The notes below the pieces were generated by a model that did no database searches, had not been told where the DNA came from, and saw only the letters and a program-made list of their open reading frames with translations. The translations under genes and the position numbers were made by a program. A stretch of 37,526 nucleotides of DNA, from the NCBI GenBank assembly GCA_021731095.1, contig JAKFYA010000033.1, forward strand, positions 1-37,526, in the 5' to 3' direction. This document shows, in pieces, positions 1-37,526 of this stretch (within the stretch, counting starts at the first letter, position 1; every line of letters starts with the position of its first letter). Source of the DNA: Acidobacteriota bacterium. Lineage in GTDB: Bacteria; Acidobacteriota; Vicinamibacteria; Vicinamibacterales; UBA2999.

Positions 1-283
1 GCCGGTCGAAGCACTCCACGAGCCGCATGTTCGGCTCGGCCACCTTGACCACGTCGCCGAGCGAGATCGTGTCGGGATCGCGAAGGAGTCGCATGCCGCC
101 CGTTCGCCCGGGCAGCATCTCCACATACCCATGCTCGCCGAGTGTCTGCACGACGCGGACGAGGTGATGCTTGGAAATACCGTAGGCGTCGCTGATACGA
201 CGCGTCGGGATCACCTCCCCGGGATGGGACCCGAGGTAGATGAGCACCCGAAGCGCGTAATCGGCGTGAAGGCTGAGCTGCAC
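1..283 (-). CDS. Rrf2-family (NsrR/IscR-like) transcriptional regulator; only the N-terminal 94 codons are in the window
   Basis: Not in the ORF track (GTG start at 283..281, runs off the window edge). My reverse-strand translation is MQLSLHADYALRVLIYLGSHPGEVIPTRRISDAYGISKHHLVRVVQTLGEHGYVEMLPGRTGGMRLLRDPDTISLGDVVKVAEPNMRLVECFDR, a typical Rrf2 winged-helix N-terminus. It lies 36 nt downstream of the reductase gene on the same strand. Confidence 0.8.
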   Translation of the reverse strand, partial: MQLSLHADYALRVLIYLGSHPGEVIPTRRISDAYGISKHHLVRVVQTLGEHGYVEMLPGRTGGMRLLRDPDTISLGDVVKVAEPNMRLVECFDR

Positions 284-319
284 GGCACTGTCGATTAGAC
301 CACAGCGCCGACGCCGCGT

Positions 320-1267
320 TCAGGTGGCCGAGGGCAGGAACGCATCCGCGTGGATGTCGTTGAGCGATGCGCCGGCGAGAAAGACCTTCTTCCTGAGCGA
401 CTGGACGAGCGTGGGATCGCCACAGAGGTAGGCCCGCCAGTGCTTCAGCGACGGATGGGTGTTCAGGATGAGCGCGTCGAGTGGCCCATCGGCCGCCAGA
501 GTTGCCAGCGTGTAGGAGAAGTTCGGCGTCTGCGCAGCCATCCCGGCCAGCTCATCGCCCAGATACAGGCCGGCCGTATTCACGACGCCGTGAAAGAGGC
601 GGATCGGACCCCGGTGTCCCTGTGCGATGGCATCACGCGCGATGCCGTACAGGGGCGCCAGCCCGGTGCCTGTACCCGCCAGCAGCAGCGGTTGCTCTTC
701 ACGACCGGGTACATAGAAGCACTCGCCGGATGGGCCCTGCACCGACAGGGCCTGGCCGACTCTGGCCTGCGTGGCCAGCCACTGGCTCATCTGGCCACCG
801 GGCAGTATGCGGACATGCATCTCCAGCATGCCCTCCGAAGGCAGGCTCGCCACCGAGTAGCTGCGCGCCAGTCCGTCCTCGCGCAACAGGGCGACGAACT
901 GGCCGGCGCGGTACTCGAACGGTGCGCGTGTCTCCAGCCTCACACGCAGTACCGAGTCGGTCAGCCGCTCGAGCGCGGAGATGACCGCCGGTACGCGTGC
1001 CTCGTCGCCAGCCGGCGCCGCGACGAGATCTGACTCGAGTCGGCACAGGCAGGCGAGGAAGTACCCGCTGGCGCGCCAGGCATCCTTCAGCCCCGCCTGG
1101 GCGGCGGCGGGAGGCGGCGTCTGTGCGGCCGCCTTGAGCAGGCACGAGCCGCAGACGCCGGCACGGCACGAATGCGAGATGGGCAGGCCGCGACGCAGAA
1201 GGGCGTCGAGTACGGTCTCGCCCTCCTGCACGTCGACGGCCGTGCCCTGGTACTCGACCCGCGGCAT
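320..1267 (-). CDS. Ferredoxin-NAD(P)+ reductase-type oxidoreductase with N-terminal plant-type [2Fe-2S] ferredoxin domain
   Basis: 315-aa ORF. It has the CRAGVCGSC...C 2Fe-2S motif near the N-terminus, the RSYSVAS flavin-binding (RxYS) motif, the GTGTGLAPL NAD(P)-binding (GTGxAP) motif and a C-terminal CGDP motif. Its ATG (1267..1265) directly abuts the TAG of the upstream globin gene (1270..1268). Confidence 0.85.
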   Translation of the reverse strand: MPRVEYQGTAVDVQEGETVLDALLRRGLPISHSCRAGVCGSCLLKAAAQTPPPAAAQAGLKDAWRASGYFLACLCRLESDLVAAPAGDEARVPAVISALERLTDSVLRVRLETRAPFEYRAGQFVALLREDGLARSYSVASLPSEGMLEMHVRILPGGQMSQWLATQARVGQALSVQGPSGECFYVPGREEQPLLLAGTGTGLAPLYGIARDAIAQGHRGPIRLFHGVVNTAGLYLGDELAGMAAQTPNFSYTLATLAADGPLDALILNTHPSLKHWRAYLCGDPTLVQSLRKKVFLAGASLNDIHADAFLPSAT

Positions 1268-1648
1268 CTACCGGTTCAAGACGTCGGCGCGGGTCGTCTC
1301 CGCGATGGCCGCAACCTGGCTAATCAGGTTGTCCGCCACGCCGAGTTCCTTCAGCGTGCCACCGAGCAGCTCGATGATCGCGTCGAAGTGGGTGTCGTTG
1401 AGGCCCTGCTTCACCAGATGGGCATGCCCCGCGCGCATGTCCTTGCCGGTGTAGTTGTGCGGTCCACCAAACGCCATGGTGAGGAACGCCTTCTGCTTGC
1501 CGCGCTGACGGTCCATGTCGACGCCTTCGAAGAAGCGGAACACACGATCGTCGCTGAGTACCTTGCGGTAGAAGATGTCCACGGCCGCGTCCACGGCGGC
1601 AGCGCCGCCGAGCTGGTCAAACAGTGAGGGTGACTGAGTAGTGGTCAT
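1268..1648 (-). CDS. glbN: Group I truncated haemoglobin (trHbN, 2-on-2 globin)
   Basis: 126-aa ORF. LFDQLGG...AVD.FY.KVL.D..V..FF...DM..Q..KQ..FL..AFGGP..Y.G.DM..AH..L is the characteristic trHb group I pattern, including the GG hinge motifs and the proximal His region (AGHAHL). Confidence 0.85.
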   Translation of the reverse strand: MTTTQSPSLFDQLGGAAAVDAAVDIFYRKVLSDDRVFRFFEGVDMDRQRGKQKAFLTMAFGGPHNYTGKDMRAGHAHLVKQGLNDTHFDAIIELLGGTLKELGVADNLISQVAAIAETTRADVLNR

Positions 1649-1650
1649 AA

Positions 1651-1688
1651 GTTGCAGTGAGAATGCATCGTTATGACAACGCTGTCAA
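1651..1688 (-). promoter_or_regulatory. Candidate glbN promoter/operator: TTGACA (-35-like) plus an imperfect palindrome centred on ATGCAT
   Basis: The minus strand reads cTTGACAgcgttgtcataacgatgCATTCTcactgcaactt-ATG. TTGACA is at 1688..1683, followed after 17 nt by a weak -10 (CATTCT). GTTG-N8-ATGCAT-N8-CAAC dyad symmetry spans 1651..1680. There is no clear Shine-Dalgarno sequence. Motif-level evidence only. Confidence 0.3.
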
Positions 1689-3180
1689 GCCTCCGGTTCG
1701 GCCACCAGATCGATGAACCCTCGATCCACGTCCACCGAGGCCAGACGCACGCGGACCTCGTCGCCGACATCCAGTCCCTCGCTGCCCCGCACGACTCGCC
1801 CTTCAACGGGAACTGTCAGCAGACGGGCCCATGTGCCTTTGGCCGACGCACCGGTCACGCGCGAGGCAAACACCTCGCCGATACGGGACTCCAGCAGCAT
1901 GGCGGCGGCCGACTTGGCCACCTGACGCTCGACCTTGTTGGCCGCGTCCTCCTGCCGCGTGAGATGCGTGGCCAGCTGCTCGAGCGCGTCATAGGTATAG
2001 GGAGATGGTGCTGCCGCGAGCGCCGCCTTGAGCAGGCGCTGCGTCACCAGGTCTGGATACCGGCGGTTCGGCGCCGTCGAGTGCGTGTAGTCTTTCACCG
2101 CCAGGCCGAAGTGCCCTGGCGCCGGGGCGCCGGGGCGCTCCGCGACATATTCGCCGGCACCCAACAGCTTGATCACCGCCAGCGACAGGTCCGGGAAGCG
2201 CTCTGGCGCAGCCATCCGCCGGCTGACCAGAAAGGCATCCAGCGCCACCGGATCCGCGACGGCTGGCAGGACGGCGCCCTGCCCGGCCGCCAGCACCACG
2301 ATGCGGTCCCACCGCTTCGGTGTTCGCACGACACGCCGGAGTGAGGGCACCTGCCGCTCCGCGAGAAAGCGGGCGGTCACACCGTTGGCGGCAATCATGA
2401 AGTCTTCGATGATCTGCGTGGCCCGGCTCTTCCGTTCAGCATCGAGACCGAGAAGGCGCTCGCCCTCGAAGACGGGGCGCGCCTCGACGGTCTCCAGGCT
2501 CAGCGCGCCCTGCACGTGGCGCAACTGTCGCAGACGCTGCGCGACCTGATCCTGGACGCGCAGGTTGGTCTCCAGTCCGGGTACGGCCGCCAGCGTTGGC
2601 GGCGCCGGGCCAGGCCATCGAGCCAGGCCGCCACGCCGTGGTAGGTGAGTTGGGCGTGGTTGCGGACGCGCGCCCGATACAGATCGCCACGTTGAATCTC
2701 GCCGCTGTCAGCCACCTGCATGTCGACCACGACAGCCAGGCGCACCTCATTGAGGTTGAGGGAGGTCAGGTCGGTCGAGAGCGCTTCAGGCAGCAGCGGA
2801 AAGACGCCTCCAGCGGTATAGACGGACGTGGTGTTGTGTCGCGCATGCACATCGATGGCAGAGCCCTGCGGGACCAGAGCATCCACGTCGGCCACAGCCA
2901 CACGAATGACCGTCGTCCCGTCCGGGCGTACCTCGGCCACCGTGAGCTGGTCCAGGTCGCGGGAGTCGTCGTTGTCGATGGAGGCCCAGAGCAGATTGGT
3001 CAGGTCCCGGATGTCGAGACGATCGACGCCGGACTCGACGGGGCCTGCCGAGGAGGCGGCGATCTGTCGAACCTGTGCTCCGACGGCGGAGGTGAAATCA
3101 GCCAGGAGCCCGCGCTGCTGCATGGCGCGGCGGGCAATCGTGCGGAGGATGGCGCGGTGCTCGTTGGAGGAGTGAGGCAT
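1685..3180 (-). pseudogene. RNB-domain exoribonuclease (RNase II/R family, RNB + C-terminal S1), interrupted by a 1-nt frameshift near 2600-2612
   Basis: ORFs 2500..3180 and 1685..2524 are collinear halves of one RNB protein. The first reads sensibly up to ...LTYHGVAAWLDGLA and then becomes an Arg/Cys-rich out-of-frame tail. The other frame is open from about 2610 and reads GPAPPTLAAVPGLETNLRVQDQVAQRLRQLRHVQGALSLETVEARPVF...IIEDFMIAANGV...HFGLA...YTHSTAPNRRYPDL (RNB catalytic motifs). It ends in an S1-like barrel (GEVFASRVTGASAKGTWARL...). The fused length would be about 498 aa. Confidence 0.8.
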
Positions 3181-3208
3181 GGCTCGTCTCGGGGGACTCG
3201 CGCAAGTC

Positions 3209-3625
3209 CTAGGGCGCCAGAGTCTGCACCATCAGGAGACCGAACTGATTGATGAAGCGGGCGTTGTGCGCGGCGAAGATATCCTGGGCGCACTCGCGGC
3301 GCTCCGTGCCGTGGGTCAGAACCATGACGACGCAGTGCCCGGCCAGTAGTTCGCTTTCGTAGTGGTGCATGTGCTCGCCCTCCACCGTGAGGTGGTGGAG
3401 CGCATGGCTGAATCGGCCCAAGGCGCCGTGATCGTCGCCGCTGAAGTCGATGAGCCTCGCTCCGGCTGCACCGCAGTGCACATCGAAGGACTGGCCGAAG
3501 CCCGCCGCGTTGAGCGCGTCAGTCGTGGCCCGCACATCGGCCTGTTCGTCAAACACCGCAACCAGCCGGCTGAGGCTGTAGTCCATCAATCGCTCGCCGG
3601 GTGTGGTGGAGGCTTCGGAATTCAT
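3209..3625 (-). CDS. Hypothetical small His-rich protein (N-terminus resembles a YflT/general-stress-type domain)
   Basis: 138-aa ORF with AGGAGA 6-11 nt upstream of the ATG. LVAVFDEQADVRATTDALNAAGF resembles the beta-alpha-beta start of YflT-like stress domains. It has a His-rich core, HALHHLTVEGEHMHHYE. Function unknown. Confidence 0.6.
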   Translation of the reverse strand: MNSEASTTPGERLMDYSLSRLVAVFDEQADVRATTDALNAAGFGQSFDVHCGAAGARLIDFSGDDHGALGRFSHALHHLTVEGEHMHHYESELLAGHCVVMVLTHGTERRECAQDIFAAHNARFINQFGLLMVQTLAP

Positions 3626-3713
3626 GGCTGGTCTCCTGCTGCGCGGCGACGGGATGTCCCCTCACCAGCGTGCATCCCGCGCCCCTCGACCGGGTGTCCC
3701 GCCTTGAACAGCC

Positions 3714-6194
3714 TCAGGCCGGATGACCCGGACCAGACGACGCGGCATGGTGTCGCCAGGTGAACCGGGAGCACAGCTCGGCCCATGCCCAGGCCACGGC
3801 TGCGCCGCCCAGCACGAGTAGCCAGAGCTCGACCGGCAGGGCCGCGCTGCCAAGGAGCCGCGCGGTCACCGGCACGATCGCCACGACTGCCTGCAGGACC
3901 ACCCCGCTGGCGACCGCGACATGCAGATAGCGGTTCGGCAAGGGTCGCGTCCAGGTGTGGCGGGCGGGATAGGTCAGCAGCAACTGGCCAATGGCCATGA
4001 AGTGGAAGGTCGCTGCCCTGGCGACGTCTGTCCCGTAGCCCAGCCAGGGCACCAGCGCAAGAATGGCCAGTGCCAGCACGGCCTTCCCGACGCCGGCCTC
4101 AAGCACGAATCGCAGGGACGCGCGGTCGAGGAGCGGGGCGTCTGCTGGACGCGGCGGCTGACCCATCACACCAGGTGTGCGGTCGAAGGCCAGGGCAATG
4201 GCCGGAATGCCGTCGGTCATCAGATTGATCCAGAGAATCTGTGCCGCTGTCAGCGGCAGCAGCAACGCCCCGGCGTCATCGCGCATGCCGAATGCGAAGG
4301 CGGCCATGGCGCCGACGGCGACCACGAGGACCTCTGAGAGGTTGGTCGAGAACAGGAAGCGCAGAAACGTCTGGATGTTCTCGTAGATGGATCGCCCCTC
4401 TTCGACGGCGCCCACGATGGTGGCGAAGTTGTCGTCGAGCAGCACCAGGTCCGCCACCTCGCGGCTGACATCGGAACCGCGCTGCCCCATGGCCACACCG
4501 ACATCCGACCGTTTCAGGGCAGGGGCGTCATTCACGCCGTCACCAGTCATGGCGACAATCGCGCCCTGCGCCTGGAGCAGTTCGACCAGCTGCAGCTTCT
4601 GTTCGGGACGGACGCGGGCGAACACGTTCACGTCTCGCGCCGCCTCCTGGAGCGGGGCGCCCTCGAGACCATCAAGTGCCTCACCGGTCAGAACCCGCTC
4701 GCCAGGTATGCCAATGAGTGTGGCCACCGCACGCGCGGTGGCCGGGTGGTCACCGGTAATCATGATCACGCGGATGCCAGCCGCGAGGGCCGTGGTCACC
4801 GCTCCAGTAACCTCGGGCCGGGGCGGATCCCAGAAGAGCACCAGCCCGAGCAGAGACAGGCCTTCCTCGCGCTCGCCGTCACCCATGGCTACAGCCAGCA
4901 CGCGGAACCCCTCGCGCGCGTGGGCCTCGGCCTTGCCGTTCCACGAGGTGCGGTCCGATTCGGACAGCGCACACCGCCCCAGCATCACTTCGGGAGCGCC
5001 CTTGAGGTAGCTGATGGTGCCACCGCCGTCCTGGACGGTGACACGGGCATATTTCCACGCGCTGTCGAAGGGACGCTCGGACACCCGGGGATGCCGCTGC
5101 CGGAGCATGGCCACGTCCACTCCACCTGCTGCCGCGAACCTGAGCAGACCCAGCTCCATCGGATCGCCAGCGCCGGTCGACAGGTCTGCGTCGTTGGCCA
5201 GCGTCATGGCGGTCAAGGCACGCGGGCCATCGAGGGCATCGAGCGTGCGGACTTCCATCAGGCTTTCGGTGAGCGTGCCCGTCTTGTCCGTGGCGATCAC
5301 CGTCACCGAACCGAGGGCCTCGACGGCCGAGAGGCGACGCACCACGGCCTTCAGCCGGGCCATCCGTTCCACGCCGAGAGAGAGCGCAACGGTGAGTACG
5401 GCCGGGAGGCCCTCTGGCACGGCGGCCACGGCCAGCGCCACGGCGAAGATGATGATGTGGGGCGCACGGCTGAGGCCCTCACCAATCAGACCTGCCACGC
5501 CAAGCGTCACGGCCAGCACCAGGACCCAGCGGGCAATCTGCCGCCCCAGGTCGTCCACGCGCCGTTCAAGGGGCGTCTGCGCAGACTCAATGCCACCCAG
5601 CAGCGTGGCCAGGCGTCCCATGGCGCTCCGTGCGCCGGTGCGCGTCACCTCAAGCTGTGCCTTGCCACGGACAAGCAGGGTGCCACTGAACACTTCGTCG
5701 CCCGCACTCTTGTCGACGGCCATCGACTCGCCGGTGAGCACGGATTCATCCAGCATCACGCCTGCCGACTCGCGCAGCACCCCATCGGCGGGAACCCGGT
5801 CTCCGGCCTCAAGGCGAACCACATCGCCCGGCACGAGCGCATGCACGGGCAGACGGACGAGTGCCCCCTCCCGATAGACCCAGGCCTGGGCGCCGGCAAG
5901 GGCCTTGAGACGGGCGAGGGCAGCCTCGGAGCGCCGCTCCTGATAGAGGCCGAGCGCGGCGTTGAAGAGAAGAATGAGTGAGATGGCCAGCGCCTCGACG
6001 GGCCAGCCCGACGCGCCCTCGTAGACCCACACGCCCAGGTCGAACAGCAGCGCGAACAGCAGAATGTAGATGAGTGGGCTGCGGAACTGGGCCACCACGC
6101 GTTGCCACCATGGCGGCGGCGGCGCCTCGGGCAGCGCGTTGGGTCCCACTTCGCTCAGGCGGGCGGCGGCGGCGGCGTGTGACAGTCCGGTCAT
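3714..6194 (-). CDS. P-type cation-transporting ATPase (type II, Ca2+/Mg2+-ATPase-like)
   Basis: 826-aa ORF with LTGES (actuator), DKTGTLT (phosphorylation site), PEGLP in TM4, MITGDHP and TGDGVNDAPAL (hinge), plus multiple TM helices. Confidence 0.92.
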   Translation of the reverse strand: MTGLSHAAAAARLSEVGPNALPEAPPPPWWQRVVAQFRSPLIYILLFALLFDLGVWVYEGASGWPVEALAISLILLFNAALGLYQERRSEAALARLKALAGAQAWVYREGALVRLPVHALVPGDVVRLEAGDRVPADGVLRESAGVMLDESVLTGESMAVDKSAGDEVFSGTLLVRGKAQLEVTRTGARSAMGRLATLLGGIESAQTPLERRVDDLGRQIARWVLVLAVTLGVAGLIGEGLSRAPHIIIFAVALAVAAVPEGLPAVLTVALSLGVERMARLKAVVRRLSAVEALGSVTVIATDKTGTLTESLMEVRTLDALDGPRALTAMTLANDADLSTGAGDPMELGLLRFAAAGGVDVAMLRQRHPRVSERPFDSAWKYARVTVQDGGGTISYLKGAPEVMLGRCALSESDRTSWNGKAEAHAREGFRVLAVAMGDGEREEGLSLLGLVLFWDPPRPEVTGAVTTALAAGIRVIMITGDHPATARAVATLIGIPGERVLTGEALDGLEGAPLQEAARDVNVFARVRPEQKLQLVELLQAQGAIVAMTGDGVNDAPALKRSDVGVAMGQRGSDVSREVADLVLLDDNFATIVGAVEEGRSIYENIQTFLRFLFSTNLSEVLVVAVGAMAAFAFGMRDDAGALLLPLTAAQILWINLMTDGIPAIALAFDRTPGVMGQPPRPADAPLLDRASLRFVLEAGVGKAVLALAILALVPWLGYGTDVARAATFHFMAIGQLLLTYPARHTWTRPLPNRYLHVAVASGVVLQAVVAIVPVTARLLGSAALPVELWLLVLGGAAVAWAWAELCSRFTWRHHAASSGPGHPA

Positions 6195-6200
6195 GACCTT

Positions 6201-7454
6201 CTATGCAGGATGCGGCGGCGGCATGCTGTCGGTGCCTGGGTCTTCCTGGCGGCCTGGATATCCAAGCACCGTGAGCAGCGGAGCGGTCATGGCCGTGGTG
6301 ATGAAAGCCATCAGCGCCAGAATCGTGAACAGGGCCGGCGGGAGCAGTCCACTCTGAAGACCCACCACCAGTAGCACGATCTCCACCAGGCCGCGTGTAT
6401 TCATGAGCGCACCGAGACCCAGGGCCTCTCTCCAGCCCAACCCTCCGACACGCGCCATCAGGGCCGGAGGCAGCACCTTCCCAACAACGGCCAACAGGAC
6501 CACCAGTGCCAGCAGCCCGAGCAGTCCCCCGCCGGGGACTAGGGCCACGTTGATCCTGAGGCCGGTCGTGGCAAAGAAGAGCGGGAGCAACAGAGTGACG
6601 GTGAGGGGCTCGATCCGCTCAGCCAGCAGTGGGCCGATGGTCCTGTCGCCTGACAACAGGACGCCGACAAGGAACGAGCCGAACAGGGCATGGACGCCCA
6701 GTGCCTCTGTCACACCCGCCGAGGCCAGTGCAACCAGGAGCACGAGCGTGAAGCGTCCAGGTGCCGAGCGCGTCCGATTCAACTGCGCCCGGAGCAACGG
6801 CCCGACCACCAGCACCATGACGACCGCATAGAGCACCACCAGCGCCAGTGTGCCGGTCACGCTCGGCCGGCGCGCACCATGGAGGGAGGCCACGACAGCG
6901 AGGGCGCCCCACGCCACGACGTCATTGAACGACGCCACCGCAATGGCGGTCGTGCCGAGCCTCGTGTGCTCAAGTCCGTGCTCCTGGACGATGCGAACCA
7001 GCACAGGAAAGGCCGTCATGCTCAGGCTGAGGCCAATGAACAGCACGAAGGCCGTTGCCGATGCGTCAGGAATGGCAAACCGGGCGAGAAGCGGCACTCC
7101 CAGCGCCAGTCCAAGCAGAAACGGCACCGCAAAGCTGACCAGGCTGATGGCTGCCACCTGGGGGCCGCGCGTCCGCAGATGCGCGGCGTCCATCCGGACG
7201 CCGACCAGCAGCATATAAAGGATCAACCCGACCTGGCTGAAGGCCTCCAGCACGCTCAGACTGCCTTGGGCAAAGACGGCCGCCGACACGGTGGGCGCCA
7301 ACTGACCCAGCAGCGATGGGCCAAGGGCCAGTCCGGCCAGCATTTCCCCAACCACACGCGGCTGGCCGATGTGCCGCATCAGGTTGCCCAGCAGGCGGGC
7401 TGCCCCCAGGATCAGGACGATCTGCACGAGCAGAATCAGATTTGGAGAGGCCAT
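6201..7454 (-). CDS. Cation:proton antiporter, CPA2 family (Kef/NapA-like Na+/H+ or K+/H+ exchanger)
   Basis: ORF-track frame 6201..7991 trimmed to the ATG at 7454 (MASPNLILLVQIVLILGAARLLG...GQPRVVGEMLAGLALGPSLLG, a typical CPA2 N-terminus). It is hydrophobic throughout with about 12 predicted helices. It ends 6 nt before the ATPase start, so it is probably co-transcribed. Confidence 0.88.
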   Translation of the reverse strand: MASPNLILLVQIVLILGAARLLGNLMRHIGQPRVVGEMLAGLALGPSLLGQLAPTVSAAVFAQGSLSVLEAFSQVGLILYMLLVGVRMDAAHLRTRGPQVAAISLVSFAVPFLLGLALGVPLLARFAIPDASATAFVLFIGLSLSMTAFPVLVRIVQEHGLEHTRLGTTAIAVASFNDVVAWGALAVVASLHGARRPSVTGTLALVVLYAVVMVLVVGPLLRAQLNRTRSAPGRFTLVLLVALASAGVTEALGVHALFGSFLVGVLLSGDRTIGPLLAERIEPLTVTLLLPLFFATTGLRINVALVPGGGLLGLLALVVLLAVVGKVLPPALMARVGGLGWREALGLGALMNTRGLVEIVLLVVGLQSGLLPPALFTILALMAFITTAMTAPLLTVLGYPGRQEDPGTDSMPPPHPA

Positions 7455-7620
7455 CTGCAGCACACATGATGCGGCCAGAACGGTGACCTGGCCGACGCTG
7501 GGATTGTGACACTTCGGGAACCGGACACGGTCACCGGACTGACCGATGCCGGGTAGAGGCCTGGTGGTGATGCTTCCTTCGGGCCGGAAACAAAGGCCTC
7601 CCGGTGCCCGGGGGCTGTCG

Positions 7621-7626
7621 TATACT
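7621..7626 (+). promoter_or_regulatory. Possible -10 element (TATACT) for tRNA-Ser
   Basis: TATACT lies 15 nt upstream of the mature tRNA 5' end. I see no convincing -35. Confidence 0.25.
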
Positions 7627-7640
7627 GGGGTGCTCGCAGT

Positions 7641-7734
7641 GGTGAGGTGGCTGAGTGGCCGAAAGCGGCGGTTTGCTAAACCGTTGTACGACCTTAAAGT
7701 TGTACCCAGGGTTCGAATCCCTGCCTCACCGCCA
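7641..7734 (+). tRNA. tRNA-Ser (anticodon GCU), encoded CCA
   Basis: Manual cloverleaf: acceptor GGTGAGG/CCTCACC; anticodon stem GCGGT/ACCGT with loop TTGCTAA (U33, GCT, A37); long variable arm GTACGAC-cttaaa-GTTGTAC (type II tRNA); T arm CAGGG-TTCGAAT-CCCTG; discriminator G + CCA. Confidence 0.93.
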
Positions 7735-7820
7735 TTCTTCCGGCCTCGGCCGACTTCCGCTTCATCAGGTTCCGGCACCTTCCTGATTCTTCCCGGCGCG
7801 ACACGAAGGTATTCCCACTG

Positions 7821-8846
7821 ATGAGGCTCGGCTCCCTGTTTCCCTTTCTGTCCGCTGATCTGGCCATCGATCTCGGCACGGCCAACACCTGCGTCTACTC
7901 GCGCGGGCGCGGCATTGTCGTGAACGAGCCGTCGATTGTGGCGCTCAACAAGAACACGGGCAAGGTGGAAGCGGTCGGTCAGGAGGCCCACGAGATGGTG
8001 GGCAGAACGCCTGGCAACATCGTCGCCATCCGCCCGATGGCAGACGGGGTGATCGCGGACTTCGAGGTCACCGAGAAGATGCTCTCCTACTTCATCAGGA
8101 AGGCCATCCGGCGCACCTTCCTGGTGCGGCCGCGCATCATCATCGGGGTGCCATCGGACATTACCTCGGTCGAGCGCCAGGCCGTGAGGGACACGGCCCT
8201 GCGGGCCAAGGCCCGCGAGGTGTATCTGGTCGAGGAAGCGATGGCCTCCGCCATCGGCGTCGGCCTGCCCATCACCGAGCCGTTCGGCAGCATGGTCGTC
8301 GATATCGGCGGCGGCACCACGGACATTGCCGTGATTTCACTGTCGGGCATCGTCTACAGCCGCGCCATCCGCGTGGCGGGCAACGAGCTGGACGAGGCCA
8401 TCATGCAGTACGTCCGCAAGCGCCATAACCTGCTCATCGGCGAGCGGACGGCGGAGCGGATCAAGATCGAGCTCGGCTCGGCCTATCCGCTGGACGAGCC
8501 GCTCACCATGCAGATCAAGGGGCGCCATCTCCTCCAGGGCGTGCCGCGCACCATTGAAGTGCGCGACGACGAGATTCGCTCTGCCATCGAGGGCCCGCTC
8601 TCGACCATCATCGACGCGGTGCGCGTGGCCCTCGAGCAGGCGCCACCGGAGCTGTCGGGCGACATCTCGGACCGCGGCATTGTCGTGGCCGGCGGCGGCG
8701 CACTGCTGCGTCGGATCGACGCGCGCATCACGGCGGAGACCGGCGTGCCGGTGACCATCGCCGATGAGCCGCTCTGCTCGGTCGTCTACGGCGTCGGCAA
8801 GATGCTCGACGACCTCGACCTGCTCCGCAAGATCACGAACCACTAG
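7821..8846 (+). CDS. mreB: Rod shape-determining actin homologue MreB
   Basis: 341-aa ORF. DLAIDLGTANTCVY (phosphate 1), IRPMADGVIADFEVTE, VVDIGGGTTDIAVISL (phosphate 2) and GIVVAGGGALLRRID (adenosine motif) are all canonical MreB. Confidence 0.95.
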   Translation: MRLGSLFPFLSADLAIDLGTANTCVYSRGRGIVVNEPSIVALNKNTGKVEAVGQEAHEMVGRTPGNIVAIRPMADGVIADFEVTEKMLSYFIRKAIRRTFLVRPRIIIGVPSDITSVERQAVRDTALRAKAREVYLVEEAMASAIGVGLPITEPFGSMVVDIGGGTTDIAVISLSGIVYSRAIRVAGNELDEAIMQYVRKRHNLLIGERTAERIKIELGSAYPLDEPLTMQIKGRHLLQGVPRTIEVRDDEIRSAIEGPLSTIIDAVRVALEQAPPELSGDISDRGIVVAGGGALLRRIDARITAETGVPVTIADEPLCSVVYGVGKMLDDLDLLRKITNH

Positions 8847-9163
8847 GGCCTCGCGGCCCCGTACCTCCACCGGCACTGACGGTGGGGACTGTATCTCACC
8901 GGCACCATCGTTCCGCGATGGAACGACCGCGGCTCGATCGACTGGCACAGCCCTCGGCCCCCTCTTCGGCCCACACCACCGCTTTTCCAGCCGAATGCAC
9001 CTGATCCGGCCGCTCGGCGTTGTACCGAACGGTGTGGCGCACTTCCTGCAATGACACGTCAGGGATTCACCCCTGACGAAGAGGGGCAGGAGAGACGCGC
9101 CCGACCTGAGAGGTCAGGTCGTCGATTGTGGCCAACCCGATCTGGCTGAAAGAGAGAAACACG

Positions 9164-9808
9164 ATGATTCGAGTGCTCATTGCCGACGATCTCGATCTGG
9201 TGCGCGAGGGTGTCAGGGCTCTCCTGGAACGGCACGACGACTTCATGGTGGTCGGCGAGGCGGCCACCGGGGGGGAAGCCATCGAGCTGGCCGGCACCCT
9301 GCTGCCGGATGTGGTGCTGATGGATCTGGCCATGCCCGGCATGTCCGGGCTGGAAGCCATCCAGGTGCTGGCGTCGCAACAGCCTCAGCTGCCTGTCCTG
9401 GCCTTCTCGGCCTACGCCGATGAAAAGCGGATTGGTCGGGCGGTCAGGGCCGGCGCCCGCGGCTATGTCCTGAAGACCGAAGGCGCCGAGGGACTCTGCG
9501 AGGCCATCCGGACCGTCGTCCGTGGAGAGGCGTGGTTCAGCACGGGCGTGCAGTCCACTCTGGAGCGCACCGCTGGCGATCCGACGCTCGCCGCGCTGGA
9601 TCCGCTGGAGCGGCTCAGCCAGCGGCAGCGGCGCGTGCTCCAGTTGATTGCCGAAGGACACAGCAACAGGACCATGGCCGCGACCCTGCGGCTCAGCGAG
9701 AGCACCGTGGACTCGCACCGGACGGAGCTGATGCGCCGCCTCGGTGTGCACGATGTGGCGACGCTGGTACGGTTTGCCTGTCAGGAAGGTCTCGTCAGCC
9801 TCGACTAG
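9164..9808 (+). CDS. NarL/FixJ-family response regulator (REC + LuxR-type HTH), no adjacent kinase
   Basis: ORF-track frame 9128..9808 trimmed to the ATG at 9164 (MIRVLIADDLDLVREG...). It has the phospho-acceptor context VVLMDLAMPGMSG and the C-terminal LuxR HTH LSQRQRRVLQLIAEGHSNRTMAATLRLSESTVDSHRTELMRRLGV. Confidence 0.9.
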   Translation: MIRVLIADDLDLVREGVRALLERHDDFMVVGEAATGGEAIELAGTLLPDVVLMDLAMPGMSGLEAIQVLASQQPQLPVLAFSAYADEKRIGRAVRAGARGYVLKTEGAEGLCEAIRTVVRGEAWFSTGVQSTLERTAGDPTLAALDPLERLSQRQRRVLQLIAEGHSNRTMAATLRLSESTVDSHRTELMRRLGVHDVATLVRFACQEGLVSLD

Positions 9809-9872
9809 GCGGCGTGGCTGAAGGCTGCCCGCGTCGGGCACCGTTGGTGGTCCCAGCTACACTGGTCACGTC

Positions 9873-10934
9873 ATGTTCGACGCCGTCCTCATCGTCTCGT
9901 TCGGCGGCCCGCAGGGGCCCGACGACATCCGTCCCTTTCTGGCGAACGTGCTGCGCGGGCGCCGCGTGGCACCGGAACGGGTCGAGATGGTGGCGCACCA
10001 CTACGAGCACTTTGGGGGGGTCTCGCCCATCACGGCACTGACCCTGCAACAGGCCGACGGCCTGCGCGCGCGGCTGGCGGGCAGTGGGCATCCCCTCCCG
10101 GTTTATGTCGGCATGCGGAACTGGCATCCCCTGCTGCCGGATACCTTCAGACAGATGAGCCGGGACGGCGTCCGCCGCGTCGTGGCGTTCATCACGGCCG
10201 CCCAGCACTCCTTTTCGAGCTGCACGCAGTACAAGCAGAACGTCACTGACGCGCGCGCGGCGCTGCGCGAGGCCGGACTGCCAGACGTCGAGGTGACCTA
10301 CGTCGACAGCTGGTTCGACCACCCGCTCTTCGTACAGACCAACGCGGCGCATGTGGCGGCGGCACGCGCCACCCTGGCCCCGGAGGCGCGCGCGGGCGCC
10401 CGGCTCATCTTCACGGCGCACAGCATTCCCACCGCCATGGCCTCGCTCAGCCGCTACCGCGAGCAGCTGGCACAGGGGGCTGCCCTGGTGGCGGCCGAGG
10501 CGGGGATGACGGACTGGGCGCTTGTCTATCAGAGCCGCAGCGGACGGCCCGAGGATCCATGGCTCGAGCCGGACATCTGCGACTACCTGCGCGCCGAGCA
10601 CGCGACGGGGCTTCGCACGGCCGTCATCTGTCCGCTCGGCTTCGTGTGCGATCACATCGAGGTGCTGTGGGACCTGGATGTCGAGGCGGCCGAGGTCTGC
10701 CGCGAGCTCGGCATCTCCGTGGCACGGGCCGAATCGTGCAACGCCGACGCCCACTTCATCGACATGATGGCGGACATGGTGATGCGCACCATTGCACGCC
10801 ATCGCACACGCCGGCCACTGCCCATCACGGCCATCCCCCAGCCGGCCACTGCTGGCGGGCCCTCCGGGGGACCAGCCTCCGGCCGGCCCTCGGGAGCGCT
10901 GCCAGGCCGGCCAGGCGGGGGCCCCGGCGCCTAG
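9873..10934 (+). CDS. hemH: Ferrochelatase (proto- or coproporphyrin ferrochelatase) with Pro/Gly-rich C-terminal tail
   Basis: 353-aa ORF. LIVSFGGPQGPDDIRPFL, ...HHYEHFGGVSPI, MRNWHP, FTAHSIP and QSRSGRP.DPWLEPD...CPLGFVCDHIEVLWDLD are the conserved ferrochelatase blocks. The last ~45 aa are low complexity (PQPATAGGPSGGPASGRPSGALPGRPGGGPGA). Confidence 0.92.
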   Translation: MFDAVLIVSFGGPQGPDDIRPFLANVLRGRRVAPERVEMVAHHYEHFGGVSPITALTLQQADGLRARLAGSGHPLPVYVGMRNWHPLLPDTFRQMSRDGVRRVVAFITAAQHSFSSCTQYKQNVTDARAALREAGLPDVEVTYVDSWFDHPLFVQTNAAHVAAARATLAPEARAGARLIFTAHSIPTAMASLSRYREQLAQGAALVAAEAGMTDWALVYQSRSGRPEDPWLEPDICDYLRAEHATGLRTAVICPLGFVCDHIEVLWDLDVEAAEVCRELGISVARAESCNADAHFIDMMADMVMRTIARHRTRRPLPITAIPQPATAGGPSGGPASGRPSGALPGRPGGGPGA

Positions 10935-11083
10935 CCCCGAACCGGGATCCGTGCCTGTCCGGACGGCCGTCCGGGCGCCGGACGCCCGGCTGAGCCTGGT
11001 GTCGCCAGGCCGTCCGCGCTGACGGTGCTCCGGCGTCCAACCCGTCGGATCAGCGGAAATATCGCGCAATTAGAGGACTCGAG

Positions 11084-11100
11084 CGACACCACTGGTGTCG
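11084..11100. promoter_or_regulatory. 17-bp perfect palindrome CGACACC-ACT-GGTGTCG, 35 nt upstream of the first gene of the 12-gene operon (candidate operator or leader hairpin)
   Basis: Read directly: cgacacc act ggtgtcg at 11084..11100. It is followed by ...caggcGGGAGcactcATG (SD at 11126-11130, ATG at 11136). Confidence 0.3.
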
Positions 11101-11135
11101 GTATCCCACTTGCACAACAGCAGGCGGGAGCACTC

Positions 11136-11840
11136 ATGTCCATCATCCTGGCCCATCGGGGCAATACGAACGGTCCGCATCCGGCAACCGAGAACTCGGC
11201 CACCGCCATCCGCCATGCCCTCTCGCAGGGGTTCGGCATTGAAATCGACATCAGGCGCGACGCGCGTGGGCGCTTCTACGTCTCTCACGACCCCAGGTCC
11301 ACCGCCGATGGCGCGCCGGCCGAGGACGTGATGCGGCTGCTGCGTGCCCACCCGGGTGCCATGGCCGCGATCAACGTGAAGGAGCTGGGCTACGAAGCCG
11401 AGCTGCTGCAGTTCCTCGACGCCCAGGGCGTCCTGGGCCAGGCCTTCCTGTTCGACATGGAGCTCATCGAGCCGCACGCCGGTGAGACGGCGCGACACCT
11501 GCGCATCTTGCACCCGCGTGTGCGACTCGCAGCCCGGGTCAGCGACCGCGGCGAGTCCATCGAGCGCGCGCTGGCCATTCCTTCGGCCAGCATCATCTGG
11601 CTCGACGAGTTTGACGGCGCGTGGGTCACCGAGGCCGACGTGCGACGGCTGAAGCAGGCCGGTCGCCTGGTGATCGCCGTGTCGCCCGAGCTGCACGGCG
11701 CGGGCCCCGAGGCCACAGGCAACCGCTGGGCCGACTTCATGGCGTGGGGCGTCGATGGACTCTGCACGGACTTCCCGTCTGCCTTCTCGCAAGTGGCGGC
11801 CCGGCTGGCGATGCCGGTGTCGTTCCGGGTGGCGGCATGA
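11136..11840 (+). CDS. Glycerophosphodiester phosphodiesterase (GDPD)-family protein, short form
   Basis: ORF-track frame 11025..11840 trimmed to ATG 11136 (GGGAG SD upstream). ILAHRGN...ENS.TAIRHALSQGFGIEIDIRRDARGRFYVSHD matches the GDPD HR..EN..E.D..HD catalytic N-terminus. Confidence 0.75.
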   Translation: MSIILAHRGNTNGPHPATENSATAIRHALSQGFGIEIDIRRDARGRFYVSHDPRSTADGAPAEDVMRLLRAHPGAMAAINVKELGYEAELLQFLDAQGVLGQAFLFDMELIEPHAGETARHLRILHPRVRLAARVSDRGESIERALAIPSASIIWLDEFDGAWVTEADVRRLKQAGRLVIAVSPELHGAGPEATGNRWADFMAWGVDGLCTDFPSAFSQVAARLAMPVSFRVAA

Positions 11841-12190
11841 AGTTGCGCAAGCTCTCTGACATGACCGGCGGCTGGATGGTCGGCAACTTCGACCCTGTCT
11901 GCTACCGCACCGAAGCATGCGAAGTCGCGTGCAAGCACTACCCCGCCGGGGCCCGTGAAGGGGCGCACGTGCACCGCGTCGCCAGTGAACTCACGCTCAT
12001 TGCCGCGGGCCGCGCGCTGATGAATGGCCGCACGCTCGAGGCTGGCGACATCGTCATGCTCGAGCCGGGCGAGGCCGCCGACTTCCAGACGCTGGAGCCG
12101 ACCACCACGGTGGTTGTGAAGATGCCAAGCGTCATGGGCGACAAATTTCCGGTCGACCCCTCGGTCGTCCGACGCGAGGTCACCGCATGA
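11837..12190 (+). CDS. Small cupin-fold protein
   Basis: ATG 11837 overlaps the upstream stop (ATGA). 117 aa. GAREGAHVHRVASELTLIAAGRALMNGRTLEAGDIVMLEPGE is a cupin motif 1/2-like pattern (H.H....E...G......G......GD). Confidence 0.65.
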   Translation: MKLRKLSDMTGGWMVGNFDPVCYRTEACEVACKHYPAGAREGAHVHRVASELTLIAAGRALMNGRTLEAGDIVMLEPGEAADFQTLEPTTTVVVKMPSVMGDKFPVDPSVVRREVTA

Positions 12191-12846
12191 GCCGCATCTC
12201 CGCTGTGCTGTTTGATCTGGATGGTGTGCTGGTCGACGCGACCGAGTGGCACTACGAAGCGCTCAACCGCGCGCTGCGGCTCTTCGGCTTCGACATCACC
12301 CGCTACGAACATCTGTCGGCCTACAACGGCCTGCCCACGAAGAAGAAGCTCGAGATGCTGAGCGTGGAAAAGGGGCTGCCAGCTCCCATCCACGGCATGC
12401 TCAACCGGCTGAAGCAGGTCTACACCCGCGACGAGATTCTGACGCGGTGCCGGCCGGTGTTCGAGAAGGAGTACATGCTCAGCCGGCTGCGCCGAGACGG
12501 CTACCGGCTGGCAGTCTGCTCGAACTCCATCCGCGAGAGCCTCGAGCTGATGGTGCACCAGTCAGGACTCGACCCCTACGTCGAGTTCCTGGTGAGCAAC
12601 GAAGATGTGCGGGCGCCCAAGCCCGACCCGGAAATCTATCGCACGGCCATGGCGCGCATGGGCGTGTCGCCTGCCGAGACGCTGGTGGTCGAGGATGCCC
12701 CGCACGGGGTGGAGGCGGCCCGACGCTCCGGCGCGCATATCTGTCAGGTGTCCGGCTTCACGGAGGTCGACTACTTCCGTGTCCGCACGGCCATTGATCG
12801 CGCCAACGGCGCCCCCGCAACGATTGTCGAAAGGATGGCAGCGTGA
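12187..12846 (+). CDS. HAD-superfamily (subfamily IA) phosphatase/phosphomutase-like hydrolase
   Basis: ATGA overlap with the cupin gene. It has AVLFDLDGVLVD (DxDG motif I), AVCSNS (motif II), K..PDPEIY (motif III Lys) and VVEDAPHGVEAARRSGA (motif IV). Confidence 0.88.
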   Translation: MSRISAVLFDLDGVLVDATEWHYEALNRALRLFGFDITRYEHLSAYNGLPTKKKLEMLSVEKGLPAPIHGMLNRLKQVYTRDEILTRCRPVFEKEYMLSRLRRDGYRLAVCSNSIRESLELMVHQSGLDPYVEFLVSNEDVRAPKPDPEIYRTAMARMGVSPAETLVVEDAPHGVEAARRSGAHICQVSGFTEVDYFRVRTAIDRANGAPATIVERMAA

Positions 12847-13577
12847 TTCACATCGTCGTACCGATGGGCGGTGAAGGCCGCCAGTTCCAGGAACGTGGCT
12901 ACACGTTCCCCAAACCGCTCGTCGAGGTGGCCGGGCAGCCGCTCATCGAGCTGGTCGTCGAAAATCTCACGCCACTCGGCGAGCACCAGTTCGTCTTCGT
13001 GTGCCGCCATGAGCATGTGGAGAAGTACTCGCTCGATCACGTGCTCGAACTGGCCGCCCCGGGTTGCCGTGTGCTGCCGATGCGCCAGCCGACGGCCGGT
13101 GCCCTGTGCAGCGTCCTGCTCGGCATGGAGCATCTCCAGAACGATGACGAGCTGCTGATTGCCAACGCGGACCAGTGGATTGACGAGCCCATCGACAACT
13201 TCCTGTCGGCCGCCCGTCTGGCCAATCTGGACGGTTCCATCATGACCTTCCCGAACACACACCCCCGCTGGTCCTACGTGCGGACCGAGAACGACCTGGT
13301 GGTGACGGTGGCCGAGAAGCAGCCCATCAGCCGGCAGGCCACGGCGGGCCTGTACTACTTCCGCCACGCCTCCGACTTCCTGGACGCGGCCGAACGGATG
13401 CTGCTGAAGAACGCCACCGTCGCGGGCGAGTTCTATGTCGCGCCGGTCTTCAACGAATTCATTCTCGCCGGCAAACGGGTAGGCACGTTCCACCTGGATG
13501 CCTCGCAGATGCACGGCCTCGGCACGCCCGAGGAAGTGGAACGCTTTGCGGCACGCCTCTTCGAGCGGGCCGCGTAA
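12843..13577 (+). CDS. Sugar-phosphate nucleotidyltransferase-like protein (GT-A fold), paralogue 1
   Basis: GTG 12843 overlaps the HAD stop (GTGA). IVVPMGGEGRQFQERGYTFPKPLVEVAGQPLIE is the G-loop/PKPL signature of NTP_transferase enzymes. It also has ...NADQWID, GEFYVAPVFN and a C-terminal HGLGTPEEVERF (like the W.D.GTPE motif). Confidence 0.75.
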   Translation: MIHIVVPMGGEGRQFQERGYTFPKPLVEVAGQPLIELVVENLTPLGEHQFVFVCRHEHVEKYSLDHVLELAAPGCRVLPMRQPTAGALCSVLLGMEHLQNDDELLIANADQWIDEPIDNFLSAARLANLDGSIMTFPNTHPRWSYVRTENDLVVTVAEKQPISRQATAGLYYFRHASDFLDAAERMLLKNATVAGEFYVAPVFNEFILAGKRVGTFHLDASQMHGLGTPEEVERFAARLFERAA

Positions 13578-13588
13578 CCCGGAGTCTC

Positions 13589-14338
13589 ATGCTGAATATC
13601 GTCCTCCCCATCGCCGGGCGCGGCAGCCGCTTTGCTGACGTCGGCTACACCCAGCCGAAGCCGCTCATCCCGGTGCACGGTCTCCCGATGATCGAGGCAG
13701 TGGTCCGCAATGTGCGACCGCATGCCCCGCATCGTTTCATCTTCGTGGCGCTGCGCGCCCATCTCGATCACCTCGGCATGCGCGAGACGCTGGAGCGCTG
13801 CGCACCTGGCTGCGTCATCGTGCCGGTGGACCAGGTCACCGAGGGTGCGGCGTGCACGGTGCTGCTGGCCAAGGCGCTCATCAACTCGGACGACCCGCTG
13901 ATGCTGGCCAACAGCGACCAGTGGGTCGACATCGACATCAACGACTACCTTGGCGAGATGGACCGTCAGCAGGCCGACGGCCTGATCATGACGATGGACG
14001 CTGACGATCCGAAGTGGTCGTTTGTCGGCCTGACGATCGACGGGCTCGTGACGCGCGTGGTCGAGAAGGAAGTGATCTCGAACGAAGCGACAGTCGGCAT
14101 CTACAACTTCCGGCGCGGCGCGGACTTCGTGCGCGCGGCCGAGCAGATGATTGCCGACGACCTCCGTGTGAATGGCGAGTTCTACGTGGCACCGGCCTAC
14201 AACAGTCTGGTCGCCGAAGGCGCCCGCATCGCGGTCTACAACGTGGGCAGCGAGAACGACGGGATGTATGGCCTCGGCATCCCGACAGACCTCGAGCGCT
14301 TCCTGTCCAACCCGCTCTCGCTCAAGGCGGTCGCCTAG
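13589..14338 (+). CDS. Sugar-phosphate nucleotidyltransferase-like protein (GT-A fold), paralogue 2
   Basis: GGAG SD at 13581-13584. IVLPIAGRGSRFADVGYTQPKPLIPVHGLPMIE, NSDQWVD, GEFYVAPAYN and YGLGIPTDLERF align collinearly with the upstream gene over nearly the full length without gaps (roughly 35-45% identity by eye). Confidence 0.75.
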   Translation: MLNIVLPIAGRGSRFADVGYTQPKPLIPVHGLPMIEAVVRNVRPHAPHRFIFVALRAHLDHLGMRETLERCAPGCVIVPVDQVTEGAACTVLLAKALINSDDPLMLANSDQWVDIDINDYLGEMDRQQADGLIMTMDADDPKWSFVGLTIDGLVTRVVEKEVISNEATVGIYNFRRGADFVRAAEQMIADDLRVNGEFYVAPAYNSLVAEGARIAVYNVGSENDGMYGLGIPTDLERFLSNPLSLKAVA

Positions 14339-14340
14339 CC

Positions 14341-15642
14341 ATGTTCACCGTCGCGCCGCACGCTCCGGTCAGCCGCGTCGATGCGGCCACGCTGGCGTCG
14401 GCGCTGGGGGCCCTTCATGCCCGCACCACCACCGTGGTGGGCTGGGGCTCTGGCAGCGTGTTCGACTACTTCCAGCGGCTGCATCCGGTCAGGCTGGACT
14501 ATCTGGTCGACAGTGATGCCACCCGGTGGGGCTCGTCCCGACTCGGCGTGACGATTCATGCGCCACAACGCCTGCTGGCCGAGGTGGAGGCCACCACGCT
14601 CGTGGTGATTTACTCCTCTGCCTGGCCGGCCATCCAGCAACAACTGGCTCGCCTCGGGCACTTCCTGGCCGTGCCCGCCAGTGCCCTCTTTGCCGACGCC
14701 GCGACACACGCGCGGCTTGAGCACCTCGATTCACTCGGTGCGCAGACGCCGACGCGGCGCGTGCCCACCTCGCGGGACGCCGTCGTCGTGCAAGGACCGG
14801 TGGTGCCAGGCATGACGGAGCGAGTGCTGCGGGCGCTGTCAGCGCTCCACACCAGGAACCGGATCGTGCTGTCAACCTGGGCCGGAACGGACGGGTCGCT
14901 CCTCGACGCGGTGCGCGGCTATGTGGACGACCTGGTGCTGTCGGACGCACCAGCCACGGCAGGCATCCAGAACCGCAACTACCAGCTGGTGTCGACGCGC
15001 GCCGGAGTCGCCCGCGCGATGGCGGCTGGGGCGACCACCATCCTGAAGACCCGCACCGACCTGGCCGTGCTCGCCCCGGCAGTCTTTGACCAGGCGCGCT
15101 GGTGGCTGGCCCGCGCGGGCAGCGATGCCTCGCGCGCGACAGGCCTGTCCGGTCGCCTCATCGTTCCGGCCAGCTACACGCGGAAGTATCTGCTGTATCA
15201 CCCCTCGGACATGGTGATGCTGGGCGCCGCTGAGGACATGGCGCGCTTCTGGAGCGCGCCGCTCGACCCGCGCGACGGAGATCTGCTGACGCCCGAGTGG
15301 CTGCAGCAACCGCTGGCCTCCGTGAATCTGGCGGGCAACCCGGCCGAGAGCTATCTCGGCCTGGCGTTCTGCCGCTCGCTCGGCCGACCGGTCGTGGGTA
15401 CGCTGCGCGACAGCTGGTCGTTCTACCGCGACCTGTTCGCCGTGGTCGACAACGACTGGTTCGACCTGCTCTGGCTGAAGAACCTCTCCATTCCCGATGC
15501 GGCCCTGCGGAGTGGCGTGCGCCAGACCATTGGCCAGCAGTTCTGGACCCGCCTCCAGATGCACGACGCCGCACTCGAAGCCGAACTTGATGCCGTCGAT
15601 CCTGCGTCCCTCTCGCTCGGCGCCCTGGCAGGTGCGGCGTGA
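14341..15642 (+). CDS. Two-domain enzyme: N-terminal NeuD/PglD-N-like Rossmann module + WavE-like (LPS/glycan synthesis) domain
   Basis: ORF-track frame 14014..15642 trimmed to ATG 14341, 2 nt after the upstream stop (the upstream extension overlaps the previous gene). The N-terminus reads VVGWGSGSVFDYF...LDYLVDSDATRWGSS. The remainder (IVLSTWAG.D....., ...ILKTRTDL..., YHPSDMVMLG) resembles my memory of the WavE family. The family call is from recall, not a search. Confidence 0.55.
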   Translation: MFTVAPHAPVSRVDAATLASALGALHARTTTVVGWGSGSVFDYFQRLHPVRLDYLVDSDATRWGSSRLGVTIHAPQRLLAEVEATTLVVIYSSAWPAIQQQLARLGHFLAVPASALFADAATHARLEHLDSLGAQTPTRRVPTSRDAVVVQGPVVPGMTERVLRALSALHTRNRIVLSTWAGTDGSLLDAVRGYVDDLVLSDAPATAGIQNRNYQLVSTRAGVARAMAAGATTILKTRTDLAVLAPAVFDQARWWLARAGSDASRATGLSGRLIVPASYTRKYLLYHPSDMVMLGAAEDMARFWSAPLDPRDGDLLTPEWLQQPLASVNLAGNPAESYLGLAFCRSLGRPVVGTLRDSWSFYRDLFAVVDNDWFDLLWLKNLSIPDAALRSGVRQTIGQQFWTRLQMHDAALEAELDAVDPASLSLGALAGAA

Positions 15643-16244
15643 CCCGCACCGTAGCCACCACGCCGCACGCCCTGCCACTGGTGGCGCGGCGTGGCCTGTG
15701 GGACAAGTTTGCCGGGCCAGGCTCTGCCGAGGCCATCACGCGGGGGTACCGGCGCGGCGTCGCCAGCATCCTGGGGTGCGCGGAGGGTGCGTCACTTCAG
15801 GAGCTCGCCACGCTGGTTGGCAACCCGGTGGTCAACCCCACGCGGCAGCCGCTGTATCTCATGGTCGAGTCCCTGCCCACACACACGACGCCGTTGCGGC
15901 ATCTGGCCGGCTGCGGCGTCGAGACCTTTGCCGTGACCAATGGCATCGAGGGCGGAGCATGGCCGCTTTACCGCTGGACCGGCAACGCCTGGACGCTCGC
16001 GGGTCGCTATGTGCCAGCGTCGATGGCCGGTCACACGCTGAGCACCGCAGACTTCTCGGACGCGGACTATGCACAGCAGGTGGTGTTGACCGAGGCCGCG
16101 AATGTGTCCGGACCCGAGGATGACGCCGCCGACGCCGAACGGCTGGGTGCCCTGCGCGTGCTGGCAGGCCCGCACGCCGTCTTCGTTCGGGTGAGTGACT
16201 TCGTGGAGTTCGACCTGCTCGTGCGGCAGCAGAGGGCAGCCTGA
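15639..16244 (+). CDS. Hypothetical protein (no recognisable motifs)
   Basis: 201-aa ORF whose GTG start overlaps the upstream stop (GTGA). It sits inside the coupled operon, has coding-like composition and no TM segment. Confidence 0.55.
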   Translation: MTRTVATTPHALPLVARRGLWDKFAGPGSAEAITRGYRRGVASILGCAEGASLQELATLVGNPVVNPTRQPLYLMVESLPTHTTPLRHLAGCGVETFAVTNGIEGGAWPLYRWTGNAWTLAGRYVPASMAGHTLSTADFSDADYAQQVVLTEAANVSGPEDDAADAERLGALRVLAGPHAVFVRVSDFVEFDLLVRQQRAA

Positions 16245-16246
16245 GC

Positions 16247-18190
16247 ATGGCCCTGCACGAGCTGCCACGGTTCCGTCGCGCCTCCGATCTGCCGAGCGGC
16301 GCCGCCCTGCGTCAGGCGCTGCAGCCGCATCTGTCGACGCTGGCCGCCACGCCCTGGACCTACTGTGGCTATACGCCGCTGCCAGACCTGCACGGCGTGC
16401 GCCCCTCACTGGACCTGACGATGACGGTCGACAACCAGACCGTCCTGACACAGGCCTGCGGGTTTGAACGGCAGACAGCGGTGGTCACGGCAGGCCTCCG
16501 CGCCTCGCGCTTCGCGCCTGTGCTGTGCTGGGAGGTGCTGCACACGCTGGCCCCCGGCGGACTCTGGATTGATGTGGACGTCGACAGCCGGTGCCGGGGG
16601 ACGGCCCTCACGCCGCTCGATTTTCCGGCGCGCGACTACGCACGCCTCTGCCTGACGGCGGAATCGCAGCAGGTCGCTGGGGCGGTGCGCACCACGGTCT
16701 GGCGCAAGCATGCCGCCTCTCCTCTGGCCGCGCACGCCGGGGACGCAGGTTGGACCTTCGGCATCCTGACCGCCGGCGACTCGCCGCGCGCAGCCCGGAT
16801 GGCCCGAGCCCTGCTGGCGCTGGACCTTCCGGCGGTGGAAGTCATCTTCTGCGGACCGCGTCCGAACGACGCGCCCTCGGACCCGCGCGTGCGCGCCATC
16901 GACCTCGACACGCCGGAGCCGCGCGGGTGGATTACGCGGAAGAAGAACCTGCTGGCCACGGCGGCCCGCCACGAGCGGCTATGCCTGCTGCACGACCGCT
17001 ATGAGGTCACGCCTGCCTGGGCCCGCGCGCTCGGCACACTGGGCTCCAGCCTGTCCGTGGCGACCTTCCCGCAGGTCTGGCTGGCCGATGTGGACGGACG
17101 CTTCCCGCAGCGGTACGCCGACTATCAGGTGCTGAGGCAGGATCAGGCGCTCGCCGAGGCCAGGAACGGCAGGCTCTACGCCGGCGACCGCGTGTTCTAT
17201 GCGCCCTACGACGACTTTGCAGAGACGGCGTTCATCTGCGGGGGCCTGTATGCCACCACGCGCACGGTCTGGACGCTGGTGGGACAAGACGACACGCTCT
17301 ATCACGGCGAATGGGAGGATGTGTCCTTCGGCCTCGACTGCCAGCGCGCGGGCATTCCGCACCGCGTCAGCCTGGCCATGACCGTCGAATCGGTCAACCC
17401 GCACCCGATGGCGCTCACGCGCATCCATGATCTGGTGGCGCCGGACGTGCCGACGCCCGGCCGCTTCCACGTGTCGGCTGCCCAACTGGAGACCGCGAAG
17501 CGCGAGCCGTGGCGGTTCAAGCCGCTGTTCACCACGTCACGCCACGCCTACTACACTCGCGTGCTCGCCCGTCTGAATCGGGTGCCCGGCCTGGACGCGT
17601 CGCTCGGCCTCGGTGCGGTCGCGAACTGCACGGGACTGGCGGACTTCTGGCGTGTCATTGACGCTTTCGTCCGGCGACAGCCGCTGGCCACGCGCGAGGC
17701 GCAGGCCGGCGTGCTCCACTTCCTGTCGGACACGATCTACAACTGGCCCAACGGCGAACTGCTGCAGTGGCTCGCCGCCAACGAACGGGCGCGCGCCGCT
17801 CAGGACCTGCCCGCTGGAGGCACCCTCGTTGGCTGGGGCACGGGTGCTCAGTTCCGGGCTCTCCACACCTCGCTCGACCGCCCGCTCGACTTCGTCGTGG
17901 ACAGTGACGCGACCCGCTGGGGCACCACCATCGAAGGCTGCACCGTCCGATCGCCAGAGATCCTGGCCACGCTTGATCCCTCACGTACGGTGATCGTGGT
18001 GTTCTCAGCCTTCCGTGACGAGATTCGCGCCGCGGCCCGCGCGTTCGGCGATTTCCGCGTGGTGGCCGCTCCGGACGTGGCCACGTTGCGCCCGTTCCAT
18101 CCGCTTACCGACATGGTGGCCCACTTCGAGGAAGTGGAGCACTGCTATCCGGTCACCTTCCACGCAGACACCCTTGAGGCCGCAGCATGA
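16247..18190 (+). CDS. Three-part protein: degenerate methyltransferase-like N-region, GT-A-like glycosyltransferase core, C-terminal NeuD/PglD-N-like Rossmann module
   Basis: 647 aa, ATG 2 nt after the upstream stop. The N-region has VLHTLAPGGLWIDVD (like MTase post-motif LKPGG) but no GxGxG. The centre reads WTFGILTAGDSP...VEVIFCG...GWITRKKNLLATAARHERLCLLHDRYEV...GEWEDVSFGLDCQRAGI (GT-A-like: beta1, acidic HD/DxD-like, ED helix). The C-terminus reads LVGWGTGAQF...LDFVVDSDATRWGTT. Confidence 0.5.
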   Translation: MALHELPRFRRASDLPSGAALRQALQPHLSTLAATPWTYCGYTPLPDLHGVRPSLDLTMTVDNQTVLTQACGFERQTAVVTAGLRASRFAPVLCWEVLHTLAPGGLWIDVDVDSRCRGTALTPLDFPARDYARLCLTAESQQVAGAVRTTVWRKHAASPLAAHAGDAGWTFGILTAGDSPRAARMARALLALDLPAVEVIFCGPRPNDAPSDPRVRAIDLDTPEPRGWITRKKNLLATAARHERLCLLHDRYEVTPAWARALGTLGSSLSVATFPQVWLADVDGRFPQRYADYQVLRQDQALAEARNGRLYAGDRVFYAPYDDFAETAFICGGLYATTRTVWTLVGQDDTLYHGEWEDVSFGLDCQRAGIPHRVSLAMTVESVNPHPMALTRIHDLVAPDVPTPGRFHVSAAQLETAKREPWRFKPLFTTSRHAYYTRVLARLNRVPGLDASLGLGAVANCTGLADFWRVIDAFVRRQPLATREAQAGVLHFLSDTIYNWPNGELLQWLAANERARAAQDLPAGGTLVGWGTGAQFRALHTSLDRPLDFVVDSDATRWGTTIEGCTVRSPEILATLDPSRTVIVVFSAFRDEIRAAARAFGDFRVVAAPDVATLRPFHPLTDMVAHFEEVEHCYPVTFHADTLEAAA

Positions 18191-19506
18191 GCAGCGGAAC
18201 GCTTCGCTATCTCGCCATGGAGCGCGAGTTCTACGCCGACCTGGTCGCCCGCTCCGACTACTCGGACGAGCGCTTCACCGAGCAGGACTCTGCCGAGCTG
18301 ATCGTCGGCAGCTATGCCCAGCATGAGCGATTCGACTACGAGCGCTGGCTGTGCGGCGGGCTGGCCATCTATCCCGGCGCTGTGGCGCTGGAGTTCGGGT
18401 GCGGCCCCGGCCGGATGCTGCGGCGGATGGCGCCCCACTTCTCGCGCGTCGATGGTGTGGACATTTCGCCTGATGTCCTTGATGTCGCGCACCGCAGGTG
18501 CGCCGAGTTGGCCAACCGGCCCCGTCTGTGGGCCATTGACGGCCAGCATCTGCCGCGCGAACTGGCCTCCGCCTATGACGTGGCCTTCTCGGTCATCTGT
18601 CTGCAGCACATTGCGGTGCATAGCGTGCGCCGGCGCATCTTCGCGGAGCTGTTCCGCGCGCTCAAGCCCGGTGGCGTGCTGACCTTCCAGATGGGCTATG
18701 GCCCCGGTCATGCGGCGATGGTCGACTACTACGCCGACTATGTCGATGCGGCCGGCACCAACGGCGAGGCGGATGTGACCGTGCTCCACCCCGGCGAGAT
18801 TGGGGAGGACCTGAAGCAGGCCGGCTTCGGCCCCATGGCCTATGCCCTCACCCCAACCGGCCCCGGCGACACGCACGGGGCCTGGATCTTCGTGCGCACC
18901 ATGAAGCCCGGACCCGTGAGGGCGCGCGTGAGCACGTCCCCCGCTGGCTGGAGCGCAGTGGGCTTCGAACCGCTGGAGCTGGACACGGACGCGCTGTGGG
19001 ACGCGCGCCGTCGCCAGCTCGAGCATGGCACCCTGGCCCGTTTCCGCAGCCGCACGCAGGAGCTGCAGGCGGCTGAGGCACGGGTGGCTGTGGCCGAGGC
19101 ACACGTGACCGCAGCGAACGTCGGTCGCCAACAGGACCTGGAGGTGCGCAACGCGCAGCTGGCCCGCCTGCAGGCGCTCGACGCGCCGCGACTCCACGCC
19201 CTGATGTCAGACCTCGCGACCTGGGCCGGCGACACGCGCCACGTCGCCATCCTCGGCTCAGGCGCTCAGACCGAGTGGCTGCTCGGCGAGACGCCGCTGG
19301 GTCTGCTGGGTCACCTCTCGATCATCGACAACAACCCGGCAGCCGTGGGACGCCTCGTGGGCGGCCTGCCGGTCAAGGGTGGCCATGAACTTGCACAACT
19401 GGCACCTGACGCGGTGGTGCTCACCTCACTCAGTCATCAGAACGAGATGGCGGCGTTTGTCGAAGGCCTCAGTCTGGCCGGCACTCGCCTTGTCCGTTGC
19501 TACTAA
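18187..19506 (+). CDS. Class I SAM-dependent methyltransferase fused to a coiled-coil linker and a C-terminal Rossmann-like module
   Basis: ATGA overlap with the upstream gene. It has ALEFGCGPGRMLRRMA (motif I), VDGVDIS (motif II acidic), DVAFSVICLQHI and LKPGGVLTF. Residues ~270-340 are heptad-like (ELQAAEARVAVAEAHV...LEVRNAQLARLQAL). The C-terminus reads HVAILGSGAQTEWLL...LSIIDNNPAAVGRLVGGLPV. Confidence 0.82.
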   Translation: MSSGTLRYLAMEREFYADLVARSDYSDERFTEQDSAELIVGSYAQHERFDYERWLCGGLAIYPGAVALEFGCGPGRMLRRMAPHFSRVDGVDISPDVLDVAHRRCAELANRPRLWAIDGQHLPRELASAYDVAFSVICLQHIAVHSVRRRIFAELFRALKPGGVLTFQMGYGPGHAAMVDYYADYVDAAGTNGEADVTVLHPGEIGEDLKQAGFGPMAYALTPTGPGDTHGAWIFVRTMKPGPVRARVSTSPAGWSAVGFEPLELDTDALWDARRRQLEHGTLARFRSRTQELQAAEARVAVAEAHVTAANVGRQQDLEVRNAQLARLQALDAPRLHALMSDLATWAGDTRHVAILGSGAQTEWLLGETPLGLLGHLSIIDNNPAAVGRLVGGLPVKGGHELAQLAPDAVVLTSLSHQNEMAAFVEGLSLAGTRLVRCY

Positions 19507-19531
19507 CAACCGGTTATCTGGAGATCTGCTG

Positions 19532-21325
19532 ATGTCCGCTTCGCCCGCTTCCTCTGTCCGCGTCATCGAGCGCGACGGTTATGCCCTGACGAACCACCGG
19601 GCGCTCTGTCGGCGCGCCGTCCTCTGGATCGGCCAGACGTGCAACCTGCGTTGCCACTTCTGCTACTTCCTCGACAAGATCACCGACCGGAACCACCCTG
19701 AGCATGACTTCCTGCCGCTCGACAAGCTGAAGGCGATGTGCAAGACGCTCGTCGATGTGTATGGCAACAACGCGGTGGACATTCAGGGTGGCGAGCCGAC
19801 GCTCTACCGCCATCTCGTGCCGCTGCTGCAGTACTGCAACGAAATTGGCCTGAAGCCGACGCTCATCACCAATGGCCAGGTGCTGGCCAATCCGGACCGG
19901 GTGAAGCAGTTGCAGGACGCCGGTGTCTACGACCTGCTCATCAGCGTGCACGGCCTGGGCAAGCGCTATGACCGCATTGTCGTGGTGGATGGCGCAGCCG
20001 AGAAACTTCGCAAGGGCATCGACAACGTGGCGGCGGCTGGCGTGCCGTTCCGACTGAACTGCGTCCTGGCGACCGAAGCCTTGCCTGACCTGCTGGGCGT
20101 GGCGAAGCTGGCCGTCGCCAAGGGCGCACGCGCGGTGAACTTCATCGCCTTCAACCCGTTCGTCGACCAGGCCTGTGGTGGCAAGCGCAGCGCGGAGAAC
20201 GTGCCGCGCTACAGCGAGGTGGTGGAGCACCTCCTGCCAGCCATCGACCTGCTGGACGCGAACGGCATCGAGGTGAACGTCCGGTACCTCCCGATGTGCC
20301 TCTTCCCCGAGCGATATCGGAAGTTCCTCCAGAACTTCCAGCAGATCGTGTACGACCTGCACGAATGGGAGAGCGCCGGCGAGGCCTGGTCGAGCCAGGC
20401 TCCACAGCGCGAGGCGGCGGCGCCGCTGAGCGAGCCGGTCGACTTCTTCCGCTACATCGAGTCACTGCGGTTGCGCGGCTTCGCCGACCTGCTGCCCGAG
20501 CTGGCCGACAACCGCCACTGGAGCCCCTCGGTGGGTACCACGCTTGACGCGCTCGAGGCGCTGGTGCGCGCGGCAGGGCGGCCGATTACGGTCAGCCTCT
20601 ATGGCAGCGCCGCCGTGGCCCAGTCGCTCATGCAGGCGGCACGCTCTCGCGAAGCGCTGCTGGATGGTCTGGTCTTCTCCGCCCTGATCTCTTCGCCCGA
20701 GTACCGGACGGCTGACACCCATCTGGGCCTGCGGTGGGAGTCGCCGGACTGGCTGGCGGCGAACCCGACGGACGTGGTGGTGAACACCTCGGAAAGCTCG
20801 CGCCGCATCATCACGCGGGCGTTGGCTGAGCGTGGTCTGGGTGGCCGCACGGTCGAAGTGTTCGGCGAGTTGGGCAAGACGGCGCTCCCGGCGTCCACGG
20901 AGACCCATCCGATTCTCCGCTTCCAGGGACGGCAGGGCTACGAGTACACCCACTACCTGCCCGAACTGGGACCGTTCGAGTCGACCGGTGTGCTGGAGGA
21001 GGCCTACAAGGAGTTCCGCGTGCTGATGGCCAAGACCATCCACCCCTACTCGAAGGGATCGGCCTGCGGCGACTGTTCACTGAAGGGCATCTGCGACGGC
21101 TTTCACAAGGACTACGCCGAGATCTTCGGCTTCGATGAGGCGAAGACGGTCACGCTGAGCAGCCAGGTCTACGACCCGTGCCACTACTCGAACGACCAGC
21201 TCAAGGTGGTCGAGGCACAGGAGTACGACTGGGCCCTTCCCGAAACGCACCCGCTGGCGCAGCAGGCGCGGGCGGCAAAGGGTGAGACCGCGGCGATGGC
21301 GGTGCGCGCGGGCGGGAGAATGTAA
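19532..21325 (+). CDS. Radical SAM enzyme with long non-canonical C-terminal extension (internal Rossmann-like module + terminal Cys-rich motif)
   Basis: ORF-track frame 19379..21325 trimmed to ATG 19532 (TGGAGA upstream). It has CNLRCHFC (CxxxCxxC, nt 19639-19662), GGEPTL (SAM glycine motif), the TIM-barrel-like LITNG.., and NFIAFNP. Residues ~350-445 read ITVSLYGSAAVAQSL...VVVNTSESS. Near the C-terminus is ACGDCSLKGICDGF (nt ~21064-21096). Confidence 0.85.
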   Translation: MSASPASSVRVIERDGYALTNHRALCRRAVLWIGQTCNLRCHFCYFLDKITDRNHPEHDFLPLDKLKAMCKTLVDVYGNNAVDIQGGEPTLYRHLVPLLQYCNEIGLKPTLITNGQVLANPDRVKQLQDAGVYDLLISVHGLGKRYDRIVVVDGAAEKLRKGIDNVAAAGVPFRLNCVLATEALPDLLGVAKLAVAKGARAVNFIAFNPFVDQACGGKRSAENVPRYSEVVEHLLPAIDLLDANGIEVNVRYLPMCLFPERYRKFLQNFQQIVYDLHEWESAGEAWSSQAPQREAAAPLSEPVDFFRYIESLRLRGFADLLPELADNRHWSPSVGTTLDALEALVRAAGRPITVSLYGSAAVAQSLMQAARSREALLDGLVFSALISSPEYRTADTHLGLRWESPDWLAANPTDVVVNTSESSRRIITRALAERGLGGRTVEVFGELGKTALPASTETHPILRFQGRQGYEYTHYLPELGPFESTGVLEEAYKEFRVLMAKTIHPYSKGSACGDCSLKGICDGFHKDYAEIFGFDEAKTVTLSSQVYDPCHYSNDQLKVVEAQEYDWALPETHPLAQQARAAKGETAAMAVRAGGRM

Positions 21326-23478
21326 TGGCCGCGCCGCGTCGCGTCCTGTACTTCGCCGAGAATGCGCTGAGTGCCATCCAGGGTGGTGGCATCGTGGCCT
21401 ATGCCGTGCTGAAGGGATTGCCGGCTGACCATCTGCTTGGCTTCTTCGAGTACCGCAACATCACGCCGGTACCGGAGTATGCGGAGCGCTTTGTCCACCT
21501 GGGACAGGCCTGGCGCGCGCCCCGTGCGCTGGCGCGGGTGAACCGGTGGACCCGCGGCCTGACGGCCGACCTGCTGAAGCGCCTGTGGCCCGATGCGCAC
21601 GTGGCGCAGGATCTGGCGTTCGTGCAGGCGCAGGTGGCCTCGCGGGCGTTCACGCCGGACGTGGTGTACTTCGCGGGCCTGTCCTACCGCTATCTGCGGC
21701 TGGCCGTCATGGCCGCCGAGCACTACGGCGTGCCGATGGTGCAACTGAACATGGACGACTGGATGCAGGTGGAGACCGAGGCGGCTGGCCGCTTCGGTGG
21801 GCGCTGGTCGCGCCTCATCACCCGCGAACTGACCCGCGCCTCTGCGGCCTCCCTCGTGAGCACCAGCAACTCGCCGCGACTGGCCGCCAGGCTCTCGGCC
21901 ATGACCGGCCACCAGCATGTTGCGGCCAACAACTGTTGCGATGACCTGATGGCGCATGCCACGGACACGGCGGTCGAGCCGAGTCCCGTCCCGGTGATCA
22001 CCTACGCAGGGGCCATGAACGTGAACCTCCAGGGCGAAACCCTGAAGGTGCTGGCCAGTGCAGTGGCCGAGCTGAATGCCGAAGGCACGCCCGTCCACCT
22101 GCACATCTACACGCCGTGGGAGTTCGCACCGCTTGCCAACAGCATTGCGGTGCCTGGCGCCGTGTTCTACAAGGGGCAGGTGGGGCGCGCAGCACTGGCA
22201 GACATCTACCGCGCTTCGGACTTCCTGGCCACCACGGTGACCTACCGCGAGAAGCACATCTCGCTCTTCCGGCACTCGCTCTCGACCAAGCTGTCCGAGT
22301 ACCTGTGCGCCGGCAAGCCGGTGCTGTCGATGGGTCACTACGACTGGCATCTGCACGAGTACGTGCAGGAACACGGATGTGGCTTCTCGGTGCTGATGGA
22401 CGAGGCCTTTTCCAGGGCCGCCATCAAAGCGCAGCTTCGCCAGATTCTGGCAACGGACCCGGCGTTGCTCGCCACCATGGGTCAGCGAAACCGCGCACTC
22501 TGGGAGCGGGCGCACGACGTCGCCCGCATGGCGCGCGAGACGCGCCAGGCGCTACGGCTGACGGTGGAGGCCGCACCCCGTGAGCGCGATACGCGCCGCG
22601 GCGTGATCTGGATGGGCGAGGCCACCGGACGAGCCTGGGTGCCCGCCGCAAAGGCCATGGCCATCGCACGCCAGTTGCGCGATGTCTACCATCACCAGGC
22701 GGTGGATCTGGTGGGCACGGGCGTCATGGCCCACCCCGCCATCGCCGACGTGCAAGGCTATTGCACCGACATCGGTCTGTCGCCGTCCGTAGTGGACGCC
22801 GAGGTCGCGGATCCCCTCGACCTGCGGTACGAGCCGGCCGGGTCACGCTGGTCACTGGCCGACGCGCAGCGACATCCGACGGCGTCGCTCACGACGCCGC
22901 CCGACGTCTTTGCCCAGGTGGCCGACCTGCGCAACGAGGTGCCCCGCACCACACCAGCGGCGCGTGCCGTCCAGGCCCTGTCCGTCCGCGTGTCCGAGTT
23001 TGCCACCAGGAAGCCGGTGGTGTGGGCCTATGGCGACACCACGGCTGGCCACGACGTGCTGTCCGCCATCGCTGCGCACCCGTGGCTGGGCCACGCCGTG
23101 CGGATTGGCGGCTTCCTGGCTGAACCCCACGCGGGTGGCACCGACATCCTGCACGGACGCACACTGCGCAGTCTTGATCGGCTCATGCCGGACGATGCCG
23201 ACGTGGTCTTCATCACCGACGATGCCGCTCGACTGGCACGGATGGAGGAGCTGTCGCGCCACGGTCTCCTGGGTCGCACCGTTCCGCTGTTCGGCACCTC
23301 GGCCGACCAGCCGCCCTACGAACGTCACCCTCTTGGGCCGGGCCAGACCTTCGGTGAAGGCCTGACGGCCCTGGACTACGCCACACGCGAGCTGGCCGCC
23401 AGAACGCGCCCGAAGGCCATTGGCTGGACCGACGACGGGTTCGACGAGGAACGCGAACCCCTTCGACGAGTCGGCTAG
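21325..23478 (+). CDS. GT-B fold glycosyltransferase (GT4-like) fused to a ~300-aa C-terminal region containing Rossmann-like module(s)
   Basis: The ATG shares its A with the upstream TAA (TAATG). The N-terminal ~410 aa read RVLYFAENALSAIQGGGIV..., ITYAGAM...., FRHSLSTKLSEYLCAGKPVLS (E-x7-E-like sugar-donor motif). The C-terminal part includes PVVWAYGDTTAGHDVL...IGGFLAEPHAGGTDILHGRTL...ADVVFITDD. Confidence 0.75.
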   Translation: MAAPRRVLYFAENALSAIQGGGIVAYAVLKGLPADHLLGFFEYRNITPVPEYAERFVHLGQAWRAPRALARVNRWTRGLTADLLKRLWPDAHVAQDLAFVQAQVASRAFTPDVVYFAGLSYRYLRLAVMAAEHYGVPMVQLNMDDWMQVETEAAGRFGGRWSRLITRELTRASAASLVSTSNSPRLAARLSAMTGHQHVAANNCCDDLMAHATDTAVEPSPVPVITYAGAMNVNLQGETLKVLASAVAELNAEGTPVHLHIYTPWEFAPLANSIAVPGAVFYKGQVGRAALADIYRASDFLATTVTYREKHISLFRHSLSTKLSEYLCAGKPVLSMGHYDWHLHEYVQEHGCGFSVLMDEAFSRAAIKAQLRQILATDPALLATMGQRNRALWERAHDVARMARETRQALRLTVEAAPRERDTRRGVIWMGEATGRAWVPAAKAMAIARQLRDVYHHQAVDLVGTGVMAHPAIADVQGYCTDIGLSPSVVDAEVADPLDLRYEPAGSRWSLADAQRHPTASLTTPPDVFAQVADLRNEVPRTTPAARAVQALSVRVSEFATRKPVVWAYGDTTAGHDVLSAIAAHPWLGHAVRIGGFLAEPHAGGTDILHGRTLRSLDRLMPDDADVVFITDDAARLARMEELSRHGLLGRTVPLFGTSADQPPYERHPLGPGQTFGEGLTALDYATRELAARTRPKAIGWTDDGFDEEREPLRRVG

Positions 23479-23577
23479 GCCGGGACGGGTGCGGAGTGGG
23501 CGCACCATCCCGCTCCCCGCCTGTGGTCATTCCGTGTTCTCATAAGCGTCGACCGTGTACGCTGATCGAGATTTCCG

Positions 23578-24573
23578 GTGAACGCCCCGACCCGCCTGCT
23601 CTACTCATCGCTCCTGATGGCCGCACTTTTTCTTGGCGGCACCACGGGCTATCACGTCATTGAAGGCGCCTCCTGGTGGGAGGCGTTCTACATGACGGTC
23701 ATAACCATTACGACCGTCGGCTACGGCGAGGTCTTTCCGCTGACCAGAGGCGGCGAGATCTTCACCGTTGTGCTGCTGCTCAGTGGCCTCGGGATGTTCC
23801 TGCTGCTGGCCACCGAAGTGGCGCGGACGGTCGTGGAGGGCGAAATCCGGCAGGTGTTCGGACGGGTACGGAGGACACGCGTGATTGATCACATGGCGAA
23901 CCATGACGTTGTGTGCGGCTACGGCCGCATGGGCCGCGCGGTGGTGGCCGAGCTGCGGCAACGCGGGCGAGGCGTCGTGGTGGTGGAGCGAGGCCAGGAG
24001 CGCATCCGCGAGTTACAGGAGGCTGGCATCCCGGTGGTGAGCGGTGACGCCACCTCCGAAACCACCCTCCGCTCGGCACGACTCGACACGGCGCGTGGTC
24101 TGGTGGCGTGCCTGAACGACGACGCGCACAACGTCTACACCGTGCTCACGGCCCGCGCGATGAAACCGGATCTGTTCATCGTGGCGCGCGCCACGGAGGA
24201 AAGCGCCGAGCGGCGGATTCTGAAGGCCGGCGCGGACCGCGTGGTGAACCCCTACAACCTCGGCGGCACACGACTGGCGCATCTGGTGATCAAGCCGGCC
24301 ATCGTGAACTTCTTCGATGCCTCGCTCAGCGGGCACGACGACCTGCAGCTGGATCAGACCTCCATCCGCGCCGGCAGCAGCATCGCGGGCCACACGCTGC
24401 GGGAGGCCAACCTGCGGCAGCAGTGGGGGTTGGGCGTGGTGGCCGTGCAGCGCGGCGCACAGGTGATTGCCAACCCGCCGTCAGACACGCGACTCGAGGT
24501 CGGCGACGTGCTCGTGGTGTTCGGCAGTCGGGAGCAGATTGCGACCTTCGAAGCGCGCTGCTGCGGCGCGTAG
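23578..24573 (+). CDS. Two-TM potassium channel with cytoplasmic RCK (TrkA-N/TrkA-C) gating domains (MthK-like)
   Basis: 331 aa, GTG start. It has the selectivity filter TITTVGYGE between two hydrophobic helices, VVCGYGRMGRAVV (Rossmann GxGxxG of TrkA-N) and a C-terminal TrkA-C-like segment (..GHTLREANLRQQWGLGVVAVQRG..). Confidence 0.9.
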   Translation: MNAPTRLLYSSLLMAALFLGGTTGYHVIEGASWWEAFYMTVITITTVGYGEVFPLTRGGEIFTVVLLLSGLGMFLLLATEVARTVVEGEIRQVFGRVRRTRVIDHMANHDVVCGYGRMGRAVVAELRQRGRGVVVVERGQERIRELQEAGIPVVSGDATSETTLRSARLDTARGLVACLNDDAHNVYTVLTARAMKPDLFIVARATEESAERRILKAGADRVVNPYNLGGTRLAHLVIKPAIVNFFDASLSGHDDLQLDQTSIRAGSSIAGHTLREANLRQQWGLGVVAVQRGAQVIANPPSDTRLEVGDVLVVFGSREQIATFEARCCGA

Positions 24574-24606
24574 CGGCGCGCCTGATGTTCCGGACGCCCG
24601 CGGACG

Positions 24607-25482
24607 TCAGCCTTCGAGCGGCGTCCAGCGGCCGTTGCCGAACCTGAAGCGGGTCTCCCGGGCGGTGAAGCCATTGACCGGCGGATAGAGCGGGTCCCCG
24701 GGCAGGGCCAGGAGCTTGCCGCCCTCCTCTTCTTCGACCTCGAACAGCCGCGGCTGCACCATCCAGCGGTGCGGGCCCGCGGCCCAGGCCAGAGCCTCCT
24801 CGACGGTCGCCCACTGCTCCAGCCAGCGCAGCGTGGTCCAGGTGGGCGGCGCCAGCAGCACCTCGCCGCGGCGGCAGCCGTCCAGCGCATCACCCGGTCG
24901 CATCCAGACAGCCTCGGTGGTCTCCCCGTCGTCGCGCAGCGGCTCCTGCCCGTCGGGCGCGAGCGCCATGAAGAAGCGGACGTCATACCGCTTCGTCTCG
25001 CTCTCCGGCGTCACCCAGTGGCCGAATGGCAGCAGCGCCGCCAGATTGAAGCGCAGATGCTCCCGCGCCGCAAACCCCTCAAGCGTGGTCTGGCCGTCGG
25101 CGATACGGCCGCGTGCCGCCACCCGATGCGCCTCGTCTGGCAGACGCCAGCCAGATGCCGGCTCGGCCAGCAGCAGGCCGGTTTCCTCGAATAGCTCGCG
25201 GATGGCACCAACCGCGTGTGCCACCGCGTCTACGGACGGCAGGTCGTGGGCCAGACGGGCCGCCACGACATCAAGTCCGGTGCAGCAGCGGGCCGGCTCC
25301 GCCAGCCTGTCGGTCGGGTCGAGGCGTCCTCCGGGAAACACGCTGGCGCCGCCCATGAAAGCCACCTCGTCGTGGCGGCGGACCAGACACACCTCGACGC
25401 CGGCGGTGGCGGGGCGCACGAGCACGACGGTGGAGGCGGGACGGGGCGTACGGACGGTCATGGCTGGAGGCGCGCCTTTCAC
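24607..25482 (-). CDS. NUDIX-family hydrolase
   Basis: 291-aa ORF. It has FPGGRLDP.... and the GAIRELFEETGLLL Nudix box (REx2EExGU). The start is either GTG 25482 (GTGA overlap with the upstream protease stop) or ATG 25461. Confidence 0.8.
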   Translation of the reverse strand: MKGAPPAMTVRTPRPASTVVLVRPATAGVEVCLVRRHDEVAFMGGASVFPGGRLDPTDRLAEPARCCTGLDVVAARLAHDLPSVDAVAHAVGAIRELFEETGLLLAEPASGWRLPDEAHRVAARGRIADGQTTLEGFAAREHLRFNLAALLPFGHWVTPESETKRYDVRFFMALAPDGQEPLRDDGETTEAVWMRPGDALDGCRRGEVLLAPPTWTTLRWLEQWATVEEALAWAAGPHRWMVQPRLFEVEEEEGGKLLALPGDPLYPPVNGFTARETRFRFGNGRWTPLEG

Positions 25483-26504
25483 GCGCGCCGGCGACGGGCG
25501 TGGCGCAGGCCGATCAGCCCGGTGCCCAGCAGGGCGAGTGTTGCGGGCTCGGGGACAGGCTGCGGCGCGTTGGCGTCGATCCAGTCGGCGAACTGCGACA
25601 CGCGCGTGTCACCGGCGAACTCGCCCCAGGACGAGTTGAGGCCGCCGTAGGTGTCACCGCAGATGGCGCCGCTCGTCGACCCCCACGAGTGGACGCCGGC
25701 GATGAGGCCGTTGATGAACAGGGCGCCTCCAGAGTCTCCGGGGGCAGTCATGCCCTCACCAGTCACACCTGCCTGTGGCATGCCGTAGCAGAGACCGAAC
25801 GGGTCGATCGCCGGGGCGAAGCCGGGGTTGTCGAAATCAAAGGCCAGCGAGGTCATGCCGAAAAACGGAGAGGTCGGACCGAAACCCCAGAACCCGTCGA
25901 CCACGTTGTTCACGACACGCCGGCTGCCGCTCGGGGCACCCGTGAGGCCGGTGCCATTGCCGGGGCGCCCATAGCCGGCCAGCGTGACGGCCTGGCCCTC
26001 TTCATCGGTGTCGCGATAGATGTCGTACCGCGCCACGCCCGCGACCTCGGCGGGGAGCTGCAGCAGGGCAAGGTCGCGCGGGTCGTTTGCGATGCCGCTG
26101 TAGCCGGGAAACAGGAGGGCCGTGGTGGTGGTGAACAGCTGCGTGGTCGTTCCGAAGAACCCGACCTGGGCACTGAGGCCAAGCGCAATCATGTCGTCCA
26201 CGCAGTGGCCGGCTGTGAGGATGGAGAAGCCGTTCATCAGCAGCGAGCCCGAGCACGACGAGTCCCCGGCGTTGCCGTAGATGTGGTCGTTGCCAAGGTC
26301 GATGAGAATCCGCACCACGCCGTCCAGCACGCTGGTGCCATTCAGCGACGGACCGGTGCCACTGGCCGCGTTGATGGCGATGGACGGCTCGACGACCGCG
26401 TCCGGGTCGAGGATGAAGGGCTCAGCGGAGGCCAGGCGAGGCATGGCCAGGGCCACGAGGCCACAGAGACAGAGGGCGACGAACAGACGCGGGAACCGGC
26501 GCAT
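25479..26504 (-). CDS. Secreted trypsin-like (S1) serine protease with C-terminal PEP-CTERM sorting signal
   Basis: Signal peptide MRRFPRLFVALCLCGLVALAMPRLASA. Catalytic triad contexts: LTAGHC (His), DLALLQL (Asp), GDSGGAL (Ser). The C-terminus VPEPATLALLGTGLIGLRHARRRRA is PEP + TM helix + Arg cluster. Confidence 0.88.
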   Translation of the reverse strand: MRRFPRLFVALCLCGLVALAMPRLASAEPFILDPDAVVEPSIAINAASGTGPSLNGTSVLDGVVRILIDLGNDHIYGNAGDSSCSGSLLMNGFSILTAGHCVDDMIALGLSAQVGFFGTTTQLFTTTTALLFPGYSGIANDPRDLALLQLPAEVAGVARYDIYRDTDEEGQAVTLAGYGRPGNGTGLTGAPSGSRRVVNNVVDGFWGFGPTSPFFGMTSLAFDFDNPGFAPAIDPFGLCYGMPQAGVTGEGMTAPGDSGGALFINGLIAGVHSWGSTSGAICGDTYGGLNSSWGEFAGDTRVSQFADWIDANAPQPVPEPATLALLGTGLIGLRHARRRRA

Positions 26505-26611
26505 GGCAGCCCCTCAAGACTAGCGCGGTTCCGGGTGCGCCTGCAGTCGGGACCCCTCGACATCTCAGGGGCGCCCGCCTGATCGTCGCGTCAACCGGGG
26601 CCAGTAGGCGT

Positions 26612-29600
26612 ATGCTCCCCGGTATGGGCGCCTCTGGTTCGATGGACCACAGGCCCGCGCCTGACTGGCTGGCGCTGGCCACGGGTGGTGCGGTAGCGCT
26701 GGTCGGGGGACTGGCCCTGGCAGGCTGGGTGCTGCACGTACCAGTCCTCGCCGCCTGGAAGCCTGGCACGGTCCCGATGGCACCGGCCACAGCGATCCTG
26801 TGCCTGATCCTTGGCACCAGCGTCGCGCGCTGGGCCATCGGTCCGGCGCCTGCATCGCGACACCGGGCCGAACGGGTTCTCGCCTGGGTCGGCGCAGGAC
26901 TGGCCACACTACTTCTCGGATCCCGCCTGGCGGGCCTTGCCACACCGGCCGAGCGGTTCTGGCTCGATGGATCGGTGTTCGACGGGGTCTTCATCGCCGG
27001 CTACACATCGCCTGTCGCCTCGGCCAGCTTTCTGCTCGCGGCAGTCGGACTGCTGCTTCTCCTGCGCGACGCCCCAGCGCGGGGGTCGGGCTCCCGCGTC
27101 ATTTCCGGCATTGGCGGCCTGCTCACCCTGGTCGGGGCCGTCTTCCTGGCTGCTCACCTCTTCGGCTCTCCGCTGGTCGCAGGAGATGGCTGGATTCCAC
27201 CGGCACTCAACACCAGCATCACGGTGCTGGCCCTGGGTGGCCTGCTGTTCACCTGCGGCATGCGCGCGCTGGCCACGGGTCGGCCGGTCAGCAACGACGG
27301 TCACGTCGGCAGGATTCTTGGAGGCATCACGCTCGGCGTCAGCGTGGTCGTCGTGATTGGGGCCTACGCCTACTACCGCGGTGAGGAACGCACGCATGTG
27401 CAGACGGCCGAGCACGACCTCCAGGGCGTGGCCACGCTGAAGGTAAGCCAGTTGACGCACTGGTGGCACGAGCGCGTGGGTGATGCCACGGTGCTCGAGT
27501 CGAGCCTGAGCGACGACGAGGTAGATGCGCTCGCGTCTGCCGCAGACACGCCCCCACCTGCCCGCCTGGTCCGGTGGCTGGAGGGATATCAGGCCTATGG
27601 TCAGTACGACCGCGTCGACGTGTTCGACGGGCAGGAGCGTCTGGTCTTGTCGGTGCCGGCCCGAGCGACCCGACCGTCGTCGCGCGTCACATCCGCCCTG
27701 CCGGAGGCCATCCGCACCGGTCGGCCCGCCCTGGTGGATTTCTTTCTGGACGAGGGCGACAGACAGGTGCGCCTGGCGCTTCTGGTGCCGCTGAGCCGTG
27801 ACGTCGCCGGGCACCATCGCTCGATTGTGGTCGCGCTTCGCATCAACCCCGATGCCTACCTGTACCCGGTGGTGCACGACTGGCCCACACCCTCGCCGAC
27901 GGCGGAAGGCATGCTGGTCCGACGAGACGGCGGTGACGTGCTGTACCTGAGTCGCCTGCGGCGCTACCCTTCGGCGCCTCTGGCAAGGCGGCTCCCGCTG
28001 GACCGGCGAGAGGTCGTCACCGTCAAGGCTGCGCTGGGCGAGACAGGTGCCATCCGTGGTGCAGATGCACTCGGTACGTCCTTGATGGGCTTCGCTGTCC
28101 CGGTGCCGGGAACGTCATGGACGTTCGTCGCACACCTCGAGCGGGACGAGGTTCAGGCCGGTCTTGAAAGCCGGATTGTCACCGTGGTTGGCCTCGTGGC
28201 GCTGCTGCTGGCGGCCGGAGGCGTGGCCATCTGGATGGTCTGGCTGGGACAGCAGGCGCGACAGGCTGAACGCGTGGCCACCATGACCCGGAGCGCCAGA
28301 GAGCAGGACGACCGCCTTCACATGGCCCTGAGTGCGGGCTCGCATGGGCTCTGGGACATCGACTTCGTGACCGGGAGCACCATCGTGAGCCCCGAATACG
28401 CCCGGATGTTCGGCTATGACCCTGCCACGTTTGTCGAAACGCTTGAAGGCTTCACGGCACGCGTCCATCCTGATGATCGCGCCACGGCGCTTCGCCCACT
28501 GACGGCGATGTCCGAGCCTGGCCGCGACGACCAACGGGCCGAGTTCAGGCAGCGCACCAGGGACGGCGAGTGGAAATGGATCCTCTCCCAGCTGCGGGTT
28601 CTGGCGCGCGATCAGCAGGGCCGCCCGCTCAGGATGAGCGGCATCAACTCCGATATCACCTCGCTGAAGGAAGCCGAGCAGCGAAGCCGCCGGTTTGGTC
28701 AGCTCTATGCCGCGCTCAGTCAGACCAATGACGCCGTTGCCAGAAGCACCACGACGGACGAGTTATTTCAGCGGGTCTGTAAGGCTGCGGTTGAGCAAGG
28801 CGGCATGGCCATGGCCTGGGTCGGTCTGGTGGACGAGGCCACGGGAGAGGTTCGGGCGGCTGCGGCCGCCGGTGAGGGCGTCTCGTATCTCAACGATATC
28901 CGGATCACGACCAACGCAGACGACCCGAACGGGCGCGGTCCGACCGGCACCGCGATCCGGGAGGACCGTGCGGTCTGGCTTGATGACCTCGCGATCAACC
29001 CGATCATGAAACCCTGGTTGGAGCGCGCGTCCGAGCAGGGCTGGACGGCGTCGGTGGCACTCCCCCTTCGACAGGGTGGTCGTGCCATCGGTGCCCTGAT
29101 GATCTACACGAGAGCCGTCACGGCCTTCGACGATGATGACCGGCGACTGCTGACCGAGCTGGCCAGCAGCATCGACTTCGCGCTAGACCGCCTGTATGCA
29201 CGCCACCTGCGGGACAGGGCCGAACGGGAACTGCAGTTGAGTGAGGCGCGTTATCGCGCCATATTTTCAGACAGCAGCGTGCCGATGCTGGTGATTGATC
29301 CGGTGTCTGGCACCGTGACGGACGGCAACCCTGCTGCCACGCACTTCTACGGCTGGAGTCGAGAGGCGCTTGTGGGAAAGCACCTCTCCGAGCTGAACGA
29401 CCTGACGCCAGCTGAGGTGACGGCCCGGGCTCAAGCCATCCAGCGAGAAGGCCATCAGTCACTGCACCTGCGCCATCGTCTGGCCACCGGTGAATTCCGG
29501 AATGTGGATATCTTCAGCGCACAGCTCCACCTGGATGGGCAGCCACGACTGCTGTCGGTCATCATCGACGTGACAGCGCGGGTCACCGCCGAGGCGTCGC

Positions 29601-30253
29601 TTCAGGAATCGCTGCACGAGAAGGACGCGCTGCTCCGCGAAGTTCATCACCGCGTGAAGAACAATCTGCAGGTCATTACCAGCCTGCTCAGGCTCGAGGG
29701 GAACCGGACCGCCGACGCCCATGTCCGGTCAGTGCTGGGCGACATGCAGAACCGGATCCGCTCAATGGCGCTCCTGCATGAGACGCTCTACCAGTCCGGC
29801 AATCTGGCCTGCGTGTCGCTGGATAACTATCTGACCCAGCTGGCCCAGCAGTTGTTCCGGGCCGCCAGCCCTGGTGCAGCCGTCACACTCGTGCTTGAAC
29901 TGGAGCCGGTGATGGTGAGCATGGACACGGCCATCCCCTGCGGACTGCTGGTGAACGAGCTGATGTCCAACGCGCTCAAGCACGGCTTCCCTGACGGACG
30001 CGCCGGAGAGGTCCGTCTCTGCCTGCGTCACACCGACGGGCACATCTTGGCGCTCACCGTCACCGATACTGGCGTCGGACTGCCGGCCAACTTCGTCCAG
30101 GCGCACGGCACGACACTGGGCCTGCAGCTCGTGACCAGTCTCGCGCGGCAACTGCGGGGCACGCTTGATGTCGGGCGCGGCGCGGGCGCCCGCTTCAGTC
30201 TGTCATTTGCACCACCCACGGCGATGCAGGACGAACTCCGGATCGACACATGA
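26612..30253 (+). CDS. Large sensor histidine kinase: polytopic N-terminal membrane module, extracytoplasmic domain, TM, PAS, GAF, PAS, HisKA_2, HATPase_c
   Basis: 1213 aa. It has ~6 N-terminal hydrophobic helices with a W-K-x-G-x-x-PMAPxTA motif and a ~250-aa soluble region flanked by TM helices. The PAS reads LWDIDF.TG....SPEYARMFGYDP. The GAF reads MAWVGLVDEATGEV...ALPLRQGGRAIGALMIY. The H-box reads EVHHRVKNNLQVITSLLRLE (HisKA_2 type). The ATP lid reads NELMSNALKHGFP...TDTGVGLP...LGLQLV. Confidence 0.9.
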   Translation: MLPGMGASGSMDHRPAPDWLALATGGAVALVGGLALAGWVLHVPVLAAWKPGTVPMAPATAILCLILGTSVARWAIGPAPASRHRAERVLAWVGAGLATLLLGSRLAGLATPAERFWLDGSVFDGVFIAGYTSPVASASFLLAAVGLLLLLRDAPARGSGSRVISGIGGLLTLVGAVFLAAHLFGSPLVAGDGWIPPALNTSITVLALGGLLFTCGMRALATGRPVSNDGHVGRILGGITLGVSVVVVIGAYAYYRGEERTHVQTAEHDLQGVATLKVSQLTHWWHERVGDATVLESSLSDDEVDALASAADTPPPARLVRWLEGYQAYGQYDRVDVFDGQERLVLSVPARATRPSSRVTSALPEAIRTGRPALVDFFLDEGDRQVRLALLVPLSRDVAGHHRSIVVALRINPDAYLYPVVHDWPTPSPTAEGMLVRRDGGDVLYLSRLRRYPSAPLARRLPLDRREVVTVKAALGETGAIRGADALGTSLMGFAVPVPGTSWTFVAHLERDEVQAGLESRIVTVVGLVALLLAAGGVAIWMVWLGQQARQAERVATMTRSAREQDDRLHMALSAGSHGLWDIDFVTGSTIVSPEYARMFGYDPATFVETLEGFTARVHPDDRATALRPLTAMSEPGRDDQRAEFRQRTRDGEWKWILSQLRVLARDQQGRPLRMSGINSDITSLKEAEQRSRRFGQLYAALSQTNDAVARSTTTDELFQRVCKAAVEQGGMAMAWVGLVDEATGEVRAAAAAGEGVSYLNDIRITTNADDPNGRGPTGTAIREDRAVWLDDLAINPIMKPWLERASEQGWTASVALPLRQGGRAIGALMIYTRAVTAFDDDDRRLLTELASSIDFALDRLYARHLRDRAERELQLSEARYRAIFSDSSVPMLVIDPVSGTVTDGNPAATHFYGWSREALVGKHLSELNDLTPAEVTARAQAIQREGHQSLHLRHRLATGEFRNVDIFSAQLHLDGQPRLLSVIIDVTARVTAEASLQESLHEKDALLREVHHRVKNNLQVITSLLRLEGNRTADAHVRSVLGDMQNRIRSMALLHETLYQSGNLACVSLDNYLTQLAQQLFRAASPGAAVTLVLELEPVMVSMDTAIPCGLLVNELMSNALKHGFPDGRAGEVRLCLRHTDGHILALTVTDTGVGLPANFVQAHGTTLGLQLVTSLARQLRGTLDVGRGAGARFSLSFAPPTAMQDELRIDT

Positions 30254-33200
30254 CTTCTGACGAGGCCGACATGTCGGCCAGGGTATTTTCCACGGGCAAT
30301 TCCCGGCTCGCGGCGCGGTTCACCTCTCTCCTCCAGGCCGTGGGTCTGGCCCTTTGCCTGCTCGGGTTCGCTGCGCTGCTGGCCAGCCGGTTCGGAGCCG
30401 CGTGGATGATGGAGTGGAAGACAGGTGCGCGCCCCATGGCGCCGGTGGCTGCGGCACTGGCGCTCATTGACGGGATCGTCATTCAGCTCATTGCGCGGCG
30501 CAGTGACAGCCCGTCAGCCCTTCGAGTCGCCCGGGTGTTGGCCACTCTGGGCGCCGTCGTCGCCGTCGTCGTCACGGTGGCACTCGAAACAGGCGCGGCC
30601 GTCCGGCTTCAGTTGCTGGTGTCACCCTTGAGCGGCTTTGCCCTGGATTCGCCGGACTGGCGTCTGGCAGGCATGACACTGCTCAGCCTCGCTGCCGTGA
30701 ATCTGGCCCTCGTGTCCGCCGCACACAGGGGGGCGCAGCGGCGACGCGAGTTGTGGCTGCAGATGGCGGCCGGCGCACTCGCACTGCTGACGGGTGGCAC
30801 CATTCTGCTGTTCCACCTGTTCGGCACGCCCGCGGTGCTGCATCAGAACCCTCAGCTTCCGGCTCTGGCCACCGGCGTGATGTTGTTGCTTCTGGGCGTC
30901 GCACTTGTCGGTCTCGGACTGCGCCTGCGAGGCTCGCTCTGGCTGGTGGACATGTCGGACGGGATGCAGTCAGGTCCCGTACTGGTGTCCATCTTCATCG
31001 GTGTCAGCACCATCACGCTCCTCGGTGGCTACGCCTACTACAGGAGCGAAGAGCGGCAGTTCCTCGCGGAGGCGGCGGAGGACCTGATCAGTGTCAGCCA
31101 CCTGAAAGTCAATGTGCTACACCAGTGGCGGCAAGAGCGGCTGGGTGATGGCGCCGTGATTGCTGGCGCGGCGCCGGCCGCTCTGATGTGCGGCGTGCTC
31201 GGGGATCCGCGGTCGCCGTTTCGTCCGCTGCTTGCGGGAACCTTTGCGTCCTATGACGCCTACCGCCAGTACGACCGGATCTATCTGCTGGACGAGACCG
31301 GTAGAGTGCACCTCTCCTGGCCTCCCGATGCCGGACCTCCGTCGCCGCCTCTCCTGGCAGTCGTGAAGGATGCGCGTGTCCACGGGCGGGCGGCGCTGAC
31401 CGACTTCTACACCGATAGCGAGGCGCAGGCGCATCTGGCGCTCGTGGTGCCGTTCTCGAATCAGGGGCCGGGACGAACCTGCGCGGGCATGGTGGTGCTG
31501 CGCGTGGATCCCAGACTGTACCTGTATCCACTGGTGCAGGGCTGGCCGGTACCCAGCGACACTGCCGAGAGCTTTCTGGTCCAGAAGGATGGCAATGATG
31601 CGCTGTATCTCAGCCACCTTCGCCGGGACCCGAACGCGGCGATGCACCGCCGGGCGAGCCTGTCACAGCCGGTGGCGTTGGCCTCTCGGGCGGGACGTGG
31701 CGAGCGAGGCTCCGTCGATGGCGTGGATTTCAGGGGCATGCCCGTAACGGGGTTCGTGGCGGAGGTGCCGGGTTCGCCGTGGATTGTCGTATCGCGAATC
31801 GAGCGGGCGGAGATCGATGCGGCCATGCTCACCAGCATCGTCTCGGTCTCCGGGTTCATCTTCCTGCTGCTCTCTGGTGCGGGCATGGCCCTGGCGCTGT
31901 CCTGGCGCAGCCAGCACGCGCGGTTCAGGGACCGTCAGACGGTGCTCAGCGAGCAGCTCCGCGCGGGCGACGAACGGCTGCGTCTGGCACTCGAAGGCGG
32001 GTCGCAGGGACTGTGGGATCTCGACCTGGAGCACGGCACGGCCGTCACGAGCCCCGAGTATGCGTCGATGCTGGGATATGACCCGTCGGACCTGGTGGAG
32101 ACGGTCGAAACCTGGCGCGCCAGGCTCCATGCCGACGACGTCACGCCGGCCATGGCAACGCTGGAGGCCATTGCCCGGGGTGAGCGGCTGTCCTACAGCG
32201 CCGAGTGCCGCCTCAGGAAGCGCGATGGCTCCTACCTCTGGGTGCTGTCGCAAGGTCGGGTGGTGGCCCGCTTGCCCAATGGCATGCCGAAGCGGATGCT
32301 GGGCACGCACACGGACATTTCGGTGCTCAAGGCCAGCGAATCGCGGGCGCAGCGATATGCCAACCTCTATGCTGCGCTCAGCCACACGAACACGGCCATC
32401 GTCCGTTGCCGGAGTACCGCCCAACTGCTGCCCCTCGTCTGCGAGGGAGCCGTGACCTACGGTGGCTTTGCCATGGCCTGGGTGGGCATGCTGAATGACG
32501 CCGGCACCGCGATTGATGTGGTGGAGGTCTACGGGCAGGGTTCGGACGAAGTCCGCAGCCTGGCCATGCCGATCAGTCAGGACGGGCCTACACGCTGCCC
32601 GACAGCCACGGCGATCCGGGAGGGTAGGCCCGTCTGGATTGATGACTTCGGCGGAGACCCGTCGACCGTCGCCTGGCACGAACGGGCGGGCAGGTACGGG
32701 TGGGGCGCAGCGGCCGCCTTGCCCTTGACGCGCGGTGACCGCGTGATTGGCGGGCTGTCGCTGTTCGGTTCTTCCGCAGAGGCATTCGATGACAGCGGTC
32801 GCGCGCTACTGACGGAGATGGCGTCGGACATCAGCTTTGCGTTGACCAACATGGCACGTGAAGCCGAAAAGGCCGGCATTGAAGAGCGACTAGAGGAAAG
32901 CGAGCGGCGCTATCGCCGCCTGTTTGATGAAGGTGGTGTGCCGATGCTCGTGCTGGATCCCGAGACCGGACGCATCGTGGACGCCAACCGGGCGGCTTCT
33001 TCCTTCTACGGTTGGCAGATCGACACGCTGCGGAGCAAGAACATCAGCGAGATCAACCTCGAGGGGCCTGTCGCGGTCAGGGGACACCTGGCGGACGTGC
33101 TGAGCCACGGCACGCGCAGTTTCAGGTTTCAGCATCAGCTGGCTGACGGTCGGATCCGTGAGGGCGAGGCCTCTGCCGTCCGGGTCGATGTGGAGAACCA

Positions 33201-33906
33201 GCCGCGCATCCACGCCACGATCATTGACGTGACCGAACGCAACCAGGCGCTCGCCGCCCTTCACGCGTCGCTTGACGAGAAGGAAGCGCTGCTGAAGGAA
33301 GTGCACCACCGCGTGAAAAACAATCTCCAGGTCATCACGAGCCTGCTGCGGCTTGAAGGTGGACGCTCGCCCGACGAGCGGGTCCGGACGGTGCTGTCCG
33401 ACATGCAGAGCCGGGTGTTGTCGATGGCTCTGCTCCACGAGACGCTGTACCGGTCTGACAATCTGGCTCAGGTGGACCTCTCGGTCTATCTCAACCAGCT
33501 CGCCACGCAACTGTTCCGCTCGATGGCACCCCCATCCGGCGTCACGCTGGCGCTGGAGTTGAGCCCGCTGATGGTTGATCTCGATTCAGCCATCCCCTGC
33601 GGCCTGCTGGTCAACGAACTGATGTCCAATGCGCTGAAGCACGGCTTTCCGGATGGACGCAGGGGAGAAGTCCGGGTTCAACTGGAGTCGGTGGCCGAGA
33701 CAGGCAGCCTGCGGCTGACCGTGAGTGACACCGGCGTGGGGCTGCCAGACAATTTCGAGGAACGTCGCACCAGTTCGCTGGGCCTGCAACTGGTGACGAG
33801 CCTGGCAAGGCAGCTGCAGGGCGCGCTCGACATCGCTCATGGTCCGGGCGGACGTTTCAGCCTGACCTTCGTTCCCCGCAGTGGCAACCATACCGCCCGG
33901 AGGTAG
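30250..33906 (+). CDS. Large sensor histidine kinase, tandem paralogue of the upstream gene (same domain order)
   Basis: 1218 aa; the ATG overlaps the upstream stop (ATGA). The motif series is the same: WKTGARPMAPVAA, LWDLDLEHGTAVTSPEYASMLGYDP, MAWVGMLNDAGTAI...ALPLTRGDRVIGGLSLF, EVHHRVKNNLQVITSLLRLE, NELMSNALKHGFPDGR. Some DNA stretches are nearly identical (e.g. 29941-30010 vs 33601-33670). Confidence 0.9.
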   Translation: MTSDEADMSARVFSTGNSRLAARFTSLLQAVGLALCLLGFAALLASRFGAAWMMEWKTGARPMAPVAAALALIDGIVIQLIARRSDSPSALRVARVLATLGAVVAVVVTVALETGAAVRLQLLVSPLSGFALDSPDWRLAGMTLLSLAAVNLALVSAAHRGAQRRRELWLQMAAGALALLTGGTILLFHLFGTPAVLHQNPQLPALATGVMLLLLGVALVGLGLRLRGSLWLVDMSDGMQSGPVLVSIFIGVSTITLLGGYAYYRSEERQFLAEAAEDLISVSHLKVNVLHQWRQERLGDGAVIAGAAPAALMCGVLGDPRSPFRPLLAGTFASYDAYRQYDRIYLLDETGRVHLSWPPDAGPPSPPLLAVVKDARVHGRAALTDFYTDSEAQAHLALVVPFSNQGPGRTCAGMVVLRVDPRLYLYPLVQGWPVPSDTAESFLVQKDGNDALYLSHLRRDPNAAMHRRASLSQPVALASRAGRGERGSVDGVDFRGMPVTGFVAEVPGSPWIVVSRIERAEIDAAMLTSIVSVSGFIFLLLSGAGMALALSWRSQHARFRDRQTVLSEQLRAGDERLRLALEGGSQGLWDLDLEHGTAVTSPEYASMLGYDPSDLVETVETWRARLHADDVTPAMATLEAIARGERLSYSAECRLRKRDGSYLWVLSQGRVVARLPNGMPKRMLGTHTDISVLKASESRAQRYANLYAALSHTNTAIVRCRSTAQLLPLVCEGAVTYGGFAMAWVGMLNDAGTAIDVVEVYGQGSDEVRSLAMPISQDGPTRCPTATAIREGRPVWIDDFGGDPSTVAWHERAGRYGWGAAAALPLTRGDRVIGGLSLFGSSAEAFDDSGRALLTEMASDISFALTNMAREAEKAGIEERLEESERRYRRLFDEGGVPMLVLDPETGRIVDANRAASSFYGWQIDTLRSKNISEINLEGPVAVRGHLADVLSHGTRSFRFQHQLADGRIREGEASAVRVDVENQPRIHATIIDVTERNQALAALHASLDEKEALLKEVHHRVKNNLQVITSLLRLEGGRSPDERVRTVLSDMQSRVLSMALLHETLYRSDNLAQVDLSVYLNQLATQLFRSMAPPSGVTLALELSPLMVDLDSAIPCGLLVNELMSNALKHGFPDGRRGEVRVQLESVAETGSLRLTVSDTGVGLPDNFEERRTSSLGLQLVTSLARQLQGALDIAHGPGGRFSLTFVPRSGNHTARR

Positions 33907-33909
33907 CCT

Positions 33910-35820
33910 GTGTCCAAGTCCCGCATCCTGATTGTCGAAGACGAAGGCATCGTCGCCACCGATATCGAGCGCCAGTTGCTGGCGCTGGGCTACGAACCTG
34001 CTGGAATCGCGGTCTCTGGCGAGGAGGCCGTCGTTCTGGCCGCGCGCGAGCGGCCGGACCTGGTGCTGATGGATATTCATCTCGCCGGCGAGATGGACGG
34101 CATCCAGGCCGCGACAGTCATCCGGAACACGTGTGGCATTCCTGCGGTCTTCCTGACCGCGTATGCCTCAGAGGACGTGGTGGAGCGCGCCAAGGATGCG
34201 TCGCCCCTCGGTTACATCATCAAGCCGTTCGAGGTAGCGGAACTTCGAACCACTGTCGAGATTGCGCTGCACAAGCATCTGCTGGACGCACGTCTCCGTG
34301 CCAGCGAGGCAAGGTTCAGGGCGCTCTTCGATTCGGTTCGAGATGCCGTCATCACGGTGGATGCCTCAGGACGCATTGTGGGCTGGAGCCCGTCTGCGAC
34401 GGCCCTGTCCGGGTATGCGCCTGACGAAGCGGTCGGTCGTCACATGGATTTCCTCTTGTCGGATGAGGAACGTGAGCGCGTTCTTCGCGAGCTCGAATTG
34501 GCGTTCGACCCTTCCTCGCTGGTCACGCTTCCGCCAGTCAGAGAGGCCACCGCGGTGCTGAAGAGCGGGGCACGCCTGCCGGTGGAGTTTTCCTTTTCGG
34601 TCTGGCACAACGCAGAGGGCAGCTTTCTGACGGCCCTCGTTCGGGATGTCTCCGAACGACGGCGCCTGGAAGCGCAGTTCCTCCAGGCCCAGAAGATGGA
34701 AGTGGTGGGCCGACTCGCTGGGGGCGTCGCGCACGACTTCAACAACCTGCTTACCGTCATCAACGGCACGAGCGACCTGGTGCTTCTTGATATTGCCGAG
34801 GACAATCCGATTCGCGACGATTTCCAGCAGATCAAGGACGCAGGCGAGCGGGCGGCCAGACTGACGCGGCAGTTGCTGGCGTTCAGTCGCAAGCAACTCG
34901 CGGCGCCGGTGGTTCTGCACATGGGCACCCAGGTCGCCGCGACCGCGAAGATGCTGCAGCGGCTCATCGGCGAGGATGTGCATCTGGTGGTTAACAGCGA
35001 CCAGGACCAGGGCCATGTGCGGATTGACGCAGGCTACTTCGAACAGATTCTGCTCAACCTTTCTGTGAACGCCAGAGATGCCATGCCGAAGGGCGGTTCA
35101 CTGGTGATCGAGACTAGGCGGACGCACCTCGAGTCGGCATTGGCACGTAACCGTCCGGGGGTGGTGCCAGGGCGGTTTGTCCTGCTATCGGTGACAGACA
35201 CAGGCACCGGCATTGCGCCGGACGTTCGCGAACGAATCTTCGAGCCATTCTTCACGACCAAGGCGGAAGGGAACGGCACTGGTCTTGGTCTGGCCACTGT
35301 GCAGCACCTCGTCCGCGAGAGCGGCGGTTACATCACCGTGGACAGTGAACCCGGTGCAGGAGCTCGGTTCAACGTTTACCTGCCAGAAGTGTCGGTGCCG
35401 TTGGAAGGGGCTGACGGTCCGCCCGCCGGTCCGATTCGAGGCAGCGAAGTCGTGCTCATCGTTGAGGACGACAAGGTTCTGCTGGAGGTGATGACGCGAA
35501 TGCTGAGTAGTGCGGGCTATACCGCGTTGAGTGCCAGCAGTGGATCCCTGGCGCTGGAGTTGCTAGCGGCGAACAAGGCCCGCGTGGACCTGCTGTTGGC
35601 GGATGTCGTGATGCCTGGCATGGCGGGACCCGAACTGGCTGCGGAGGTCACACGGCGCTGGCCGACTGTGAAGGTGCTCTTCACGTCGGGGTATGTCGGA
35701 GACCGCATCAGCCCGGAGACACTGGGTCCGAACGCCCACTTCATCGCCAAGCCCTTTACGGGAACGGCGCTCACGCACAAGATTCGGGAGACGCTGGACG
35801 GAACCCCGGTGGCAGACTGA
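33910..35820 (+). CDS. Hybrid histidine kinase/response regulator: REC, PAS, HisKA, HATPase_c, REC
   Basis: 636 aa, GTG start 3 nt after the upstream stop. REC1 reads [11 protein letters not shown]...DLVLMDIHL...KPF. The PAS reads [25 protein letters not shown]. The H-box reads [16 protein letters not shown] boxes read [26 protein letters not shown]2 reads VLIVEDD...[12 protein letters not shown]...KPF. Confidence 0.92.
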
Positions 35821-35834
35821 CACACCCCGGTGGT

Positions 35835-35972
35835 TCAGCCCAGGAGTTCCCGTGACGTCAGGTGCTCGGCGTGCGGGACACAGTTCTGGCAGATGCCGTG
35901 CGTGCTCGCCAGGGTATCGAAGGGCGGGACTTCCCCCTGGAACTCTTGGCAGTAGGTGCACCACTTCAGCAT
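35835..35972 (-). CDS. 45-aa zinc-ribbon-like mini-protein (CxxC-X21-HGICxxC)
   Basis: Below the ORF-track size cutoff; my own translation is MLKWCTYCQEFQGEVPPFDTLASTHGICQNCVPHAEHLTSRELLG. Its ATG (35972) lies inside the last codons of the upstream ORF (sequence ATGCTGA, 7-nt overlap). GC3-rich codon usage matches its neighbours. Confidence 0.45.
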   Translation of the reverse strand: MLKWCTYCQEFQGEVPPFDTLASTHGICQNCVPHAEHLTSRELLG

Positions 35973-36274
35973 GGGTTCCACCAATTGGCGTCGAGCGCGC
36001 CGGAGATCCCGGCTCGGTCATCCAGCCACGCCGAGGCCATGAGGCTGGCCGCCGATGGCACCGTGGTACCAGGGCACGCACTCAGCCGCTGATTGAACGT
36101 CTCGATGCGTGCGGCGATGGCGTCATCAAACCCGGCTGCGCGTCGTTCTGTCTCGCAGGCGGCAAGGAATGGCAGGGCGAGGTCCGCCACGAGCATCGGG
36201 ACGTTCGGCGCGACCAAGTCTGCCAGCCCGGTCAGGCCAGACCACGAAGTGTATTCGAGGTCACGTTCGACCAC
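35966..36274 (-). CDS. Hypothetical protein (start uncertain: GTG 36274 or ATG 36196)
   Basis: ORF-track frame 35966..36394 must be trimmed because its 5' part is the tRNA-Ser gene. The remaining frame (…DLEYTSWSGLTGLADLVAPNVPMLVADLALPFLAACETERRAAGFDDAIAARIETFNQRL…) has coding-like composition but no motif I recognise. Confidence 0.4.
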   Translation of the reverse strand: MVERDLEYTSWSGLTGLADLVAPNVPMLVADLALPFLAACETERRAAGFDDAIAARIETFNQRLSACPGTTVPSAASLMASAWLDDRAGISGALDANWWNPC

Positions 36275-36310
36275 CCGATGCAGGCCTGTCAAGGCAGGAC
36301 TCTCCAGAAG

Positions 36311-36400
36311 TGGCGGAGGGAGAGGGATTCGAACCCCCGATACCCTTTCGGATACAACGGTTTTCAAGACCGTCGCCATCAACCGCTCGGCCATCCCTCC
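36311..36400 (-). tRNA. tRNA-Ser (anticodon UGA), encoded CCA
   Basis: The reverse complement folds as: acceptor GGAGGGA/TCCCTCC; D arm GCCGAGCGGTTGATGGC; anticodon stem ACGGT/ACCGT with loop CTTGAAA (anticodon TGA); long variable arm TATCC-gaaa-GGGTA; T arm GGGGG-TTCGAAT-CCCTC; G + CCA. Confidence 0.92.
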
Positions 36401-36444
36401 GCAGCAGACGCCGTCTCCTGATTATGCCCGGAGACGTCCGCTCA

Positions 36445-36966
36445 CTACCACCCGAAGAATCCTCCAGGACCAATGGGCGTCCCCGACGCGCTTTCAGCGA
36501 TCCCAGGAACCGCGTTGAGGATGGCCTCCTTGCTCGTGACGAACATGCGCCGGCGCGCCTGCACTTCGGTGCCGTCGTTGCGCCGCAATACGGCGGTCAC
36601 CGTGTACTGGCCTTCGGTCATCCGCTTGATCGGATAGGTGAATCGCACCGGCGCCCGCTCTCCTTCGAGTGAAATCAGGTGCGACCCTCCGATGCCATCG
36701 GGCGTCCACCATTCGACGGTCAGCGAGCGGCTCCGCTGATCCGGTTCGACCCGCATGCGCACATCAACCATGGCGGGCTCGCTCACCAGATAGGCAGACA
36801 GGTCCATCTTCAACGCGGCCTCGCCGGATTGCCAGGGCTGCGGCACCAGGCGCGCGCCGACCGGAGGACGGAGGTTCGTCATGAGGCGCACGTCTGATGC
36901 AGTGCGGGCACAGGATGCGCTTGCAGCGCAGAGGGCGATGAGAACGGTCGCAGACAGGGACTTCAT
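36445..36966 (-). CDS. Putative lipoprotein of unknown function
   Basis: 173-aa ORF. MKSLSATVLIALCAASASC is a signal peptide with a lipobox-like A-S-A-S-C. The rest is beta-rich with no recognisable motif. Confidence 0.6.
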   Translation of the reverse strand: MKSLSATVLIALCAASASCARTASDVRLMTNLRPPVGARLVPQPWQSGEAALKMDLSAYLVSEPAMVDVRMRVEPDQRSRSLTVEWWTPDGIGGSHLISLEGERAPVRFTYPIKRMTEGQYTVTAVLRRNDGTEVQARRRMFVTSKEAILNAVPGIAESASGTPIGPGGFFGW

Positions 36967-37050
36967 GGCAGGCTCCTTTCCGTTGGGTGGATGACACTGG
37001 TCATCACCAACGGAAGGAGCAAGTGGTGGGCCGAAAGCGGGAAGTGCGAA

Positions 37051-37080
37051 TCACGTGTTTTCACTGAGGAAAACACGTGA
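37051..37080 (-). terminator. Perfect 12-bp-stem hairpin downstream of serS (probable transcription terminator or attenuating structure)
   Basis: TCACGTGTTTTC-actgag-GAAAACACGTGA read directly; it lies 68 nt after the serS stop codon. On the minus-strand RNA it is followed by UUCGCACUU (only weakly U-rich). Confidence 0.45.
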
Positions 37081-37147
37081 TCGCAGGGCGGAGTGGTGGA
37101 ACGAGGTTGTACTGCTTGAGGCCGGAACCGACGCGAATGTCTCGGTT

Positions 37148-37526
<379 letters not shown>

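Follow-up and report, generated by a model that had tools for sequence, protein, structure and literature searches.

The stretch of DNA that we analyzed, referred to below as the window, is 37.5 kb long and holds, between positions 11136 and 23478, 11 plus-strand genes (G1 to G11) in one tightly packed operon. The first-pass annotation had spoken of 12 genes, but it lists only 10 junctions and 11 products. When re-read in the sequence, all ten junctions were as it described them: genes overlap as ATGA at 11837, 12187 and 18187, as GTGA at 12843 and 15639, and by 1 nt (TAATG) at 21325; spacers of 2 nt stand before 14341 and 16247, and longer ones of 11 nt before 13589 and 25 nt before 19532, both containing GGAG. 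GC3 is 0.83–0.88 in all 11 frames and similar in the flanking hemH, mreB and K-channel genes, so the frames are real genes whose composition shows no sign of recent transfer. Among the products, Kyte-Doolittle means over 19 residues reach at most 1.53, below the usual transmembrane threshold of 1.6, so that by this crude test a transmembrane helix is predicted in none of the 11, as had been judged before by eye. No exporter, polyprenyl-phosphate priming transferase, polymerase or chain-length regulator was found in the block or elsewhere in the window, and no carrier protein in the window; the earlier claim that export, polymerase and priming functions are missing thus holds for the whole 37.5 kb.

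Gene products and their domains

The operon opens with G1 (11136–11840, 234 aa), a GDPD-type phosphodiesterase whose Pfam GDPD score (E 1.4e-5) is just above the cut-off and which has only marginal GDPD matches in a sequence search of the PDB (E at least 0.07). Its catalytic motifs (HRG, EN, ExD and HD) are intact, by which it is an active-looking enzyme, and most of its 531 homologues come from Vicinamibacterales. G2 (11837–12190, 117 aa) is a small metal-binding cupin, with a Cupin_2 score (E 0.007) below the Pfam cut-off and a readable cupin motif 1 (G-x5-H-x-H-x4-E-x6-G). G3 (12187–12846, 219 aa) is a HAD-IA hydrolase of the β-phosphoglucomutase/YqaB subfamily (HAD_2, 1.3e-33; TIGR02009, 1.3e-29, under that model's cut-off), and among solved structures it comes closest to a sugar-phosphate phosphatase, a HAD-type inorganic pyrophosphatase and β-phosphoglucomutase. 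The nucleotidyltransferases (NTases) G4 (12843–13577, 244 aa; NTP_transf_3, 2.7e-14, and NTP_transferase, 9.6e-11) and G5 (13589–14338, 249 aa; NTP_transferase, 2.5e-10) are paralogues with 42% identity. Together with the Pfam-less GT-A domain that forms the core of G8, G1 to G5 constitute a cassette spread over many phyla, in which G5 is the best-conserved gene (60–65% identity between phyla; best PDB match 4evw, itself uncharacterised) and is in many phyla adjoined by a G2-type gene. The cassette also occurs in organisms that lack bacterial flagella, DPANN archaea and CPR bacteria among them, and its recurring neighbors in other phyla encode GT2 and GT4 enzymes, SDR epimerases, methyltransferases and B12-radical SAM enzymes.

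G6 (14341–15642, 433 aa) consists of a Rossmann-like module (residues ~10–143) and a WavE-family domain (6.4e-13), and had no match in the PDB sequence search. G7 (15639–16244, 201 aa) is a conserved protein without a match in Pfam or NCBIfam; in relatives it comes before G8, and four G8-type proteins (P0050, P0065, P0073 and P0074) carry it as a fusion, which marks it as a partner of G8. G8 itself (16247–18190, 647 aa) has no Pfam, CAZy or PDB sequence match and is rare, with 27 representatives at E<=1e-30 among 1.84 billion. In its AF2 model (pLDDT 88), a methyltransferase-like N-terminal domain is followed by a core with a GT-A glycosyltransferase fold (~165–385), for which Foldseek returned GlfT2, K4CP and ppGalNAc-T (E about 1e-7), and by a Rossmann-like module (~520–611); the invariant motif of this GT-A-fold protein is H249-D250-R251 rather than DXD. 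The module of G6 is homologous to the C terminus of G8 (E 1.7e-12, and also by HMM) and recurs in G9 (18187–19506, 439 aa), in which a class I SAM methyltransferase (Methyltransf_25, 1.3e-17) is connected by a coiled linker to a C terminus that matches the module HMM (E 3.7e-5) and, weakly, Methyltransf_14. By marginal scores (Foldseek E 1e-3 to 0.2; Pfam Methyltransf_14 E 0.005–0.04), this module resembles the accessory domains of the C-3-methyltransferases TcaB9 and KijD1 and of PglB/VioB/NeuD-type acetyltransferases, which we take to bind nucleotide sugars; unlike in those enzymes, here it rides on glycosyltransferases too.

G10 (19532–21325, 597 aa) is a radical SAM enzyme (PF04055, 5.6e-19) with the cluster motif CX3CX2C (C37-X3-C41-X2-C44) inside the Radical_SAM domain and further C-terminal cysteines in a CX2CX5C arrangement (C512/C515/C521/C550). 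No NCBIfam equivalog reaches its cut-off for G10, and its remote PDB relatives are PqqE, BlsE, MoaA and DesII. G11 (21325–23478, 717 aa) joins a GT-B glycosyltransferase (~1–410) to a degenerate copy of a G10-like protein. It has no Pfam match of its own and its GT-B part had no match in the PDB sequence search; PF13692 (Glyco_trans_1_4, GT-B) is found on most of 90 homologues. Residues 26–112 and 279–461 of G10 align with residues 423–490 and 502–670 of G11, longer G11 homologues cover nearly all of G10, and CX3CX2C is missing from G11 and from the six homologues examined; judged by these alignments, the C-terminal half of G11 is a cysteine-less pseudo-enzyme domain derived from a G10-like protein. 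In a deltaproteobacterial locus (L002), G9 and G10 are fused, and the fusions of G9 with G10, of G7 with G8, and of G11 with a G10-like domain argue that the enzymes serve one pathway. The family guesses of the first-pass annotation were verified (GDPD, cupin, HAD, two NTases, WavE, the orphan G7, the GT-A-like G8, SAM methyltransferase, radical SAM and GT-B), the cupin by its motif, G8 by its model fold, and G11 through its homologues.

Promoter region and genomic context in relatives

Upstream of the first gene lies a sigma-54-type promoter-like element, GGTATCCCACTTGCA (GG-N8-TTGC; 11100–11114, plus strand, as are the sites below), with −24 GG and −12 GC at canonical spacing, 36 nt before the G1 start. 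A palindrome read directly in the sequence, CGACAC-N5-GTGTCG (11084–11100), abuts its −24 element, the same motif family occurs in related loci, and a GTGTCG half-site at 10999–11004 is a candidate site for an enhancer-binding protein. Such half-sites (GTGTCG/CGACAC) show a 6.5-fold enrichment in the 250 nt that lead up to gene 1 in Vicinamibacterales loci, where most lie 113–160 nt ahead of the start codon. Each of the nine independent loci from this order has a sigma-54-type element ahead of gene 1, at 26–47 nt and once at 88 nt, against a background for this pattern of 26 matches per 75 kb on both strands; outside the order it was found in one of about 40 loci, at −133. Sigma-54 control is not peculiar to flagella.

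The order of the block is kept in Vicinamibacterales (Acidobacteriota): all 11 genes stand in identical order in L004/L005 (75–96% amino-acid identity per gene) and in L001, and near-complete versions occur in L008/L069, L009 and L010. In six other Vicinamibacterales lineages, the block or a G1–G6 variant of it lies in a neighborhood of Maf, Mot or nonulosonate genes, and the same Maf-type context is seen in deltaproteobacterial, gammaproteobacterial and Gastranaerophilales metagenome-assembled genomes (MAGs). An MptE-like Maf gene is 1–5 kb from the block in L001, L008/L069, L009, L010, L040/L068, L042, L002, L071 (gammaproteobacterial) and L072 (Gastranaerophilales), those of L009, L010 and L042 having been found by tblastn; MotA/MotB genes are at the block in L001/L070, L068 and L042, and nonulosonic-acid genes beside it in L002 and L070. 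In L001/L070, MotB and a MotA_N-containing gene flank the block, and a convergent operon encodes a HAD protein, NeuB, an ATP-grasp protein, a CMP-sugar synthetase, MotA, MotB, a PseB-like dehydratase, a GT4 enzyme, an MptE-like Maf and a methyltransferase. L068 reads MotA-MotB, G1–G6, methyltransferase, GT2, methyltransferase and a Maf-methyltransferase fusion, L069 has an 861-aa Maf directly after the block, and in L002 the block stands between DegT/CMP-synthetase/NeuB genes and a Maf gene with a TPR protein. This context of the relatives is a flagellin glycosylation island.

Pfam searches, with tblastn for MptE-like PF01973, found no flagellar, Maf or nonulosonate gene in the 11 kb upstream or the 14 kb downstream of the block, nor are there any in the near-twin L004/L005. 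A flagellar role in this genome is thus assigned from relatives only, by homology and context. The first-pass annotation was to be refuted if homologous blocks always lay in ordinary export loci, and in part they do. A Wzm/Wzt-type exporter (ABC2_membrane/ABC_tran) abuts homologous genes in Thermoanaerobaculia (L006 and L014), Holophagales (L018), Myxococcales (L017), one other MAG (L073) and Calothrix (L021), so that the chemistry is not intrinsically export-free, but the closest loci, in Vicinamibacterales, are Maf/Mot-linked.

Proposed acceptor and product of the pathway

We prefer, with confidence that stops halfway, the reading that the block is a sigma-54-driven, wholly cytoplasmic glycan-elaboration operon that is functionally part of a Maf-type flagellin glycosylation system. 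The operon structure, the folds and families, the genomic association in relatives and the conserved −24/−12 element are observed; from these we infer the acceptor, the order of the steps and the product. Starting from phosphorylated central metabolites, G1 to G5 would make one or two nucleotide-activated donors, with G3 acting as phosphatase, mutase or pyrophosphatase, the metal cupin G2 pairing with the NTase G5, and G4 serving as a second NTase. Probably while still nucleotide-linked, the donors would be tailored by the methyltransferase G9 and by G10, the radical SAM enzyme. Three soluble glycosyltransferases, the WavE-type G6, the GT-A enzyme G8 (partnered by G7) and the GT-B enzyme G11, would transfer them to an acceptor made elsewhere, most likely a flagellin glycan linked through nonulosonic acid. 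Glycosylation of flagellin takes place in the cytoplasm ahead of export (PMC4065374), and Maf proteins transfer nonulosonic acids to it there, before export (PMC4065374, PMC3426422, PMC11339370). As flagellin, once glycosylated there, exits by the flagellar export apparatus, the pathway would need neither a flippase nor a polymerase nor a lipid-priming enzyme, and the flagellum-glycosylation islands of relatives would explain the missing exporter. Of the two options in the first-pass annotation, a modified small molecule or glycoconjugate and cytoplasmic glycosylation of an acceptor encoded elsewhere, the second is thus favored, with a protein as acceptor, since in most relatives the block lies in Maf/nonulosonate/Mot islands. 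Its statement that no characterised pathway fits this set of genes holds up: none of the block's products reaches the cut-off of an NCBIfam equivalog, PDB sequence searches gave no match for G6, G8 and the GT-B part of G11 and marginal ones for G1, and literature searches turned up nothing. The lack of flagellar, Maf and nonulosonate genes around the block and in L004/L005, the exporter-linked distant relatives, the non-flagellate carriers of the cassette and the non-specificity of sigma-54 were counted against a flagellar role, as was the general O-glycosylation in Tannerella in which MptE-like transferases also act (PMC5420450).

The alternative that survives best, though we consider it doubtful, is a side-branch or terminal-cap module for a surface polysaccharide (O-antigen, capsule, EPS or S-layer glycan), with the priming enzyme and exporter encoded elsewhere in the genome. 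The ABC exporters that abut homologues in other lineages, the ordinary polysaccharide genes that neighbor the cassette in other phyla, and the naming of WavE for an LPS-core gene are all in keeping with this; against it, the hydropathy test marks none of the 11 products as membrane-associated, the 37.5 kb contain no exporter or priming gene, and the phylogenetically nearest loci, all from Vicinamibacterales, are linked to Maf/Mot and not to exporters.

Rather unlikely, in our estimate, is a Kennedy-like pathway to a phosphodiester-linked non-sugar decoration on a glycan, comparable to FtaABCD of Clostridium difficile, in which a phospho-alcohol or phospho-amino acid, formed with the help of HAD and GDPD, would be converted by an NTase to a CDP or NDP derivative, methylated and transferred. 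The block has the HAD protein, the NTases and a methyltransferase bearing a possible nucleotide-binding module, the G1 phosphodiesterase site is intact in sequence, and there is no kinase; but a TagF-like phosphotransferase is absent, G11 homologues match GT1-type families and G8 matches GT2-type folds, and G3 is HAD-IA and not of the phosphoserine-phosphatase/ThrH type. Such a decoration is compatible with the flagellin reading and not exclusive of it.

Glycosyl-glycerate-type solutes are made by pairs of a GT-A enzyme and a HAD phosphatase, natural-product clusters often hold pairs of radical SAM enzyme and methyltransferase, and the block's enzymes are all soluble, without carrier or exporter, but a soluble small molecule with no macromolecular acceptor (a glycosylated, methylated phospho-compound such as a compatible solute, signal or antibiotic) is improbable, as three separate glycosyltransferases better fit oligosaccharide building, no gene for regulation, resistance or efflux accompanies the block, and all informative neighborhoods found are protein- or polysaccharide-glycosylation loci.

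A further idea is the most speculative that we offer: the block and the widespread G1–G5 cassette might produce a nucleotide-activated metabolite not described so far, with all of the decoration assembled in solution on a nucleotide rather than a lipid carrier. G6, G8, G9 and possibly G10 and G11 would be tethered to that carrier by their appended small Rossmann-like or pseudo-radical-SAM domains, and the finished unit might pass in one step to flagellin, or to an ABC-exported glycan in other phyla.

Comparison with known systems

Loci for ABC-dependent O-polysaccharide or capsule have distant homologues of G1–G5, G7/G8, G10 and G11 directly beside ABC2_membrane/ABC_tran genes. In contrast, the block and the window hold no such transporter, no priming transferase and none of the polymerase or chain-length regulator genes of Wzx/Wzy- or ABC-dependent loci, and the block has no predicted membrane protein.

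FtaABCD comprises a HAD-type phosphotransferase, an NTase that forms CDP-threonine, a SAM methyltransferase with this CDP-threonine as its substrate, and a phosphotransferase; it establishes for CDP-threonine that a nucleotide-activated donor can be tailored before transfer, a precedent for the tailoring proposed here. Like the block, FtaABCD and PA1088–PA1091 of Pseudomonas aeruginosa (post-glycosylation modification) unite a HAD enzyme, an NTase and a SAM methyltransferase in a single operon for flagellin glycans that has no kinase, and their methylation of a nucleotide-activated intermediate ahead of its transfer is what is proposed for the block. The block is set apart by enzyme types: its HAD is of the IA/β-phosphoglucomutase subfamily, where an Fta-type set (C. 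difficile type A, P. aeruginosa b-type) has a PSP/ThrH-like HAD, an NTase, an N-methyltransferase and a TagF-like phosphotransferase, the last not found here, and beyond that set it has the GDPD, the cupin, a second NTase, three glycosyltransferases and the radical SAM enzyme.

Maf-type flagellin islands (Campylobacter, Helicobacter, Aeromonas, Clostridium botulinum and Geobacillus) share with the block the reliance on soluble cytoplasmic enzymes without flippase or polymerase, and their accessory methyltransferases and NTases are typical, as in the block. Its relatives share their locus with MptE-like Maf, NeuB, CMP-nonulosonate synthetase, PseB-like dehydratase and motor genes, whereas the window has neither a Maf nor a nonulosonate nor a flagellar gene. 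The GDPD/cupin/HAD/double-NTase cassette, the WavE enzyme, the Pfam-less GT-A enzyme G8, the radical SAM enzyme and the GT-B/pseudo-radical-SAM fusion did not appear in full-text literature searches or in the papers on flagellin glycosylation that were consulted. For Aeromonas hydrophila AH-3, the likeness drawn is one of product type: its polar flagellin carries a nonulosonate-linked heptasaccharide with variable phosphate and methyl groups (PMC3958885), and a product of this kind would, by analogy, call for a methyltransferase and enzymes that handle phosphate groups, besides several soluble glycosyltransferases.

An operon of eleven soluble enzymes

We read the block at 11136-23478 (+) as a locus for tailoring flagellar or surface glycans, in which several uncharacterised families are combined with a widely distributed precursor cassette. 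The operon is genuine, has clear limits and was rightly recognised in the first-pass annotation, which counted 12 genes. There are actually eleven (G1-G11, numbered 5' to 3'), as in that annotation's own lists of ten junctions and eleven products; the remaining long ORFs are antisense only, such ORFs being common in high-GC DNA. All ten junctions were verified in the sequence: neighbouring genes overlap in ATGA at 11837, 12187 and 18187 and in GTGA at 12843 and 15639, stop and start share a single base in the TAATG at 21325, only two bases separate the genes before 14341 and before 16247, and the longer spacers of 11 nt before 13589 and 25 nt before 19532 each contain GGAG. Third-position GC is 0.83-0.88 in all eleven frames, the same as in the ferrochelatase, MreB and K-channel genes that flank the block, and these are therefore genuine genes; the overall GC content of the block also equals that of its flanks, which argues against recent horizontal transfer. 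Eight of the eleven proteins end in alanine and six in Ala-Ala (stop codons of G1-G9, 11838-19506), an AA terminus also being found in many G8 homologues. The GCA-TGA and GCG-TGA start/stop overlaps account for the final alanine but not for the penultimate one.

The absence of transmembrane helices, first judged by eye, is borne out by a simple hydropathy test, which predicts none (the maximum 19-residue mean over all block products is 1.53). Neither the block, as had been claimed, nor the remainder of the 37.5-kb window contains a carrier protein or any gene for export, polymerisation or priming, and the eleven genes include no kinase, dehydratase or aminotransferase. Outside the block, the window is devoted to transport, signalling and housekeeping. 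An RNase II/R-family gene (1685-3180, -) is split into two overlapping ORFs, one (2500-3180, -) corresponding to RNB positions 2-137 and the other (1685-2524, -) to RNB 160-325 plus an S1 domain, which indicates a frameshift, whether in a pseudogene or through an assembly error. Downstream of the block, a trypsin-like serine protease (25479-26504, -) carries a C-terminal PEP-CTERM sorting signal, implying an exosortase system in the organism, and an array at 26612-35820 (+) consists of two tandem paralogous kinases of ~1215 residues (PAS, GAF, HisKA_2/HWE), overlapping by 4 nt, followed by a hybrid histidine kinase/response regulator.

Enzyme families, a shared module and a pseudo-radical-SAM domain

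Searches of Pfam and NCBIfam uphold the family guesses made for the block products, at differing strengths. G1 matches GDPD just above the Pfam cut-off, with catalytic HRG, EN, ExD and HD motifs readable, and G2 is a small cupin with a sub-threshold Pfam score and an intact metal-binding motif 1. G3 belongs to HAD-IA, its closest solved relatives being a sugar-phosphate phosphatase, a HAD-type inorganic pyrophosphatase and beta-phosphoglucomutase, while G4 and G5 are paralogous nucleotidyltransferases sharing 42% identity, for which the sole close match among solved structures is a Vibrio protein that is itself uncharacterised. These families do not name the product of G1-G5: the NCBIfam and PDB neighbours of G3 span phosphatase, pyrophosphatase and mutase, and those of G4 and G5 are generic sugar-1-phosphate nucleotidyltransferases, which together justify no assignment. 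G6 has a WavE domain, G7 matched no family, and G8 has no match in Pfam, NCBIfam or PDB sequences, profile search included, its model (pLDDT 88) displaying a GT-A core like that of GlfT2, chondroitin polymerase and polypeptide GalNAc-transferases. Two SAM enzymes follow: G9, a methyltransferase of class I, and G10, a radical SAM protein whose CX3CX2C motif spans residues 37-44 and which also has a CX2CX5C cysteine cluster near its C-terminus; the solved relatives of G10 (PqqE, BlsE, MoaA, DesII) are all distant. G11 has a GT-B domain, and most of its 90 homologues have a PF13692 record. None of the ten proteins scanned (G1-G10) reached an NCBIfam equivalog cut-off, in agreement with the earlier statement that the block matches no characterised pathway. 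PDB sequence searches with G1, G6, G8 (single sequence and profile) and a profile of the G11 N-domain returned nothing useful, and literature searches on WavE/PF07507 and on the cassette composition found nothing relevant. G7, the GT-A core of G8 and the C-terminal part of G11 have neither a Pfam model of their own nor a solved relative detectable by sequence.

The large enzymes are also related to one another. A Rossmann-like module of ~100 residues is common to the N-terminus of G6 and the C-termini of G8 and G9 (BLAST E 1.7e-12; a module HMM matches G9 at 3.7e-5), and is missing from more distant G8 homologues. Its model (pLDDT 82) has only weak matches, to Rex-type NAD domains, the WbpM N-domain, the N-domains of PglB/VioB acetyltransferases and the C-domains of the KijD1/TcaB9 sugar C-methyltransferases, and three of 12 module sequences weakly match Pfam Methyltransf_14. 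On marginal scores, and by analogy with TcaB9 and PglD, the module may be nucleotide-binding. We rejected the idea that it occurs in all five large enzymes, since the HMM backs G6, G8 and G9 only (G10 scores E 0.14 and G11 is unmatched); G10 and G11 have a homologous region of their own instead. The C-terminal ~300 residues of G11 (~423-717; window 22590-23478) are a degenerate, internally shortened copy of G10, and in longer G11 homologues (919-1177 residues) nearly the whole of G10 can be aligned at 30% identity. The cysteine triad CX3CX2C is absent from G11 and from all six of the homologues examined, and G11 is therefore a GT-B enzyme fused to a pseudo-radical-SAM domain. Elsewhere, G9 and G10 are fused in an 825-residue protein (locus L002) and G7 is fused to G8, which argues that these enzymes act on one pathway.

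Genomic neighbourhoods and a sigma-54-type element

The comparative context is what points to flagella. G8 is rare (75 clusters among 5.8 billion proteins, and only 27 at E<=1e-30 among 1.84 billion representatives), and the closest loci are from Acidobacteriota, for the most part Vicinamibacterales. The block likewise lies between ferrochelatase and a K-channel gene in a near-twin locus, L004/L005, whose genes show 75-96% identity at the amino-acid level. In all other Vicinamibacterales lineages with sufficient flank fetched, the block or a G1-G6 variant lies in a flagellar glycosylation island. Loci L001/L070 have Mot genes on both sides of the block and a convergent operon encoding HAD, NeuB, ATP-grasp, CMP-sugar synthetase, MotA, MotB, PseB-like dehydratase, GT4, Maf (an MptE-like flagellin glycosyltransferase) and a methyltransferase. 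The order in L068 is MotA-MotB, G1-G6, methyltransferases and GT2, and a Maf fusion; an 861-residue Maf directly follows the block in L069, and Maf is also present in L009, L010 and L042. Farther afield, a deltaproteobacterial MAG has DegT/CMP-synthetase/NeuB on one side of the block and Maf on the other, and homologous blocks in a gammaproteobacterial and a Gastranaerophilales MAG are Maf-associated too. On the contig shared by L070 and L001, motor and glycosylation genes are unusually closely tied, with MotA/MotB (L070 16807-18392) lying inside the nonulosonic-acid/Maf operon between the CMP-sugar synthetase and the PseB-like dehydratase. A type I-C CRISPR-Cas system (Cas3, Cas5d, Csd1) and a Fic gene (L072 17420-21284) lie a few kb from the Gastranaerophilales Maf locus.

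The first-pass view of the block as exporter-free stands for this window but not for every relative: in Thermoanaerobaculia, Holophagales, Myxococcales and one further MAG, the homologous genes directly adjoin an ABC2_membrane/ABC_tran pair. These exporter-linked relatives favour an alternative that we consider rather unlikely, in which the block would be a branch or cap module for a surface polysaccharide with its exporter encoded elsewhere. A soluble small-molecule pathway, supported by no neighbourhood, is improbable.

Part of the block is much more widespread. Among 61 genome loci retrieved via the G8-type GT-A core, so that association was measured in the direction from core to cassette only, 42 have G1, G3 and a nucleotidyltransferase within the fetched flank, together with a cupin in 37 and a WavE gene in 20 of these. 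Hosts include Planctomycetota, Verrucomicrobiota, Gemmatimonadota, Actinomycetota (Cellulomonas marina, Subtercola boreus), Calothrix, Rhodanobacter, CPR bacteria and DPANN archaea, the recurring neighbours are ordinary glycan genes, and no Pfam model covers the GT-A core in seven of seven diverse representatives. G7, full-length G8, G10 and G11 co-occur only in a narrower set of loci. The block is thus an ancient cassette of precursor and transferase genes to which a tailoring layer was added later. Several distant loci with the G8-type core (L011, L039, L066 and others) contain B12-binding radical SAM genes in tandem arrays of three or four, which hints at extensive radical methylation of the same glycan class.

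A conserved promoter-like element provides a handle on regulation. The sigma-54-type sequence GGTATCCCACTTGCA (GG-N8-TTGC, N8 being the canonical sigma-54 spacing) lies at 11100-11114 (+), 36 nt before the G1 start, and GG-N8-TTGC is found 26-47 nt (once 88 nt) 5' of gene 1 in nine of nine independent Vicinamibacterales loci (L001, L004, L009, L010, L035, L042, L061, L068 and L069), the sequence around it not being alignable. With 26 occurrences in 75 kb on both strands, ~0.05 is expected per 150-nt upstream region, and nine of nine is therefore far beyond chance, relatedness allowed for. In ~40 loci from other groups it occurs within 150 nt 5' of gene 1 only once, at -133. GTGTCG/CGACAC half-sites, some of them forming TGT-N10-ACA palindromes, are 6.5-fold enriched farther upstream, at the position expected for candidate sites of an enhancer-binding protein; in the window, element and half-sites together fall within 10999-11114. 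This suggests a putative Vicinamibacterales regulon under enhancer-binding-protein control. A scan for sigma-70 promoters and intrinsic terminators, which is uninformative in this phylum, found nothing.

A proposed pathway and its parallels in known systems

We propose, giving it about an even chance, that G1-G11 form a cytoplasmic pathway in which activated donors are made, tailored and added to a nonulosonate-linked flagellin glycan. The operon structure, the folds, the genomic associations and the conserved promoter-like element are observations, from which we infer the acceptor, the order of steps and the product as follows: G1-G5 would convert phosphorylated metabolites into one or two nucleotide-activated donors, G9 and G10 would tailor these, probably in the nucleotide-linked state, and G6, G7/G8 and G11 would transfer the tailored donors to the nonulosonate-linked glycan on flagellin. 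The flagellar assignment for this genome, whose 37.5-kb window holds no flagellar genes, is drawn from other genomes. An attractive sub-hypothesis, compatible with flagellin-glycan tailoring, is a Kennedy-like phosphodiester decoration in the manner of Fta, the flagellin-glycan modification operon of C. difficile (FtaABCD). The active-looking phosphodiesterase G1 and the lack of a kinase fit it, but the block has no TagF-like transferase: G11 was considered for this role, and its homologues match Glyco_trans_1_4 with no TagF signal.

Decorations on flagellin and surface glycans influence motility as well as recognition by phages and the immune system, and to our knowledge their chemistry is hardly known except in a few pathogens. 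With this operon comes a defined pathway of 11 enzymes, all soluble, from Acidobacteria, a soil phylum that is dominant yet little studied. It includes the three families without a Pfam model (G7, the GT-A core of G8 and the pseudo-radical-SAM part of G11) and a radical SAM enzyme, G10, with no assigned reaction. Naming the compound made by the G1-G5 cassette, much as CDP-threonine was recently identified in its own system, would annotate hundreds of loci together.

Known systems offer parallels for several features of the flagellin-glycan pathway proposed here. In Maf-dependent systems flagellin is glycosylated before it binds its chaperone and leaves by the type III route (PMC4065374), which would explain why the block has no export or lipid-priming function. 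In Aeromonas hydrophila, flagellin bears a nonulosonate-linked heptasaccharide with phosphate and methyl groups (PMC3958885). A caveat to the flagellar reading is that in Tannerella (PMC5420450) non-flagellar O-glycosylation, too, involves MptE-like transferases. Finally, CDP-threonine is methylated by C. difficile FtaC prior to transfer, a precedent for the tailoring of a nucleotide-linked donor that G9 and G10 may carry out.

Follow-up and report, generated by a model that had tools for sequence, protein, structure and literature searches.

The window, the whole stretch of 37,526 nucleotides that was analysed, contains a soluble sugar-nucleotide operon in which five neighbouring enzymes, A to E, each carry one Rossmann-like accessory domain of about 100-110 aa (Table 1). 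These domains, called modules here, were found at all five sites where a sequence-only reading of the same DNA had placed them. The operon genes overlap or are spaced by no more than 25 nt, and no TM segments were found in their products by hydropathy: the maximum 19-residue value in A-E stayed below 1.6, compared with 2.41 in a K+ channel used as a control. The upstream genes encode a GDPD-like protein, a small ORF product, a HAD of the beta-phosphoglucomutase family and two sugar-1-phosphate nucleotidylyltransferase-like proteins (Pfam, NCBIfam), one of which, NT1, matched PDB entry 4evw with an E of 3.5e-20. The small ORF looks cupin-like by eye alone; Pfam and NCBIfam gave no match to it.

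Table 1. Genes and modules of the operon, in window coordinates.
Feature	Position	Strand	Basis or remark
Upstream genes, same tightly packed operon	11025..14338	+	Pfam/NCBIfam; PDB match for NT1
Gene A, WavE-like, 433 aa	14341..15642	+	Pfam WavE, E 6e-13, aa 148-308
Module A (A/B type), aa 13-122	14377..14706	+	Profile match, AF2, Foldseek
Gene U, 201 aa, no module	15639..16244	+	Conserved in cluster
Gene B, 647 aa	16247..18190	+	
Module B (A/B type), aa 508-617	17768..18097	+	BLASTP to module A
Gene C, class I SAM methyltransferase, 439 aa	18187..19506	+	Pfam Methyltransf_25, E 1e-17, aa 68-163
Module C (C type), aa 328-439	19168..19503	+	hhalign to A/B and D/E profiles, 95% each
Gene D, radical SAM, 597 aa, CNLRCHFC motif	19532..21325	+	Pfam Radical_SAM, E 6e-19
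Module D (D/E type), aa 333-449	20528..20878	+	Absent from most D homologues; AF2; Foldseek
Gene E, 717 aa	21325..23478	+	N-terminal ~415 aa GT-B-like (orthologue matches)
C-terminal half of E, aa 423-670, contains module E	22591..23334	+	Paralogous to D (BLASTP)
Module E (D/E type), aa 542-661	22948..23307	+	BLASTP to D; local profile match

The position of the module differs from one host protein to the next. Module A lies N-terminal to the WavE catalytic region, the Pfam WavE model beginning only at aa 148, module C forms the extreme C-terminus of the methyltransferase, and module D is an insertion that separates the radical SAM core from a Cys-rich C-terminal region. Module B is inserted before a conserved C-terminal tail of about 30 aa that ends …HFEEVEHCYPVTF, and the B homologues in loci L007 and L008 lack the module while both flanks are kept. 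It had been placed at the C-terminus of protein B; it is indeed near that end, but as an insertion with conserved sequence on either side. The label GT-A-like that had been given to protein B could not be confirmed: sequence searches of Pfam, NCBIfam and PDB gave no match, and the sole hint came from the L001 orthologue, which matched GT2 weakly (E 0.024). For gene U no known family was found. In locus L005 it is fused behind a B12-radical SAM protein and a module.

Window protein E itself has no Pfam match, and its assignment as a GT-B is based on its orthologues P0037, P0072 and the L002 protein, which match Glyco_trans_1_4. Its C-terminal half is paralogous to D, with an internal deletion and no cysteine: residues 423-490 match D26-112 and residues 502-670 match D279-461. 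In the E orthologue of L002 the D-like domain is still complete (E 1e-50, 30% identity over 559 aa), but the CxxxCxxC motif was not found in it. This implies that module E was inherited along with a decayed radical-SAM domain. Five enzymes thus carry the module as had been proposed, but their fusions are not all independent, because that of E came with the D paralogue.

Homology and fold of the five modules

Pairwise BLASTP linked A31-113 to B526-608 (36% identity, E 1e-12), in agreement with the claimed homology of A and B, and D279-461 to E502-670 (28% identity, E 1e-10). These were the only linked pairs; module C showed no BLASTP link to A, B, D or E. By sequence the five modules fall into the types A/B, C and D/E. 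Profiles of each type were built from orthologues in related loci, including L005, a locus of 55% GC, and were compared by hhalign with 100 column shuffles as a control. The A/B and C profiles aligned with a probability of 95% and a score of 50 (shuffles, n=100: mean 10.6, sd 2.1, maximum 19.5), and C and D/E likewise with 95% and 50 (shuffle mean 11.4, sd 2.5), which puts both links 15-19 SD above the shuffled controls. The direct comparison of A/B with D/E gave a score of 22 (z 4.8), exceeding all 100 shuffles. The alignment register was the same in all three comparisons, reversed-alignment controls scored 10-13, and 28 module sequences fitted one consistent alignment. In local searches the three profiles matched none of the other ORFs of the window, neither gene U nor the adjacent K+ channel with its TrkA_N Rossmann domain.

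AF2 models of module A (pLDDT 91.6, beta-alpha-beta pattern) and module D (pLDDT 91.2) have the same small Rossmann-like fold, as the sequence-only reading had anticipated. With the model of module A, Foldseek ranked 3nkl first (E 5.8e-4), with further matches to Rex, to MtmC, KijD1 and TcaB9 and to the N-domains of VioB, PglB-ATD, WeeI and PerB; the entries matched include 4rvd (TMq 0.62), 5t6b and 4e2z, and 7txp, 4m99, 4m9c and 4ea7 with probabilities of 0.95-1.0. With the model of module D, 3nkl was found at rank 15 (E 5.5e-3, probability 1.0) besides Rex, biliverdin reductase and other NAD(P) Rossmann domains. At the profile level 3nkl was the PDB match of the combined module profile (E 1.4e-9) and the top match of each type (C, E 5.7e-5; A/B and D/E, 0.046 each).

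It could be argued that C, D and E resemble A/B merely through high-GC composition and generic beta-alpha-beta periodicity, or that these enzyme families carry the module as a matter of course, since C was not linked to the others by pairwise BLAST and Pfam recognised no family at threshold in the window segments. However, the column-shuffled and reversed controls scored far under the real alignments, the profiles include the 55% GC locus, the top PDB match is common to all three types, two independent AF2 models gave the same fold, and module-less orthologues are known for A, B, D and E. This explanation is very improbable and, within the limits of the tests run, already refuted. The five modules are confirmed as one homologous domain, and the proposal that C, D and E share the module of A and B was borne out.

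Among Pfam families only Methyltransf_14 (PF08484) matched the modules repeatedly (9/28 sequences, best E 3.7e-6). Module C of the window stayed below its gathering threshold of 23.5 bits (14.1-14.2 bits, E 0.04), which was reached by the B12-radical SAM protein of locus L050 (23.9 bits). CoA_binding (PF02629) matched one of the 28 sequences (E 2.4e-4), PglD_N (PF17836) also one (E 0.13, no member at threshold) and PF13727 (CoA_binding_3) none at E values up to 10. The expected NeuD/PglD-N class was right in the broad sense, as the module A model matched VioB, PglB-ATD, WeeI and PerB; however, the best match was 3nkl, and Pfam PglD_N matched weakly. The module is a member of a known nucleotide-binding class and not a new fold. 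As judged from profiles and models, it belongs with the WbaP/PglF DUF (3nkl), the PglD/VioB-type N-domain and the C-domain of sugar C-methyltransferases, groups with members that hold an NDP-sugar by its nucleotide or are sensors of uridine nucleotides.

In the alignment, the A/B type has a Gly-rich beta1 loop GWG[ST]G and a beta2 strand ending in D[SN][DN]; in the C type these read GAGxxT and D[NS][DN], respectively. The Gly-rich loop and the Asp are invariant in these two types. The D/E type has YG[SD] and then SS or AE at these positions. Both the loop and the acidic beta2 end are thus lost from this type, which is nevertheless strongly conserved.

Presence of the module in related loci

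The region around aa 305-490 is missing from about 49 of 56 D homologues, and in Thermoanaerobaculia clusters the homologues of A, B, D and E are all without a module. This agrees with the earlier view that these families do not routinely carry the module. The module-less Thermoanaerobaculia orthologues also show that the catalytic domains can do without it, which is no less compatible with a part in regulation or assembly than with that of a substrate handle. Where D carries the module, other module genes are usually close by: they were found within 10 kb at 6 of the 7 module-bearing D loci and at none of the 49 module-less ones (raw counts, uncorrected for phylogeny). Eight metagenome loci anchored on the A-type module extend by more than about 1.5 kb beyond the anchor ORF; seven of these contained further module genes, and two contained the full A-B-C-D-E array. 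Module sets are co-inherited, being present together or missing altogether in related clusters in a near all-or-none manner. This pattern is suggestive of a ligand or docking function common to the whole pathway.

Among 1.84 billion representative proteins scanned, 807 clusters carry the module, which is thus not confined to this pathway. Its hosts there are WavE, methyltransferase, GT-A, GT-B, FkbM and radical SAM proteins, and the partner domains are overwhelmingly those of glycan-pathway enzymes. Many of the proteins have 2-4 modules in tandem. Pfam recognised Methyltransf_14 in 21 of 85 representative proteins (E down to 1.8e-35) and CoA_binding in 7 of 85.

Candidate roles of the module

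The operon provides a sugar-nucleotide context, with the HAD/beta-PGM gene and two NDP-sugar pyrophosphorylase-like genes belonging to one overlapping operon with the module genes, the products of which are all soluble. An NDP-activated sugar would first be made by the beta-phosphoglucomutase-type HAD and the two nucleotidylyltransferases, and would then be passed to the WavE-like protein, protein B, the methyltransferase, the radical SAM enzyme and the GT-B, with one module per enzyme. Each module would grip or sense the nucleotide part of the common NDP-linked substrate, or the NMP or NDP by-product, and the modules may dimerise as well. We lean towards this reading, with a little more than even confidence. 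The N-domain of VioB holds dTDP via Gly8, Gly11, Asp32, Asn33 and Gly67 (PMC9271549), and in the A/B and C types the corresponding positions are occupied by the conserved GxG loop and D-[SN]-[DN]. Nucleotide binding by these two types is plausible from their retained motifs. For the D/E type, with Y-G-S and S-S at the same positions, it is doubtful, and these modules may have a structural or partner-binding role. With the motifs of D and E lost, it is unsafe to assume one nucleotide handle shared by the five modules; the proposed common ligand handle is plausible for A/B and C, which keep the ligand-contact motifs, and doubtful for the D/E type, which has lost both.

Both a ligand-handle and a docking role have experimental precedent in relatives (PMC9271549, PMC10942596), the WbaP DUF binding UMP, UDP and UTP and also forming the dimer interface with most of the dimer contacts (PMC10942596). 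The modules might therefore serve mainly in protein-protein docking or oligomerization, assembling the five soluble enzymes into a metabolon, with ligand binding absent or secondary. Besides the contacts of the WbaP DUF, the near all-or-none presence across clusters, the strong conservation of the motif-less D/E type and the tandem modules, as a self-pairing unit would predict, argue for such a role. Against it, the Gly-rich loop and Asp that are invariant in A/B and C are the ligand-contact positions of VioB (PMC9271549), and in L005 the E homologue is module-less though the other enzymes of that locus bear one. We regard docking as the main function as rather unlikely, yet as the more serious of the two alternatives to nucleotide binding.

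The other is that the ligand is some other ADP-containing cofactor, for example NAD(H), CoA or SAM/adenosine, in which case the module would sense redox state or a metabolite and have nothing to do with the sugar nucleotide. Rossmann-like domains of similar size do bind CoA or NAD (the Rex and CoA_binding matches), which speaks against the nucleotide reading; both models have Rex-family and NAD(P)-Rossmann structures among their best matches, CoA_binding was recognised in one module sequence and in representative proteins as given above, and SAM-dependent enzymes make up two of the five hosts. However, the module falls short of a full dinucleotide-binding Rossmann domain in length, its nearest sequence relatives, 3nkl and Methyltransf_14, are from NDP-sugar enzymes, and its partner domains in the databases are overwhelmingly those of glycan-pathway enzymes. 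A cofactor sensor is improbable.

The best match of the module in both sequence and structure is the accessory DUF of WbaP, a large phosphoglycosyl transferase, and of dehydratases of the PglF/WbpM type (PF13727, 3nkl). Similar to this DUF, the A/B and C types (D/E being without) have a GxGxxG-like loop and a D-rich end of beta2, and the module is a non-catalytic domain common to functionally unrelated glycan enzymes. The WbaP DUF binds uridine nucleotides and dimerises (PMC10942596). The DUF follows a 4-TM bundle in membrane proteins, whereas the window proteins are soluble; the window has five copies of the module in one operon, and no module sequence matched the PF13727 model. The N-domain of PglD, NeuD, VioB and PerB (PF17836) has a fold like that of the module A model, and in the PglD/VioB type it grips the nucleotide of the NDP-sugar by Gly-loop and Asp residues (PMC9271549). 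In PglD/NeuD-type proteins a left-handed beta-helix acyltransferase comes next, whereas Pfam found no hexapeptide/LbH family in A-E; the partners in the window are WavE, methyltransferase, radical SAM and GT-B, unlike the PglD/NeuD acetyltransferases.

The C-domain of the NDP-sugar C-methyltransferases TcaB9, MtmC and KijD1 (PF08484) is structurally like the module A model, and module C is placed behind a SAM methyltransferase domain as in these enzymes, but it remains below the PF08484 cut-off (14 against 23.5 bits). This Methyltransf_14 domain has a role in dTDP-sugar binding. Rex and CoA_binding domains are alike in fold and size and ranked high for both models; Rex, however, carries a DNA-binding domain and its ligand is NAD(H), whereas nothing in the operon points to redox sensing, and Pfam found no wHTH or ligase domain in A-E. 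As a functional analogy only, with an unrelated fold and a peptide as ligand, the PqqD-like RRE can be set beside the module: it is a small non-catalytic domain on several unrelated RiPP tailoring enzymes encoded in one gene cluster, where it recognises a common substrate handle.

The operon and its five modules

A to E, five neighbouring enzyme genes with one module each, lie together with the module-less gene U in a tightly packed operon, in which adjacent genes overlap or are separated by at most 25 nt. A membrane-helix-like hydrophobic stretch was found in none of the operon proteins, which points to soluble proteins. The loci closest to the window come from Acidobacteriota MAGs, in which D is 60-76% identical, and the window is therefore probably of this phylum; an exact-sequence lookup with the D protein returned no record. 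The GT-B label of E is based on Glyco_trans_1_4 matches in its orthologues. The 'GT-A-like' label that the sequence-only reading had given to B was not confirmed: when four orthologues were run against Pfam and the sequence was searched against the PDB, the only hint of a catalytic fold was a weak GT2 match (E 0.024).

Features of the operon and its downstream region; gene map based on Pfam, NCBIfam and PDB matches
Feature	Position	Strand	Assignment	Module
GDPD-like	11025-11840	+	GDPD-like protein	
small ORF		+	follows the GDPD-like gene; cupin-like by eye, no Pfam or NCBIfam match	
HAD	12187-12846	+	beta-phosphoglucomutase family	
NT1	12843-13577	+	sugar-1-phosphate nucleotidylyltransferase-like, first	
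NT2	13589-14338	+	sugar-1-phosphate nucleotidylyltransferase-like, second	
A	14341-15642	+	WavE-like	14377-14706
U	15639-16244	+	no family assigned	
B	16247-18190	+	no fold assigned	17768-18097
C	18187-19506	+	class I methyltransferase	19168-19503
D	19532-21325	+	radical SAM enzyme	20528-20878
E	21325-23478	+	GT-B-like + D-like half (aa 423-670, 22591-23334)	22948-23307
ORF	25479-26504	-	possible secreted protease, read by eye	
ORF	26612-30253	+	about 1215 aa	
ORF	30250-33906	+	about 1215 aa, adjoining the preceding ORF	

In the Desulfuromonadales locus L005 (6603-8861) a single protein consists of a B12-binding radical SAM domain, a C-type module and, immediately behind them, a U homologue, which suggests that U works with module-bearing enzymes. 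Downstream of the operon, the ORF on the - strand ends by eye in a PEP-CTERM-like sorting motif (PEPATLALLGTGLIGL…RRRRA).

The claim that five segments of these proteins share one module was examined by BLASTP among six proteins. A31-113 matched B526-608 (36% identity, E 1e-12) and D279-461 matched E502-670 (28% identity, E 1e-10); C had no link to any of the other five proteins. A genome scan with D as query gave 56 loci. The same cluster was present in four Acidobacteriota loci (L001, L002, L003 and L050) and a variant of it in L005. The closest related locus, L003 (MFD03975.bin.2.76), showed several apparent frameshifts in the orthologues of A, B, C, D and E, which are probably long-read assembly errors and not pseudogenes; the final alignments were made without its fragments. 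From the related loci 12 module sequences of the A/B type, 7 of the C type and 15 of the D/E type were gathered. In hhalign the C profile aligned with those of the A/B and the D/E type (probability 95% and score 50 in both cases), the A/B and D/E profiles scored 22 against each other, and one common register was found in all three comparisons. Chance or compositional similarity was excluded by the controls, since mean scores after 100 column shuffles were 10.6-11.4 (sd 2.1-2.5, maxima 17-19.5) and those of reversed alignments lay at 10-13. The single register and the scores above these controls confirm the homology of the five segments, with the C type as the bridge. In an alignment of 28 sequences the common pattern consisted of a helix, beta1 with a Gly loop, a helix and beta2, followed by G…G-x-h-h-x-x-P-x-x-L, a D-x-V-V strand, a helix, G and the last strand. 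The observation of five related segments was thus correct, and its original interpretation is partly supported.

Class and fold of the module

Pfam and NCBIfam left the modules unmatched in the full proteins and the excised window segments, except for a sub-threshold match of Methyltransf_14 to C. Among the 28 module sequences, Methyltransf_14 matched nine (best E 3.7e-6), CoA_binding one and PglD_N, weakly, one. Against the PDB the 28-sequence profile matched 3nkl (E 1.4e-9), the soluble N-terminal domain of a WbpM/PglF-like 'UDP-D-quinovosamine 4-dehydrogenase', which was also the top match of each module type searched alone. Weaker matches were Rex, an MtmC-type C-methyltransferase, FkbM 2py6 and a PglD-like protein. 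AlphaFold2 models of the A and D modules (pLDDT 91.6 and 91.2) alternate strands and helices in identical order; they were compared through the PDB matches common to both and not by direct superposition. Word-indexed homologue searches had returned short metagenomic fragments only (11 A-type, one D-type and one E-type), which were used solely as alignment rows for structure prediction. With Foldseek the A model retrieved 3nkl at rank 1, followed by Rex, MtmC/KijD1/TcaB9 and the N-domains of VioB, PglB-ATD, WeeI and PerB, and the D model retrieved 2g6t, Rex, biliverdin reductase, 3nkl (rank 15) and other NAD(P) Rossmann domains. The best match of the D model, 2g6t (E 7e-4, TMq 0.64), is an uncharacterised Clostridium acetobutylicum protein that was a weak match in the 28-sequence profile search too. 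Together the profile, Pfam and Foldseek matches place the module in a known class of small Rossmann-like domains that occurs in enzymes acting on nucleotide sugars, as a branch that has diverged and is for the most part unannotated.

For two relatives ligand roles have been described. The VioB N-domain anchors dTDP: Gly8 and Gly11 are packed against the ribose and beta-phosphate, Asp32 contacts the ribose, the Asn33 backbone the thymine and the Gly67 amide the pyrophosphate (PMC9271549). The positions matching these contacts are kept in the A/B type (GWG[ST]G … VD[SN][DN]) and the C type (GAGxHT … FD[NS][DN]), whereas the D/E type differs, with YG[SD] and [IL]SS or AE instead. In WbaP most dimer contacts come from the PF13727 DUF, which PglF-type dehydratases also have. 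This DUF binds UMP, UDP and UTP, and the role assigned to it is regulatory, as a nucleotide sensor; that unrelated enzymes carry it was 'puzzling' to the authors (PMC10942596). Binding of CoA, NAD or SAM by the modules, on which the CoA_binding, Rex and other NAD(P) matches bear, is a rival to nucleotide binding, but a weaker one than the docking or assembly role considered below.

Insertion, distribution and joint inheritance

The module is not a routine domain of these enzymes. About 49 of the 56 D homologues (from Sorangium, various proteobacterial MAGs and others) have a length of approximately 415 aa and lack the part of D from about aa 305 to 490, and the clusters L007 and L008 from Thermoanaerobaculia have A, B, D and E homologues that are all without a module. 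The B homologues of these two clusters keep the module flanks, W…ERA upstream and …YF-x-EVE-x-CYPV-x-F downstream, which implies that the B module is an insertion, like that of D. A divergent module hidden in their C-terminal tails was considered and rejected, as even an E cut-off of 100 gave no profile match and the alignment of the tails is with the flanks of the window module. The Pfam WavE model begins only after module A. In L007 and L008, both Thermoanaerobaculia MAGs, the same enzyme set is present (NT1, NT2, A, U, B, D and E homologues) with zero modules, so that both are a natural control for experiments. The short D form is widespread, for example with one copy per genome in many Sorangium; in Sorangium (L018-L026, L029, L053) and other loci it occurs without the rest of the cluster.

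The E module was inherited from D. In addition to the module segment, E423-490 matches D26-112 (BLASTP), and the E orthologue of L002 (11837-15370) retains the D-like domain in full (30% identity over 559 aa, E 1e-50). In L002 and L050 this domain is full-length and devoid of the CxxxCxxC motif, a pseudo-radical-SAM domain on a GT-B; the cysteine-less D paralogue in window E has lost about 145 aa of it. This indicates that E is a GT-B fused to a decayed, cluster-less D paralogue.

A profile built from the five window modules was run exhaustively with HMMER against 1.84 billion representative proteins and matched 807 clusters at E ≤ 0.001, of which 36 reached E ≤ 1e-10. In 85 full-length top matches, the Pfam families that accompanied or overlapped the module were WavE (23), Methyltransf_14 (21), class I methyltransferases (about 14), GT1/GT4 (8), CoA_binding (7), GT2 (6), FkbM (5) and Radical_SAM (5). 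The architectures included a methyltransferase with a TagF-like protein and the module, and radical SAM proteins with modules. Many database proteins (P0027, P0052, P0138, P0032, P0059) carried two to four modules in tandem, for instance four copies ahead of a cytidylyltransferase domain, or several copies behind a GT4. Modules of the C and D/E types were also found, within the related loci, on B12-binding radical SAM enzymes and a GT4. Across phyla the module type is constant within each host family, and the fusions must therefore be old.

The modules travel as a set. D bears a module in 7 of the 56 D-anchored loci, which span Acidobacteriota, Desulfuromonadales, a 'Cyanobacteria' UBA MAG and Verrucomicrobia, and at least one other module gene lies within 10 kb in 6 of these 7, against 0 of the 49 loci whose D is module-less (Fisher p = 2e-7, uncorrected for phylogeny). 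With the A-type module as anchor, a scan of metagenomes yielded 31 loci, eight of which extended more than about 1.5 kb beyond the anchor ORF. A further module gene was present in seven of these (L064, L065, L067, L072, L073, L074 and L076), and the full A-B-C-D-E array was repeated in L064 and L067. L058 had no further module gene, though in this locus the contig stops 1.7 kb after the anchor.

Possible roles: nucleotide handle or docking tag

The best-supported interpretation is that the module would be a nucleotide-binding or -sensing accessory domain, possibly dimerising as well, that was recruited to every tailoring enzyme of one NDP-sugar pathway. The analysis itself demonstrates the homology of the modules, their fold, their insertion and their inheritance as a set. 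Judging from its relatives, it may both bind ligand and mediate assembly. Module-less orthologous clusters show that the catalytic domains do not depend on it. Because of these clusters and the degenerate D/E type, a pure docking or assembly role stays a serious rival to nucleotide binding, for which the contact positions kept in the A/B and C types can be cited. Rather unlikely, in our estimate, is the broader proposal of a pathway-wide system gained or lost as a set, either as a nucleotide-handle recognition element or as matching docking tags. With a handle, the chemically unrelated WavE-like, methyltransferase, radical SAM, B12-radical SAM and GT-A/B enzymes would all grip the same NDP-linked intermediate; with docking, matching tags would assemble a soluble multi-enzyme complex, in which the degenerate D/E type might serve as adaptor.

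The domain class is not new, and database proteins repeatedly show it fused to these classes of enzyme. New are the concentration of copies in one operon and their inheritance together, in a set that includes two insertions and one copy on a pseudo-radical-SAM domain. A literature search, of incomplete coverage and thus weak evidence of absence, found no paper describing the cluster or the arrangement. Even if the function is mundane, domain boundaries are now available for an under-annotated subfamily of about 800 representative protein clusters. A shared handle or assembly device would provide a sequence marker for enzymes acting on the same nucleotide-linked intermediate, including those without an assigned fold such as B and U. 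It would also extend the recent question of why WbaP-type transferases and PglF-type dehydratases have a non-catalytic nucleotide-sensing domain in common (PMC10942596), as the same kind of domain would here be spread across a whole soluble pathway. If the modules recognize a nucleotide handle, they would play in glycan pathways the part that the RRE plays in RiPP pathways.
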